Source: Malacoraja senta
Lineage: Eukaryota
Direction: 5' to 3'
Length of the DNA stretch: 64,000 nucleotides
Assembly: GCA_038087875.1 (NCBI GenBank)
Contig: CM075977.1
Location: forward strand, 135,904,001-135,968,000
Each line of letters starts with the position of its first letter. Position 1 is the stretch's first letter. Both the position numbers and the translations under genes were made by a program. A model generated the notes under the pieces. It was not told where the DNA came from and ran no database searches. It worked only from the letters and a program-made list of their open reading frames with translations. This document shows positions 1-64,000 of this stretch, piece after piece.

Positions 1-1421
1 TCTAGGCATGTATCAGGTGAGTTCTTTATCCAAGGGATGTGAATTCTTACTCCAAATGAAGGCCTACATAATTTGGACAGAAGATTAGATCACGGAAAAA
101 GGATCTGTCATACTGTTGTTGACTAATGTATTAAACTCGAGATACAATATCGGAAACTCCTGCTTCAGTTCTTTGTTGTTGCATGTTTAGTAGAATTGAT
201 AAGAATGAGAGAAGGTATTTATCCCGATTAGTCATTGTTTCTTGGAAATCTTTGATTCCACCATACAACATGCCTCTATCACCAAAAATGAGTCAATTCT
301 CCCAAATTGAAGTGCTAAGAAATAGAAGTACAGTGGGCCATTTGGCTCCTCAAGCTCCTATAACAGCTAAGAAAAATACTAATTTCTCTCTTGAATAACC
401 TCAACAAATGTTCCATCAGTCCTACAGCAGACTAACCAATCTGATGCAAATAGAGAAAATTATATATTGTTTGTGTTCGCCCTCTCTAATAGCTCTCATT
501 TCACAGCTTTCCCTTGTTCATGTTCTCCCTTTTTAACAGCCTCATTTCATTTGATTAATTTACCTATATCTTATCCTAGTGACAATTACGGCCATGTCTA
601 TCAGGCCCATTCCCTTTCAGTTCCTTCTCCAAACTCTGCAACTGACAAATAACTTGATTTCTTTCTTTCCCAGGTCTGATGAGGTTTTTCAAACTGTAAC
701 ATCTCTATTTCAATTGCCACAGATGCTGCTTGATGTGCCAACGTTTTCCAGCATTTTCTGTTTTTATTTCTGATTTTCAGCATCTACAGGTTTTGATTTT
801 CACTTTGTATATTTCATTGTTTTACTGTCCACGATGAAAGGATGATATTGATTAGTTTATATATCTTTGAACCTTCTTCAAGGTTAATGCACTATGAAGT
901 CCTCAATATTTGTTTATAAAAAAAGACTGCAATAAAATTAATAAGTGCAATGTTCTGGTGCAATTCATCAATATTTTTCCCGTTTACAAAATGCAATCTA
1001 ATAAATATGTGGTATTATATTAAGGTAAGATTTCAAAGCTCTTACTTGGCTGGCTAATACAGAAGCTGGGAATTAATTAAAATTCAGATGCTGGAAATCT
1101 GAAATAGAAATAAAGTGCTTCCAATAATCAGTCAGGAAGAATCTGTGGAGGAGGAGCAAAGTTAATGTTTCAAGTCAGGTTAGTTTTGTAATTAGTTATC
1201 ACACTGATTTACCAAATTCTTTTCTGAACATTATCTAATGTTGTGAAAGAAAGTGCAATATAGGTTTAAAATGCATGCAACATTTCCAGCTTTGGTCATT
1301 ATATTAAAAAAGAGCTAGTTTTAATAGCTATTGATTTATACTGAATTTTAATGTGTAACATAGCAGTTTGGTCATATGTAATGGTTACATTTTGTTCTCT
1401 TTACTGTCTGGTTTCCTTCAG

Positions 1422-1462
1422 GATATGTGAAGCTGTGCCATTCCAGTCACAAAAGAATACAA
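1422..1462 (+). CDS. JTB: JTB-family gene, internal coding exon (equivalent to human exon 2; end of signal peptide region)
   Basis: ttccttcag|GATATG...TACAA|gtaagt; 41 nt, reads (R)ICEAVPFQSQKNT(T), similar to human JTB LCQAEAPVQEEK; its phase joins the next exon. Coding exon 1 was not identified in the window. Confidence 0.7.
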
Positions 1463-2738
1463 GTAAGTGCTGTAATAGTAAAGTAACAAGTTGTCTCAAC
1501 ATTTTACATTTTTTGAAATATGAAAAAAAATGTAAAGAATGGAAATGGGCAACAATGAAAACAAATTTAGATTACTGGAAGACAATTTACAAGATTTGGA
1601 CTGCAGAAGTTTAACGTTGAAAGCTCTATGGGAAGGCTGTGCTGGAATACAAAAGCAAGTCTGAAGAAGGGTCTCGACCTGAAACTTCGCCCATTCCTTC
1701 TATCCAGAGATGCTGCCTGTCTCGCTGAGTACCTCCAACATTTTCTGTCTTAACTTCAGCAAGAATATCAAGTCGATTTTCCTATTGGAAGATTGTATGA
1801 TCTAAATGACCAAAATAAGTTAAAACAAGAGAAAGGAACAATGTGAAAGGCGAAGGCAGTGTAACCTAAACCATTAATTTATAGTGGGAACATGAATACG
1901 AATTTCAAGAATTAACTTACTATTTTAATCTTGCACCATGTAAGTTACTTTGTGCAATCTTGGTGTGTGTCATCTTCCATTAGGCTTAACACCATATAAC
2001 CAAATTAAACATTTTCACTTTAAAGTTATGCAGCACAAAATATTCTTGAACTTGAGCAGCTCCTGAGGAAAAACATGAATTGATTTTTTTTTTTCCAGTG
2101 TTACTTGGAGCCAGTTTATAGATTTTATGGAGTTCAATTTCTCCCCTACCATCACCATTAATCATGTTTCCCTTATTTTGTCCCAGCCTCCATCTTCATA
2201 GATTTAGTACCTGTCATGTATAGATTCTCCAAAAATTGAGTGTCTGACCTACGTACAACCTGTGCATACGAATCAGTGTTTGGGAAATCAGCGGGATAGA
2301 TTAGCCAGCAGCAACAGGACTGCAGGCATCTTCTTCCATGTGAGAATTCCGTTAGCGGCAATTTCTGAATGATTAAGTTAAATGCCATGGTTTAACTACA
2401 CACCACCCGCAGTTAGTGTGCATTTTTATTAAACTATATTGGCAGGTGACGAGATTCTGATTTGTGAACTGTTCTAGTTTCGAACATTTCTCGGGAACAG
2501 AATCCTACCGTAACCCGGGAAGGAAATGTATTGGTAATTCTTGAATTGATTTTCTGTGAAAGATGGCTGTTGATTCACGAGTTATATTGTTATATTGCCT
2601 CAAAGGTAACCTTTCTAGACTTTGCTGTGTGGCGTGGGATTCTTATGTAGAAATAGATTTGCTATTTTTTTTTTTTTATGTTACTATTTTCACTTGCAAA
2701 GTAAGATTATAAATATATTTTATTTATAAATTAAACAG

Positions 2739-2824
2739 CAATTATTTTGCACCCAAGACCTTGCTGGGAAATTGAAGAATACAGCATTGTAAGAGAATGT
2801 AGTCCTTGCACTGATTACGAAAAG
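2739..2824 (+). CDS. JTB: JTB-family gene, coding exon (Cys-rich ectodomain, part 1)
   Basis: aaacag|CAATT...GAAAAG|gtattt; 86 nt; IILHPRPCWEIEEYSIVRECSPCTDYEK matches JTB PCWxxEEFxVxxECSPC. Confidence 0.9.
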
Positions 2825-2938
2825 GTATTTTGCATGTGTGTATGTGTGAGATATTCAAATATTTTTGTCCTTTAAGAGATTAGTGTGATTATAATTTTTC
2901 TTTGAGAGAATATTCTAACTTTACATCTTAGATCAGAT

Positions 2939-3137
2939 GTGTAAGAAGGAACTGCAGATGCTGGTTTAAACCGAAGATAGATACAAAAAGCTGGAGTAAC
3001 TCAGCGGGACAGGCAGCATCTCTGGAGAGAAGGAATGGGTGACTTTTCGGGTCGAGAAGAGTCTCAACCAGAAACATCACCCATTCCTTCTCTCCAGAGA
3101 TGCTGCCTGTCCCACTGAGTTACTCCAGCTTTTTGTG
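2939..3137. mobile_element. Fold-back insertion made of two inverted Penelope-type terminal repeats
   Basis: Arms about 2979-3057 and 3062-3140 are near reverse complements; flanked by the direct repeat TCTTAGATCAGAT (2926-2938, 3138-3150). Confidence 0.75.
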
Positions 3138-3875
3138 TCTTAGATCAGATATTGTATCATGGTGACATACACCTTTAAAATTGTTAGTAATGACACATTA
3201 TACGAGTAGATACATTGTAAAAAAACAACAGTATCTCTAATCATTATTGGCTAATAAATAATGGTGAAGCTAATAACTTAGTATTTATGCTATAGCTGTT
3301 ATTATTTATGATAAAATGCTACATCAACTTGATATGAGGATCAAATTGCTTGGTTAAATTTGTTGAACCATTTCTGTCATGTTGCTGTCATCACCCTGAA
3401 AATTATATCTGATTTTTTTTTTTTGTCGCCTTATCATTCAGATTGCTCTTTCCTTTTTATTTTTCCTCACTTAATTTACCATTGAGTTAACATTAAAATG
3501 TTATATTTCCTTCTTGGTTCTTATTTCCCTGCCCAATCAGCATAACTTAAAACAAAACCACTGTCTGCCAAATAGCAGAAATTAATTGATTATGGGATCT
3601 TGCTGTGCATCATTTTTCTGCTATGTTTTCTATAGTGCAGAGGACACTAACTTTAAAAGTTGCTTAATTCGTTATAAAGTATTTTTTGGCATAAAGAGAT
3701 CATGAAAGCTATGATATGAATGGATATTCAGATATTTTAAACAGCAGTAGATCTAAAATTTATCCGGTCTCTTCAGTGTCTAGAAGACCTCAGAATAACA
3801 TGTATTGGTAAAATGAAAAGTGGATTAAAATATCTGAATAAAGATGAATGTGGAGAAAGATTACTTCCTTTAAAT

Positions 3876-3946
3876 GTAACCCTTACAGCTAAAAATATTG
3901 TACACAATACGCAAGTAACCCTTACAGCTAAAAATATTGTACACAA
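3876..3946. repeat. Local duplication of a 32-bp unit
   Basis: GTAACCCTTACAGCTAAAAATATTGTACACAA at 3876-3907 and 3915-3946. Confidence 0.9.
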
Positions 3947-4595
3947 AGTCTTGTATTTCCTGAAAGTAGAAATACTACTTGTAGTGACATGCATTGAATT
4001 GTAGCATTTTGCATTCAACATTCTAATACCAATCAGAAGGTAAAGATTTTGATTGCCTATTAACATTTTAGTGTTTTTTTGGATCAGATCCTTTCATGTT
4101 CTGCTCTATTGCTCAGGTCTGAGTTCTATGGAAGGGTCCCTGTTCCAAAATATCATATTTTATTTTTCCGCAGGTGCTGCTTGACCGTCTGATTTCTTCC
4201 ATTTCTATTTTTGTTTTGGATTTCAGTCTCTGCAATTGTATTTGTTTTTTGTCCTTTTGTTTTTGGTTATACAAAGGAAATATAGAAATAGCAGAAAAAA
4301 ATGTCACGTTGGATAAAGTACCAAAATTTACTTTTACTTATTTCATATTGAAAAGATTATGATCCATCCTTATGAATGCTGATTAAACTAAATAATCAAT
4401 TTAGAAACTGTTTTAAATGAGCAAATATACGATTTACAAATGTGTTACAAATTTGCCAGGTGTTCAAGAAACCATATTCTAAGTAAAAAGAAATCCAATT
4501 TCTGGCCTAGTTTTGTTGAGTTTTACCATGTCATATACTTTGTCTTTAAAATCTCATTGCTATAATTCCATAACATATCATCTCACTTTCCGCAG

Positions 4596-4669
4596 ACCGT
4601 GCATATAGAATGTAAATTTACTGGATTTGTTGAAGATGTAAAATGTACGAAAGACCACAGGTTCAGAAG
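4596..4669 (+). CDS. JTB: JTB-family gene, coding exon (Cys-rich ectodomain, part 2)
   Basis: ttccgcag|ACCGTG...AGAAG|gtaagg; 74 nt; TVHIECKFTGFVEDVKCTKDHRFR(S) matches JTB ECxxTGYVExxxC. Confidence 0.9.
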
Positions 4670-7600
4670 GTAAGGCAACTGCAGATATCTGTTCAGTTCG
4701 TATCCTTGTTTGTAAGGAATCATAGGTTTTTGAAATCAGTAAATTTCATTTTATTCTCATTAGATTCCAATACAAGATCAGAAATAGTAATATCTGTATA
4801 TTTTACGTATTCATTGGGCAGATTTTTTTTGGGAGCCACATGAGCTCTTGTTATTCACCAATTGGGCTTCACTCTTGTTGCTTGCAAAAGAGTAATGAAG
4901 TAAATTAACCACATTTACCTTGTTGCTTAACATCACAATTAACAATTAACACAACACTTGCTGTTTTCTGATTTGATGCCAAGCTTCAATTTCTTTATTG
5001 CTAATTGTCATGTTTGATATTTCAGCAGAGATTACATTCATTTTGTAATCATACAAGCACTGATGCTTAATTTTAAGTTTGCTCTTACTGTTGACATCCT
5101 TGCTATATATTATGTAGCTGTGGCAAATTATGTTATCCAGTTGCCAATTGCTACAAATAATCTTCCTTGGGTGGGTGTCATTCGCATGCTTTTCTTGCAG
5201 CAGTATTTCAGCTACCACTTAATAATTGGTCATGAATGCAAACGTGGCAGGAACAGAAGTTCTGTTGGGCTTGGAGCTATGATCCCTGCTTTTCAATGTG
5301 ATGCTATTGACCAAGATAAACAAACTGAAAGCTTATTTATATAGAATGCCAAAAGAATTGATGCTATTGGAGCTTTTGTGGCAATAACGCGTTTATAGAG
5401 CACTTTTAGTTTGGTGCTTTAGAGGTATAACAGAATGGATCTTAAACCAGAGTAGGATTTGAAAGGAGATGACCTTGGCTCAGATATGAATTGACATAAT
5501 AACGGAGGTGAGTTGGGATTGAAAGCTCGTTTTGATTAGGGCACTGAGGTTGTGATTATACAAATAATTACTATTTTGTCTTTCATCCTATTTCATTTTT
5601 AATCATACGTGGCCCTTGATGATTAAATTTGATAATTGCATGTCATCTAAATCTGCCAAATGATGTCCTTTCTGCACTCTTTCTCACTCCAAACGTATCT
5701 TTTTGTAGGCATTTTATGTAACTTTTGTAACTATAGAGTGTGTAACAGGATATTTGCTCAAACTGCCAGTTTTTGTGAACCACTGCCTATCTATTTCTAT
5801 TCCTAGCCTTTTCCCTTTTAGATACATCTATTCCATTTGTTATAATTGTGGTAGCATATTTCACATCCTTATCACACACTGGGCAAAGAAACCGCTTCTG
5901 TATCTGATTCACAAGTGACTATCTTTATGGTGCCAACTTTTGGATTTATTCACAGGTGGCAATATCTATTCTACTGAAACTCGCCGTAATTTTAAGTATG
6001 GTGTATTTAATTGATATTTCTGATTCTTGGCCTCAATGTTACAAAAATAGATTATGAATATCAGATTATGTTGCAGTTGGTGTGAGTATGTTGTACAAAT
6101 TAGCTGCCTATTATAAAAACACTACAATAACTTTGGGATTTCTCATGGCTGGGAAGGGCACTACTCAAATGCAAGCCGATCTAAACATTATATAAACAAA
6201 CCTGAAGATTTTTTTCTTTGCTGATGAGAAACTTCCTTGAGCTATCTGTTTGTAGCCTTAGCTGTACATAACTGGTTATGAAAAACTGATGCAAATAAAG
6301 TGGTGGTGGGAGTGGTGTAGCGGGAGATTGTAGCAATTTATTAACTCGATTAGCCACTCGTAACTTAATTTAACAATTTTCTATTTGATGATTAGAATAA
6401 ACGCATCAAATTTGCTGTTGCACTAAATCATCACTATCCTGGAAGAATAGGGTCATAAAGATTACTATGGAGAACAAAAATTGCAGACACCCTAAGACCA
6501 CTGGGCAATGACACCAAGACTGCAATGAAATACATTGATCAAACTATCTACAGATAAAACAATTCCTGTACATGTTTCACATTTCAGCTTGGTTTGCTTT
6601 TAATCGAAGGTAGACACAAAATGCTGGAGTAACTCAGCGGGACAGGCAGCATCTCTAGAGAGAAGGAATGGGTGACGTTTTTGGTCAAGCCCCTTCAGAC
6701 TGCTTTTAGTTGACTGCAGTCTTACAGAGAAGAAATTGATGTGATTTCCGCCATCCATCAAACATAGAATTTTCAACACAACCACACATGTACCAGATCC
6801 TTTCTTGGGCTGTAAATCTACCATGCTCCCGACACACCTGGTCCACATTGCAGGTCCTAATTCCATCTGCACATCTAATCTATACTTTGGACCCTGGTTC
6901 TGGCTATACATCAATACAATTGTTACTTTAACTGGTGATTACAGGACTTGGAAAGTCACATTATATAGAAATAATGTATAAACTATATTTACTTTTACAT
7001 ATTTGTGAATAGATATGGGAGCAAACAAAATAATTGACCCAGGTTCCTTACCCCAGCCACACACTGACTATTGATATTTGACTACTTGCCATTGTGTTGA
7101 ATGCATAGTGTACAGGATTCATTGGACACCATAGGAGAGGGCCCTGAGAATTAGTCAATGTTAGCAATTTCCCCAGATGTTTGTGGGGAGGAATTTAAGG
7201 TTGATTGCCTTTGCCATGTCTGAATTGGCTGCCTAGATTGAAAGCACATCCAATGTTATTCATTCACTATTTAAATGAAGTGGTAATGGTACAACTGGGT
7301 GAGCTTGCTTGGCTACTCACTTGCCAACCACATGAGTCTGGAATCGCATGAAGGCCAGATCTGGTTAATGTACCAGTTTTCCTTCCCTTGATGTGTAATG
7401 AACCAGGTGGGTTTTTAATGACAATTCAGTAGTTTTCACGTGCAAACTATTTGGGGTTTTGTTCCAAATTCCAGTTTATTTATGAATCTAAATTCCATGG
7501 CTGTTTTGGTGGGATATGAACTGGGGTTTCTCGATTACCAATCACATAACAACCTTTGCATTATGACATTATCCATCACATGCACTTGTTTATCTGATGC

Positions 7601-7919
7601 TGTACAGTAAAGGTAAATTATGAACTTCAGTGAAATATTCTGACCTTCCACTCTGCTGAAAGGGCAGTCCTCAGCAGACACTTTACCTTTGTACCCCTGA
7701 GCTTGCACCACCTCAGCAGGTTCAGGGCCCATCATGATGCTAAACTCTTCTTTTGTCACCTCCACGTCTCTACCTATTTCTTTGGCAGCCAGTCCACACC
7801 TCCCACTGAAAATCCTTTTGCTTGCCTCTAAGATACCCCGTTCAGGCCTTTTCACCTCTTGATATTTTGTAATTTCCAATTGCCACCGCAATATCTCCTG
7901 CCTTAATTTCTCCACTCAC

Positions 7920-10150
7920 CTTGCCAATCTAACCTTAACCCCTCCCCATTTGTACAGATCTCTTCACGTAATCGCAAACTCGTCATGAAACCCGCAGACA
8001 AGAGTGGTGCCATTGTAGTCTGGCAGACTGACATCTACCTTCCAGAGTTTAGACAGCAACTCTCGGACATCCATTCATACCTACCCCAGGACCATGATGC
8101 CAACAACAAACACCAGACCACTATTTCCTTCACTCATATAGATCATCTCAGGCGATCTCTTCTACAAAGCATCCAACTTGATCATGCTCCAACCCCATAC
8201 TTCTGGCTTCTATTGTATACCCAAAATCTACAAACAGGACTGCCTTTAGAGGCCTGTTTTTACTGCCTGCTCTTGTTCCACTGAAATTACTTCCTCATAT
8301 CTTGATTCTATCCAGTCTCCCCTTACCCAGTCCTTTTTCGTCAACATTCAGGATACCATGCATGTCAACCATTTTGACAAATCCCATTCCGAGGCCCCCA
8401 CCACCTCATCTTCACCATGCATATACACCTCCATATTCTTTCTACAACAATGATCTAACCAGTTCCTTTCCACCAACATACCTGGTTGAACTTGTTTTAT
8501 CCTGAACAGCTTTTCTTTTGAGTCCTCTTGCTTCCTACAAATCAAAGATGTAGACATAGGAACTAGCATGAGTCCCAGCTACAATCATCTTTTCATTAGC
8601 TACGTGGAACCATCCTTCTCTGGTATCACTCCCCCACTCTATTACATCGACGACGACATTGATGCTACTTGATGTACTCACTAGAATTTAGAAGATTGAG
8701 GGGGGATCTTATAGAAACTTATAAAATTCTTAAGGGGTTGGACAGGCTAGATGCAGGAAGATTGTTCCCGATGTTGGGGAAGTCCAGGACAAGGGGTCAC
8801 AGTTTAAGGATAAGCGGGAAGTCTTTTAGGACCAAGATGAGAAAAACATTTTTCACGCAGAGAGTGGTGAATCTCTGGAATTCTCTGCCACAGAAGGTAG
8901 TTGAGGCCAGTTCATTGGCTATATTTAAGAGGGAGTTAGATGTAGCCCTTGTGGCTAAAGGGATCAGGGGGTATGGAGAGAAGGCAGGTACAGGATACTG
9001 AGTTGGATGATCAGCCATGATCATATTGAATGGCGGAAGGGCCGAATGGCCTACTCCTGCACCTATTTTCTATTTTTCTACTTCCTGCACCCATGCGGAA
9101 CCTTTGCTACTTTCACTGGGAAGCAGTGCTCAAATTCTCTTGGACCATCTCTGACACTTCTCTCTTTTCTGATTCTCCCTCCATCCATCCACTGACAATT
9201 ACAATAAACCCACTGACTTCCACAGTCACCCAGACTACACCTTTTCCACCCTATCACTTGAAATCCAACCCTTTCATCCAATGTTTCCGTCTCCATGACA
9301 TCTGCCTTGAAGAGGAGACCTTCCATTTCAGGACATCTAAAATGAGCTGTGGTTGATGGAGCCCTCTCGCACATTTCATTCATTTCTCAGATTTTTGTTC
9401 TTACCCAGCCTCCCTCCAAACAGAAGAGATCTCGTTCACCTCCCCCTCGCATTTCACGCTATTGAACCTCCACATGCATACATTTCTTCCTTCATTTCTG
9501 CTAGCCACATCTTCTCCACACCCCTTTCCACCTTCCACAAGGACTACTCTCTCTGAAACCCCCTAGTCCACCCATCCTTCCCCACCCACTCCCCCTGACA
9601 CATTCCTCTGCAAACACAGGAGGTGCCACACCTGCTCTTACACCTCATCCCTTACTACCATTCAGCCTCTTCAGGTGAGACACAGATTCACATGCACCTC
9701 CAACCTCATCTATTGCATCCTGTGCTGTCAACGCAGCCTCCTCTACATTGATGAGACAAAGTGCAGATGAGGCTCCCAATTCTCAGAACACCTCTCCTCG
9801 TTCTGGAATGGCCATCTTACCTTCCCAGTTGCATGTTATTCAAATTCCCATGTCAGCCTGTGTATTCTTGGCCTCCGTTGCCAGGGTAAGGCTCAATGCA
9901 AACTAGAGGGTTAATATCTCATTCTCCACCTGGGTTAGTCAACAGCATAATGATATGAACATTGAATTCTGCACTTTCAGATACTTTTCCTCCTCCTGTT
10001 TCCACCCCCCACTCCCTCATTCTCTTCCAATCATCCATTTTTATCCCCCTTCCACTCTTGGTTCCATCCACCTACTACACGCACATTACACCCACTGGAT
10101 CCCCGACCCAATCTGGCTCGATCTGCCCTTCACCACCTTCCCCTAAAGTT
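7920..10150 (+). mobile_element. Degraded Penelope-like retroelement (RT and GIY-YIG remnants), interrupted by CR1
   Basis: KPADKSGAIVVW at 7985 (PLE RT N-terminus); 9600-9980 resembles the GIY-YIG region of 62880-63257; many stops and frameshifts. Confidence 0.7.
8670..9078 (+). mobile_element. CR1-type LINE 3' fragment
   Basis: ORF YSLEFRRLRGDLIETYKIL...TRGHSL...FFTQRVVNLWNSLP, the typical CR1 ORF2 C-terminus, followed by a 3' UTR and (TTTC/TA) tail. Confidence 0.9.
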
Positions 10151-11331
10151 CCCATTATCACCTTCCTTACTTACCACATTCCAACACTGGCAGCCTTTGT
10201 GTTCCTGCTTATCACCCTCCAGCAGCTATCTCCACCTTCACTGACCCCTCAGCCCACCTATCTCCATCACCCAGAGAGTTGTGAATCTGTGGATTTCTCT
10301 GCCACAGAAGGCAATGGAGGCAAATTCACTGTATGATTTCAAGAGAGTTAGATTTAGGGAATCAAAGGATATGGCGAAAAAGCCAGAAAGGGGTATTGAT
10401 TTTGGATGATCAGCCATGATCATATTGAATGGTGGTGCTGGCTCGAAGGGCCAAAGGGCAGAATGGCCTTCTCCTGCACCTATTTTCTATGTTTCTATTC
10501 CTTTTTATTTTGCTTGTCTACTTCCACCTATCGCCCATCTGCCTCGGTCTTCCAACTCTGACCGCCCCCCCCCTACCCCCACACACAAACTTTCAGTCTG
10601 GCTTCAGCTGCTTGACATTCTTCACTCCTTCTCAAACCACCAATTACCCACTGGTGGGTAATTCAAACCTCTCCCCCTTTAGACTGGCTGACTTCCCTCT
10701 CAAATCAATCTTGAAGCAGGTTCTCGACCTGAAAGGCCGACAATTCCATAGATGTTGCTTGACCTACTGAGTTCCTCCAGCAGATTGTATTGTTGATCCA
10801 GATTAAAGCATCTGCAGTCTCATGTGTTTCCACCTATTGCACCCACCTGGCGCTACAGATTGATTCTGTCTTTGGCTTATCAGCACTTTCTGGGATCTAT
10901 ATCACTTTTTTTTCCAAAAGGTTCTTTGTGGTTAAACATGGAAATAATAGTAATATATCAAATGAATATATCTTAAGATTTATGGTTTCCTAGTATTTAA
11001 ACTTTGTTGCATACAAGCAGAAATAATCTAATCAGAAAGCAACCCCCCTCCCCTGCCCTCCTCACCGCCACCCAACCATCCTGCTGTTATTTAATAAGAT
11101 CATCACTGATCTGATTGTATCTTCTGTTGATCTGCTTGTGCCATCTACAGTGGAAGTACACAAATGTGCTACATTGTGGCCTGAAATACATTCTGTGTGG
11201 ATACTGTTTGATTTCTGTATCATTGCATATGTCATTAATCTAACAACTTTTTAATGTTGGATACATGGAATTTATTTAAAAAATATGAAACGTTTATTTT
11301 TGCTTATAGCTGTTTTCACTTTGCCCCATAG

Positions 11332-11488
11332 CTGTCGTTCAGTTGCAATGGAGGAAGTGAAATTCTGGAAGTTTGAAGGAATTGTTGTTTTGGTTGGTGT
11401 AATCTTTGCCATCATTGTTACTTACCGACAAAGAACCCTAGACAGGCATGCTGAACAAAAAGTGAGACGACAGCTTGAAGAGATTTAG
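11332..11488 (+). CDS. JTB: JTB-family gene, last coding exon (transmembrane helix and cytoplasmic tail)
   Basis: ccccatag|CTGTCGTTC; CRSVAMEEVKFWKFEGIVVLVGVIFAIIVTYRQRTLDRHAEQKVRRQLEEI* versus human CRSALMEQRLFWKFEG...RQRQLDRKALEKVRKQIESI; phase consistent with the upstream exon. Confidence 0.95.
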
Positions 11489-12010
11489 TTTTGCAACAGT
11501 TACTGACACTGCTTTTGAATCTACAGCAGTTCAGGTTTTTCAGTGTTTTATCCTTTTATATTCACCATCCACCCATTTATGTTGTAGGAAATATTATTCT
11601 GTCTTAAAATAGCTTTCAAGGCAGTCAAAAAGTTAGGATATAATTACTTTGTGTTTGACATTAAATGTGTATAATATTTATATGGAGAGGTAAATTGTAA
11701 TATAAAAATTCTATTTATGTAGACTATAAAATGGAAGAGAATAGTTTGGTACCTTATTTTATTAGATGTTAGGAAATTTGATTAAGAGTACTTTTCCATA
11801 TCTATAAAAGTATATTGGTACTGATTTCTGTACAACGTTCTTGTGCCAGTGTTATTTTTTGTACTTTGTACTGAATTTGCTTGTTTGTATTCCACCCCCA
11901 CCTGCCACTGTTCTCCCCTCCACTAACCTAACAGGAAAAAGTATTCTAATTATTGTATAAAATGCAAGATAAATTGTCACTTGGTTTGTTTGCAGATAAT
12001 ATTTTGAAGA

Positions 12011-12016
12011 AATAAA
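12011..12016 (+). terminator. Candidate polyadenylation signal of the JTB-like gene
   Basis: AATAAA about 520 nt after the stop codon, followed by a GT-rich tract (tgttgtgtttcgt). Confidence 0.55.
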
Positions 12017-12965
12017 GTACAACACCCAAGAACTGCCTGTTGTGTTTCGTCTAGGAATCTATTTGTCTTTAAATAAGTTTACTCTGCATTTTATATCTTG
12101 CCTGGGATCTTCAGATTCTCAACGGGCATGGCCAACCTGATTAAGTAGTCATCAATGTAAAACAATCCTGCTTCCCAGAGAGGTTTAACAGTGAGTTAAT
12201 GGCTAATGAAGAGTTTTGCTTTTCAAGATTTCCAGTGTAGAAAATACACGAACTGGGGTTCGAAAATGTATCTTTTATTTTCACAGTTATGCAAATTGAA
12301 TGCAATTGTATTTTTTCCTCAACATAAAGTGCTTTTAAATGTGCACAAAAATAAAGGTGAAGGCAATAGTTGAGGAATTGAGTTTTGGCTTTTCATTGCT
12401 TTAAAAGTTGGGGTTGTTAAACGTTTCTCCCAATACAGGTTGTCCCACATGGTCTACCAGAGTAATCATTTCTAGTCTCATACCCCTACCTATTTCCCTG
12501 TAACTTATTCTGTCCTGTGCCTTTCAATTCCTATGATCCTCCTGCCATCCATCCACATAGGACAATTTATATTGGCTAATTAATTTATCAATACAACTTT
12601 GGGATGTGGAGAGGAAACGGAAGCATGCATAAATATAACAAATTGAAAGAACCAGACAAAGACTCAAGTGGAAAGCATCTTTGAAATACTGAATAGTTAG
12701 GAAGGAGGAGGGGTTTTTTCGTGGCAAGAAGGCAAGATGTTGAGAGCAGGGGGAGTGAATTAGTATTGTTGGGGAAGGAAGAATTAATTGGAACAAATCA
12801 AACAACCCCTCTGGAAGATACTTTTAGTGGCAGTGTGGTGGTGGTATTGCATATTGTTGATCAATAGACGAGGATTTTAGAGCAAAAGTGAGAAGGATCA
12901 CATGCTGGTTCAAGGAGTGAGGAGAAAGAATATTAAGGCATAAGTGTACTTAATAGAACAGACAA

Positions 12966-13034
12966 ACATTTCATCAATCCTCGACTCCTCTCCTGTTGAA
13001 CTCAGTGGAGAGGAGTCGAGGGTTGATGAAATGT
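12966..13034. other. Near-perfect 69-nt hairpin
   Basis: ACATTTCATCAATCCTCGACTCCTCTCC / GGAGAGGAGTCGAGGGTTGATGAAATGT: 28-bp stem with one T-G pair, 13-nt loop. Confidence 0.85.
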
Positions 13035-13044
13035 CATATGGTCA

Positions 13045-13298
13045 TTTATTTATATTTATTTATTTTATATTTGTATTTATATAGCACTTTTCAATCAAAT
13101 CACTTGAAACCAAAGTGCTTTACAGAGAATTATCCAAATCCATATGTTGATATCAACATATCAACATTCACACGCAGGCAAAGGTGGGTGAAGTGTCTTG
13201 CCCAAGGACACAACGACAGTATGCACTCCAAGCGGGATTCGAACCGGCTACCTTCCGGTTGCCAGCCGAACACTTAGCCCATTGCGCCATCTGTCGTC
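13045..13298 (-). mobile_element. tRNA-derived SINE
   Basis: Minus strand shows an A box (TGGCGCAATGG), a B box (GGTTCGAATCC) and the conserved SINE segment TGTGTCCTTGGGCAAGACACTT; (ATAA)n-like tail. Confidence 0.75.
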
Positions 13299-13339
13299 AT
13301 GGAAGCATTGGTATGGAAGATGGCGTTATAACAAGAGTT

Positions 13340-14625
13340 ATAGCTGCACAGCACAGAAACAAGCTTTATACCCCAACTCATCCATGGTGACCAAGTTACC
13401 TTTCCAAGCTAATCCCACTTGTCTGTCTAGCCCATGCCCTGCCACACTTTTCCTATCTGTGTGCCTGTCTCTATGTCGTTGTCACTTGCGGGCAGAGCAC
13501 CAAGGCAAATTCCTTGTATGTGAATACTTGGCCAATAAACTTATTCATTCATTCATTCAAAGTATTTTTTTAAATATTGCAATTGTCCCTGCTTCTACCA
13601 TTTTATCTGGCAGTTTGTTGCATTTAGGCACCCGCCTCTGTGGAAAAGATTGTTCCTCTGATGCTTTTTAACTATTTTTCCCCCTTTCCTTAAAGCTATG
13701 CCCATGAGTTTTAGAATTCCCTTCCCTGGGGAGAAGACTGGCTGTTCATCTTTTCGATGCCCCTCATGATTTTATAAACCTCTAAGGTCACCCCTCAGCT
13801 TTCAAGGCTCTAGTTGAAAGAAGACCCAGTCTTTTCTTACTTAAACCTTCCAGACCCAGTAACATTCTTGTAACACTTTCTTGCACCCTTTCTAGTTTAA
13901 TGGCATTCTTCTTCGCAAGACAACCAAACCCTTCCTAGACTGTCTATTACTGGCCTTGCTTTGTTCTGGCCTTTTTATTACCTCCAGTTCCCTCCCCCCT
14001 ACTTTCAGCCTGAAGAGGGGTCCAGACCCAAAATGTCACCCATCCTTTTTCTCCAGAAATGCTGCCTGACCTGTTGAGTTACTCCAGCACTTTTTGTCTT
14101 TTCTCCTGTATTCAATACCTTGATAGATGAAGGCATGTATGCAAACATCTATACCACACTGTCCATCTGTGCCGCCACGTTCATGGAAAAATGTACTGGT
14201 TACTGAAGGTCTCTCTGTTCTACAACACTCCCCAGGGGCCAACCATTTGCTGTGTAGATTCTGCCTAGGTTGGCCCGACCAAACTGCAACACCTCATATT
14301 TATCTGAATTAAACACCATCAGCCATTCCTTGGCCCAGATGGGGCAGGATCCTTCTTCAATGTCCACCAAACCATCAACTTTAGCATCATCTGCAAACGT
14401 ACTAACCATGCCATCTGCATTCACATACAAATCGTTAATATAAATAACAAACAATAGTGGACCCAACACCAATCCTTGTGGGACTCCACTCATTACAAGT
14501 CTAGCCTAGACCAACCCTAAACCACCACTACCATCTGTTTCCTATCTTCAATTTAATTTTATATCCAATTACCTAGTTCTCCCTGTATCCCATCTGATCT
14601 AACCGTTCAGACCAACCTACAAATG
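13340..14625 (-). mobile_element. CR1 LINE fragments
   Basis: ORF 14200-14493 SGVPQGLVLGPLLFVIYINDL...FADDAK (RT); CR1 3' sequence toward 13340; interrupted by a Penelope terminal repeat at about 14000-14100. Confidence 0.8.
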
Positions 14626-15314
14626 TGACAGGCTGCGAAACCAGGAAGTCATCAGGTAGTAGCGGCAATCTGTGCTTGCAATTGATACAACTGACTAACA
14701 TGGACCCTGAAATGGAGATACAATGCATCAAATGAAGTTTTTTTTTAAAGTAAACCAAGATCAATTAATAAGCATAAACTAAAATCCAGATCTACCTCTA
14801 TCAGGGCAACACTGTTGCTTTATTATCTGTCATTTTAAAGTTTTTAAATCCTTGGATTTATTCCAAATAAGTGTTCTGATATTGATAGTATTGAATTACA
14901 ATGTGAATTCTGTTGTCGTTCACCGATTGATCTTGTGCCATGAGTTTTTTTTGTATGAAATGAGATTTACTTTTTCAGATTATAATTGCAACACTTTAAC
15001 AAGCTTAACAGTGACTGCTCAATTACTGCTGATGTATTTTAATACATTTGCAAGGGTGAAATTAAGATTCACAAGAACTAATTTATTCCTTTAGCCACTA
15101 AATTATGTTAGCATTTAATACAATTAAGAAAAATTGGCAATTGCTTGATGTCAATTGCTTTTTTTAATCCCATTCATGAATATGTATAAACCTATCTTTG
15201 ATCCTTGAGAGGAAAATTACTTTTGACTTCAGATACTGAACATGAAAAATATTAGATATATAAGAATAATTCAAATAACTTTACTTCATAAATTAAGAAA
15301 TTCTGTTTTCCTAC

Positions 15315-15437
15315 CTAAAGTTCCAAACTGAGTGTCAAGTCCCATGGTAATAATCAGCATGACGAAAAACAAAATGGACCATAGAGATGCCCATTGCAAT
15401 TGTGCAAGAGGCTCTGGGTAGGCAATGAAAGCAAAAC
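15315..15437 (-). pseudogene. Isolated exon of an SLC6 (neurotransmitter/amino-acid transporter) gene, most like SLC6A14
   Basis: ccctgtttag|GTTTT...ACTTTAG|gtagga, 123 nt, phase 1-1; [41 protein letters not shown] matches the SLC6 EL4-TM8 motif; no other SLC6 exons recognised. Confidence 0.75.
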
Positions 15438-15751
15438 CTAAACAGGGTACAATGGAAATGGTACTGAAATTGTGATTCAATAAGGCTTTAAAAAATACCT
15501 GTTGTAACCAGATGGTATTTGCCCAATAAAAAGTATCTGACAAAATCAATCATCAATATATATTTCATTTGTTCAATGTAAATCACTGCTTCTACATTTT
15601 TACAACAAAATTCTGATGATTCTGCACTTCAGGGCTTTGATGGTGCTGAACAGATTTTCAATGCTATTGGCCATTTGTTATTCACTGCCACGACCCACTT
15701 TAATCACTTATTTCATCTGATTTTTTTTTTCCCGCAAAGGCAGGTGTTTTA

Positions 15752-16590
15752 AATATTTTTATTAGAAGTCATACACCGTAGTATAAACCAATAATAATAT
15801 AATACATTTCATGTACAACTTCTTGTTTTTACATTTAATAATACAAAAGTAATAGAAGCAAAAAGAGAGAAAAAGAAGGTTAGGTAATGTGGTGAAAGTG
15901 ATAGTTCGTGAAAAAGTACAAGAAAAAGAGAGAGAAGAAGAGGAAAAAAAAGAAAAGAAAAAACAAAAATAACAAAAAGAAGATAAAAGGGCAACCTGCT
16001 TCGTATCTTTGCGCACCCCTCACCCGGTTCTGAAACAGTTAATTTCCAGGGTTATGCTGCACCATATGCTTGTAATAAATCGATAAAGGGAGACCAAATC
16101 TTTAAGAATTGGTCTGATTTGCCTGCTAGGACGAATCTCATATCTTCTAGGTGTAACATTTCAGACATGTTTGAAATCCACATTTTAAGCGTTGGTGTTG
16201 GTGCATTTTTCCAGAATTTTAATATAAGTTTTTTTGCCATAGTTAAGGAAACTCTTTTGGAACGAAGTCAGCTCAAAGCCGACCACCATTGTTCCAAAGA
16301 TAATCAGTTCTCCATTGGGGATCAATTTTAATTTAAATACTTTTGTAAAGATTTTGTAAATTTCCTTCCAAAACTTCTGAAGTTTTATGCAAAAGACAAA
16401 AGAGTGTGCTATAGTTGCATCTTGAGATGAGCATTTATCGCAGATGGGAGACACATTTGGAAATTTTTTATTCAGTTTAGTTTGAGTAATATAATCTATG
16501 TAAAATTTTGAATTGAATTAAGATATGTCTTACATTAATCGAACATTTGTGTACATATAGCAAATATTTTTCCCATCTGTCTTTCGAGGT
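15752..16590 (-). mobile_element. L1/Tx1-like LINE 3' fragment
   Basis: SPICDKC...TIAHSFVFCIKLQKFW (ORF2 C-terminal zinc motif), then AKKLILKFWK...PT...W; frameshifted; T-rich 3' UTR. Confidence 0.75.
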
Positions 16591-17604
16591 ATTTATAGAT
16601 ATAGATATTTATAGCAGGTGAGTTTAAAGACAGCATGGAAGTAAGGCCCTAGAGAATTAATCTGAAAATGGGGCACTGGTGAGTTTACAACTGGTATGGA
16701 AATGGGATCTCAGTGAGTTTGTAAGATGAATGAGAATAGAGCCCCCATGGGTTAAAGAGTATGCTAGAACACCACATGGTGAATCGGTTGCTAAACTGGT
16801 GTTTTAATGTATTCAAATGTTATAATACTGATTTTACAACATTGGCATTTAAGATGCTTTTAGCTGGGCTGATGCATTTGCTGGGAATGGAGGAATATGG
16901 ATCATGTGTAGGCAGATGGGATTAATTTATCTTGGCATTATGTTGAGTACAGATATTGTGGGCTGAAGGGTGTGTTCCAGTGCTGTACTTTTCTATGTTG
17001 AAAATCTAATATGTGTAGCAGGTCAGTTCTGATAAAGGTTTTTTTCCTTGAAATTTGAACTCTGTTTCATTTTGCACAGATGCTGTCTGATCTGAGTGTT
17101 TCCAGCATTTTCAGTTTTAATTATTGAATGGAAAATGTTGTTTAATAAAACAAATTGTGTTGTTCCACCACCCTCTTCAGTTATCTTTTGACATTATTTG
17201 ATGGAAAGTTCTATTAATGACCAGGCTAATTTTAGCCCCTTGACACAAATGTATAAAAATAATCTCATTGCTAATTGGACCACCTTTAAAATTTGGCTGC
17301 TGCCACTCCTTTAATATTACAACACAAACTGTAATTCATTTGGCTGTAGAGAATTTTGGGTCTCCTTAGGTTGCAAAATATGTATTGTAAATAGACGTAC
17401 TTGTAATTCTGCTATAAGGCCATATTTGCATTCCAAATAAATCTTGTGTTGTAGAAAATCGCTTAAAAAAACAATTGTGTCAATGTGGAAGAGAGGATTA
17501 GTGGCTAAAGAATTTCAGACTCATTGCACATGGCCACCACATTGAACTGTATTCTTAAGAGACATTAGTGTTCCATTACAGCAGGAAGGCTAATGATGAT
17601 CAGT

Positions 17605-17632
17605 CTGAAGAAGGGTCTCGACCCGAAATGTC
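17605..17632 (+). ncRNA. Minimal hammerhead-ribozyme motif in a Penelope terminal repeat
   Basis: CTGAAGA-A-GGGT(CTCG)ACCC-GAAAT-GTC. Confidence 0.55.
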
Positions 17633-17789
17633 ACCCATTCCTTCTCTCCAGAGATGCTGCCTGTCCCGCTGAGTTGTTCCAGCATTTTTAGTCTATCTTT
17701 GTGTTATAACCAATTCAGTCCGCATAATACAAATGGTGTTCTGTAAATCATCAATACGGTTATATGCAATTCGCAGTTTGGAAACGCGC

Positions 17790-18520
17790 TCAGTTCAGTT
17801 TATTGTCATGTGTACCGAGGTACAATGTAAAGCTTTTTGTTGCGTGCTAACCAGTCAGCAGAAAGACAATACATGTTTACAATCGATCCATTTACAGTGT
17901 ATAGATACATGATAAGGGAATAACGTTTAGTGCAAGGTAAAGCCAGCAAAGTCTGATCAAGGATAGTTTGAGGGTCACCAAATAGGTAGATAGTCGTTCA
18001 GCACTGCTCTCTGGTTGTGGTAGGATGATTCAGTTGCCTGTTAACAGCTTGGAAGAAACTGCCCCTGAATCTGGAGGTGTGTGTTTTCACACTTCAAGAC
18101 TGTTTGCCTGATGGGAGAGGGGAGCAGGGAGTGGCCAGGGTGTGACTCGTCCTTGATTATGCTGCTGTCCTTGCCGATGCAGCATGAGGTATAAATGGAG
18201 TCAATAGAAGGGAGGTTGGTTTGTGTGATGGTTTGGGCTGCATCCACAATTTGCTGCGATTTATTGCGGTCTTGGATGGAGCAGTTCCCAAACCAAGCTA
18301 TGATACATCCTGATAAAATGCTTTCTATGGTGCATCTGTAGAAGTTAGTGAGACTTGTAGGGGACGTGCCAAACTTCCTCAACCTTCTAAGGAAGTAGAG
18401 GCATTGGTGTGCTTTCTTGGTCGTTACTTCAATATGGGCGGTCCAGGATATGTTGTTGATGATATTTACTCCAAGGAGTTTGATGTTTTCAACCATCTCT
18501 ACTTCAGCACCGACAATCAT
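17790..18520 (-). mobile_element. Rex1/Babar LINE 3' fragment
   Basis: [17 protein letters not shown]...FYRCTIESILSGCIIAWFGN, homologous to the element at 32740-35930; ACAATAAACTGAAC tail. Confidence 0.85.
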
Positions 18521-19061
18521 AAAATCATAAGATGAAAGACTGACTACACTACAACTACAGTGTCAAAACATCAGTGCTAGCATGACTAACTGCAAACCAT
18601 GGCCATGTGACAATTGTATTGCTTATCCGCACATTAATCCCAAAATCACTTGCATTCTCAAATGCTCAACCATACAAAAAAGATCTGGCAGGTTTTCAAT
18701 GCTGCCTTTCATGTTATCGGCCAAAGGTCAAATCTCAGATAATACGTAGACTGAGCACATGATAGTCACATGGAATCACTTTTGGATTTGAATTTTTTTT
18801 TTTTTTAAATTCCAGAAAGTTATAAAATTGGGCAAAAGTGAAGCCAACGTATTTGCTGCCTACCACAGACCATTTCCCATGCACAGTGTGGAGCAAATCC
18901 ACTCTTGAGATCATGAATCATTACCAGTATTACTTTAGTGGGTAATTATCACAGAATGCCCACTAAAGTAACACTGGCAATTCTACTGTCCCAACTTGCC
19001 TTCTGCTAATTCCTGTTATACATCCTCATCATCTTCAAGTTCAATTAGTCTTAAAATTTAA

Positions 19062-19127
19062 GGACGGCACAGTGGCGCAGCAGTAGAGTTGCTGCCGAAC
19101 AGCGCCAGAGACCGGGTTCAATCCTGG
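19062..19127 (+). mobile_element. tRNA-derived SINE head (truncated)
   Basis: GGCACAGTGGCGCAGCAGTAGAG...CCGGGTTCAATCC with A and B boxes but no complete cloverleaf. Confidence 0.6.
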
Positions 19128-20599
19128 ATTGATTAATGCATTTATGCATGAGATGTTATTGTACCTGCATCTCACCATATATGTGCGTATGACAATTAAC
19201 TCAACTTGGCTTGACATGCTTAATAAATACAGTGGAGGTTTTAAAGCTGCAACTAATACAGAACCAGTGGATGTGATATATTTAGACACTCAGAAGGGTT
19301 TGTGATAAGGACCCATGTTAGAGGTTAGTGTACAGAATTATTGACATGGATTAAGAATGTGTTGACAGACAGGATGCAGATAAAATTACAATGTTTAAAA
19401 GACATTTGGACAAGTACTCGGTGAGGAAAGGAGTAGAACGATATGGGCCTAATTTGGGCAAATGGTACAACAGCCATCATGAATGAGATGGGCCAAAAGG
19501 GCTTGTTTTTGGTTCAACTATTCCTTTGTTGTGCAATTCAAGATTCCATGATTCAGAGAATAGGAATGAACAGGTCCCCCCCCCCCCCCCCCCCCAGGTG
19601 ACAGTAGTGAACAGTGTGGTGTCTGAGGGCACCAGCTATTGATGATTTGGATGAGGTAATTAACCCTAATATTTCCAGGTTTGCAGTTGCCACAAAGCTG
19701 AGGGAAAATGTGAGCTGTGATTTGGACAGGTTGGGTGATTAAGTAGATATATGGGAAATGCAATATAAAGTGAACAACTTTGAGGTTATTCAAAAAAGAC
19801 ACAGTGTTGCAGCAGGCCAGGCAGCATCTCTGGAGAACATGGATAGGTGATACTTTAGATCAGGCCCTTCTTCAGACTGGTTGGGAAGGGGAGGGTGGTG
19901 GGCTGTGGAAGAAAACTGGAAGAGAGGAGGGGCGTGTCGAAGCCTGGTGTGTGATAGGTCGATACAGGTGGGGGAGGGGGTTAATAGGCAGATGAATGGG
20001 CAAAGGTAGAGTTGAAAAATAAAAGGTGCAAGGTAAGGATGGAGAGGTGCGAATTGTGATGTCAGAGGATGGTATATAGGTGGAAGGGTGCAGGTCCGGG
20101 TCGGGCACAAGGGATAGGAAAAAAAGGTTGTTTTGTGATACTTAAAATTTGAGAATTTAATGTTCATACAGTCAGCCTGTAAACTACCCAGGGTTAATCA
20201 CTTGGGTTCCAAAAAAGTAAGATAAATTATCTGAATGGCATTGAACAAAAACATGGGGAAGTACAAAGAGAACTGGCTACCCTGCTCCATCAGTCTATAG
20301 AGCAAGCGTTCAGGTGTAATAAACAGTTCGGAAGATCAATGCTACATTGACTTTCATTGCCAGAATCTGAGTACATGAGCACGTTTTCTACTTCTGGTGA
20401 TAGATTATCAAGCTGATTGTCTCTTTCTTATAGATGCTGCATGCTCTGCTGGGTATTTTTTGACAAATTTGGTTTTTAATGTGGATTTAACATCTTCCAT
20501 TGCGTTGCTCACATTTTTTTTGTGAGAAATAAATTCAACTATGCTAAACCAAAGCATGTTTTTTTTAAAATAATGGTAACAACCTGAAGTTGATCTTCT

Positions 20600-23400
20600 C
20601 TCACTGATGTATTACAATGAAGAGATCAGACATTCTGCGCAACCTGTTTCCAACCGCATCGTTTTTTTTGTTTTGGATTTCGAGCATCCATTGTGCCGTG
20701 CTTTTGTGGAAATAAATAAACTATTTGCTAGTGGGGGATATTTTAACCCGCCTAATCGATGGCGTTTAAACAAGACGAAGAAAAAAACAAATTTATATTC
20801 GCCGAACAAAATAAATAGATTGAAAAATCCCGGACACATTTTTTGGGATCAATTGAACTAACCTATCAAACTTTCTATCCCCAGCGAAAGTTATCTCTTG
20901 CCTCATCATCCTGCAGGGAGAAGAGCGGTGTTTAATATCTGCAGCGTTTAAACGCCTCAGCACCAACGAATTTGCGGAGTAAAATCGAACAAGCAGTTTC
21001 TCGTGTTATGCCTTCGCTGTCCCACAAATAATATTCATTCAGAAGAAAACAAAACTGCTCCGAGACATTCCTCACCGAATTTTCCCACATCTAACTCCTA
21101 ACTTTCGATGGATGCACTTTTATTCAGTTTATTTTGAAACGGAGGGAAAAAATACTAACAGGCGATTTGCAGTTTAAAAAAAAAACCCTTTCAAACTTTG
21201 CGACCTCTGGTAGTGTCGGGAGGAGTTCTTCAGTCTCGCGGTACAATTGGGCCCTTTGCGGTCACGTTGTGGAGCTCCAACGCGAAAGCGAGGAGCCATT
21301 TTAACAGTGGATTTATCAGTGGATGCGGGGACGAGGCGCGGGCACAGACTGGGAGGAAGAAGCAGGTGCTGCTTATATTTCTCGTTGCTTTGATTTCCCT
21401 CCCTCGAAAGAACTTTATGATTCTCCCCGCGGTTGTGGATATTTAGCTTTATCTCTCTCTTTTTTCCCCCTCCCCGAGGAAGAGTTGAGGGAATTCCATG
21501 GCGATGGCCACTCCCAAGAGCCAGCAGCGGACGAGCGGCAGACGCGCGGCCGCCACTCCGCTCAGCCCGACCCGCATCTCCCGGCTGCAGGAAAAGGAGG
21601 AACTGAGCAACCTCAATGACCGGCTGGCCGTCTACATCGACAAGGTGCGCTCGCTGGAGACGGAGAACAGCACCCTGCAGTTGCGGATCTCCGAGAAGGA
21701 CGAGGTGACCAGCCGGGAGCTGAGCGGTATCAGGAGCCTGTACGAGAATGAGCTGGCGGACGCCCGCAAATCCCTGGATGAGACGGCCAAGGATCGCGCC
21801 CGGCTGCAGATCGAACTGGGAAAGCTCCGCGGCGACCACGATAGCCTGTTACAAAAGTAAGTGCCGGCGCCATTCACAACGCTGCCGGGTTTATTTTTTT
21901 AATTACAACTCACAATTTATAGGCGATAAAAACGTAAACGTAAAAACGTGCCTGGTTTCAGACCTGACGCCATCGCGCGTCCAGTTTGCAAGGTGAGCTA
22001 AGCGCGAAAATATTTCGGGAAACACAGTGATTACATTGAAATGAGAACATTAGAAATTGTTCTCAAATTTGTGACCCACGACGGGGTTAAATTGCTTACA
22101 AGTTGACCGAGGCCTTCTAAAAACAACCTTAAATATGGCAGATATTTGAATAGCTTACTTTGCAAGAAAACGGGGATAATCGAGTCATACTTGTAGGTTT
22201 GATTTACTTACATTTTACTCGCTCGCATTAACAAGTTCAACAGTAACAATTTCTGGCCGCAGTCCAAGCTCTCCTTGAGATTAAATGTATCATTAAAGGT
22301 GGGAACTTGTGATTTGAATTCGTGACACTGGCTGCCCGTGGGGCTTGAACTGTTAATTAAGGCTGACCTCGGTGACTTGATCACGATGGCATATCCTTAC
22401 GTCAGAATCCTTGTTTTTGCTTAAATCTTGTTGTACTTAATTGGCAAGGATTAAATGGATCCATTTGGCAGTTATATTGCTGCACAAAGCTGCCTGTACG
22501 CGGGCTAAAGGCGGGCATCGCTCTCGAGTTCTGGGTGAGGGCGGGAAAGAACATCTGAAATCTTAGCCCTTTCTACAAACGTCTCGCCTTTCTGCGAGCT
22601 GTAAATTTCCGCTCCTCTTGAGCGATGAAAGGGAGTGAAATCTGCAATAAATGTGCCCGGGAAACTGGAGGGAATCTGGGGTGGACAATGGCCATCTGTC
22701 GCGTGGTAGCGGCCGCCGTGCAGACAAAGAGCCGCTGTGCAATTAGCCGGGTCTCTGCAAAACACCAGACAAGCCTAATTCAGGCGATGCTGCTCGTTAT
22801 CATTCAACCCAAGTTAGTGGGAACGTCTCTGAAATATTCTGAATAACGATAGTGTTGCACGCAGGGTTACCATGTAAGGCACGAGAAGAGACTCTGCAGA
22901 TGCTGGGGGTTTTAAAAACAAAAATAAACAAATACTGGAGGAACTTTATCTGATTAAGGGTCTCGAACCGAAACGTATCCTATCCATGTTCTCCAGTTAT
23001 GCTGCCTGACTCGCCGAATTTGCCCCAGCACTTTGTGTTCATTTTTGCAGGAGGAGCTCGGCGGGTTAGGCAGCGTCCGTGGAGGGAAAAGGCGGTTCGG
23101 GTCGGAACGCTTATTCGGACTGATTGAGGGTCCCGATCCCGAACGTCGTATGTTCATTTCCAGGCGATAAAATCGTGCCTGGTTTCACTGGTTTCAGACC
23201 TGACGCCATCGCGCGTCCAGTTTGCAAGGTGAGCTCAGATTTTCGCTGAGTTCCGCCAATAGTTTATTTTGTGTTCGGTTTACCATGTGTAAATCTTCCT
23301 CTTTGCTGTACTCTGGCGGTCAGGGCAACTATAAGAGCCATTAAACAGCATTTAAAGTTCTGACAACTAAGCAGCTGTTTGTGTGGTTTGCCGTGTTTGC
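20600..23400 (+). promoter_or_regulatory. CpG island: LMNB1 promoter, 5' UTR, exon 1 and proximal intron 1
   Basis: Sharp rise in CpG and GC content around the lamin start; includes CHR-like TTTGAA/TTCAAA (about 21134 and 21190) and YY1-like GCCATTTT (about 21295). TSS not determinable. Confidence 0.7.
21498..21856 (+). CDS. LMNB1: Lamin B1 exon 1 (head and coil 1A/1B start)
   Basis: [38 protein letters not shown]; 359 nt, donor aa|gtaagt, same length as human exon 1 CDS. Confidence 0.97.
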
Positions 23401-26400
23401 AAAGTTATGCCTACACGGTATAGCTGAAACTTTTCCTTAAGAGACCACCATTGTACGTCAAGCAATTCCTATGATTTGTTTAACCTCCTTGTAATAACGG
23501 GGAAAAATGTATATCTGGAAGCTAGGTGGAGGGTTTGCTTTCAGTCAGCGAGGTGTTTTCCCACGTTTCCTCAAAGCCCTGGTGCGGGTTTAGCAGCTCG
23601 CAAATGGCCAATTTGCTATTCCATAAAAGTGGAGGGGGTATATGTCAACCTTGCTCCCACTGCAGATGAGGTTCTTTGATGTCAATGTAAAGCTGCATTT
23701 ACTTTATAATATGTAAAACGACAGTTAAAGTCTATATCAAAGTTGACTCGTGTATGCCCTTGCTATGCTTTGCACAAAATTAGCTGATCCTCTTACCACC
23801 CTGCCCTTTTGGTTTGCTGTCCTCTGCAGATTTGACTGGTTTGCATTTGGCCATATTCAGCATGGCAATGCTTGTATTCAGCCAGAAGATAAGCTTAGGT
23901 GAGGATGTAATGAAGAATGTAAAGTTAATGCTACTACTTAACATTTTGATATGAGGGAGAGACAAAATGTTTTTAATTGCAAGTCATTTAGTTTTTATAT
24001 AGAGTTTCAACTGGCAGTAAGCATAATATGGTCCCTTTCCTGTTGTTGATGTTAACTTTAGGGTAATGCAGTGTCTTCCATACATTATTAGAAGCTCTTG
24101 TTCCTATGTTTGGGATTTTTAAATGTCACCTTGAATTATTGCTTTTGCTTTTCAAAAAGACAATATTAGCACGATTTGAATTCCAGTAGTACCAAAATCT
24201 TTGGAAGTTTTGAATTTTTGCGGCAGTGTTTCAAGTTTTTTTTTTGGTCAGTCAGCTTAAACCATTCAAAAATACACATCACCTGGAATGTGCTAGTAAT
24301 CCAGAGTGGTAATCATTGCATCACCACCTGCATTTCAGCAAGCTTGAGTTTTCTAGGTTCTTGAGATATATTATTAAGCTGTCCCCTCAGTCGTTGAAAT
24401 AAGAATGGCTATGTGTCCCTCTTAACTAATTTCTCATTGTATGATCTATGGCCCTTCTCAGTATTTTTGTTCCTTCCAAATCATCAGCAGCACTATCACA
24501 ATGGCCCAATATCTAAATTCCTACGAGGAATATTCAGATCTTTGCATTGCGAAGATTGTGTAAACAATTAACCTGCATATACACGATTCCCTAATGTCGC
24601 AGGTGATTCTCTAGTCCTGTTTGGCTGCAGTGTTTTAGTCATGTTTTGCATACAAGCTAGATATAAATCTAAAAAATATCAGTATGGTCTGAAAAAATTA
24701 AGAGCATACAGATGCTGCAAATAATTAAGAGATGTATGTCGGGAGTCCTCTATCTATCTTTGGATAGTAGTCTTGAGGTAAGTGACTGGTTCTTCAGGGC
24801 TGAATTCTTTATTGTAGTTATAAATCTTTGGAATTCTTTAATTTGGAGTTGTGACTGTGATGACATTTGAGGGCTCATGGTTGCAATCAGCAGCTTTGGG
24901 ATGAAAGGCATTTACAAAAGATACTGGGCAGGAAAATGAATAGAGCCCCCACAAATTTAATGGAGATTTTATTAAATGACAGAGCCAACACAAGGGGCTG
25001 TACAACCCACTGTTTTGACAGTCAGAACTAAGAAAATCTAATTTGAAATTTTGATTTCAATAAAGTTCCTCAATGTGGGGAGGGAAATTAACTTAAATCA
25101 TGTAAACTTAAATTATTTGCATGAACTGTGGACATCACTGGCATGGAGAGCAATAATTGAGTTGTGCTCCATGTTCACTTGACGTGCTGGACAACTGCTT
25201 GCTGCCTGTCTACCTCAAATGGTGTTGCAGAGCCATAGAGCAAAGAAATTTCATGGTTTTGACACAGCAATAACAGCAGAATAATGATATTTCCAAGTTA
25301 GTATGGTGAGATTTAGAACAAATCTTGCAGGTAGTGGTAATATTTTCTTGCAGCTGTTGGCCTTTGGTGGCAGAAGGTCACATGATGAAGGCCTGACTTG
25401 AGTTGAGCTGCAATCTCAGCTGTTGCTGCTTATCCAAAGTATGGGACACTTGGACAAGGTTTTAATTCAAATTGGAATTTGTCTTGTAACATCTGTAATA
25501 TTAAACCACATTTAGGATAGTAGGGCTCCTTTATCTTGAATCCATCAGATGTTCATTACCAAAGCAGCTGCAACACTAGAGAACCAACTGCTTTATTTGA
25601 CAGATGTTTGAATAATGTCTGCTTTATCTAAGGAGGTGTTTCGGCTGAAGCAATTGTGTTTGCAGCCCTATTCAAACATCAGTTGTTGTCTCAAATGTTC
25701 CATGCAATTTGTGGGCAAATTTTCATCATTGACTAGATTGCATAATACTCGAAACAAGCTTGTGTGTTTTAGTATCCTCATGTTGCTGTTTGTTTACTGG
25801 TAACTTGATAAGTCAATTTTTTAAATAATAATCGTTGAGGTTTATCAACTAAGTACAGGTAGTTTTGCTATAACTTGTGACTCCATAACATGAATTGGAT
25901 ATAACACAAGTGATGACTTGGGGAACGCTATTTCCATTATGTAGACTAAATTGTTTATAACACAATTTTGGGGACTAGAGATTGATTTCAAAGTTACTTT
26001 GGAAATTGACAAGCAATTTTTAAAAATTGCCTTGTATTTAAACAGAGGATAAAGGGGCCTGTTTCCAAAACTTCCCCCACAGTAATCAGACACTATTCCC
26101 TTAAGAACGCAGCTGTTTCTTTACACAGGTGGCTACTGGAATTGACAAGCAATTGCTTCTATTGACACTTGTGCAACGATATGCTATTAAACAATGTAAC
26201 ATGTGGCCTTTAGTAGCTTTAATGCAACAACAAAAAACCTTTGATATTGGGGGAAAAACGTTGCAGGACAAATAACTTTGTTGCGAGTCTGAAATTCTCC
26301 AATCCCTTGCCCCATTGACACATTTGTCTTTACAGGCATCTTTTTTTCTGCAACGTGAAAATTCTTAGGAACACAATTATCACATTATAGTAGAACTACT

Positions 26401-26404
26401 TGTA

Positions 26405-27220
26405 CAGGCACTCCCTGACCAACGTAAGTCAGATTTTATGTAAGTTGGAATCACCATCCCTCGAAATAATTAACGAAGAACATTAACTGTCTCAGGAGTG
26501 TCCGCTGCATCCAGGGAACATTCTGTGATGCGCGGCCTTCTGGGTAAGCACCGCCGCCATTGCTGGCTTGTTTCCGATGTAAACTTGAGTGATTGTACAG
26601 TGTTGTTGAAATTACAAACTGCCTTGATTGCTCTAGGACAGGGGTTAGCAATCTACGGCCCACGGGTCGAATCCGGCCCGTAAGCCGAAATTATCCGGCA
26701 AACAGGCGTTTTGCTTTTCAATCCGTTTTCGCGACCTGGGAACTGCAGCCAGTCCCGGGGACGCAGGCAATCTGGTAACTGCTGCCAGTCCCGGGACATG
26801 CAGGCGACCTGGGCGCTAAAGCCAGTCCCGGGGCAGGCGAGCCGACTTGGGCGCTACAGTCAGGCCCGGGGCAAGCGTGCTGACCTGGGTACTACAGCCA
26901 GTCCCTGGGCAGGCGAGCTGACCTGGGTACTACAGCCAGTCCCGGGGCAGGCAAGCCGATCTGGGAACCAGCCAGTTCCCAGGCACACGAGGGACTTGGG
27001 AACTACAGAAAACTAATTGAAAAACACGTGAAAACTAATGCGAAAAACAACACCAAGGGTCACACTATGGCGATAGATGTGGCCCGCCGTCCACTCACAG
27101 ACATGGGTCCTGGCCCCTATGTAGAACAAGGTTGCCGACCCCTGCTCTAGGGATTGAGTACAGAATTGTTTATGCAAGTGCGAGTTTATGTAAGTCACCT
27201 TTTAAGTCGGGGAGTATCTG
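26405..27220. mobile_element. Tigger/pogo-like MITE, interrupted by a hAT element
   Basis: TA|CAGGCACTCCCTGAC ... GTCGGGGAGTATCTG|TA imperfect TIRs with TA TSD. Confidence 0.6.
26639..27144. mobile_element. hAT-Charlie-like non-autonomous element with an internal minisatellite
   Basis: TIRs CAGGGGTTAGCAA / TTGCCGACCCCTG; 8-bp TSD CTCTAGGA/CTCTAGGG; about 8 copies of a 36-38 bp unit at 26731-27007. Confidence 0.8.
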
Positions 27221-28189
27221 TATATGGGAAAGGGAGTGAGAAGGAAACCAATTTGGTCTTGGGGCTTTTTGAACTTTGACTACTTATGTGACTGGTTTTG
27301 TAGATTTTTATGACCAGGTCTAGTGTGGCTATCCCTATGCATTTTGTGTGGGAACAATAACTTCTGACAACTGTAGATGGACACTTAAATGGTAACATGC
27401 AGACGATCATGGCAGATGACCTGCTATTCTAGAAGATATGCAAAAGCAGTATCTTTCCCACCATTTACAGTGCAAAATCTTAAGTGTGTACATGAGTGTG
27501 TACACTGGTGTTACAAAAATACATGATGCAAATGGACATTACAAAAGTTATTGCAAAAAAAACGAAATGCTGAAGGAACTGGGTGGGTCAGACAGCATCT
27601 CTGGAGGGAAATGGACATATGATATTTTGCGTTGGGACCCTTCTTTATACTCGAAGGTCTGCCCCAAAAAGTTGTCTATTTCCCTCCACACTGATTTCCC
27701 TAACCCACTGATTCCGCCAGCAATTTGTTTTGTTTTGCTCAAGATTCCAACATCTGTGAGTTCTTGTCTCCATTATAAGACAGGAACTGTTTAAGGAATG
27801 CTGCTTGGAGTGCAATTTGTATTATATTCTACACATGAATTCTGTTGGATCCACATGGCTTGAAAAACAGAGAAATGTATTCTGTTCTTTTTTTTTTTTA
27901 AAAGACAGAGCTGGAGTAACTCAGCCGGTCAGCCAACATCTCTGGAAAATGTGAATAGTTGACATTTTGGGTCAGGCCCCTTCTTCAGACTGATTTGTTC
28001 TGAGTATGTTATTTCAATCAAACTTTACTAGCTATTTCAACATCATGTTTCTGAGACCTTGCTGCTTGAAAAAAGGTGCCACAGTTGTGTCACTTCAGGA
28101 AAGTTATTTTCATTGCTGTTGAAATGGAAAGGTTTCTGCTTGTACCATGAGCATGTAGTAACAGTATTTTGGTGGCCAGGTCATCTTAA

Positions 28190-29231
28190 ATTAGCAATGT
28201 TACAAAATTTTGAGATTTTAAAAATAAAGCCTACAATTTATCCCATCAGATAAAGCATAAAAAGAAGTTTAATTTGACACCTAATTCACTTTCATATCTT
28301 CAGTATTAAAGAAGTTATGGCCGTTTTCATACACGGAAATTAGCATCTTGTTCCCTATTGCTTTTCCATTGACTTAACACAAAAGCTGTGATCGAGGACA
28401 GTTAAAAGCCCATAATTTTCTTAAAAATTAAGATAACTGAAAGAAATTTTCAGTTATTATAGATTGAAGCATTCTGAAACAAATATGAAACAATCTTACT
28501 TAGAAGACATGAAAGTAAAGCATATAATTAGTTAGTTACCTAATTGTAGCTAATTATAAAATTCAATTACTAGATCTAAACATCTATCAATTTCTTAAGA
28601 ATAGATTAATATTTTTAAATAGCCTAAGTGTCCAAATAACATTCACACAATAATTCACAATATAACATAATTTTTAAATCTGATTTTCATGAATTTACAG
28701 GCCAAATGGAAGGAATTGAATGTTTAATACCTGTAAATTAATGGGCATTTAAATCATCTTGCGAGTGAGGATTTCTGGAACGCGATCTTTTGGAACGTTC
28801 ATTGGCGGTGAATTTAACCCCGTATTGGCATGAAAAATACTGCCGTTAGTTCGGGGAATAAAATCACCGTTTCGCATGAAAAAATGTGAATTAGAGGTTT
28901 CTTAAGAAGCACTTTTATACATTTAAAGAAACCACTTTAGTTTACCTGTCCCGTGTGTGAAATCCATCCCCGTTATCGGCGTTGACGCTTCAGGAGCTGC
29001 TTTTAAAATTACTCCAGCGCTGACATTGACGATTTAATAAAAATAAAAAATTCACAAAACGCCCCTAGGAACGATTTTTCAGCAAACGCTTGTACTCCAA
29101 CGAAATATAATTCAGGACAAGGTAGGAGAAACCCGCGTTTTAACCCCGCCCCCCTTAAAGGCGCCAAATCGCGCACACGGCCAGTGGCAGAATTGCAGCG
29201 CGACTGAAGGTAAGTTTTGTAACATACCTAC
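28190..29231. mobile_element. Putative non-autonomous DNA transposon
   Basis: Imperfect inverted ends sharing ATGTTACAAAA, with TTAA at both outer edges; no ORF; family unclear. Confidence 0.4.
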
Positions 29232-31314
29232 TTAAATCCAGGCTGCTGTGTGAAATTGTTGCTTGTGTAAATCTGTTTTTGATACAGATTGACTGACCTG
29301 ACCATCTGCAGCTGAGAGGGATCCTACAGATAAAATGAACTCTGCTTCGAGCTATCAAAGATTCCACATTTTCCCCTCCCCCACCCTTGTAGACGCCGCA
29401 TTTGGTAGCTCATGAGTTGGAACTGCTCTTAAATGCCTCTAATGCTCAGAGACTACTATTCAATAGATTTAAAAATTATAAAAGTAGTGGGAAAACTGTT
29501 TAATTCAATGAATAATTGGTATTAAGGTTGAGGTTTATTGTCGTGTACTGTTTTGCATGCTATCCAATGAGATCAGGCATACAATACATAAATATAATCA
29601 CGTTAAGCTCAACACCATAGATGAAGTGCAAGATAAAGTGCAGAATGTAGTTCTCAGCATCAGTTCAAGAGGCATTTGATAACAATCAAATTGTTTGATT
29701 AATGCCAAATAAACAATTTAACATCATTTGGATTTTGTCTGAGACTGTTCTCCTGCTGGCCAACTCTGCTATTAAGTTGCAGGTATTGAATAAATATTAA
29801 TTTAAGAAATAAGTATATCCTGCTATCATGTACCAACTATAATGAATGCAGTAATGGATCAAGGGTATAAAATTCCTATAGTCTGACGCAGTTCAGCACA
29901 GACTTCCACAATTGACCGAAGAACAGTCTTGACCTGAAAAGTCACCCATTCCTTCCCTCCAGAGATGCTGCCTGTCCCGCTGAGTTACTCCAGCATTTTG
30001 TGTCTATCCACAATTGACCACGTGTGGAGATTAGAGACCTGCTGAACTAAAAGCGGCAGAGAGCCAGGATTCCCGATAGAACCACCCCACTGCAGGTCAG
30101 CTCGGTCTGAGCCATTATATCTTTCCAGGTGGCCACCCTTCTGCATGTTCTCTAGCTCTGTTTTGCAATTTGTTACTTTTGATTATTTTCTCAATTTCTA
30201 AATGCCCTTGGTTCACAACTTTTTTGTTCTTTTCTTCAGATTCTTTCTTTCACCACACCGATTTGCTTGGATGACTAATTTATAATTCATCCCCATTGTA
30301 AACCTGGTATAACCTTGTCTCATCCATCCCTGCCCCACCCTCTTTGTAACTTTGTTTTCTCTTTCCAAATATGATTAAGGGTTTTTGACTTGAAATGTTA
30401 CCTGGTACAGATGCTGCCTAATGTGAGAATTTCCACAATTTTGTTCTTGTTTGCATTCAGAGCGTGAATGAATATTGGTAATTATTCAATTTCCTATTGT
30501 TTCTCATTTTAACATGTGCTTTTAGTTTAAAAATGTACTCATTCCTTTAAAAACATTACAACATGAGCAATGGAATGCAAGCAATGTTGTAGCCTAATTA
30601 CACAGTCTCTGAGAGTCAGTTCATAAGAAGTTGTGCAAAGGACATCAGGGGAATGTTCAAGTGTCTTGTGTTTTATGTTCTACTTTTTTTAGATGTGATG
30701 ATGAAAAATCAATTATTGCTTTACTGTCCATATATGGGTTTCTAGCTTTGCCTAACTTAAATGTAAATATGAGCTGATCTAGGTAATATCCAGTGTTGCA
30801 AGGACAATTTGAGATTGAAGTGGTGGTGTGGGGGTTCTTGAAGGTGGATAAATCCCCAGGGCCTGCTGCGATCCACCCCAGGTTATTGAGAGTGGTATGT
30901 TACCGAAACAGGGAGCCTTGATGAAGATCTTTGTCTCTTTAACCACACACGAGTTACTAAAGAACTGGAGTGCAGCTAATGTTGTTCCTTTAAGAAGGGG
31001 AAAGAATCCAGGGATTTATAGGCCAGAGAACCTCTCTTCAATGACATGGAAGTTTTTTTTAAAGAGTTTTCGAGATAGGAGTTACTCCCATTTGGAAGAG
31101 AATGGGTTAATTAGGGACAGTCAGCATGGCTTTATATGTGGCAGGTTGTGTCTTACTAACTTGAATGAGGTTTTTGAGAAGGTGATTAATGCGGGTAGGG
31201 TGGTGGATGTTGTCAACATGGATATTGGTATGGCATTTGATAAAGTCCCCCCTGTAAACTGATCCAGCAGATTGCACAGTCGTATGGATTGAGAACTGAC
31301 TTACTCATGGAAAA

Positions 31315-32100
31315 ATCGAAAGTAGACAAAATTGCTGGAGAAACTCAGCGGGTGAGGAAGCATCTATGGAGCGAAGGAATAGGTGACGTTTCGGGTCGAG
31401 ACCCTTCTTCAGACTGATGTGGGGGGGGGGGGCGAGAAGAAAGGAAGAGGTGGAGACAGTGGGCTTGTGGGAGAGCTGGGGAGGGGAAGGAGGGAGACAG
31501 CAAGGATTACCTGAAATTGGAGAAGTCAATGTTCATACCGCTGGGGTGTAAACTACCCAAGCGAAATATGAGGTGCTGCTCCTCCAATTTGCGGTGGGAC
31601 TCTGGCCATGGAGGAGGCCCAGGACAGAAAGGTCGGATTCGGAATGGGGGGGGGGAGTTGAAGTGCTGAGTCACCGGGAGATCAGGTTGGTTAATGCGAA
31701 CTGTGCAGTGTTGGGCGAAACGATCGCCAAGCCTACACTTGGTCTCACCGATGTAGAGCAGTTGACACCTAGAACAGCGGAAGCAATAGATGAGGTTGGA
31801 GGAGGTGCAGGTGAACCTCTGCCTCTTCTGGAAAGACTGCTTGGGTCCTTGGATCGAGTCAAGGGGGAGGTAAAGCGACAAGTGTAGCATTTCCTGCGGT
31901 TGGAAAGGAAAGTACCAGGGGAGGGGGTGGTTTGGGTGGGAAGGGACGAATTGACCAAGGAGTTACGGAGGGACGGCACTTCACCACCAGATGTTTGAGG
32001 TGTGAAGAACAGGAGTAGTTTTCCCCTCTGCGAAAAGCCGAAAGGGGAGGAGATGGGAACATGTGGCCAGTGGTGGGATCCCGTTGGAGGTGGCGAACGA
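31315..32100 (-). mobile_element. Penelope-like element 3' part (GIY-YIG and terminal repeat)
   Basis: FTCTSSNLIYCFRCSRCQLLYIGETKCRLGDRFAQH...LEEQHLIFRLGSLHPSGMN. Confidence 0.9.
31385..31412 (-). ncRNA. Minimal type-I hammerhead-ribozyme motif (best-preserved copy)
   Basis: Minus strand CTGAAGA-A-GGGT(CTCG)ACCC-GAAAC-GTC; stem III is the loopless palindrome ACGT. Confidence 0.65.
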
Positions 32101-32739
32101 AAGAGTGTTATGATGGATGGACAATATTCAGGCTGGAGGTCTGTGACCAGCGGAGTTCTGCAGGGATCTGTGCTGGGATCTCAGTTTGTGGTGCATGTCA
32201 ATGGCTTTGTAAGTTTGCAGATTGCTGGCATCATTGACTGTAAGGACTTCTGGGATATAGATCAGATATAGAAATGGCCTGAGAAATAGCAGATGGAGTT
32301 TAATCTGAGCAAGTGTGTGGTGGTACACTTTAGGAGGAACATGCACATTTAATGGCAAGACCATTAATAGCATTTACATACAGAGGGATCTTGGGGTCCA
32401 AATCCATAACTCCCTGAAAGTGGGAACACTGGTAGTAAAGAAGGCATATTATATGCTTACTTTATTTGGTTAGAGCATTGAATTTAAGTCAGGAAATCAT
32501 GATGCAGCTATACAGGACTTTGGTTAAGCCATATTTGGTGCATTGCATGTAGTTCTGGTTGCCCCATTACAGGAAGATAATGGAGGCTTTTGAAAGGGTA
32601 TAGAGAAGGCTTGATTCTGAAGAAAGGTCTCGACCCAAAAGGTCATCTATTCCTTTTCTCTGGAGATGCTGTCTGACCCATGGAGTTTCTCCAGCTTTTT
32701 GTGTCTATCTTCAGTTTAAACCAGCATCTGACATTTTGC

Positions 32740-35700
32740 CAGCGGCACAACAGAAAATCTTCAAATATAGTATTTCTGAGCTCACCTGTATCAAAGAATC
32801 TGCAGAAATCAACGATGTAAGTAGCGAGCTGCTAACGCATTTAAATGCATTAGCGCTATTGCGAACTTCCGAAGATGGCGACTGTAAGGGAATCGGAAGA
32901 GAATCCCTGACCTCGCGGAGGCGCGCAGGTACAGTAAGTACTGTACCTGTAAACACCAGGGAGGCCTTCATGGAGCGGAATCAAGGCCGTCGGGCAGGAT
33001 CTCCCAGCAGCAATGGAGCTGGAGGTGCCGACTGTAAGGGAATCCCCGATCTCAGGAGAGACTAGCAAGTTCTGTACCTTTAAACACCGAGGAGGGCTTC
33101 ATGGAGTATGGAAACGTGGTCATCGGGCAGGACTACAAGTAAGACTGAGCGTAGGGGACTTCAGCCCCCTCTCCCTACCATCCTACTGGCCAACGTGCAG
33201 TCACTAGAAAACAAAGTGGAGGACTTAAGAGCATGGCTGCTTTACCAAAGGGAGCTGAGGGAATGCTCTGTGTTCTGTTTCACAGAGACATGGCTCACCC
33301 CCAGCTCCCCAGACTCAGCGGTCCAGCCTGAAGGGGTCTCCATCCACCGTATGGACCATACGCAGGTATCTGGGAATGGGAGAGGAGGGGGCATCTGCCT
33401 CATGGTCGACTTCATGGTGCTCAGACATGGCAGTCCTATCCAACTCCTGCTCTCCACACCTCGAACATCTGGTGGGGAAGTGCCGTCCCTTCTACCTACC
33501 GAGGGAATTCACCTCCATCATCCTGACCGCGGTCTACATCCCACCCCAGGCAGACGTCCGTCTGGCACTGGAGGAGCTGCACGCTGTGGTCAACAAGCAC
33601 CAGAAGACTTACCCCGAGGCATTTACCACCGTAGCCAGGGACTTCAACAAAGCCAACCTGAAGAAATCGCTCTATAACCTCCACCAACATGTCTCCTGCA
33701 GCACCAGAGGATCAAACACCCTTGACCACTGCTACACGACCATCAAAGACGCCTATCGCTCTATCCCTCACCCTCACGAGAAAATCCAACCATTCAGCGG
33801 TGCTGCTTCTTCCTGCGTACAGGCAGCAACTGACAAAAGCACCCCCAGAGGTGAGGACTGTACAGAGCTGGGTGGGGGCAGAGGAACAACTCCAGGACTG
33901 CTTGGAGTCTGAAGACTGGGCAATGTTTAGGGACTTGAATGAATATACGCCACAGTCGTTACAGACTTCATAAGGAAATGTGTGGAGGACTGCGTTCCAA
34001 CAAAAACCTTCCGAGCGTTTTCTAACCAGAAGCCTTGGATGAACCATGAGATCCGCATTCTTTTGAAGACCAGATCCCGGGCATTCAGGTCTGGCGATGC
34101 AGAGGTCTATAAGAAGTCCAGATACGACCTTGGTAAGGCCATCAAAAAGGCCAAAAGGGACTTCTGCTCCAAGCTGGAGGATGAGACGGATATTCGGCAA
34201 CTGTGGCAGGGCTTGAATGCCATCACCTCCTACAAGGTGAAATCAGGAGGCGGCTCAAACGCAGCGAAGCATCACTCCCTGACGAGCTCAATACGTTCTA
34301 CGCATGGTTCGATAGGGAGAACACTGACTGATGTGCCTTCCCGAGCCCCTATTTGCCCTGACGGTGTTACAGTCATAATCATAGAGGCCGACGTCAGAAG
34401 ATCCTTCAGTGGGGTGAACCCTCGTAAAGCACCTGGACCTGATGGTATACCCGATTGAGTTCTCAAGACCTGTGCAGACCAACTGGCTGGAGTTTTTGCA
34501 GACATTTTCAACCTCTCACTTCTGAGGTCTGAGGTTCCCACCTGCTTTAAGAGGGCATCAATAATACCGGTGCCCAAGAAGAGTAAGGTGACGTGCCTCA
34601 ATGACTATGGACCAGTGGCATTAACGTCTGTGGTGCTTTGAGAGGATGGTTATGGTGCACATCAACTCCTACCTCGACAAGAACCTCGAGCAACTACAGT
34701 TCGCATACCGCCACAACAGGTCAACGGTAGATGCAATTTCACTGGCTATCCACTCCGCACTGGACCACCTGGACAATAAAAACACCCATGTCAGGCTGTT
34801 GTTTATAGGCCACAGCTCGGTGTTTAATACCATCATCCCTTCCAAGCTGGTTACCAATCTCTCGGAACTGGGGCTCGGCGCATCCCTCTGCAATTGGATC
34901 CTCGACTATCTCATCCAAAGACCACAGTCTGTTCGAATTGGAGGAACCACTTCATCCTCAATAACAATTAGTACGGGAGCACCTCAAGACTGCGTGCTCA
35001 GCCCCCTGCTTTACTCACTCTATACCCATGACTGCGTTGCCGGTCATAGTGCGAACTCCATCATCAAGTTCGCCGATGACACCACTGCGGTTGGACGAAT
35101 CACAGATGGGGACGAGTCAGAGTTTCGAAGTGAGATCGACCGACTGACCAAATGGTGCCAGCACAACAACCTGGCTCTCAACATCAGTAAGACCAAGGAA
35201 CTGATTGTGGACTTTAGTTGGGGAAGGATGAGGACCCACAATCCTGTTTATATCAACGAGACTATGGTGGAGAGGGTCAGTAACTTCAAATTCCTGGGCG
35301 TGCATATATCAGAAGATCTTTCCTGGACCCAGCACACCGATGCAATTGTAAAGAAGGTACATCAGCGACTCTACTTCCTGAGAAGATTACGGAGATTCGG
35401 CACATCGAAGAGGATTCTCCTAAACTTCTACAGGTGCATGGTAGAGAGCATTCTGACTGGTTGCATCGTGGCCTGGTTCGGCAACTTGAACGTCCAGGAG
35501 CGAAAAAGACCACAAAAAGTTGTGACCACTGCCCAGTCCATCACCGGCTTTGACCTCCCCACCGTCAAAGGGATCTATTGTAGTCGCTGCCTTAAATAGG
35601 CAGCCAAAATCATCAAGGACCCACACCATCCTGGCTACACACTCATCTCACCATTGCCACCAGGAAGAACGTACAGGAGCCTGAAAACTGTAACGTCCAG

Positions 35701-35930
35701 GTTCATGAACAGCTGCTTCCCCACAGCCATCAGGCTATTAAACACAACAAATACGCTATGAGCTCTGAACTGCAAAAGACTATTATTTGTTATTTGCACT
35801 ATATTTGTTATTTATTGAACTTTTTCTTTTCCCGTTATATACAATGTTTACATATTCACATATTCTGTTGTGCTGCAGCAAGAATTGCATTGTCCCGTCC
35901 GGGATATATGACAATAAAACACTCTTGACA
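32740..35930 (+). mobile_element. Near full-length Rex1/Babar non-LTR retrotransposon, inactivated
   Basis: APE-like (LANVQSL..K, FCFTETWL, AVYIPP, DFN, LDHCY) then RT ([30 protein letters not shown]), spread over several frames; ACAATAAAAC tail. Confidence 0.92.
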
Positions 35931-36628
35931 TCAATTCACATGTATCATTGTCATCTCCTGAAGTCAACTTTACCTCCATTACTGACTATTTTGGCTAATA
36001 AACATTGCTTTTCTTTTCAGATAGGAGATGAATGGCCTTTTTAACATTTTATTAATTGACATTTCTATCTTCCAGCTCATCTTGCATCATTCTTTCCCTC
36101 CTTATTCCAGTCACCCTGTCTCTTGTTCAAAAATTTGCATTGCAATCCCCCCCTGCTTGGAATGCCGGCACCTGAAATGTTGGTTGGTCATAATAAGCTA
36201 CTTTATCTGACAAGTACAGTATTTTCTGTGTGATTAATGAGGTTTGGTTATCCAAGTTTATGGCAGAAATTTTAATCACGAAAGATAATACCAATGTAAA
36301 GCACTTTGGCCAACGAGAGTTGTTTTTTAAAGGTGCTAGATAAATGAAAGTGACTTGACTTGACTTGATAATCGTAACAATGGTGCTTTTTGGATGAAGC
36401 ATTTGTTTGGAATGATTGTTAATTAGACCTGCTAAACAGGCTTCAGGACTGGTTTAGCCAGAAGTAACAAATGGTTTTTAGGAGTGTTTGCTTGCTTTCA
36501 CACTCTATGTAGGATTTGCATTCCTTTCCAACTCCCACTACTTTCCCACATGTTTTCAAACACTCTGTGGGATTTGCATTGAGGAATAACTTTACATTGA
36601 AGACACAAGGAACTGCAGATGTGGGAAT

Positions 36629-37745
36629 CAAAGATCCTATAGCGAGCAAGATAGTCCACTCGACGAAAAAGACGTAGTACGGCCATGGGTAGATTCATGG
36701 GTAATTTTCGGCCCCATTTCCGTAACTGGCTTCCGTCTCCGCCCTCTTTGTCCGCTATAGCGGAGCAAAGATACTAGTGCGGAGACAGAAGCCGGTTACC
36801 GAAACATCCTCGTAAAAATCAAACATCTTTGGTAAAAATCTCATTTTCTTTCTGCCTCTCTGCCTCACAATAAAAAGCAAAACGATGCCTATGTTCCTTC
36901 CACAGCGTGTGGGAAGTCTGGCCCGGATCAGCATGGCTGGGACGCCAGGGTAAAGTTGCGGGGAGGTTTGCAACGTATTTTTATGTAATGTTGTCCCTTG
37001 TCTGGGCCTTGAGTCCGAAATAAAATTTATCATTATATATAAAAATCTGGAGAAATATATATGTGTGTCTTATATGATTATATACATCTATATCACATTC
37101 ATGTATGTGTGTTCTTTCCTACACAATCTAATCAGTTGTATGGTCGCTGAATAAAACCATCCTTGAGTTATACATCGTTTTTTAATCTAACTCAAAACAA
37201 ATTTTATTTTGTTAAATACTTCATTTAAATAAGCCCAGACTGATCTCATTCCACTCTCTGACTATTGGGAAGACCAGACCCATTTTATTGTTAAAAAACA
37301 ATTCCATAGACACAAAAAATCATTAAGGAACATTCCAAGAGTAGAGCAACTGGAATCTTCATATCGCTATTTTTCCAAATACCGCAGTTGTGAACAGTGT
37401 GATTACAGAGTGCAAATGTAATACAAAATCAACTCAAACACAGCACGAGCCATTTAAAAAGTAAAGCTTAAAAAACAAAACATTAAAAAGACAATTAACA
37501 GAATCATAATTTATTAACATATTAATGTTTAACAAAATTTAACAGAATTATGAATGAACAGAATTATGAATCTAACCCTATATCACACGCAAACTGTTCC
37601 CCCGCAACGCTGATTACACTGCGAGGGATATACAAAGTCAGGTCGGGTTACTGAAATGGACGAAGAAATGGCTTCAGTTGCGTACTGCACGTCAGCCCAT
37701 TGAATTTAGCAGGAGTGGACCATCTTGCTCGCTATAGGATCTTTG
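36629..37745. mobile_element. Non-autonomous TIR element, P-element-like
   Basis: 33-bp TIR CAAAGATCCTATAGCGAGCAAGAT(A/G)GTCCACTC with one mismatch; perfect 8-bp TSD GTGGGAAT. Confidence 0.85.
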
Positions 37746-38289
37746 GTGGGAATCTTGAGCAAAACACAAATTGCCAGAAAACCTCAGCAAGTCAGGCAAC
37801 ATCAGTGGAGGAAATGGTCAGACTAGGTTTTGGATTTGAAGACTAGTCTGTATCTCTCAAAGATGTTTCATAAAATCATAAGTGATAGGAGCAGAATTGG
37901 GCCAATCGGCCCATCAAGTCTACTCTGCCATTCAATCATGGCTGATCTATCTCTCCCTCCTAACCCCATTCTCCTGCCTTCTCTCCATAACCTCTGACAC
38001 CTGTACTAATCAAATACCAGATGTTTCCTGACTTGCTGAGTTTCTCCAGCACTTTGTGTTTTTTTGCTAAAGTTTACATTGAAGCCATACAAACTGTGTC
38101 ATGGGCATAATTACCCTGGTAATTATTAAAACTCGGTACCTGGATGTAGAGTTCCCACCCCGCCAATCCTCCATGATTGGCAAAACAAGCAGTATTCCTT
38201 TAAAAGTACAATTTAAAAAAACTTTCATTTGGGATGAAAATTGATCTTTGCTACTTTTGTTTGGGAAGTCACATGGCATCCAAAGTTTC

Positions 38290-41200
38290 GTATAAAAATA
38301 ACTACTAGAAGAACAGCAGGTCAAACCGCATCTGGAGTGGCAAAAGGGATGGTTGATGTTTTGGATTGAGACCCTGCATCTGGATTGCGGGTGAAAGAAG
38401 AAACACGGCCAATTTATAGAAGTGCTGGGGAGGAATGGATGGAAACAGGTGATGGGCAGAAGGGGACAGAGGAGTTGGGGTGTGGAAGGAATGCAAAAAG
38501 CTGAACCCGGCAAGAGAACCTGGGAGGACTAGTTGGAGTGGGAAAGAAATGTAGGATGTGAGTTATACGAATGTAGAATATTCAATGTTCATACCATTGG
38601 CTTGTATGCTACCCAAGTAGAGCGTGAGATGTTGTTCTTTGAGTTTTTCTTTTGGCATCACTATGACAGTTGAGAAGACGGAGGACAAACTGGTTGGTAT
38701 CGGAAATGGAGTTGAAATGAGATGCCACCAGAAGCTCAAACTGGGTGTTATGGACAGAATGCAGGTGCTCTGCAAAACTGTCACTTAAGCTAGGTTTGGT
38801 CTCACTGATGTAGAGGAGGGCACATCATGAGCACCAAATGCAATAGATCAGGTTGGAGATGCTGCACTTGAGTGACCTTTTTTTACTCAGTCTTTTACCG
38901 ATCCAAAATCCCCCTCACCTGTATCCACCTATCGCCTGCCAAACTTTGTCCTGCCCCAGCCCTCTTCCAACCTTCGGAAGTTGTAGTCATTAAGCATGGA
39001 AACAGGCCCTTCGGCCCAAGGTGCCCACAAATTGATGAGTTCTGCAGAAGTGGATAAAGATTTGGGAAGAGTGTTGTAGTATTTTTGGACCAAAATCTTT
39101 TCTATGGAGCTACTAAAGGTGGTCCGTAGCTGGGGCCCATGCGAGTGCCTGTGGATATTCCATTGATCAGTAGAAAGTGGGAGGAATTGAGAGAAGTTGA
39201 GGATAACAAGAAGTTCTGCCAGGCGGAAGAGATTATTAATGCAGGGCTCTCGCTTAACTTTTTTTCCCTGTTGCCAGCCGGGCAACCTTGGCAGCTTTTT
39301 AGGTTGCCAAATGACAGTGTAGGTGGTCATTTAAGATGGCTTGCATGACGCGTGCGATAATGTGCTCGGAAGAAGTGCGTAGTTACCAGTCGGAATTATA
39401 CTCAATGAAGCATTTACATATTATTTCTGCTTCAAATAAAGTCACAAACTAAACATATTCACCAATCAAGACATGATATATCCCACAATGACATGCAGCA
39501 AAATTATAAGACAGTATCTCAACTCTTTTTACACATTGCAATTAATGCAATTTCTATTAGTTCTTTCCACTTCCAAACAAAAATGTGGTTGGATTATTCA
39601 GCGTATGATCAACCTGTGTCAATAAATCCTGGACCATGGTAAAATATATGCGTACGTATAGTTGTGATTGTTGCTCATTAAGTAACTACAGTACTGATAC
39701 TCCATATTAAGAGCATTGATTTGCCATTAAAATGAATTCTGTAATAACGTGTCAATGGTAGCAGTGACAATCGAACACTGCAGTTTTAATGTTTCACGTG
39801 TTCACAATTTAATTAATCCATATTTATGGGATAAAACAAATAATAACATTGGGAATTAAAACACATTTGATTGCATTCCGTTATCAAACATAGTCAATGT
39901 TCGCTCTGAAGACATTTCCAGCACAATAGAGTCAGGGAGGGGGGTGTGTGTGAATCAGTGCGGGGTGGATAGATGGAGGGGGGGGGGGGGGGTTAGAAGG
40001 CAGTCGGTGCAGAATGGATGGATTGAGGCAGGTGAATTAGTACGTGTTGGTTGGAGTAGGTAAAATTGTGAGGGGAGAGCATGGGGGATGTCAGTGGTGT
40101 TGAATGGGGGGGGGGGGGTTCAGTACGGGATGGATGGGGGTAGACAAAAGTGCTGGAGAAACTCAGCGGGTGAGGCAGCATCTATGGAGCGAAGGAAATC
40201 GGCAAGGTTTCGGGTCGAGACCCTTCTTCAGACTGTTCCCCCATTCTTCTTGAATGGGAGGATCAGTACAGGATGGGTGGGGGAGATCAGTGCAGGATGA
40301 ATGGGGGGGTGTACAGTGTGGATCGGAGGGTCTGTGCAGGATGAATGGGGGATCACTACAGGATGAAGGGGGAAGGTGCAGGGTAAATGGAGGGTTGGTC
40401 AGTACGGGATGAATGCGTGGATTAGTACAGGATGGATGGGGGATTAGTACAGGATGGATGGGGGATCAGTACAGGATGGATGGAGGAGAAGTACAGGATG
40501 GATGGGAAAGGGGTAAGTACAGGGTGAATTGGGGAACCAGTGTAGGATGGATGGGGGGGGGCGGTGGCAGGAGAATCAATGCGAGGTGGATAGGGTGATC
40601 AGCGCAGGATGAATTGATGGGGGGGGGGGTAGATGGGGAGAGGAGCACAGGGGATGTCAGTGAGGATTGAATAGACGCGGAATGGGGGATCAGTGCGGGA
40701 TGGAGTGGAGGAGTCCCAGGATAAGGGGGTGGAGGGGGCGTACAAGAGAGAGAGAGGGGGGCGAGGTGGGGAGGAAGGAAGGTCAGCGCTCCTAGGACAA
40801 CATCGCCCCGCTGCCTTGGCTGTTGGGAACTCCTCGCCACCGCCTACCTCCTCCGCCAGCCAACCACCACCTACCTCCTCCTCCGCACCGGCCGGCCCCG
40901 CCAGGTGCGGGGCCGGCCGGTGCAGCTCAGAGATCATATATCTTTCGGATCTTTGGTGCAGCTGCTTCAGACGGGTCGGAGCGAATGATAGGCCCCAAAC
41001 AGCGGCAGCAGCGGCTCCACCCATCCCCCGCCTGCCCTGATAAGGGTCGCTGCTTGCAAACCCGCTAACGGCGATAACCGCTTTCAAAACAAATCCTCCC
41101 GCACGCTGAGGCCTCGCCCTCCCTCCCTCCTCCCGGCCTCGGCGTGCGGGAGGGTTTGTTTCGAAAGCGGCTATCGCCGTTAGTGGAGTGGCAGGCAGCG

Positions 41201-41690
41201 GCCCTTATCAGGGCAGGCGGCGGGAGGAGGAGGCGGTGGAGCCGCTGTCGCGGCCACTGCTGCCGCTGTTTGGGGCCCGTCATTCGCTCCGACCCTTCCT
41301 CACCCCGCACCTAGTATCTTTGCCCCGCACAGCCGCCGCCGACACGAAATGTCGCGTTCCTATTCTCCAGAGATGCTGCCTGACCCGAGGAGTTACTCCA
41401 GTTTTTTGTGTCTATCTTCGGTACAAACCAGTATCTGGTTGCCAAGCCGGGCAAAATGACTCGGTGTTTAGGTTGCCCGGCGGCGCTTTGAGTGGTCAGT
41501 GGCACCCGGGCAACCGCTAATTTCGAGCCCTGTTAATGGTGGGGAATTGGTTGTGTCTTTGTTCGAGAAAGAAGTGGAGGGTCCCAAGACTTTACTGTGT
41601 ATGGAACTGTATGGAGACTGGATGCCCATGGTAAAGATGTGATGGCTGGGACCTGGAAATTGGAATTTATCAAACTGGTCTAGGCTCCAG
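38290..41690 (-). mobile_element. Degraded Penelope-like element, split by the 39242-41532 insertion
   Basis: KLKEQHLTLYLGSIQANGMNIEYS at 38563-38784; RT-like sequence continues on both sides of the insertion. Confidence 0.6.
39242..41532. mobile_element. 2.3-kb non-autonomous hAT-like element, copy 1
   Basis: Ends CAGGGCTC...GAGCCCTG; TSD TTAATG (39236-39241, 41533-41538); highly similar to 48146-50366. Confidence 0.85.
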
Positions 41691-42305
41691 CACTCCACGG
41701 GGTCTCCTTGTTCTCCCCTTCATTTCTACTTTCCACAGGAATATTTTCTTTGACTCACTGGTTAGTTCAACCCTTCCCATCCACATTTTCCAGCCATCTC
41801 CTCACTGTCGGAAGTGCAACATTGGTCCCTTCACCTCCTTCCTTTTCTCACTACCATCAAGGGATCTAAGCAGCATTTCAAGTGCACCTTCTCGGCACTG
41901 TTATATTGGCAAGAAATTTAAGTTGCTTTCAGCTTGCTGATTGTGTTGGATTTGGGACAGTCAATGAAGGATTATAAAGGATGTGAATTGGAGTTGCATT
42001 GGTTTCCTCAAATAGTTTACTTTGACCTTTTGACAAGGCGGAAATGTGTATATTGAACCATGTGACATTTTTGATTCTCAGTGCCAAGAATAAAACAAAA
42101 CTCTTTTTGGAATCTTGCACTGTCCAGTTAATGCTTAATTTACCTTTTAAAATGAGATATTACCTTATTTGTTCAAAATGTGGAATCATCTTTATACCTA
42201 GGTGTTATAGCAGTCAATGTACAATTGGCGAGACGCTAACATGTTTTGCCAAGCGCAGGTTTCAGCTTTTGGTTTACTGTATGACGTTTTTTGTTATTCC
42301 GTCAG

Positions 42306-42462
42306 TTATAGCAAGAAAGAATCTAATCTACATGCATCCCAGATCCATGTTAAGGATCTTGAAAGTGCACTTCATGCCAAGGAAGCTAGCCTCGCAACTG
42401 CATTGGGTGGAAAAGAAGCCCTTGAAGAAGAAGTTGAAGATTTGCAGGCACGCCTTTCAAAG
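42306..42462 (+). CDS. LMNB1: Lamin B1 exon 2
   Basis: gtcag|TTATAGC...TCAAAG|gtaact; 157 nt; YSKKESNLHASQIHVKDLESALHAKEASLATALGGKEALEEEVEDLQARLSK. Confidence 0.96.
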
Positions 42463-43164
42463 GTAACTTTAAAAATAGGACAGTTTTTTTTTTTTAGATT
42501 TCGCTGCACTTGCAGTCTAAATTTTGTTTGTATTCTGGTCACTTGAATTTCTTCCCCATCTGATGGTATCTTACATTCAATGTTATATTTTGAAAGTTAC
42601 ATCCTTAATTCCATTCCCTTTTAGATGTAAAGTACCAACCAAAAATATTAGTGTTTTTCTTTTTTAATGTGAGACCATTTATTTTGGTTCTCCTGCCAAC
42701 TTTATCCAAACTTTTGTCTTTTGAGTTACGGTATTTAATATGGCACAAACATACAAGTTGGAAGACTATGCTCCCATTAATTTGTATATATCACAGTTAA
42801 CTCTCCAAAATGCATGGCTGAATTAAAGATTGCAATAATTTCAACTGAGTTTTCAAATTTGACACTTGCTGTGATGAATTTACTGAATTCAATTGTATGT
42901 CCCTCAGAAGCTCTTAATGTGATTTTTTTTGTGTGTCCCTTTGGGGCATACAACACTGATTACTTGAACTGTTAAACATTTTCCATGGGATTTTTAAAGT
43001 AACAGAAAATGTGGGTTTTCGATCAGGATAGTCAAAACCTTGCTATGGAAAGAATTGATGGCCAAATGGTCTTGTTAGAAGGGAATATACATTTTGAAAA
43101 AATGTTTGCAATAAAAGCTAGTAATTTTGCTTTTGTATTTTTAAATTTTTAATCTGTCCTGCAG

Positions 43165-43290
43165 CTAGAAGTTTCTATAGCAGCTGTGAATAAGAAACTT
43201 GAAGATGAAACACTCTTGCGAGTTGACCTTGAGAACCGTTGTCAGAGCTTTACAGAAGAACTCGAGTTCCGAAAGAATATACATCAGGAG
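43165..43290 (+). CDS. LMNB1: Lamin B1 exon 3
   Basis: ctgcag|CTAGAA...CAGGAG|gtaaga; 126 nt; [42 protein letters not shown]. Confidence 0.97.
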
Positions 43291-44441
43291 GTAAGAAACA
43301 TTCCATTGCATGAAAGGTACATTTTATTGGATTTGCCATTTTTTTTAATTTATAGCAATTTTTATTGAGAGAGGCTGAAAAAATGAGATGCTGGAAGAAG
43401 AGGTCAGTACCAGTGCTACCAAGCCCTTTTTATACAGAAGGCACTCTGGGTGGGGGATTTTATTGTCAATCACTAAATCAGCTTGGGAATACAATGACTG
43501 AGCAACGACCAAGTTTGTGGTAGGAACCAGTACAAGGGTTAAATTTACAATGCCTCCTGCATGATAAACATACTTGATATCTGCCTTGCTATCTTCCTGG
43601 TACAGATGGATGCTTCTGTCCATGTTAGCATGTAGAAGTTACTTTTGTTGGGGGAACCCTTCACTGTGTCGTGTGGTGCTTGAAATATGTTAAACGTGAT
43701 GCATTCAGAGCAGATCTGACAAATCACAAATATATGGTGCCATCAGGAGCAGCAGAAAGATAAATAATCTGCGAACTCGCATTCATTCCACCATTGCAAT
43801 CAAGGCAAATAGTCAACCCTGGTTCGTTGAGTTCAGAAGAGTATGGAAGGTCTACCAATGAAAAACGATGAGAAGCTGCAGCTCAAACTCTGTGCATGTT
43901 GAACAAAGTGCAGCAGACAGAGCTTGGATTCAACGATTAAAGCAGATGACAACTCTACAGACCGGGATAGGTGTGGATCGTGATAAACAATTATTTTAAA
44001 CAGCTAATGAAAGGAGGTGGTTCTAAAAATATTCCCATGCTCGATGAAGGTGCAGCCCAGCTTGTGTGCTGAAAATGAGACGCAAGCATTCGTATCCATG
44101 ATCAGCCAGATACAGCTCCGCTTTCTTCTGTAGCAGCCCCAATCACATGCCAGACGTCAAGCAATTCTATACATGCCATGTGATATTAAAATTGGTTCTA
44201 GGCACTAAATGCAGCAAAGGCTCTGAGGCTAGACAATATCCCAGGTGTACTCAGAGCTAAATTCTAGAAATTCAGTCAAATGCAGCCCTGACATTCATTC
44301 TCTGCAGCCTGTGCCATCTGCAAACTACTTCGCAGTTACTCTCCTAGACTACTCTGACAGTGCCTCCCAAACCCATGGCCTCTACCACCAAGTAGGATGA
44401 GCAGTAGGCCTATGAGAACACTACATGCAGAGAGTGCTTTA

Positions 44442-45044
44442 AGGGCCTGTCCCACTTTGCGATTTTATTCGGCGACTGCCGGCGTCATTGACTGATGTAC
44501 CAGGTCGCCAAAAAACCGTCAAGCTGCAAGACAAGCTACGACACAGTTGACGTCAAGCTGCGACAATTTACGTCATCCGGCGTCACAATTTTCTGGGACC
44601 TGGGACGACCACAACATACGACACCTACGACATCCTGCGACAGCACAGATGTCGAAGAACGACAACCGCGGTCAACATACGTCCACCCGACGATACGGCA
44701 AGATCTGACAAGCTACGACACTGTCTGCGACATCTGAAGACAACAGAAGACAAGTAACGTCATTTTGATCTGCATCTTGACGCAGGCACTGTCTCCGGTT
44801 GACGTATGATGACGCAGGTTGTCGCAAAAGGAATTCGGCGAGTTCATGACCATGCAACATCGTACGTCACCTGGCGACAACCTACGATAGCACCTACGAC
44901 AGGATACGACAGGCAACATCAAGCCCACTGTCGCCACAAGGTTTTGAACATTTCAAAATCCAGCGGTGACAAGACAAAAGTGACCATGAGGCGACAGCCT
45001 ATTTTTCGGCTGTTGTCAAAAAAAGTCGCCTTGGGACAGGGGCT
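44442..45044. mobile_element. PIF/Harbinger-like MITE
   Basis: TTA|AGGGCCTGTCCCA ... TGGGACAGGGGCT|TTA; CpG-rich interior with CGACA repeats. Confidence 0.7.
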
Positions 45045-45219
45045 TTAGAGCAGAGGGATCTGGTAGGTACATAGTTCCTTCAAAGGGGCATCACGGGTAG
45101 AAAGGGTGGTCAACAAAGCTTTTGGCACATTGGCCTTCATCAAGCGGAGTATTGAGTTTATTTGTTGGGGAGGTTATGTTACAGTTGCACAAGACATTGA
45201 GGCCACATTTGGAGTATTG

Positions 45220-46600
45220 TGTAGGAAGGAACTGCAGAGAGACAAAAAGCTGGAGTTACTCAGTGGGTCAGACAGCATCTCTGGAGAAAACGAATAGGTG
45301 ATGTTTCGGATCGAGACCCTTCTTCAGACTGAGAGTCAAGGGAAAGGGAAACGAGGAATATAGATGGTGTAAAAATATATAGAACAAATGATTGAAAGAT
45401 ATGCTAAAAAGTAACGATGATAAAGGAAACAGTCCATTGTTAGCTGTAGCTGGGTGAGAACGAGTGCAGACAATGAGACTAAACAAGGATGACTTTGAAC
45501 CTTGTACGATAAGGGTGGGGGAGGAAAGGAGAGCGATGGAGTGGAATGCAAGGGTTACTTGAAGTTAGAGAAATCAATATTCATACCACTGGGTTGTGAG
45601 CCACCCAAGCAAAAATATGAGATGCTGTTCCTCCAATTTGCGTTTGGCCTCACTGACAATGGAGGAGGCCTAGGACAGAAAGGACAGTGTGGGAATGGGA
45701 AGGGGAAATTAAAGTGATTAGCAACCGGGAAATCAGGTAGGTCCAAGCGGACTGAGAGAAGGTGTTCAGCGAAACGATCACCCAGTCTATGTTCGGTCTC
45801 ACCGATGTATGAGTCCACACCTTGAACAACAGATACTTTAGATGAGGTTGGAAGTAAAACCTCTGCCTAACCTGAAAGGACTGTCGGGACAGAGGTGATG
45901 GAGGAGGTATAGGGACAGGTGTTGCATCGTCTGCGATTACAGGTGAAGGTACCTGGGGAGGGGGTGGTTTGTGTGGGAATGGATGTGTTAACTAGGGAGT
46001 TGCGGAGGGAACGGTCTCTGGGGAAGGTGAAAAGGAGTGGAGATGGGAAGATGTGACTCGTGGTGGGATCCCGTTGGAGGTGGCGAAAATGTCAGAGGTT
46101 GATGTGTTGCATGTGACGACTGATGGGGTGAAAGATAAAGACTGTGGGACTGTCCCTGTTGTGACGAGGGGGAGCAAGAGCGGAGCTGTGGGGTATCGGG
46201 GAGAGACGTGTGAGGATCTCAACTATGGGAAACCCCGTTCCCTAAAGAATGAGAACACCTCGGATGTCCTGGTATGGAACACCTCATCGTGGGCACAGAT
46301 GCAGTGTAGATAGAGAAATTGGGAAAAGGGGACAGACTCTTTGCAGGAAGCAAGGTGGGAAGAAGTGCAGTTTAGATAATTGTGGGAGTCAGTAGGTTTA
46401 TAATGGAAGTCAGTCGATTGTCTATCTCCTGTTCAAGTTCACGTTTATTGTCACATGCACCAATTGGTACAGTGATGGAGAGGGTGTGATTATGAAAGGG
46501 GAGGGAGGTGTCAAAGATGGTACTAATGAATTTGAGTGCAGGATGGAAATTGGTGGTGACGTTAATGAAGTCTTGTGTTCTAATGATGTTACGAGGAACA
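45220..46600 (-). mobile_element. Penelope-like element fragment
   Basis: YIGETEHRLGDRFAEH...PSGMNIDFSNFK at 45555-45818; terminal repeat with a hammerhead motif at about 45299-45330. Confidence 0.85.
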
Positions 46601-46868
46601 GGTTCAAGGATCTGACTAGTAGAACAGAAAAAGCCTCAAATCCGTTTTATTGGCAAGGGGGAACAAAAACAATACTTGTCTTGGTATGCGCGGGGTCTAG
46701 TTTTCGGCAACATACCTCTCTTTCTGCCTCCATCTGCAGCGCTGATCATGACTCAGCCCGTCGGTGAACCCCTCTTGTACATGAACACATCAGATGTATT
46801 GGCAAGAGAAAAAACAAAAAGAATACTTGTCTTGGTATGCGCGGGTTCCGTTTTACAGCAGCACACCC

Positions 46869-47052
46869 CTCTCTCTCTCTCTCTCACTGTCTGTGTCTGT
46901 CTGTCTGTGTCTGTCTCTGTCTGTCTCTCTCTGTCTGTCTGTCTTGCTCTGTCTGTCTCGCTCTGTCTGTCTCGCTCTGTCTGTCTCGCTCTGTCTGTCT
47001 CGCTCTGTCTTTCTCGCTCTGTCTGTCTCGCTCTCTCTGTCTCTCTCTCTGT
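46869..47052. repeat. Compound (CT/CTGT/CTCGCT) microsatellite
   Basis: Direct inspection. Confidence 0.9.
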
Positions 47053-47749
47053 CCCTTACTCAAAGCGCTATCAGCCGCAGACTGGCGCGTAAAGCAATAC
47101 ACACAGCGCTGCCGGTTTGGCGCGCAAAGGTTTAAACTGGGTGCTGTCGGCTTAGTGCGTGGGAATTTAAACAAAGAGCTGTTGGCTGCAGCGCTATGGG
47201 TTCTAAATATAGCGCTACCACCCACAGCGCTATGGGGTTTAAACACAGCGCTATGGGTCGCAGACTTTACAGGCAAAATTCTCATATAACAAATGAGTAT
47301 TGTGTTTAGTTTTGATCACCCGGAATAGGAAAGATGATGTTAAGCTGGAAGGGGTGCAAAGAAGATTTTCGATAAAGTTGCCCGGACTTGAGGGCCTGAG
47401 CTATATGGAGAAATGGTGCAGACTTGGAATTTCCCCCTTGGAGTACAGGAGAATGTGGGGTGATCTTATAAAGGTGTATAAGATCATGAGAGTTACAGGC
47501 TAACTGCACAGAATCTCTTAACCAGAGTAGGAGAATCAAGAATCAATGGATAGGGGAGGGATTTAATAAGAACCTGAGGGGCAACATTTTTACACAAAGG
47601 GTGGTGTGTATATGGAATGAGCTGCCAGAGGATGTAGTTGAGACAGGCACTATCGCAACATTGAGAAAAAAAAACATTTTGACAGGTATATGGGTAGGAT
47701 GGGTTTGGAAGCATATGGGCCAAGTGTAGGCAGGTGGGTTTCGTGTAGA

Positions 47750-50700
47750 CTAGACCAAGTGCAGACTCGTTGGGTCTGTTCCTCCAATGTGCGGTTGCGG
47801 GGGGGGGGGGTGGCATGTGGCGTCACACACACTAACTACCACCCCGCACACACGCTAACTACCCACCTTGATATATTAATATTATTAATTTGCTCCTTTT
47901 ACCCCATAACCGCCCTATCCACTGACGCATAGCCCCCAACTCGCAGGCGTGTCTAGAGAGGGGGGGGGGTAGAGAGTGAGAGCAGAGAGAGAATGGGGAG
48001 CGACAGAGAGAGAGGGGCAGAGATAGAAGGGCAAGAGACAGAGAGAGAGGGGGGTGGAGGAGAGGGTGGGTGGGTGAGGAGGGGAGGGAGAGAGTGGGGA
48101 GGGGGAGGAGAGGGGGATGAGCATGGGGGAGGGTGAAGGGGTAGGCAGGGTTCTTGCTTAACTTGTTTTCCCTTTTGCCAGCCGGGCCACCTTGGCAGCT
48201 TTTAGGTTGCCAAATGACAGTTTAGGTGGTCATTTAAGATGGCTTGCATGACGCGTGCGATAATGTGCTCGGACGAAGTGCGTAGTTACCAGTCGGAATT
48301 ATACTCAATGAAGCATTCACATATTATTTCTGCTTCAAATAAAGTCACAAACTAAACATATTCACCAATCAAGACATGATATATCCCACAATGACATGCA
48401 GCAAAATTATAAGACAGTATCTCAACTCTTTTTACATATTGTAATTAATGCAATTTCTATTAGTTCTTTCCACTTCCAAACAAAAATGTGGTTGGATTAT
48501 TCAGCGTATGATCAACCTGTGTCAATAAATCCTGGACCATGGTAAAATATATGCGTACGTCTAGTTGTGAATGTTGCTCATTAAATAACTACAGTACTGA
48601 TACTCCATATTAAGAGCATTGATTTACCGTTAAAATGAATTCTGTAATGACGTGTCAATGGTAGCAGTGACAATCGAACACTGCGGTTTTTTCACGTGTT
48701 CACAATTTAATTAATCCATCTTCATGGATTAAAACAAATAATAACATTGGGAATTAAAACACATTTGATTGCATTCCATTGTCAAACATAGTCAATGTTC
48801 GCTCTGAAGACATTTCCTGCACAATAGTGTCAGGGAGGGAGGTGTGTGTGAATCAGTGCGGGGTGGATAGATGGCGGGGGTGGGTGTTTAAGAAGGCAGT
48901 CATTGCAGAATGGATGGATTGAGGCAGGTGAATTAGTACGTGTTGGTTGGAGTAGGTATAATTGTGAGGGTGAGCATGGGGGATGTCAGTGGTGTTGAAT
49001 GGGAGGGTTCAGTACGGGATGTATGGGGGTAGACAAAAGTGCTGGAGAAACTCAGCGGGTGAGGCAGCATCTATGGAGCGAAGGAAATTGGCAAGGTTTC
49101 GGGTCGAGACCCTTCTTCAGACTGTACCCCCCATTCTTCTTGAATGGGAGGATCAGTACAGGATGGATGGGGGGGGGAGATCAGCGCAGGATGAATGGGG
49201 GGGGGGTCAGTACAGTGTGGATCGGAGGGTCTGTGCAGGATGAATGGTGGATCACTACAGGATAGAAGGGGGGAAGGTGCAGGGTAAATAGAGGGTTGGT
49301 CAGTACGGGATGAATGCGTGGATTAGCACAGGATGGATGGGGGATTAGTACAGGATGGATGGGGGATCAGTACAGGATGGATGGAGGAGAAGTGCAGGAT
49401 GGATGGGAATGGGGTAAGTACAGGGTGAATTGGGGAACCAGTGTAGGATGGATGGGGGGGGGTGGCAGGAGAATCAATGCGAGGTGGATAGGGTGATCAG
49501 CGCAGGATGAATAGATGGGGGGGGTAGATGGGGAGGGGAGCACAGGGGATGTCAGTGAGGACTGAATAGACGCAGGAATGGGGATCAGTGCGGGATGGAG
49601 TGGAGGGGGTCCCAGGATAAGGGGGTGGAGGGGGCGTACGAGAGAGAGAGGGAGAGGGGGGGCGAGGTGGGGAGGAAGGAAGGTCAGCGCTCCTCGGACA
49701 ACATCGCCCCGCTGCCTTAGCCGTTGGGAACTCCTCGCCACCGCCTACCTCCTCCGCCAGCCAACAGCAAGGTGCGGGGCCGAGCGGTGCAGCTCACAGA
49801 TCCTATAGCTTTCGGATCTTTGGTGCAGCTGCTTCAGACGGGTCGGAGCGAATGACGGGCCCCGCACAGCGGCAGCAGCGGCTCCACCGCCTCCTCCTCC
49901 TGCCCCCCGCCCGTCCTGATAAGGGACACTGCTTGCAAACCCGCTAACGGCGATAACCGATAACCTCACCCTCCCTCCCTCTCGGCGTGCGGGAGGGTTT
50001 GTTTCGAAAGCGGTTATTGCCGTTTGCGGAGTGGCAGGCAGCGGCCCTTATCAGGGCGGGCGGCGGGAGGAGGAGGCGGTGGAGCCGCTGTCGCGGCCGC
50101 TGTTTGGGGCCCGTCATTCGCTCCGACCCTTCCTCACCCCGCACCTAGTATCTTTGCCCCGCACAGCCGCCGCTGACAGGAAACGTCACGTTCCTATTCT
50201 CTAGAGATGCTGCCTGACCTGCGGAGTTACTCCAGTTTTTCGTGTCTATCTTCGGTACAAACCAGTATCTGATTGCCAAGCCGGGCAAAATGACTCGGTG
50301 TTTAGATTGCCCGGCGGCCCTTTGAGTGGTCAGTGGCACCCGGGCAACCGCTAATTTCGAGCCCTGGTAGGGGGAAGGGGGTGGTAGAGGGGGGAGGGGG
50401 GGAAGGGTGGGTGAGGGGTAGAGAGGGGTGGGGAAGAGGAGAGGGGGAGGTGAGAGAAAGGTGAGGGGGGAGGAAGAGGGGAGAGGTGGAGGGGGAGAGA
50501 GAGAGAGTAAGGGGAGGGAGAGAAGAAAGGGGGGAGAGAGAGAAGGGGGAGTGGGGGAAAGGCACGGGGGTGGGAGGGAGGGAGGGGGAGAGATCTCCCA
50601 CCCCTGTCCCATTGTGATATCATATGTAAATGAGATCCATTGTGATTGTACATCTGTGAGGTGGCACTGTTGACTCTTGCAGCAGTTTGATTTTAGTGGG

Positions 50701-51536
50701 ACCACGTGAAGGTTCCAATCTTCCACCCCTGTCCCATTGTAATGTCATATATGTAAATGAGATCCATTGTGATTGGACATCTGTGAGGTGGCACTTGACT
50801 CTTGCAGCAGTTTGATTTTAAAATTTACTCCCTCTCTCCCCCACCCTCCCCTCCTTCCTCCCCCCCCCTTCTCCCCCCTCCCCTCCACACACACACACAC
50901 AGCGGGTCCGATCTAAGCTGTCAATGAAGACAGCAAATTTATTTTTAAAAAACTGTCTTTGAAATTAAAAGTTAATGTTAACAATTAGTGATGTTAAGTG
51001 ACAAATAATTAAATTAATTTCAATGAAAACCAATGGAAACTACAACCTGGCAGGCTGGGGGGCTGGGCGGGGCCAGAAGACAGTTGGGCCAGGTACAAAG
51101 GCATTGTGAGGTCAGCAGCTGGGCAACCTTAATATTTTTTTAAATGTCAGTTTGGTTATAGATTTTAGTAAATATCTCGGGAAATAATTGATCAAATTCA
51201 TAGAGGATTGGATTTTTGAAATTATAAGGAAAATGTCTACCAGAAGATGTAAAAATGTCACTGTTATTGTAACGTCAGCAGCTGGGCAGTGGTCAGATTT
51301 TTAAAAAAAGGTCAGATTGGTCAACAATTTTAATAAATACCTGGAAAATGATGTACCAAAGGTACAGAGGAGTGGATCTCTAAACTCGCAAAGAAAATCT
51401 TTACTGAAATATGTTAAAAAAAAAAAAAAACCTTTTCGGCATCTGGTTTTCGAGGAGATACGTTTAAAAGGCAAAATAACACGCACGCACACACGCACAC
51501 ACATACACGCACAGTTTTAATAGATATATGATATGA
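47750..51536 (-). mobile_element. Non-autonomous Helitron containing the 48146-50366 element
   Basis: Minus strand begins TCATATCATATATCTATTAAAACTG and ends with hairpin CAGACCCAACGAGTCTG plus CTAG; inserted at A|T without TSD; removing it restores the CR1 tail GTGTAGA|TGGGGCATGTTGG. Confidence 0.75.
48146..50366. mobile_element. 2.2-kb non-autonomous hAT-like element, copy 2
   Basis: Ends CAGGGTTC...GAGCCCTG; TSD GTAGG (48141-48145, 50367-50371). Confidence 0.85.
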
Positions 51537-51667
51537 TGGGGCATGTTGGCCAGCGTGGGCTGAAGGGCCCATTTCCACGCTGTATGATTCTCACTGTATA
51601 AATGCGTCATGAGTTTTACCATTTATTTTTCTTATTAATTTGATATATTTTGTCTGGCTGTCTGCAG

Positions 51668-51838
51668 GAACTCAAAGAAACTAGAAAGAGACACGAGACC
51701 CGTCTGGTTGAAGTGGATTCTGGTCGCTTTGTTGACTATGAGCATAAACTGACCAAAGCTCTTCAGGAATTAAGAGAACAACATGATCAACAAGTGAAAG
51801 CCTATAAAGAGGAACTGGAGAAAAACTTCCAAAACAAA
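51668..51838 (+). CDS. LMNB1: Lamin B1 exon 4
   Basis: ctgcag|GAACTC...AACAAA|gtaata; 171 nt; [28 protein letters not shown]...[10 protein letters not shown]. Confidence 0.97.
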
Positions 51839-52983
51839 GTAATAAAAAAAACTGGTCCCATCATTTACAAAAAAAAGATGTGGATGGCACAGTAACATAG
51901 ATTACCCAAAAAGTGTTAATGTTTCAGAAAAAATGTGACTCAAATTTAACAATTTTTCTTTTGGGTGGGATTAAGCTGAAGTGGGTGCGGAAATGACTCA
52001 GAAGGATGTTTCCAGGACAGGATGCCTTGAGTTACGAGGAGGACAGGATGTTTTTGTGTGGAGCGATAAAGGCTGAGGGGTGACATTACAGATGTTTATG
52101 AATTCATGATGACTATAGATGAGGTGGATGGTTACTGTCTTTCCTCCAGAGGAGTCTAAAATAGCGGATTGAAGGAGAATTAAAGGACGTTCTTTTAGGA
52201 AGGTGATGAGGAGAAATATCTTTAGTCAGAGCGTATTGAATCTGTGGTACTCTTTGCCACAGAAGGCTGTAGAGGTCAAGTCTCTGGATATTTTTACGAC
52301 AGAGATAGATAGATTTTTGATTAGTACGGGTGTCAGAGGTTATGGGGAGAAGGCAGGAGAATGGGGTTAGGAGGGAGAGGTAAATCAGACAGGATTGAAA
52401 GGCAGAGTAGACGAAGCGCCGAATGGCCTAATTCTACTTCTATCACATGACTTTATGACCTTGAAAGGTTACGATATAAGGATATTTGAATGGTCTTGTG
52501 GCTTTGAATAATTCTAATCAATCTTCAACATTGACTTTCTGTACCTTCAATGTGGTGATAACCTTGGCTGCTTGCAAAAGTCCATACGTCTTGTGAAAGT
52601 TCAATATATCTATATGAAATGTCAGAATGTTCTCTCACTGATAAGCTGGGGGGCAATGTTAGCTGTGAGGAGGTACTCAAAAATGCTGGAGAAACTCAGC
52701 GGGTGCAGCAGCATCTATGGAGCGAAGGGGATAGGCAATGTTTCGGGCCGAAACCCTTCAGACTGTGAGGAGGATGCTAGGAGGCTGCAAGGTGACTTGG
52801 ATAGGTTGGGTGAGTGAGCAAATGCATGGCAGATGCAGTATAATGTGGATAAATTTGAGGTTATCCACTTTGGTGGAAAGAACAGGAAAGTAGACTATTA
52901 TCTGAATGGTGGCCGATTAGGAAAAGGGGAGATGCAACGAGACCTGGGTGTCATGGTACACCAGTCATTGAAAGTAGGCATGC

Positions 52984-53183
52984 NNNNNNNNNNNNNNNNN
53001 NNNNNNNNNNNNNNNNNNNNNNNNNNNNNNNNNNNNNNNNNNNNNNNNNNNNNNNNNNNNNNNNNNNNNNNNNNNNNNNNNNNNNNNNNNNNNNNNNNNN
53101 NNNNNNNNNNNNNNNNNNNNNNNNNNNNNNNNNNNNNNNNNNNNNNNNNNNNNNNNNNNNNNNNNNNNNNNNNNNNNNNNNNN
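52984..53183. other. Assembly gap (200 N), probably hiding LMNB1 exons 5 and 6
   Basis: Run of N; coil-2 exons (LENARL..., ...AYRKLLEGEEER) are absent between exons 4 and 7. Confidence 0.9.
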
Positions 53184-53500
53184 AGTCTGTAGCTTGTTTT
53201 GGGTATGCACCAGTGACCTCAGCTGAGGTAGAAAGAAGTTTTTCACAACTGAAGCATATCTGTCTGACAGACGCCATAGTCTAACACCAGATAATTTGAA
53301 AAAAATGCTGGTAATTGTGTGCAACCAGGCAACCGTGGTCATTTAATGTAGTATACCTTTATATTATCATTTTAAACCATATTTCGGTGGAAATAAATGC
53401 CTTTTATGCCTTTTTTTGTCAATCAATGTCTTTTTCGTGCCTTTTTTGTAATTTTATTATGCCATTTTGCCTGCCTATTTCAGTGTTTTTTAGTGCCTAA

Positions 53501-53763
<263 letters not shown>

Positions 53764-53840
53764 GTACAAGTGGGAGAAAAGACTTGCGAGGTACATTAGA
53801 TGCAAGTTAGATGTGTGCTGATTTTTGTTTCTTAAAACAG

Positions 53841-53945
53841 GATCAACATATGGGTGGCTGGGAACTGATCCGAAAAATTGGTGATGGAGTTGTCTCCTAC
53901 AAGTTTACCACTAAGTATGTGTTGAAGGCTGGACAAACGACTACT
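53841..53945 (+). CDS. LMNB1: Lamin B1 exon 8
   Basis: aaacag|GATCAA...ACTACT|gtaagt; 105 nt; [35 protein letters not shown]. Confidence 0.97.
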
Positions 53946-56900
53946 GTAAGTTTAAGCTTAATTAAAATTAATATTGATGTGCTGAAAAACTACTCTTTAG
54001 CCTCTACTGAGATGCTGCAGTGTAATAGTAGGATAAGAAACAAAAAATAATTTAAATGGAGGTTAGAAAATCCATTGGAGCTTATAACCAGCAACTTCTG
54101 AAATGTCTGGTCTATGATAGGGAGCTTTCCTTTTGGATTTTAATGCTACCTTTGGAAATAAGTGCTTTGTGTCTATTCAAACGGAATTACCAATTATTAA
54201 AGAACCCAAATTTTGCGTTACTGTGGCAGCTCCCAGAAACTCTGGAGAGGGGTGGTTATGGATTCAGGAATATCGAGCACTAAAATGAAAGGTTTTTGTC
54301 ATAACTGATTTTTATATTTATTACTGCAAGCTAAAAATGCTCAAGACTATATGATACACTGGTATATCATTGGACAAATATCAATAGAAGAGATCACTTG
54401 TCAACTTAGTGGCCTTCCGTGATGAAAATATCGGCTGTGTTCCCAAGAGATTGAAAATGAATTAACACCAACGAAACCCACATCATACAAATAATTGATC
54501 TATTCCTAAAAATATCCTAATTCATCAATAACATTATATCCACTTTGCATCATGTACATTATATCAGTTCTATAATGTACTTCTATAGTGTAGGTTAATT
54601 GTTAAACCTGTTTCCTAACATTGCCCTCATAAAACAGTCGTATTGAGAAGGAGAAAAGACTTGCTAAACTGGAGAAACTTGGATAGTTCTCCTTTGAAGA
54701 AAATCAGATGGAAGTGTTTAAAAACTAGGTTATAGACATTAGATAGGGAAACCTATTTCAGAATAGAAAGAGCCAAGAACCAAATGTGATTTACAGAAAA
54801 CCGTCTTTGCATGTTTAGGGTCGGGAATGTATGCCTGGGGTAGTAGTGGAAATTGATTCAATTGTAGTATTTAAAGGGGAGCTGGTTAATTATCTGAAAT
54901 GAAAGAATTTGCTGGATGCTGGGGTGGGGGTTGTGGGAATACCTGGATTGCCTATTTAGGGTTGATGTGGATTTGCTGAATGGCTGCGTTCTATGCTTTA
55001 ACAGTTCAGTGGTTCTGTATTTTATCATAGAAATTAATGGTTGATACATTTGTATGAAGCTTATAGTAACCGAGAACCTGATTTTGGCAAATTAAAACTG
55101 AAGGAGAACCCAAATTGAGCCCCAAATAAATATAATGTACATCAAGCCTTATTATTGCTGCCCTTTTATTTCCTGAATCCTTTTGTCTAACCCTGCATTC
55201 GGCTTTTATCCAATCTATTTTCCTAGGTATTGTTGTATGCCATTTTTCCATTTATTACCCTAAATGGTGGTCTGTGTGTATCGAGTCATTAACTCTGGTT
55301 TATTCTCTATTACTATCTGATATTGTGTACTGTGTGCCTGCAGGGTTGGAAGGAAGATCCATATGCACTGTAGGATCAATTATTTATTTTCTTTCAGGGT
55401 GTATCTTTGTTGGCATGAGGCAGCATTTAATTATTTTCCAAAATTACACTGGAGAAGGAAGCTGTTCTTTTGCTCCACAGTTGGTCTGGTGTAGCTGCAT
55501 GCACTGCGCTGTTAGATGATGAGTTTCAGAGCTTGGTTAATACATTTCCAGTTTTGTGGCTTAAAGGGGATTCTGCAGTTGTTGTTTCCATGCATCTGCT
55601 ACCTTTGTCCTTGATTGTGAAGGATGTAGCCTCCTGTGTATCTTTACCTACTCCATTACTACCCCCAGCTCTTTATGTACTTGTTTATCTTAGTCATTTT
55701 AGGATGGTTAAAATATTCTGTAGTGATTTTATTATTTTACTTGTGTTCCTGCTTATTTACTCCTTTTTCCTTCATTACCCTTCCCACTAACTTGTAGTCT
55801 CTGGACTAAATCTATGGTATTGTTGAGAAGACACAAAGTACTGGAGTAACTCGGCAGGTCAGGCAGCATCTTTGGCGAACATGGATGATGTTCTCTGGAC
55901 CAGTTGGCACATAGTACATGAAAACCTCACATGAGGTTTTTGGTCATGGCTCTTCTGGTCACCTATGCACGTTCTCCAGAGATGCTGCTTGACCTGCTGA
56001 GTTTTCCCCCCCAGCACTTTTTGTCTTTTGTAAACCAGTTTTTAGAGTATTTTGTTCAGTTTTGTTCACCATGTTACTGGGAAGATAGTCAAGCTTGAAA
56101 GGGTTCAGAGAAGATTTGCCAGGACTCGAGGTTGAACAGGCTGCAGCTTTATTCCATGGAGTGCAGGAGAATGAGGGATGATCTTGGAGGTGTACAAAAT
56201 AATGCGAGGAATAGATTGGGTAAACACACAGTCGTTTGCCCAGAGTAGGGGAATCGAGAACCAGGGAACATAGGTTTAAGGCCACAGTTCTCAACCTGGG
56301 GTAAATTCACCCACACAGGGGGTAAATTTGTTGATTCTGCATTTGTACATATTTTTTTCTCATTGACTGACTCTGGTTCTGGTATCTGGTCATCATTAGT
56401 TGTTCATAAATAAGTGAAATAACACTGTTATAATAATAATAATTAATTTTATTTACGGGCGCCTTATACCGAGGTCTCAAGGACACCTTACAGAGATTTA
56501 TAGGAAACATATAATCAGAATTTAAAAAAAAAAAGCTATAAAGACCAATACACAAATCAGGGACAGAAATCCTTAAAGTAGCCAGGGGTAAACGGGTAAC
56601 CTTTTTACCAAAGGGTGGCGGGTGTATGGAACAAGCTGCTGGAGGCAGGTACTATTGCAACGTTTTGAGAAGGTTTTTGGGACATCACATTAGACAGGTA
56701 CATGGATAGGATAGGTTTACACGGATATGGGCCAAACGCAGGGAGGTGGGATTAGTGTAGATGGAACATGTTGGTCGGCATGGGCAAGTTGGGCCGAAGG
56801 ATCTGTTTCCATGCTGTACGACTCTCAGCACATGCAGCTCCTTGTTTCTCTAAGGTTAGTTGATCATTTATTACCCATCAGGGTTCTGTTGTTTTATTGA

Positions 56901-57326
56901 TTAACATTTTTTTCTACTGGCATTGTTAGCTCTGATACCACATTCACATTTGACAGTTTCTAATTGTTAATATCCTGCAGTGTTTAGTTCTGTCCTGCTT
57001 TTTCTTCAGTCTTTTTGTAAATCTTCATGCCTGGTTCATCTTAATGTATTATTGCCTTTTCGTCTGGTTTGATTAGGGATAATATATGCCCTGCTGTGCA
57101 GAAAATCCATTTTTTACTTTCTTATAATTTGTTGATTCACTGATTAATTAATGTCCTTGCTTGATTTAATCTGATCTGTGTTTTTATCTACTATTTAATC
57201 CAAGGAGCTCTTAACTTGTTTACCATGTTAAAATGTTTACCATGAATTGTGGACACTGGTGATAAATTTATGTTGGTTGTGCTTAATGTTGGTTGTGCTT
57301 AATGTTCAATAATCTCACCACTACAG

Positions 57327-57443
57327 ATCTGGGCTTCTGATGCTGGTGTAGTGTCTTCTCCTGCCAATCTGATCTGGAAGAATCAAAAAGCTTGGGTCAC
57401 TGGGGCAGATGTGAAAGTAGTTCTCAGGAATTTGCAGGGAGAG
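57327..57443 (+). CDS. LMNB1: Lamin B1 exon 9
   Basis: ctacag|ATCTGG...GGAGAG|gtaacg; 117 nt; [39 protein letters not shown]. Confidence 0.96.
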
Positions 57444-58275
57444 GTAACGTTTCTTTCAATTACTGAGAACAATTTAGCAAAATCATACCATGTTTGTCTT
57501 TTAAAATTGGAAGATTGTTGATGCTTCTGTGTTCCTATGAATATTTTTTTCTGAAGATTAAATATATTGTCTATGTACTGTTGAGAGAGAAAAAGGGTAT
57601 GAGGGTATTGTACGCAATTGAATGAAACCGCTATCAAATGTACCGTATTTCCCGGCAATGAAGATGCTATTTTGTTAACTTAAAATAAGGCCCGAAAATT
57701 TACCCGCGTCTTGGATGCCGAAGGTTAGATTGTTAGCCAAGAAAGATAGACTTGGCTATCCCTCAGTACAGCAACATCAAGAACGATGTTGCTGTATTTG
57801 GCTGTACTGACTGCCAAGTCTATCCCTCATTGCTGGCAGCTAATTTAAAAGGACAGCGCCGTGGGGGGGGAAGAGTTCCTTTCACAGCGTGTGGGGAGTC
57901 TGGCAGGAGCGTTGAGAAGGAGGGGGTTGGGGATCATGCCAGCAACTCACTCAGTAGCTCGGGTGGCTGCGAGCGGCCACCGTGACCATTCTGCGGAACC
58001 GGCCGCCACCTCTGCGCCTTCTGCCGACCCGCCCGCCAGTCAGCCACGGTGTCCTTCGGCACAGACGCAACCGGTAGAGGTGGTGGTTGGCGGGTAGCTA
58101 CTGGGGGTGCGAAAAGATAATCGGCTACAATCAGCTACCTGTTAATTTGCTTTTTTACAAAACATATTTAATTATCTGTAAATCTAAAGACATTTTATAG
58201 AACAGGGTTTGCAGTGCTATTCTACAGTTTAGTTAAGTCTCATTTGGAAATTAACCTTGCTGATTTCTCCTGCAG

Positions 58276-58371
58276 GAAGTGGCTGAGAGAAGCACAATTT
58301 TTACCACCACTCTTCTTGAGGAGGAAGAGGAAGAAATCGAGGTTAAAGATGAAGACCTTTTCCATCAACAA
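58276..58371 (+). CDS. LMNB1: Lamin B1 exon 10 (acidic tail)
   Basis: ctgcag|GAAGTG...CAACAA|gtaggt; 96 nt; EVAERSTIFTTTLLEEEEEEIEVKDEDLFHQQ. Confidence 0.96.
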
Positions 58372-59468
58372 GTAGGTCTACCTCTAATAATTGAAATCAT
58401 ACAATGGAAATTTGAAGGAAAACAACTGTGGTTTTGATTAACTGGTACAACAAACTTTGTTTAGAATCGGTAGCGGAAAGAATGCTCAACTGATTGCAGG
58501 TCCTCCCCAATTTACGACAGGGTATTGTTCTTGAGAATTGTTTATAACCTGAACAGCTCACCAGTTGGAAATGTGGCTTGACAGAAGATGCCTACAGAAG
58601 TGGATTGCCCAATAGGAATAGATCATCTGGAGCTTTTTTAATCTCTTTTTGCCATTCCTAATAAAGCTGACGTTAACAAATTTAACCCAAGCCTATCTCA
58701 GACTAATAATATACTTAAAACATTTTTTGCTGCAGATAAGGTTCTAAATGCTATTTGTGCATTAAAACAGACCGCCGTTAGCCAAGAAGGTGTATCTCTA
58801 GATAGTATTCACAAACTGAACATCAACATGTTAACTAGAATGTATTTCTCATGGATTTTATGTGGCAAAACTCCAGTTAATATCAAGAACAGTCGGGCGT
58901 AGCCCTGCAACAGGCAGCAAATCCATGCTGCCTGTCCCCCCCCCCCCCCCCCCCCAAATGCTCGCTTGTGTTTTGGTGGTGCGTAGGTTGGATGTTTGTC
59001 ACCCGGAGATGATTTGTGTACACTGATGCATGGGTTGTAATGTGGTGTTAAGGGACAAATGCACCCTGGATATGGTTGGCATTGAGAGAGGTTCTAATGG
59101 TCAGATATATTTTTGCGCCATGCTGTTGATGAAGCAAAATAGAAACAACATGATATAATCCTGTAAAGAGCAGCATCTTTATCCAGGCTTTTTTCATACG
59201 ATCGCCATGCCATAGGAAGCTTAACCTTATGAATACTTTCTTCATCTTGCCACCCTTCTTTGCCTGTCAAGCTACCCTTTAGGCATTCGTAGACATACAC
59301 ACCAAAGTCCCTTGGCCTTTCATGCTGAATATCTGCTATTTATTATGTATTCCCTTCTCTTGTTAAACCGCCATAAATTTATTACCTTGCACTGCTCTGG
59401 TTTAAGATCCATTTGCTCCTTTTATTCTCCAACTGTCCAGATGACTCTCCCTAGAGTTTATAGCTTTA

Positions 59469-59753
59469 TGGCCCTGTCCCACTTTTCCGAGTTACTCACG
59501 AACTCCCGGGTTTTCCCCTTGATTCGAACACGGAGAATTGCGGTAATAGCCGTTCGTGGGTACTCGGGGCTATTTTTTTAAACTCGCGGACATTTTTCAA
59601 CATCAACTTACCTGATTCCCCCGAGATCCTACGGCTGGCATTACGAGCCGCTACGAAACATCTACGGACTCGCTACCGACATTCCCCGAGTTCGAATCAA
59701 GGGGAAAACTCGGGAGAGTTCGTGAGTAACTCGGAAAAGTGGGACAGGGCCCA
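59469..59753. mobile_element. PIF/Harbinger-like MITE with long TIRs
   Basis: About 60-bp inverted ends GGCCCTGTCCCACTTTTCCGAGTTACTCACGAACTC...; the terminus resembles 44442-45044. Confidence 0.8.
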
Positions 59754-60955
59754 CTATTTGAGGGTTAATCTCGTATTTTTTGTTCTACTTGCAAACCACT
59801 TTACCTTGTCCTCTGCATTTGGGTCTTCAACCATAATATGGATAAAGAAGCAAAGGATGAATTACTGACCCTTCAGAACATCGCCTGTTAATGGTCTTCC
59901 AGAGACACAACCATCTATAAATAATTTCTGTTTTCTGCCAAAAAGAATGGTGGACAGTAATCGTCAGATTTCCTTGCTTATGATTGACCCGATACCAAGT
60001 GTCTGACGTTGGTGGTGTGAATCGCACAGTTTATCACTGCACCACCATGTTTGGTGTGTTGTCCTGTAGGCAGGATGTGGTCAGATTGTGTGCAATGGCT
60101 TTCCTGATTTAGACATCCAGATATTTGGGAAAGTGAAAAATAAAGTGCAAGAGTAACTCGGCGGATCAGACAGCATCTCTGGAGAATATAGATAAACAAC
60201 ATTTTGGGTCAGGACCTTTCTTTAGTTTACTTGAGAGAGGGACTGTGGAAAACAAGTTGGGGCAGGAGTTGCATGCCTTGCCGCACCCAATTTGATTCCA
60301 CTAAATGACAAACATGGCTATTGAGCGTATGGATTTGCACCTTTGGCTTGACGAAATGTGGTGGAAAATGTCCTTGAAGAGTATTACCCAATCAGTATTT
60401 TTGGCAGTTTGGTTTCATGGTTACCATTATTTGTATGTATTTTTCAGTTCAATGTTTTTTAACTAATTGGATTCCTTTCCCTTCCCGCTCCCATCAATCC
60501 CACTGCCATGATTGGATTTACTCTCCGTTCTGAGTGTCATTTAAAATACTTCTCTTTGCTATTTTCCATTGGTATATACTGCATTTCTGAATTGCATTGG
60601 AACCAAAGACCTTGTAATAAATTGTGTTAACAGGCTTGTTCATCTGCAGCAAGTAAGAATTTTATTGTTCCGTTGCTGGTACATAGGGCAACTTAATACT
60701 CTTGAATTACTCCAACAGTAGAAAATGCTCTTTTTCAACGCTTGGTTGCATCAGTTAATGTCAATTATAATCATACAGTTGTCATCACTGCAAATACTAC
60801 TTATTTTATTTATATAATATATAAATATAATGTTGTATTTGCAGTGATGGTAGCTACATATATAGCTGTCTGATATATATATATATTATATATATATGTG
60901 TGTTATGTATGTATATGTGTGTGTGTATATATGTATATATATGTGTGTGTATATA

Positions 60956-61351
60956 TCTATATACTATTAAAACTGTGTGTGTGTGTGGATGTATGTGGAT
61001 GTGTTTATTTATTTGTGGGTGTCACATTTGGCCTTTGATTCCTTGCTCCGCCAAAACCACACGCGAACACTCCGCGATTTTTTCCATTTCGCTAGACATT
61101 ACACTTTTACATACCCTAACACTCCTTATTAGATTTAGACATTTTTTATGTACACATTTTAAAATAAAATCCACCCCCCCCCCCCCCACTCACTCATTTT
61201 GTCTCCTCCTGCTGGCCAGCCACCATAACGGCTGCTGCCGACCGGCTCTGCTCCAAAAACGACGCCATTTTCTTTCTTTCCCTAGCGATTTTCGCCCCGG
61301 GGTCTGAAGCACGTTCGGGGTCCAGACCCAACGGGTCTGCTCTTGGTCTAG
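60956..61351 (+). mobile_element. Non-autonomous Helitron (396 bp) inside a (TA/TG)n microsatellite
   Basis: A|TCTATATACTATTAAAACTG ... CAGACCC-AAC-GGGTCTG hairpin (61323-61339) ... CTAG|T. Confidence 0.85.
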
Positions 61352-61390
<39 letters not shown>

Positions 61391-61403
61391 ATGTATATGT
61401 GTG

Positions 61404-61436
<33 letters not shown>

Positions 61437-61523
61437 TGGGTGAAATAATCACATTGTTCTGCATTCCACTAGTTTACTAAAACTAGTGCTTTAATTTGTA
61501 TATTGATTTATTTTTGTTTTTAG

Positions 61524-61565
61524 GGAGATCCAAGAGCAGCCAACAGAAGCTGTGCAGTAATGTGA
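61524..61565 (+). CDS. LMNB1: Lamin B1 exon 11 with CAAX box
   Basis: ttttag|GGAGAT; GDPRAANRSCAVM* (human GTPRASNRSCAIM). Confidence 0.97.
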   Translation, partial: GDPRAANRSCAVM

Positions 61566-62159
61566 TCATCTTCCAAGACCACTTCTTCAAAAACATACTG
61601 CCTATGTTAAACTTTTACTATTTAGAAATTGAAACTATTTTTGTATTTCAGTAATTTGTATTTTAGATATTTTGTTAATTTCTTTTTGTATACATGACAT
61701 GGTCCAGGACTTTTTTTACACTGTTACTGAGAATTTTTAGAACATTGCAAGGATTAGAATTTAACAAAACCTACTATGAATGACTTTTTAAAACTACAGA
61801 AGATGTTTATCTGAGCATGATTACAGATCAAACCAATGAGATGTAATTTGTGTAGATGCAGAAACCAGAGTCATTTTGGGCAGCTTGCAAATGTTACTGG
61901 ACCTTGACTTAAAACCTGCAGCAGGAAAGGGGCGAATAGGCATCTTGCTAAAGACTTATAAATTTACAATAGCACAGCACTGAGCTTAATCTTAATGTCT
62001 TTTTTAAAATGTTTAAACCACTTTGGCCAAATTGTAACACAAACTGGGTTGAACATTTCTTGTTTGGTAGCATTTCCTTGTAGTGGAGGGGAACATGGTG
62101 TGCTTGAATGCAATGTTTTAATGTAGTGGTGACCTGCTTGAGTTTTCATGGCAAATATA

Positions 62160-62180
62160 AATAAAACATTGTTTAATAAA
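62160..62180 (+). terminator. LMNB1 polyadenylation signals
   Basis: Two AATAAA (62160-62165, 62175-62180) about 600 nt after the stop codon. Confidence 0.7.
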
Positions 62181-62879
62181 ATGTTATTTCCTGAGATTGA
62201 ATTTGCTTCTTTAAAGTTCAAGGCACATCAACGTTTCTGTTTTTACTATAAAATTGCCAGTGTGTATCATTACCAGTGCCTTGCGTTTAAATTTTTTTGA
62301 ATATGGCCTTTTGATAGTTTTAAATTTATTATTGTTACCTGTTGTGTGCTCTTCAGTCGATGAAAAGATTATAGCGGATTACAATCAAACTGTCCAGTGT
62401 ACAGATAAAGGGAAGATGCAGTAAAGTCCGATTAAAGATAGGCCAAGGGTCTCCAATGAGGTAGATAGATCAGGACTGCACTCTAGTTGGTGATAGTATG
62501 ATTACAACTTTCTCTTGTGCACATTTATTCTAGTTTGCATGATTATGATAGTGGGGTCCAGAGGGTAACAACTGTGGATTTTACAAAGTTCATGGAACAT
62601 TGAAATTTGCACTAATTACTACACAAATGTTTGGGAGAGGCATTGAAAAGCATTTACAATTCAAAGATTGGGATTTTCTTGCACAGCTATTGTTTGTTAA
62701 GATTATTTGCTTTCTCCTAACCTCTGGCCAGAGAACAGCAACAATAGCAAATGCTTCCTGAAGAACACTTGGATAAAGAAAGCAACAGGTAGTTGAGCAA
62801 ATTTAATCAGCTCATGCAGAGAAATGTACCTTAATGTTGATTCTAGCTAATAATTAAAAAATTGTAGTAATAGCAGGAG

Positions 62880-63500
62880 TGGTTCACTTCCCCCCTCCAC
62901 TCCATTCCAGGACCCAAGCAGTCGTTCCAGGTGCGACAGAGGTTCACCTGCATCTCCTCCAACCTCATCTATTGCATTCGCTGCTCTAGATGCCAGCTGA
63001 TCTACATCGGTGAGACCAAGCGGAGGCTTGGCGATCGTTTCGCTAAACACCTCCGGTCGGTCCGCAATAACCAACCTGAACTCCCGGTGGCTCAGCACTT
63101 CAACTCCCCCTCCCATTCCGTATCTGACCTCTCTGTCCTGGGTCTCCTCCATGGCCACAGCGAGCAACACCGTAAATTGGAGGAAATGCACCTCATATTC
63201 CGCTTGGGCAGTCTACATCCTGGTGGCCTGAACGTTGAATTCTCCCAATTCTGCTAGCCCTGGCTGTCCCCTCCCCTTCATCAGCCATCTGGTTGTCTCC
63301 TCCCCTCCCCCAGCCCTCGGGCTCCTCCTTTTCCTTTTTTCCTTTCTTCTCCCCACCCCCTATCAGTCTGAAGAAGGGTTTCGGCCCGAAACGTTACCTA
63401 TTTCCTTCGCTCCATAGATGCTGCTGCACCCGCTGAGTTTCTCCAGCATTTTTTTGTGTACCTTCGATTTTCCAGCATCTGCAGTTCCTTCTTTAACACA
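62880..63500 (+). mobile_element. Penelope-like element 3' end with GIY-YIG ORF and hammerhead motif (63368-63395)
   Basis: FTCISSNLIYCIRCSRCQLIYIGETKRRLGDRFAKH...HPGGLN; CTGAAGA-A-GGGT(TTCG)GCCC-GAAAC-GTT. Confidence 0.9.
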
Positions 63501-64000
63501 GTCATCTCCTAATGTTTGCCTTGCAGTTGGTTAGATTTAGTGTAATGATTTACCTCTGTCATTTTCCTGCACTAACCCCATATCCTTTGGTTTAAAGTAA
63601 AACGGGGGGGTTAGTGTGAAACATAGAAAATAGGTGCAGGAGTAGGCCATTTGGCCCTTCGAGCCTGGACCTGGCTGATCATCCAAAAATCAGTACCCTG
63701 TTCCTGCTTTTCCCCCCATATTCCTTGATTCCATTCGCCCCAAGAGCTATATCTAACTCAGTGAAGGAGATGAGGCAGGTTTTGAACACAATGATGGGTG
63801 TCTGGAAACTGGTGTTTCATTGTTGACCAGTTCCTTATACCTATGGAGTGGGCTACCAGTGTGAGTGGTATTGATATCTGCAGGGGAAGCTCATGGTGAT
63901 GTATAGCCAATAGAGTTACTCATATCCATGGGAAATCCATAATTCCCACACATGACCCATGGGACATTGGATATATTTGGCCAAAAAATGCCACCACTGC

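What the first reader, a model, noticed from the sequence alone, without database searches (positions are those of the whole stretch)
1422..11488. JTB-family gene directly upstream of LMNB1: possible second vertebrate JTB paralogue (retained ohnolog)
Seen: four phase-compatible exons with clean GT-AG sites encode a JTB-like protein with all six ectodomain cysteines, the FWKFEG motif, a TM helix and the RQRxLDR tail, ending 10 kb before LMNB1. Known: human JTB is single-copy at 1q21 in the same region as LMNA, while human LMNB1 (5q23) neighbours PHAX/TEX43 and MARCHF3. Inference: this is the whole-genome-duplication sister of JTB on the LMNB1 paralogon, lost in mammals and kept here. The ectodomain is quite diverged from human JTB, which fits.
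Basis: partly seen in the sequence, partly recalled or inferred. Interest (0 to 1): 0.75.

Follow-up and report, generated by a model that had tools for sequence, protein, structure and literature searches.

The report
Second JTB gene beside lamin B1
A skate gene lying 10 kb upstream of lamin B1 is an intact second copy of the small membrane protein JTB, from an ancient duplicate that sharks, rays, chimaeras, coelacanth, gars, sturgeon and reedfish keep and that was not found in tetrapods or teleosts.

Summary
Four GT-AG exons (1422-1462, 2739-2824, 4596-4669, 11332-11488, + strand) join in frame into 118 residues. They match Pfam JTB at 111.5 bits against a cut-off of 22.1. The six ectodomain cysteines of human JTB (PDB 2KJX), the FWKFEG motif, the membrane helix and the RQRTLDR tail are all present. 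The signal-peptide exon lies about 2.6 kb upstream of the window start. The stop codon is 10.0 kb before exon 1 of a lamin whose Ig-fold exon scores 45.9 bits to human lamin B1, against 22.5 for B2 and 21 for A/C.

The protein falls in a "JTB-B" clade that also holds coelacanth and gar copies, and reedfish and sturgeon carry B-signature proteins. This clade is separate from canonical "JTB-A". Eleven species carry both copies. A duplication confined to cartilaginous fishes is rejected (p-AU 0.0004). The order JTB-B then lamin recurs in little skate, gar and sturgeon.

Two points stay open. A whole-genome-duplication origin is inferred, not shown. JTB-A could not be looked for in this genome, and it was not found for the skates Leucoraja and Amblyraja.

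RefSeq already labels these genes "JTB-like", but I found no paper on them. It is a solid but ordinary lineage-retained duplicate.

The parts
1422..1462 (+). JTB-B coding exon 2 (end of the signal peptide and start of the ectodomain; begins with the last base of a split codon)
   Evidence: AG acceptor and GTAAGT donor. Identical boundaries in L. erinacea at L004 18943-18983. RNA-contig depth is confined to this bin.
2739..2824 (+). JTB-B coding exon 3 (NTT sequon and the PCW...ECSPC cysteines)
   Evidence: AG/GT sites. RNA contigs of runs X1, X2 and X4 lie on 2739-2822, starting exactly at the acceptor (table 8). Conserved at L004 22906-22991.
4596..4669 (+). JTB-B coding exon 4 (second half of the cysteine-rich ectodomain)
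   Evidence: AG/GT sites, phase 0 start. RNA depth only in bin 4601-4800. Conserved at L004 24736-24809.
11332..11488 (+). JTB-B last coding exon (CRS, FWKFEG, membrane helix, RQRTLDR tail, stop TAG)
   Evidence: AG acceptor, open frame to the TAG. 100% identical in protein to L. erinacea and to the Logan fragment P0011. The exon start before CRS is shared with JTB-A, lamprey and gar genes.
11489..12370 (+). Probable 3' untranslated region of JTB-B (tentative end)
   Evidence: AATAAA at 12011 and 12350. A 1434-base RNA contig of run X2 carries exon 3 at its positions 253-336, which leaves about 870 bases after the stop. This is an inference.
21498..21857 (+). Exon 1 of the downstream lamin gene (head and start of the rod)
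   Evidence: ORF with ATG at 21498 and donor GTAAGT after 21857. Pfam Filament E=1e-26. 97% identical to the L. erinacea lamin exon at L004 38285-38647.
53841..53945 (+). Ig-fold (lamin tail domain) exon of the same lamin, which marks it as lamin B1
   Evidence: 45.9 bits to human lamin B1 chains (2KPW, 3UMN), against 22.5 to lamin B2 and about 21 to lamin A/C. Boundaries read.

Best explanation
Positions 1422-11488 hold exons 2-5 of an intact, expressed gene for a small type I membrane protein of the JTB family. The parts are a signal peptide (its exon lies just upstream of the window), a roughly 70-residue ectodomain with three disulfides, one membrane helix and a short basic cytoplasmic tail. 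The gene is the skate orthologue of an ancient second JTB lineage, here called JTB-B, which sits head-to-tail just upstream of lamin B1. JTB-B and canonical JTB-A (the human 1q21 gene) arose by a DNA-level duplication that kept all intron positions. The duplication happened after the split from amphioxus and tunicates and before the split of cartilaginous and bony vertebrates. The most likely cause is one of the early vertebrate genome duplications that also produced lamin A and lamin B1. JTB-B is kept in chimaera, sharks, rays, coelacanth, reedfish, sturgeon and gars, and was not found in tetrapods or teleosts. By inference from JTB-A, it acts as a membrane-anchored factor in cell-cycle progression, cytokinesis or mitochondrial function, and has probably divided that role or its expression domains with JTB-A.
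For: Shown here. (1) Gene model with canonical splice sites and the JTB domain. (2) Six cysteines aligned to human 2KJX. (3) Exon identity of 98.3% against about 92% in introns versus L. erinacea, with 3 synonymous and 3 non-synonymous changes. (4) RNA contigs restricted to exons, and 1.2-1.4 kb Logan contigs that encode the full spliced protein of a gene spanning 21 kb. (5) B clade of 14 rows at SH-aLRT 96 in the 148-row tree. In the careful tree B has 64/87 and A has 77/93. (6) Monophyly of chondrichthyan A+B rejected, p-AU 0.0004. (7) Both genes annotated in 11 species, on different chromosomes. (8) B-type in Acipenser and Erpetoichthys. (9) Order SPMIP10, JTB-B, lamin in little skate and gar, and JTB-B then lamin in sturgeon. 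(10) JTB-A lies just downstream of a bZIP gene in gar and sawfish. (11) Intron positions are shared by A, B and lamprey. (12) The lamin is B1-like. From the literature: JTB is a membrane protein implicated in cell-cycle progression, spindle formation, cytokinesis and mitochondrial membrane potential (PMC10572688).
Against: Backbone support is only moderate because the alignment has 155 columns. The cyclostome genes go with B in the quick tree and with A in the careful tree. Amphioxus and lamprey JTB have no lamin within 10 kb, so adjacency before the duplication is not shown. The paralogy of human 1q21-22 and 5q23 is taken from memory, not tested here. No functional or tissue-expression data exist for JTB-B. 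JTB-A was not found for skates, so this genome may hold only one JTB.
Confidence: 0.85

Rival explanations
1. JTB-B arose by a small-scale (segmental) duplication in the vertebrate or jawed-vertebrate stem rather than by whole-genome duplication. Its position beside lamin B1 would then be coincidental or due to a later move.
For: The trees only date the split to between the invertebrate chordates and crown jawed vertebrates. No lamin lies next to JTB in amphioxus or lamprey. No genome-wide paralogon test was run.
Against: Both copies are linked to lamin paralogues. JTB-B is adjacent to lamin B1 in four species. Human JTB and LMNA share 1q21-22 (established map knowledge, from memory). Lamprey JTB lies next to a Glrx-like gene, and the only human gene of that family I recall is C5orf63, beside MARCHF3 and LMNB1.
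Confidence: 0.2
2. This is the single JTB orthologue of the genome, merely relocated next to LMNB1 (a simple translocation).
For: No A-type JTB was retrieved for Leucoraja or Amblyraja, and RefSeq names their B-type gene plainly 'protein JTB'.
Against: The protein groups with B-type genes of species that also hold an A-type gene, not with tetrapod JTB. It is 43% identical to the sawfish A copy and 83% to the sawfish B copy. The LMNB1 adjacency is shared with gar and sturgeon.
Confidence: 0.03
3. The exons are a decaying, unexpressed relic (pseudogene).
For: Exon 1 is not visible in the window. RNA evidence comes from contigs of a closely related organism, not demonstrably from this species.
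Against: The frame is open and all splice sites are intact. Exons are far better conserved than introns. Spliced transcripts exist in close relatives. Chondrichthyan B branches in the tree are short.
Confidence: 0.03

Closest known systems
Human JTB / PAR (jumping translocation breakpoint protein, 1q21; ectodomain structure PDB 2KJX)
   Same: Same Pfam family and same layout: signal peptide, six-cysteine ectodomain, FWKFEG, one membrane helix, RQRxLDR tail. Same intron positions.
   Different: Only 46% identical. The tail reads RHAEQKVRRQLEEI instead of RKALEKVRKQIESI. There is a two-residue deletion in the loop before SCRS. The chromosomal neighbourhood is different: lamin B1 and TEX43-like, rather than the bZIP neighbour seen beside JTB-A. 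It is a paralogue, not the orthologue.
RefSeq/UniProt 'protein JTB-like' entries (Lepisosteus oculatus XP_015221506.1 / W5MPS6; Callorhinchus V9LA04; Latimeria XP_006002776.1; Pristis XP_051876395.1; Leucoraja XP_055489067.1; Amblyraja XP_032873432.1)
   Same: Orthologues of the window gene. It is 97% identical to the two skates, 83% to sawfish, 65% to elephant shark, 51% to coelacanth and 45% to spotted gar. The position upstream of a lamin is the same where it could be seen.
   Different: These are automatic annotations with inconsistent names ('JTB' in some species, 'JTB-like' in others). None is described as a separate ancient lineage in any paper I could find.
nanos1A/nanos1B and similar early-vertebrate duplicates kept in cartilaginous fishes and basal bony fishes
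   Same: Same phyletic pattern. Two copies occur in chondrichthyans and in basally placed sarcopterygians and actinopterygians (abstract of PMC5932020).
   Different: Unrelated gene family. It serves only as a precedent showing the pattern is common.

Membership tests
JTB family (Pfam PF05439) | Domain match above the curated gathering score | tested here: met
   111.5 bits against a cut-off of 22.1, E=2.9e-32, covering profile positions 6-110 of 110.
JTB family (Pfam PF05439) | Six conserved ectodomain cysteines (three disulfides in the solved human ectodomain) | tested here: met
   All six align with 2KJX and with A-type, B-type, lamprey and amphioxus proteins.
JTB family (Pfam PF05439) | FWKFEG motif, one hydrophobic membrane helix, basic RQRxLDR cytoplasmic tail | tested here: met
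   Read directly in exon 5 and in the alignment. Topology itself is inferred.
JTB family (Pfam PF05439) | N-terminal signal peptide | not testable with these tools
   Exon 1 lies outside the window. In L. erinacea a 25-residue hydrophobic first exon sits at L004 14993-15067, about 2.6 kb upstream of the point matching window base 1.
JTB family (Pfam PF05439) | Shared exon-intron structure | tested here: met
   The ends of exons 1 and 3 and the start of the last exon fall at homologous residues in A and B genes, and the last-exon start also in the lamprey gene.
JTB-B lineage (LMNB1-linked paralogue) | Groups with B-type genes and apart from JTB-A | tested here: met
   SH-aLRT 96 for the 14-row B clade. 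64/87 in the careful tree. Chondrichthyan A+B clade rejected, p-AU 0.0004.
JTB-B lineage (LMNB1-linked paralogue) | Lies directly upstream of lamin B1 on the same strand | tested here: met
   Window: stop at 11488, lamin ATG at 21498, Ig-fold exon B1-like. Same order in little skate, gar and sturgeon.
JTB-B lineage (LMNB1-linked paralogue) | Coexists with a JTB-A gene in the same genome | tested here: inconclusive
   Met in 11 other species. This genome could not be searched. No A-type was found for Leucoraja or Amblyraja.
Early-vertebrate whole-genome-duplication pair (ohnologues) | Duplication dated between invertebrate chordates and crown jawed vertebrates | tested here: met
   Amphioxus and tunicates fall outside. 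A and B each hold both cartilaginous and bony fishes. Backbone support is moderate.
Early-vertebrate whole-genome-duplication pair (ohnologues) | Both copies lie in chromosome blocks descended from one ancestral linkage group | not tested
   Only local evidence is available: B lies beside lamin B1 (this work), and human JTB and LMNA both lie on 1q21-22 (from memory). No macro-synteny computation was possible.

The most novel reading that the evidence does not exclude
The head-to-tail pair JTB then lamin may be an ancestral unit that predates the vertebrate genome duplications. It would have been kept adjacent for over 400 million years in slowly evolving fishes because the two genes share regulation, both acting at mitosis (JTB in spindle and cytokinesis, lamin B1 in nuclear-envelope dynamics). 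A related possibility is that skates have lost JTB-A altogether. Their only JTB would then not be the orthologue of human JTB, a case of reciprocal loss or hidden paralogy.
Probability: 0.12. Interest if true: 0.55.

Novelty: new member of a known kind. Interest (0 to 1): 0.35.

Why it matters
JTB is treated as a single-copy vertebrate gene and is studied almost only in human cancer cells. Jawed vertebrates began with two JTB genes, and mammals kept only the one linked to lamin A. That corrects orthology assignments: "protein JTB" of skates, catshark and stingray in RefSeq is the paralogue, not the human orthologue. It adds a marker to the lamin A / lamin B1 paralogous regions. It also offers natural systems (gar, skate, catshark) in which the ancestral JTB function may be split between two genes. 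The phyletic pattern is nonetheless a common one, so the finding is useful housekeeping for comparative genomics rather than a surprise.

Tried and rejected
1. I searched bases 1-1421 for an ATG exon with a fitting donor phase. None of the candidates resembles the signal peptide of relatives, and collinearity with L. erinacea places exon 1 upstream of the window.

2. Read laying on 1-6000 was swamped by two abundant SINE copies at about 1620-1760 and 2940-3140. The joint table showed only repeat artefacts, so splice junctions were not listed. Only exon-limited depth and the contig pieces on exon 3 could be used. The RNA contigs differ by 2 of 84 bases, so they probably come from a related skate.

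3. The look-up of encoding contigs gave no DNA for basking shark (file too large) and no record for the coelacanth B protein. Ten-kb flanks are too short for most shark genomes.

4. Amphioxus and lamprey neighbours showed no lamin.

5. A search for a CaaX-ending exon on the + strand of 21-64 kb found none that looks like a lamin. The lamin gene probably runs past the window end.

6. Lamin exon 1 cannot separate B1 from the other lamins in the PDB, because only lamin A fragments cover that part. The Ig-fold exon was used instead.

7. The bZIP neighbour of JTB-A could not be identified further from ORFs. Calling it CREB3L4-like is a guess from human gene order.

8. Seven literature searches found no description of a JTB paralogue. 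Most hits for 'jtb' are journal abbreviations.

9. Zebrafish and Gouania 'JTB' representatives matched only the N-terminal half of the profile and sat on long branches, so they were left out of the careful tree.
Full report
**What is in the sequence**

On the + strand there are four exons at 1422-1462, 2739-2824, 4596-4669 and 11332-11488. Each is preceded by a pyrimidine-rich tract and AG, and the first three are followed by GT. The first exon starts with the last base of a split codon, and the junction phases (1, 0, 2) fit. The joined frame gives 118 residues ending in TAG at 11486-11488.

Pfam JTB (PF05439) matches at 111.5 bits against a cut-off of 22.1, over nearly the whole model. The solved human JTB ectodomain (2KJX) aligns with all six cysteines in place. 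Exon 5 reads CRS...FWKFEG, then a 16-residue hydrophobic stretch, then RQRTLDR and a basic tail.

**Missing first exon**

Relatives start with a 25-residue hydrophobic exon ending in ...SFR. No such exon is present in bases 1-1421. The window is collinear with the Leucoraja erinacea locus L004 at about 92% nucleotide identity. Window base 215 corresponds to L004 base 17781, and the skate's signal-peptide exon is at L004 14993-15067. Exon 1 therefore lies about 2.6 kb upstream of the window.

**Is the gene alive?**

- Against L. erinacea the 357 coding bases differ at 6 positions (3 synonymous, 3 non-synonymous), while the surrounding introns are about 92-94% identical. All eight splice sites are conserved.
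- The protein is 97% identical to the annotated JTB of both L. erinacea and Amblyraja radiata. The window therefore comes from a third, closely related skate.
- RNA-library contigs of a coded organism A give depth only in the bins holding exons 2, 3 and 4, apart from SINE copies.
- Pieces of three such contigs lie on 2739-2822, starting exactly at the predicted acceptor.
- Logan contigs of 1.2-1.4 kb encode the complete 143-residue protein of a gene that spans 21 kb in L. erinacea, so they must be spliced mRNA.
- Direct junction reads from this species itself were not obtained.

**The neighbour**

An ORF at 21498-21857 starts with ATG, ends at a GTAAGT donor and matches Pfam Filament. A later exon at 53841-53945 belongs to the lamin Ig-fold. 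It scores 45.9 bits against human lamin B1 chains, 22.5 against lamin B2 and about 21 against lamin A/C. The gene is lamin B1, and its ATG is 10.0 kb after the JTB stop, on the same strand. No CaaX exon was found before base 64000, so the lamin probably continues beyond the window.

**One JTB or two?**

Searches with the window protein and with profiles found two kinds of JTB in many fishes.

The first kind, called JTB-B here, is the window's kind.
- It occurs in elephant shark, at least nine sharks and rays, both annotated skates, coelacanth (P0025), alligator and spotted gar (P0077, P0360), Chinese sturgeon (P0176) and reedfish (P0217).
- No other protein among the 382 retrieved carries its diagnostic motifs (ELKFWKFE, RAEQKV-type tail), and none of those that do comes from a tetrapod or a teleost.

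The second kind, JTB-A, includes human JTB, all tetrapods and teleosts found, lungfish, coelacanth (P0056), gar (P0275), bowfin, reedfish, paddlefish and twelve cartilaginous fishes.

Both kinds are annotated, on different chromosomes, in Cetorhinus, Heptranchias, Mustelus, Chiloscyllium, Narcine, Pristis, Mobula, Callorhinchus, Latimeria, Atractosteus and Lepisosteus.

**Trees**

- In a 148-row quick tree the B clade (chondrichthyans plus coelacanth plus gar) has SH-aLRT 96 and the A clade 88. Amphioxus and tunicate genes, named, lie outside both.
- In a 49-row careful tree rooted on amphioxus and tunicates, B is one clade (64/87) and A is one clade (77/93).
- Forcing all chondrichthyan A and B genes together costs 36.5 log-likelihood units and is rejected (p-AU 0.0004).
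- The alignment has only 155 columns, so backbone support is moderate.
- Lamprey and hagfish move between the two trees: sister to B, sister to A.
- Intron positions are the same in A, B and lamprey genes, so the duplication was of genomic DNA, not a retrocopy.

**Synteny**

- JTB-B is followed by a lamin on the same strand in L. erinacea (7 kb), alligator gar (6 kb) and Chinese sturgeon (3.4 kb).
- It is preceded by an SPMIP10-like (TEX43) gene in skate and gar. From memory, TEX43 is the human neighbour of LMNB1.
- JTB-A sits just downstream of a bZIP gene in both gar and sawfish. In basking shark and sawfish it is followed by a PSP94-like gene, on chromosomes of 8-9 Mb. From memory, human JTB is flanked by the bZIP gene CREB3L4.
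- Lamprey JTB lies beside a Glrx-like gene. From memory, the one human gene of that family, C5orf63, lies next to MARCHF3 and LMNB1. This hints that the lamprey gene sits in a B-type region.
- Amphioxus JTB has no informative neighbour within 10 kb.

**Interpretation**

Three things are shown. The window holds the skate orthologue of a distinct JTB lineage. That lineage is older than the split of cartilaginous and bony vertebrates. It is stably linked to lamin B1.

Origin by whole-genome duplication is inferred from three points: the timing, the DNA-level nature of the duplication, and the linkage of each copy to a lamin paralogue (JTB and LMNA on human 1q21-22, from memory). I put about 0.65 on genome duplication and 0.2 on a small-scale duplication.

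Function is inferred only by homology. JTB-A is reported to be a membrane protein affecting cell-cycle progression, spindle formation, cytokinesis and mitochondrial membrane potential (PMC10572688). In bony fishes the B branches are three to six times longer than the A branches of the same species. In cartilaginous fishes both are short. This fits relaxed constraint before the losses in teleosts and tetrapods.

**Open point**

No A-type JTB was retrieved for Leucoraja or Amblyraja, although other batoids have one. JTB-A lies on small chromosomes that are often poorly assembled, so this may be an assembly gap. It could also be a real loss in skates. It could not be tested for this genome.

**Novelty**

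The genes are already in RefSeq and UniProt as 'JTB-like', or inconsistently as 'JTB'. No paper describing a second vertebrate JTB lineage or its link to LMNB1 was found. The same retention pattern is documented for other families, for example nanos1A/1B (PMC5932020). The finding is correct and tidy but of moderate interest.

Noticed in passing
window 1620-1760, 2940-3140 and 6600-6700: Copies of one short interspersed element sharing the core '...GGAGTAACTCAGCGGGACAGGCAGCATCTC...'. RNA-library contigs pile onto them at summed depths of 10^3-10^5 and produce many false 'joints'. This is an abundant, transcribed elasmobranch SINE that swamps read-laying in this region.
   Followed up: partly
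window 7600-10700 (JTB-B intron 4) and 33100-35600, 18041-18520, 14200-14493: Transposon debris. A long C-rich block fills most of the 6.7-kb last intron of JTB-B. Reverse-transcriptase-like ORFs occur further on, for example 34646-35599 (+, 317 aa) and fragments on the minus strand.
   Followed up: no
window 15286-15549 (-): An 87-residue ORF between JTB-B and lamin B1 overlaps the stretch at 15315-15437 that another first-stage note (s1-187695) called an orphan SLC6A14-like transporter exon. Not examined here.
   Followed up: no
window 40000-41500 and 48900-50700: Two GC-rich blocks in the lamin B1 gene between exon 1 (21498-21857) and the rod exon near 51.7 kb carry near-identical ORFs (for example those starting at 40088 and 48983, and at 40466 and 49367 on the minus strand). 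A large element is duplicated about 9 kb apart.
   Followed up: no
window 46700-47300: Low-complexity CT-rich microsatellite-like tract that reads as long serine/leucine/cysteine ORFs in several frames.
   Followed up: no
window 52984-53183: A 200-base run of N (assembly gap or mask) inside a lamin B1 intron, just upstream of the Ig-fold exon.
   Followed up: no
L001 2155-6025 (-), alligator gar: A 503-residue La-domain gene sits between the TEX43-like gene and JTB-B in gar. I do not recall such a gene in the human TEX43-LMNB1 interval, so it may be another duplicate lost in mammals.
   Followed up: no
Leucoraja erinacea and Amblyraja radiata protein sets: Neither annotated skate yielded a canonical JTB-A protein, although sawfish, manta, stingray and electric ray have one. 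Either skates lost JTB-A or the small chromosome carrying it is missing from the assemblies.
   Followed up: partly
L003 16139-17165 (-), sea lamprey: Lamprey JTB is flanked by a Glrx-like (PF05768) gene and an EMP24/TMED gene. If the Glrx-like gene is the C5orf63 orthologue, the lamprey JTB lies in a region of the lamin B1 type even though its tail sequence looks A-like.
   Followed up: no
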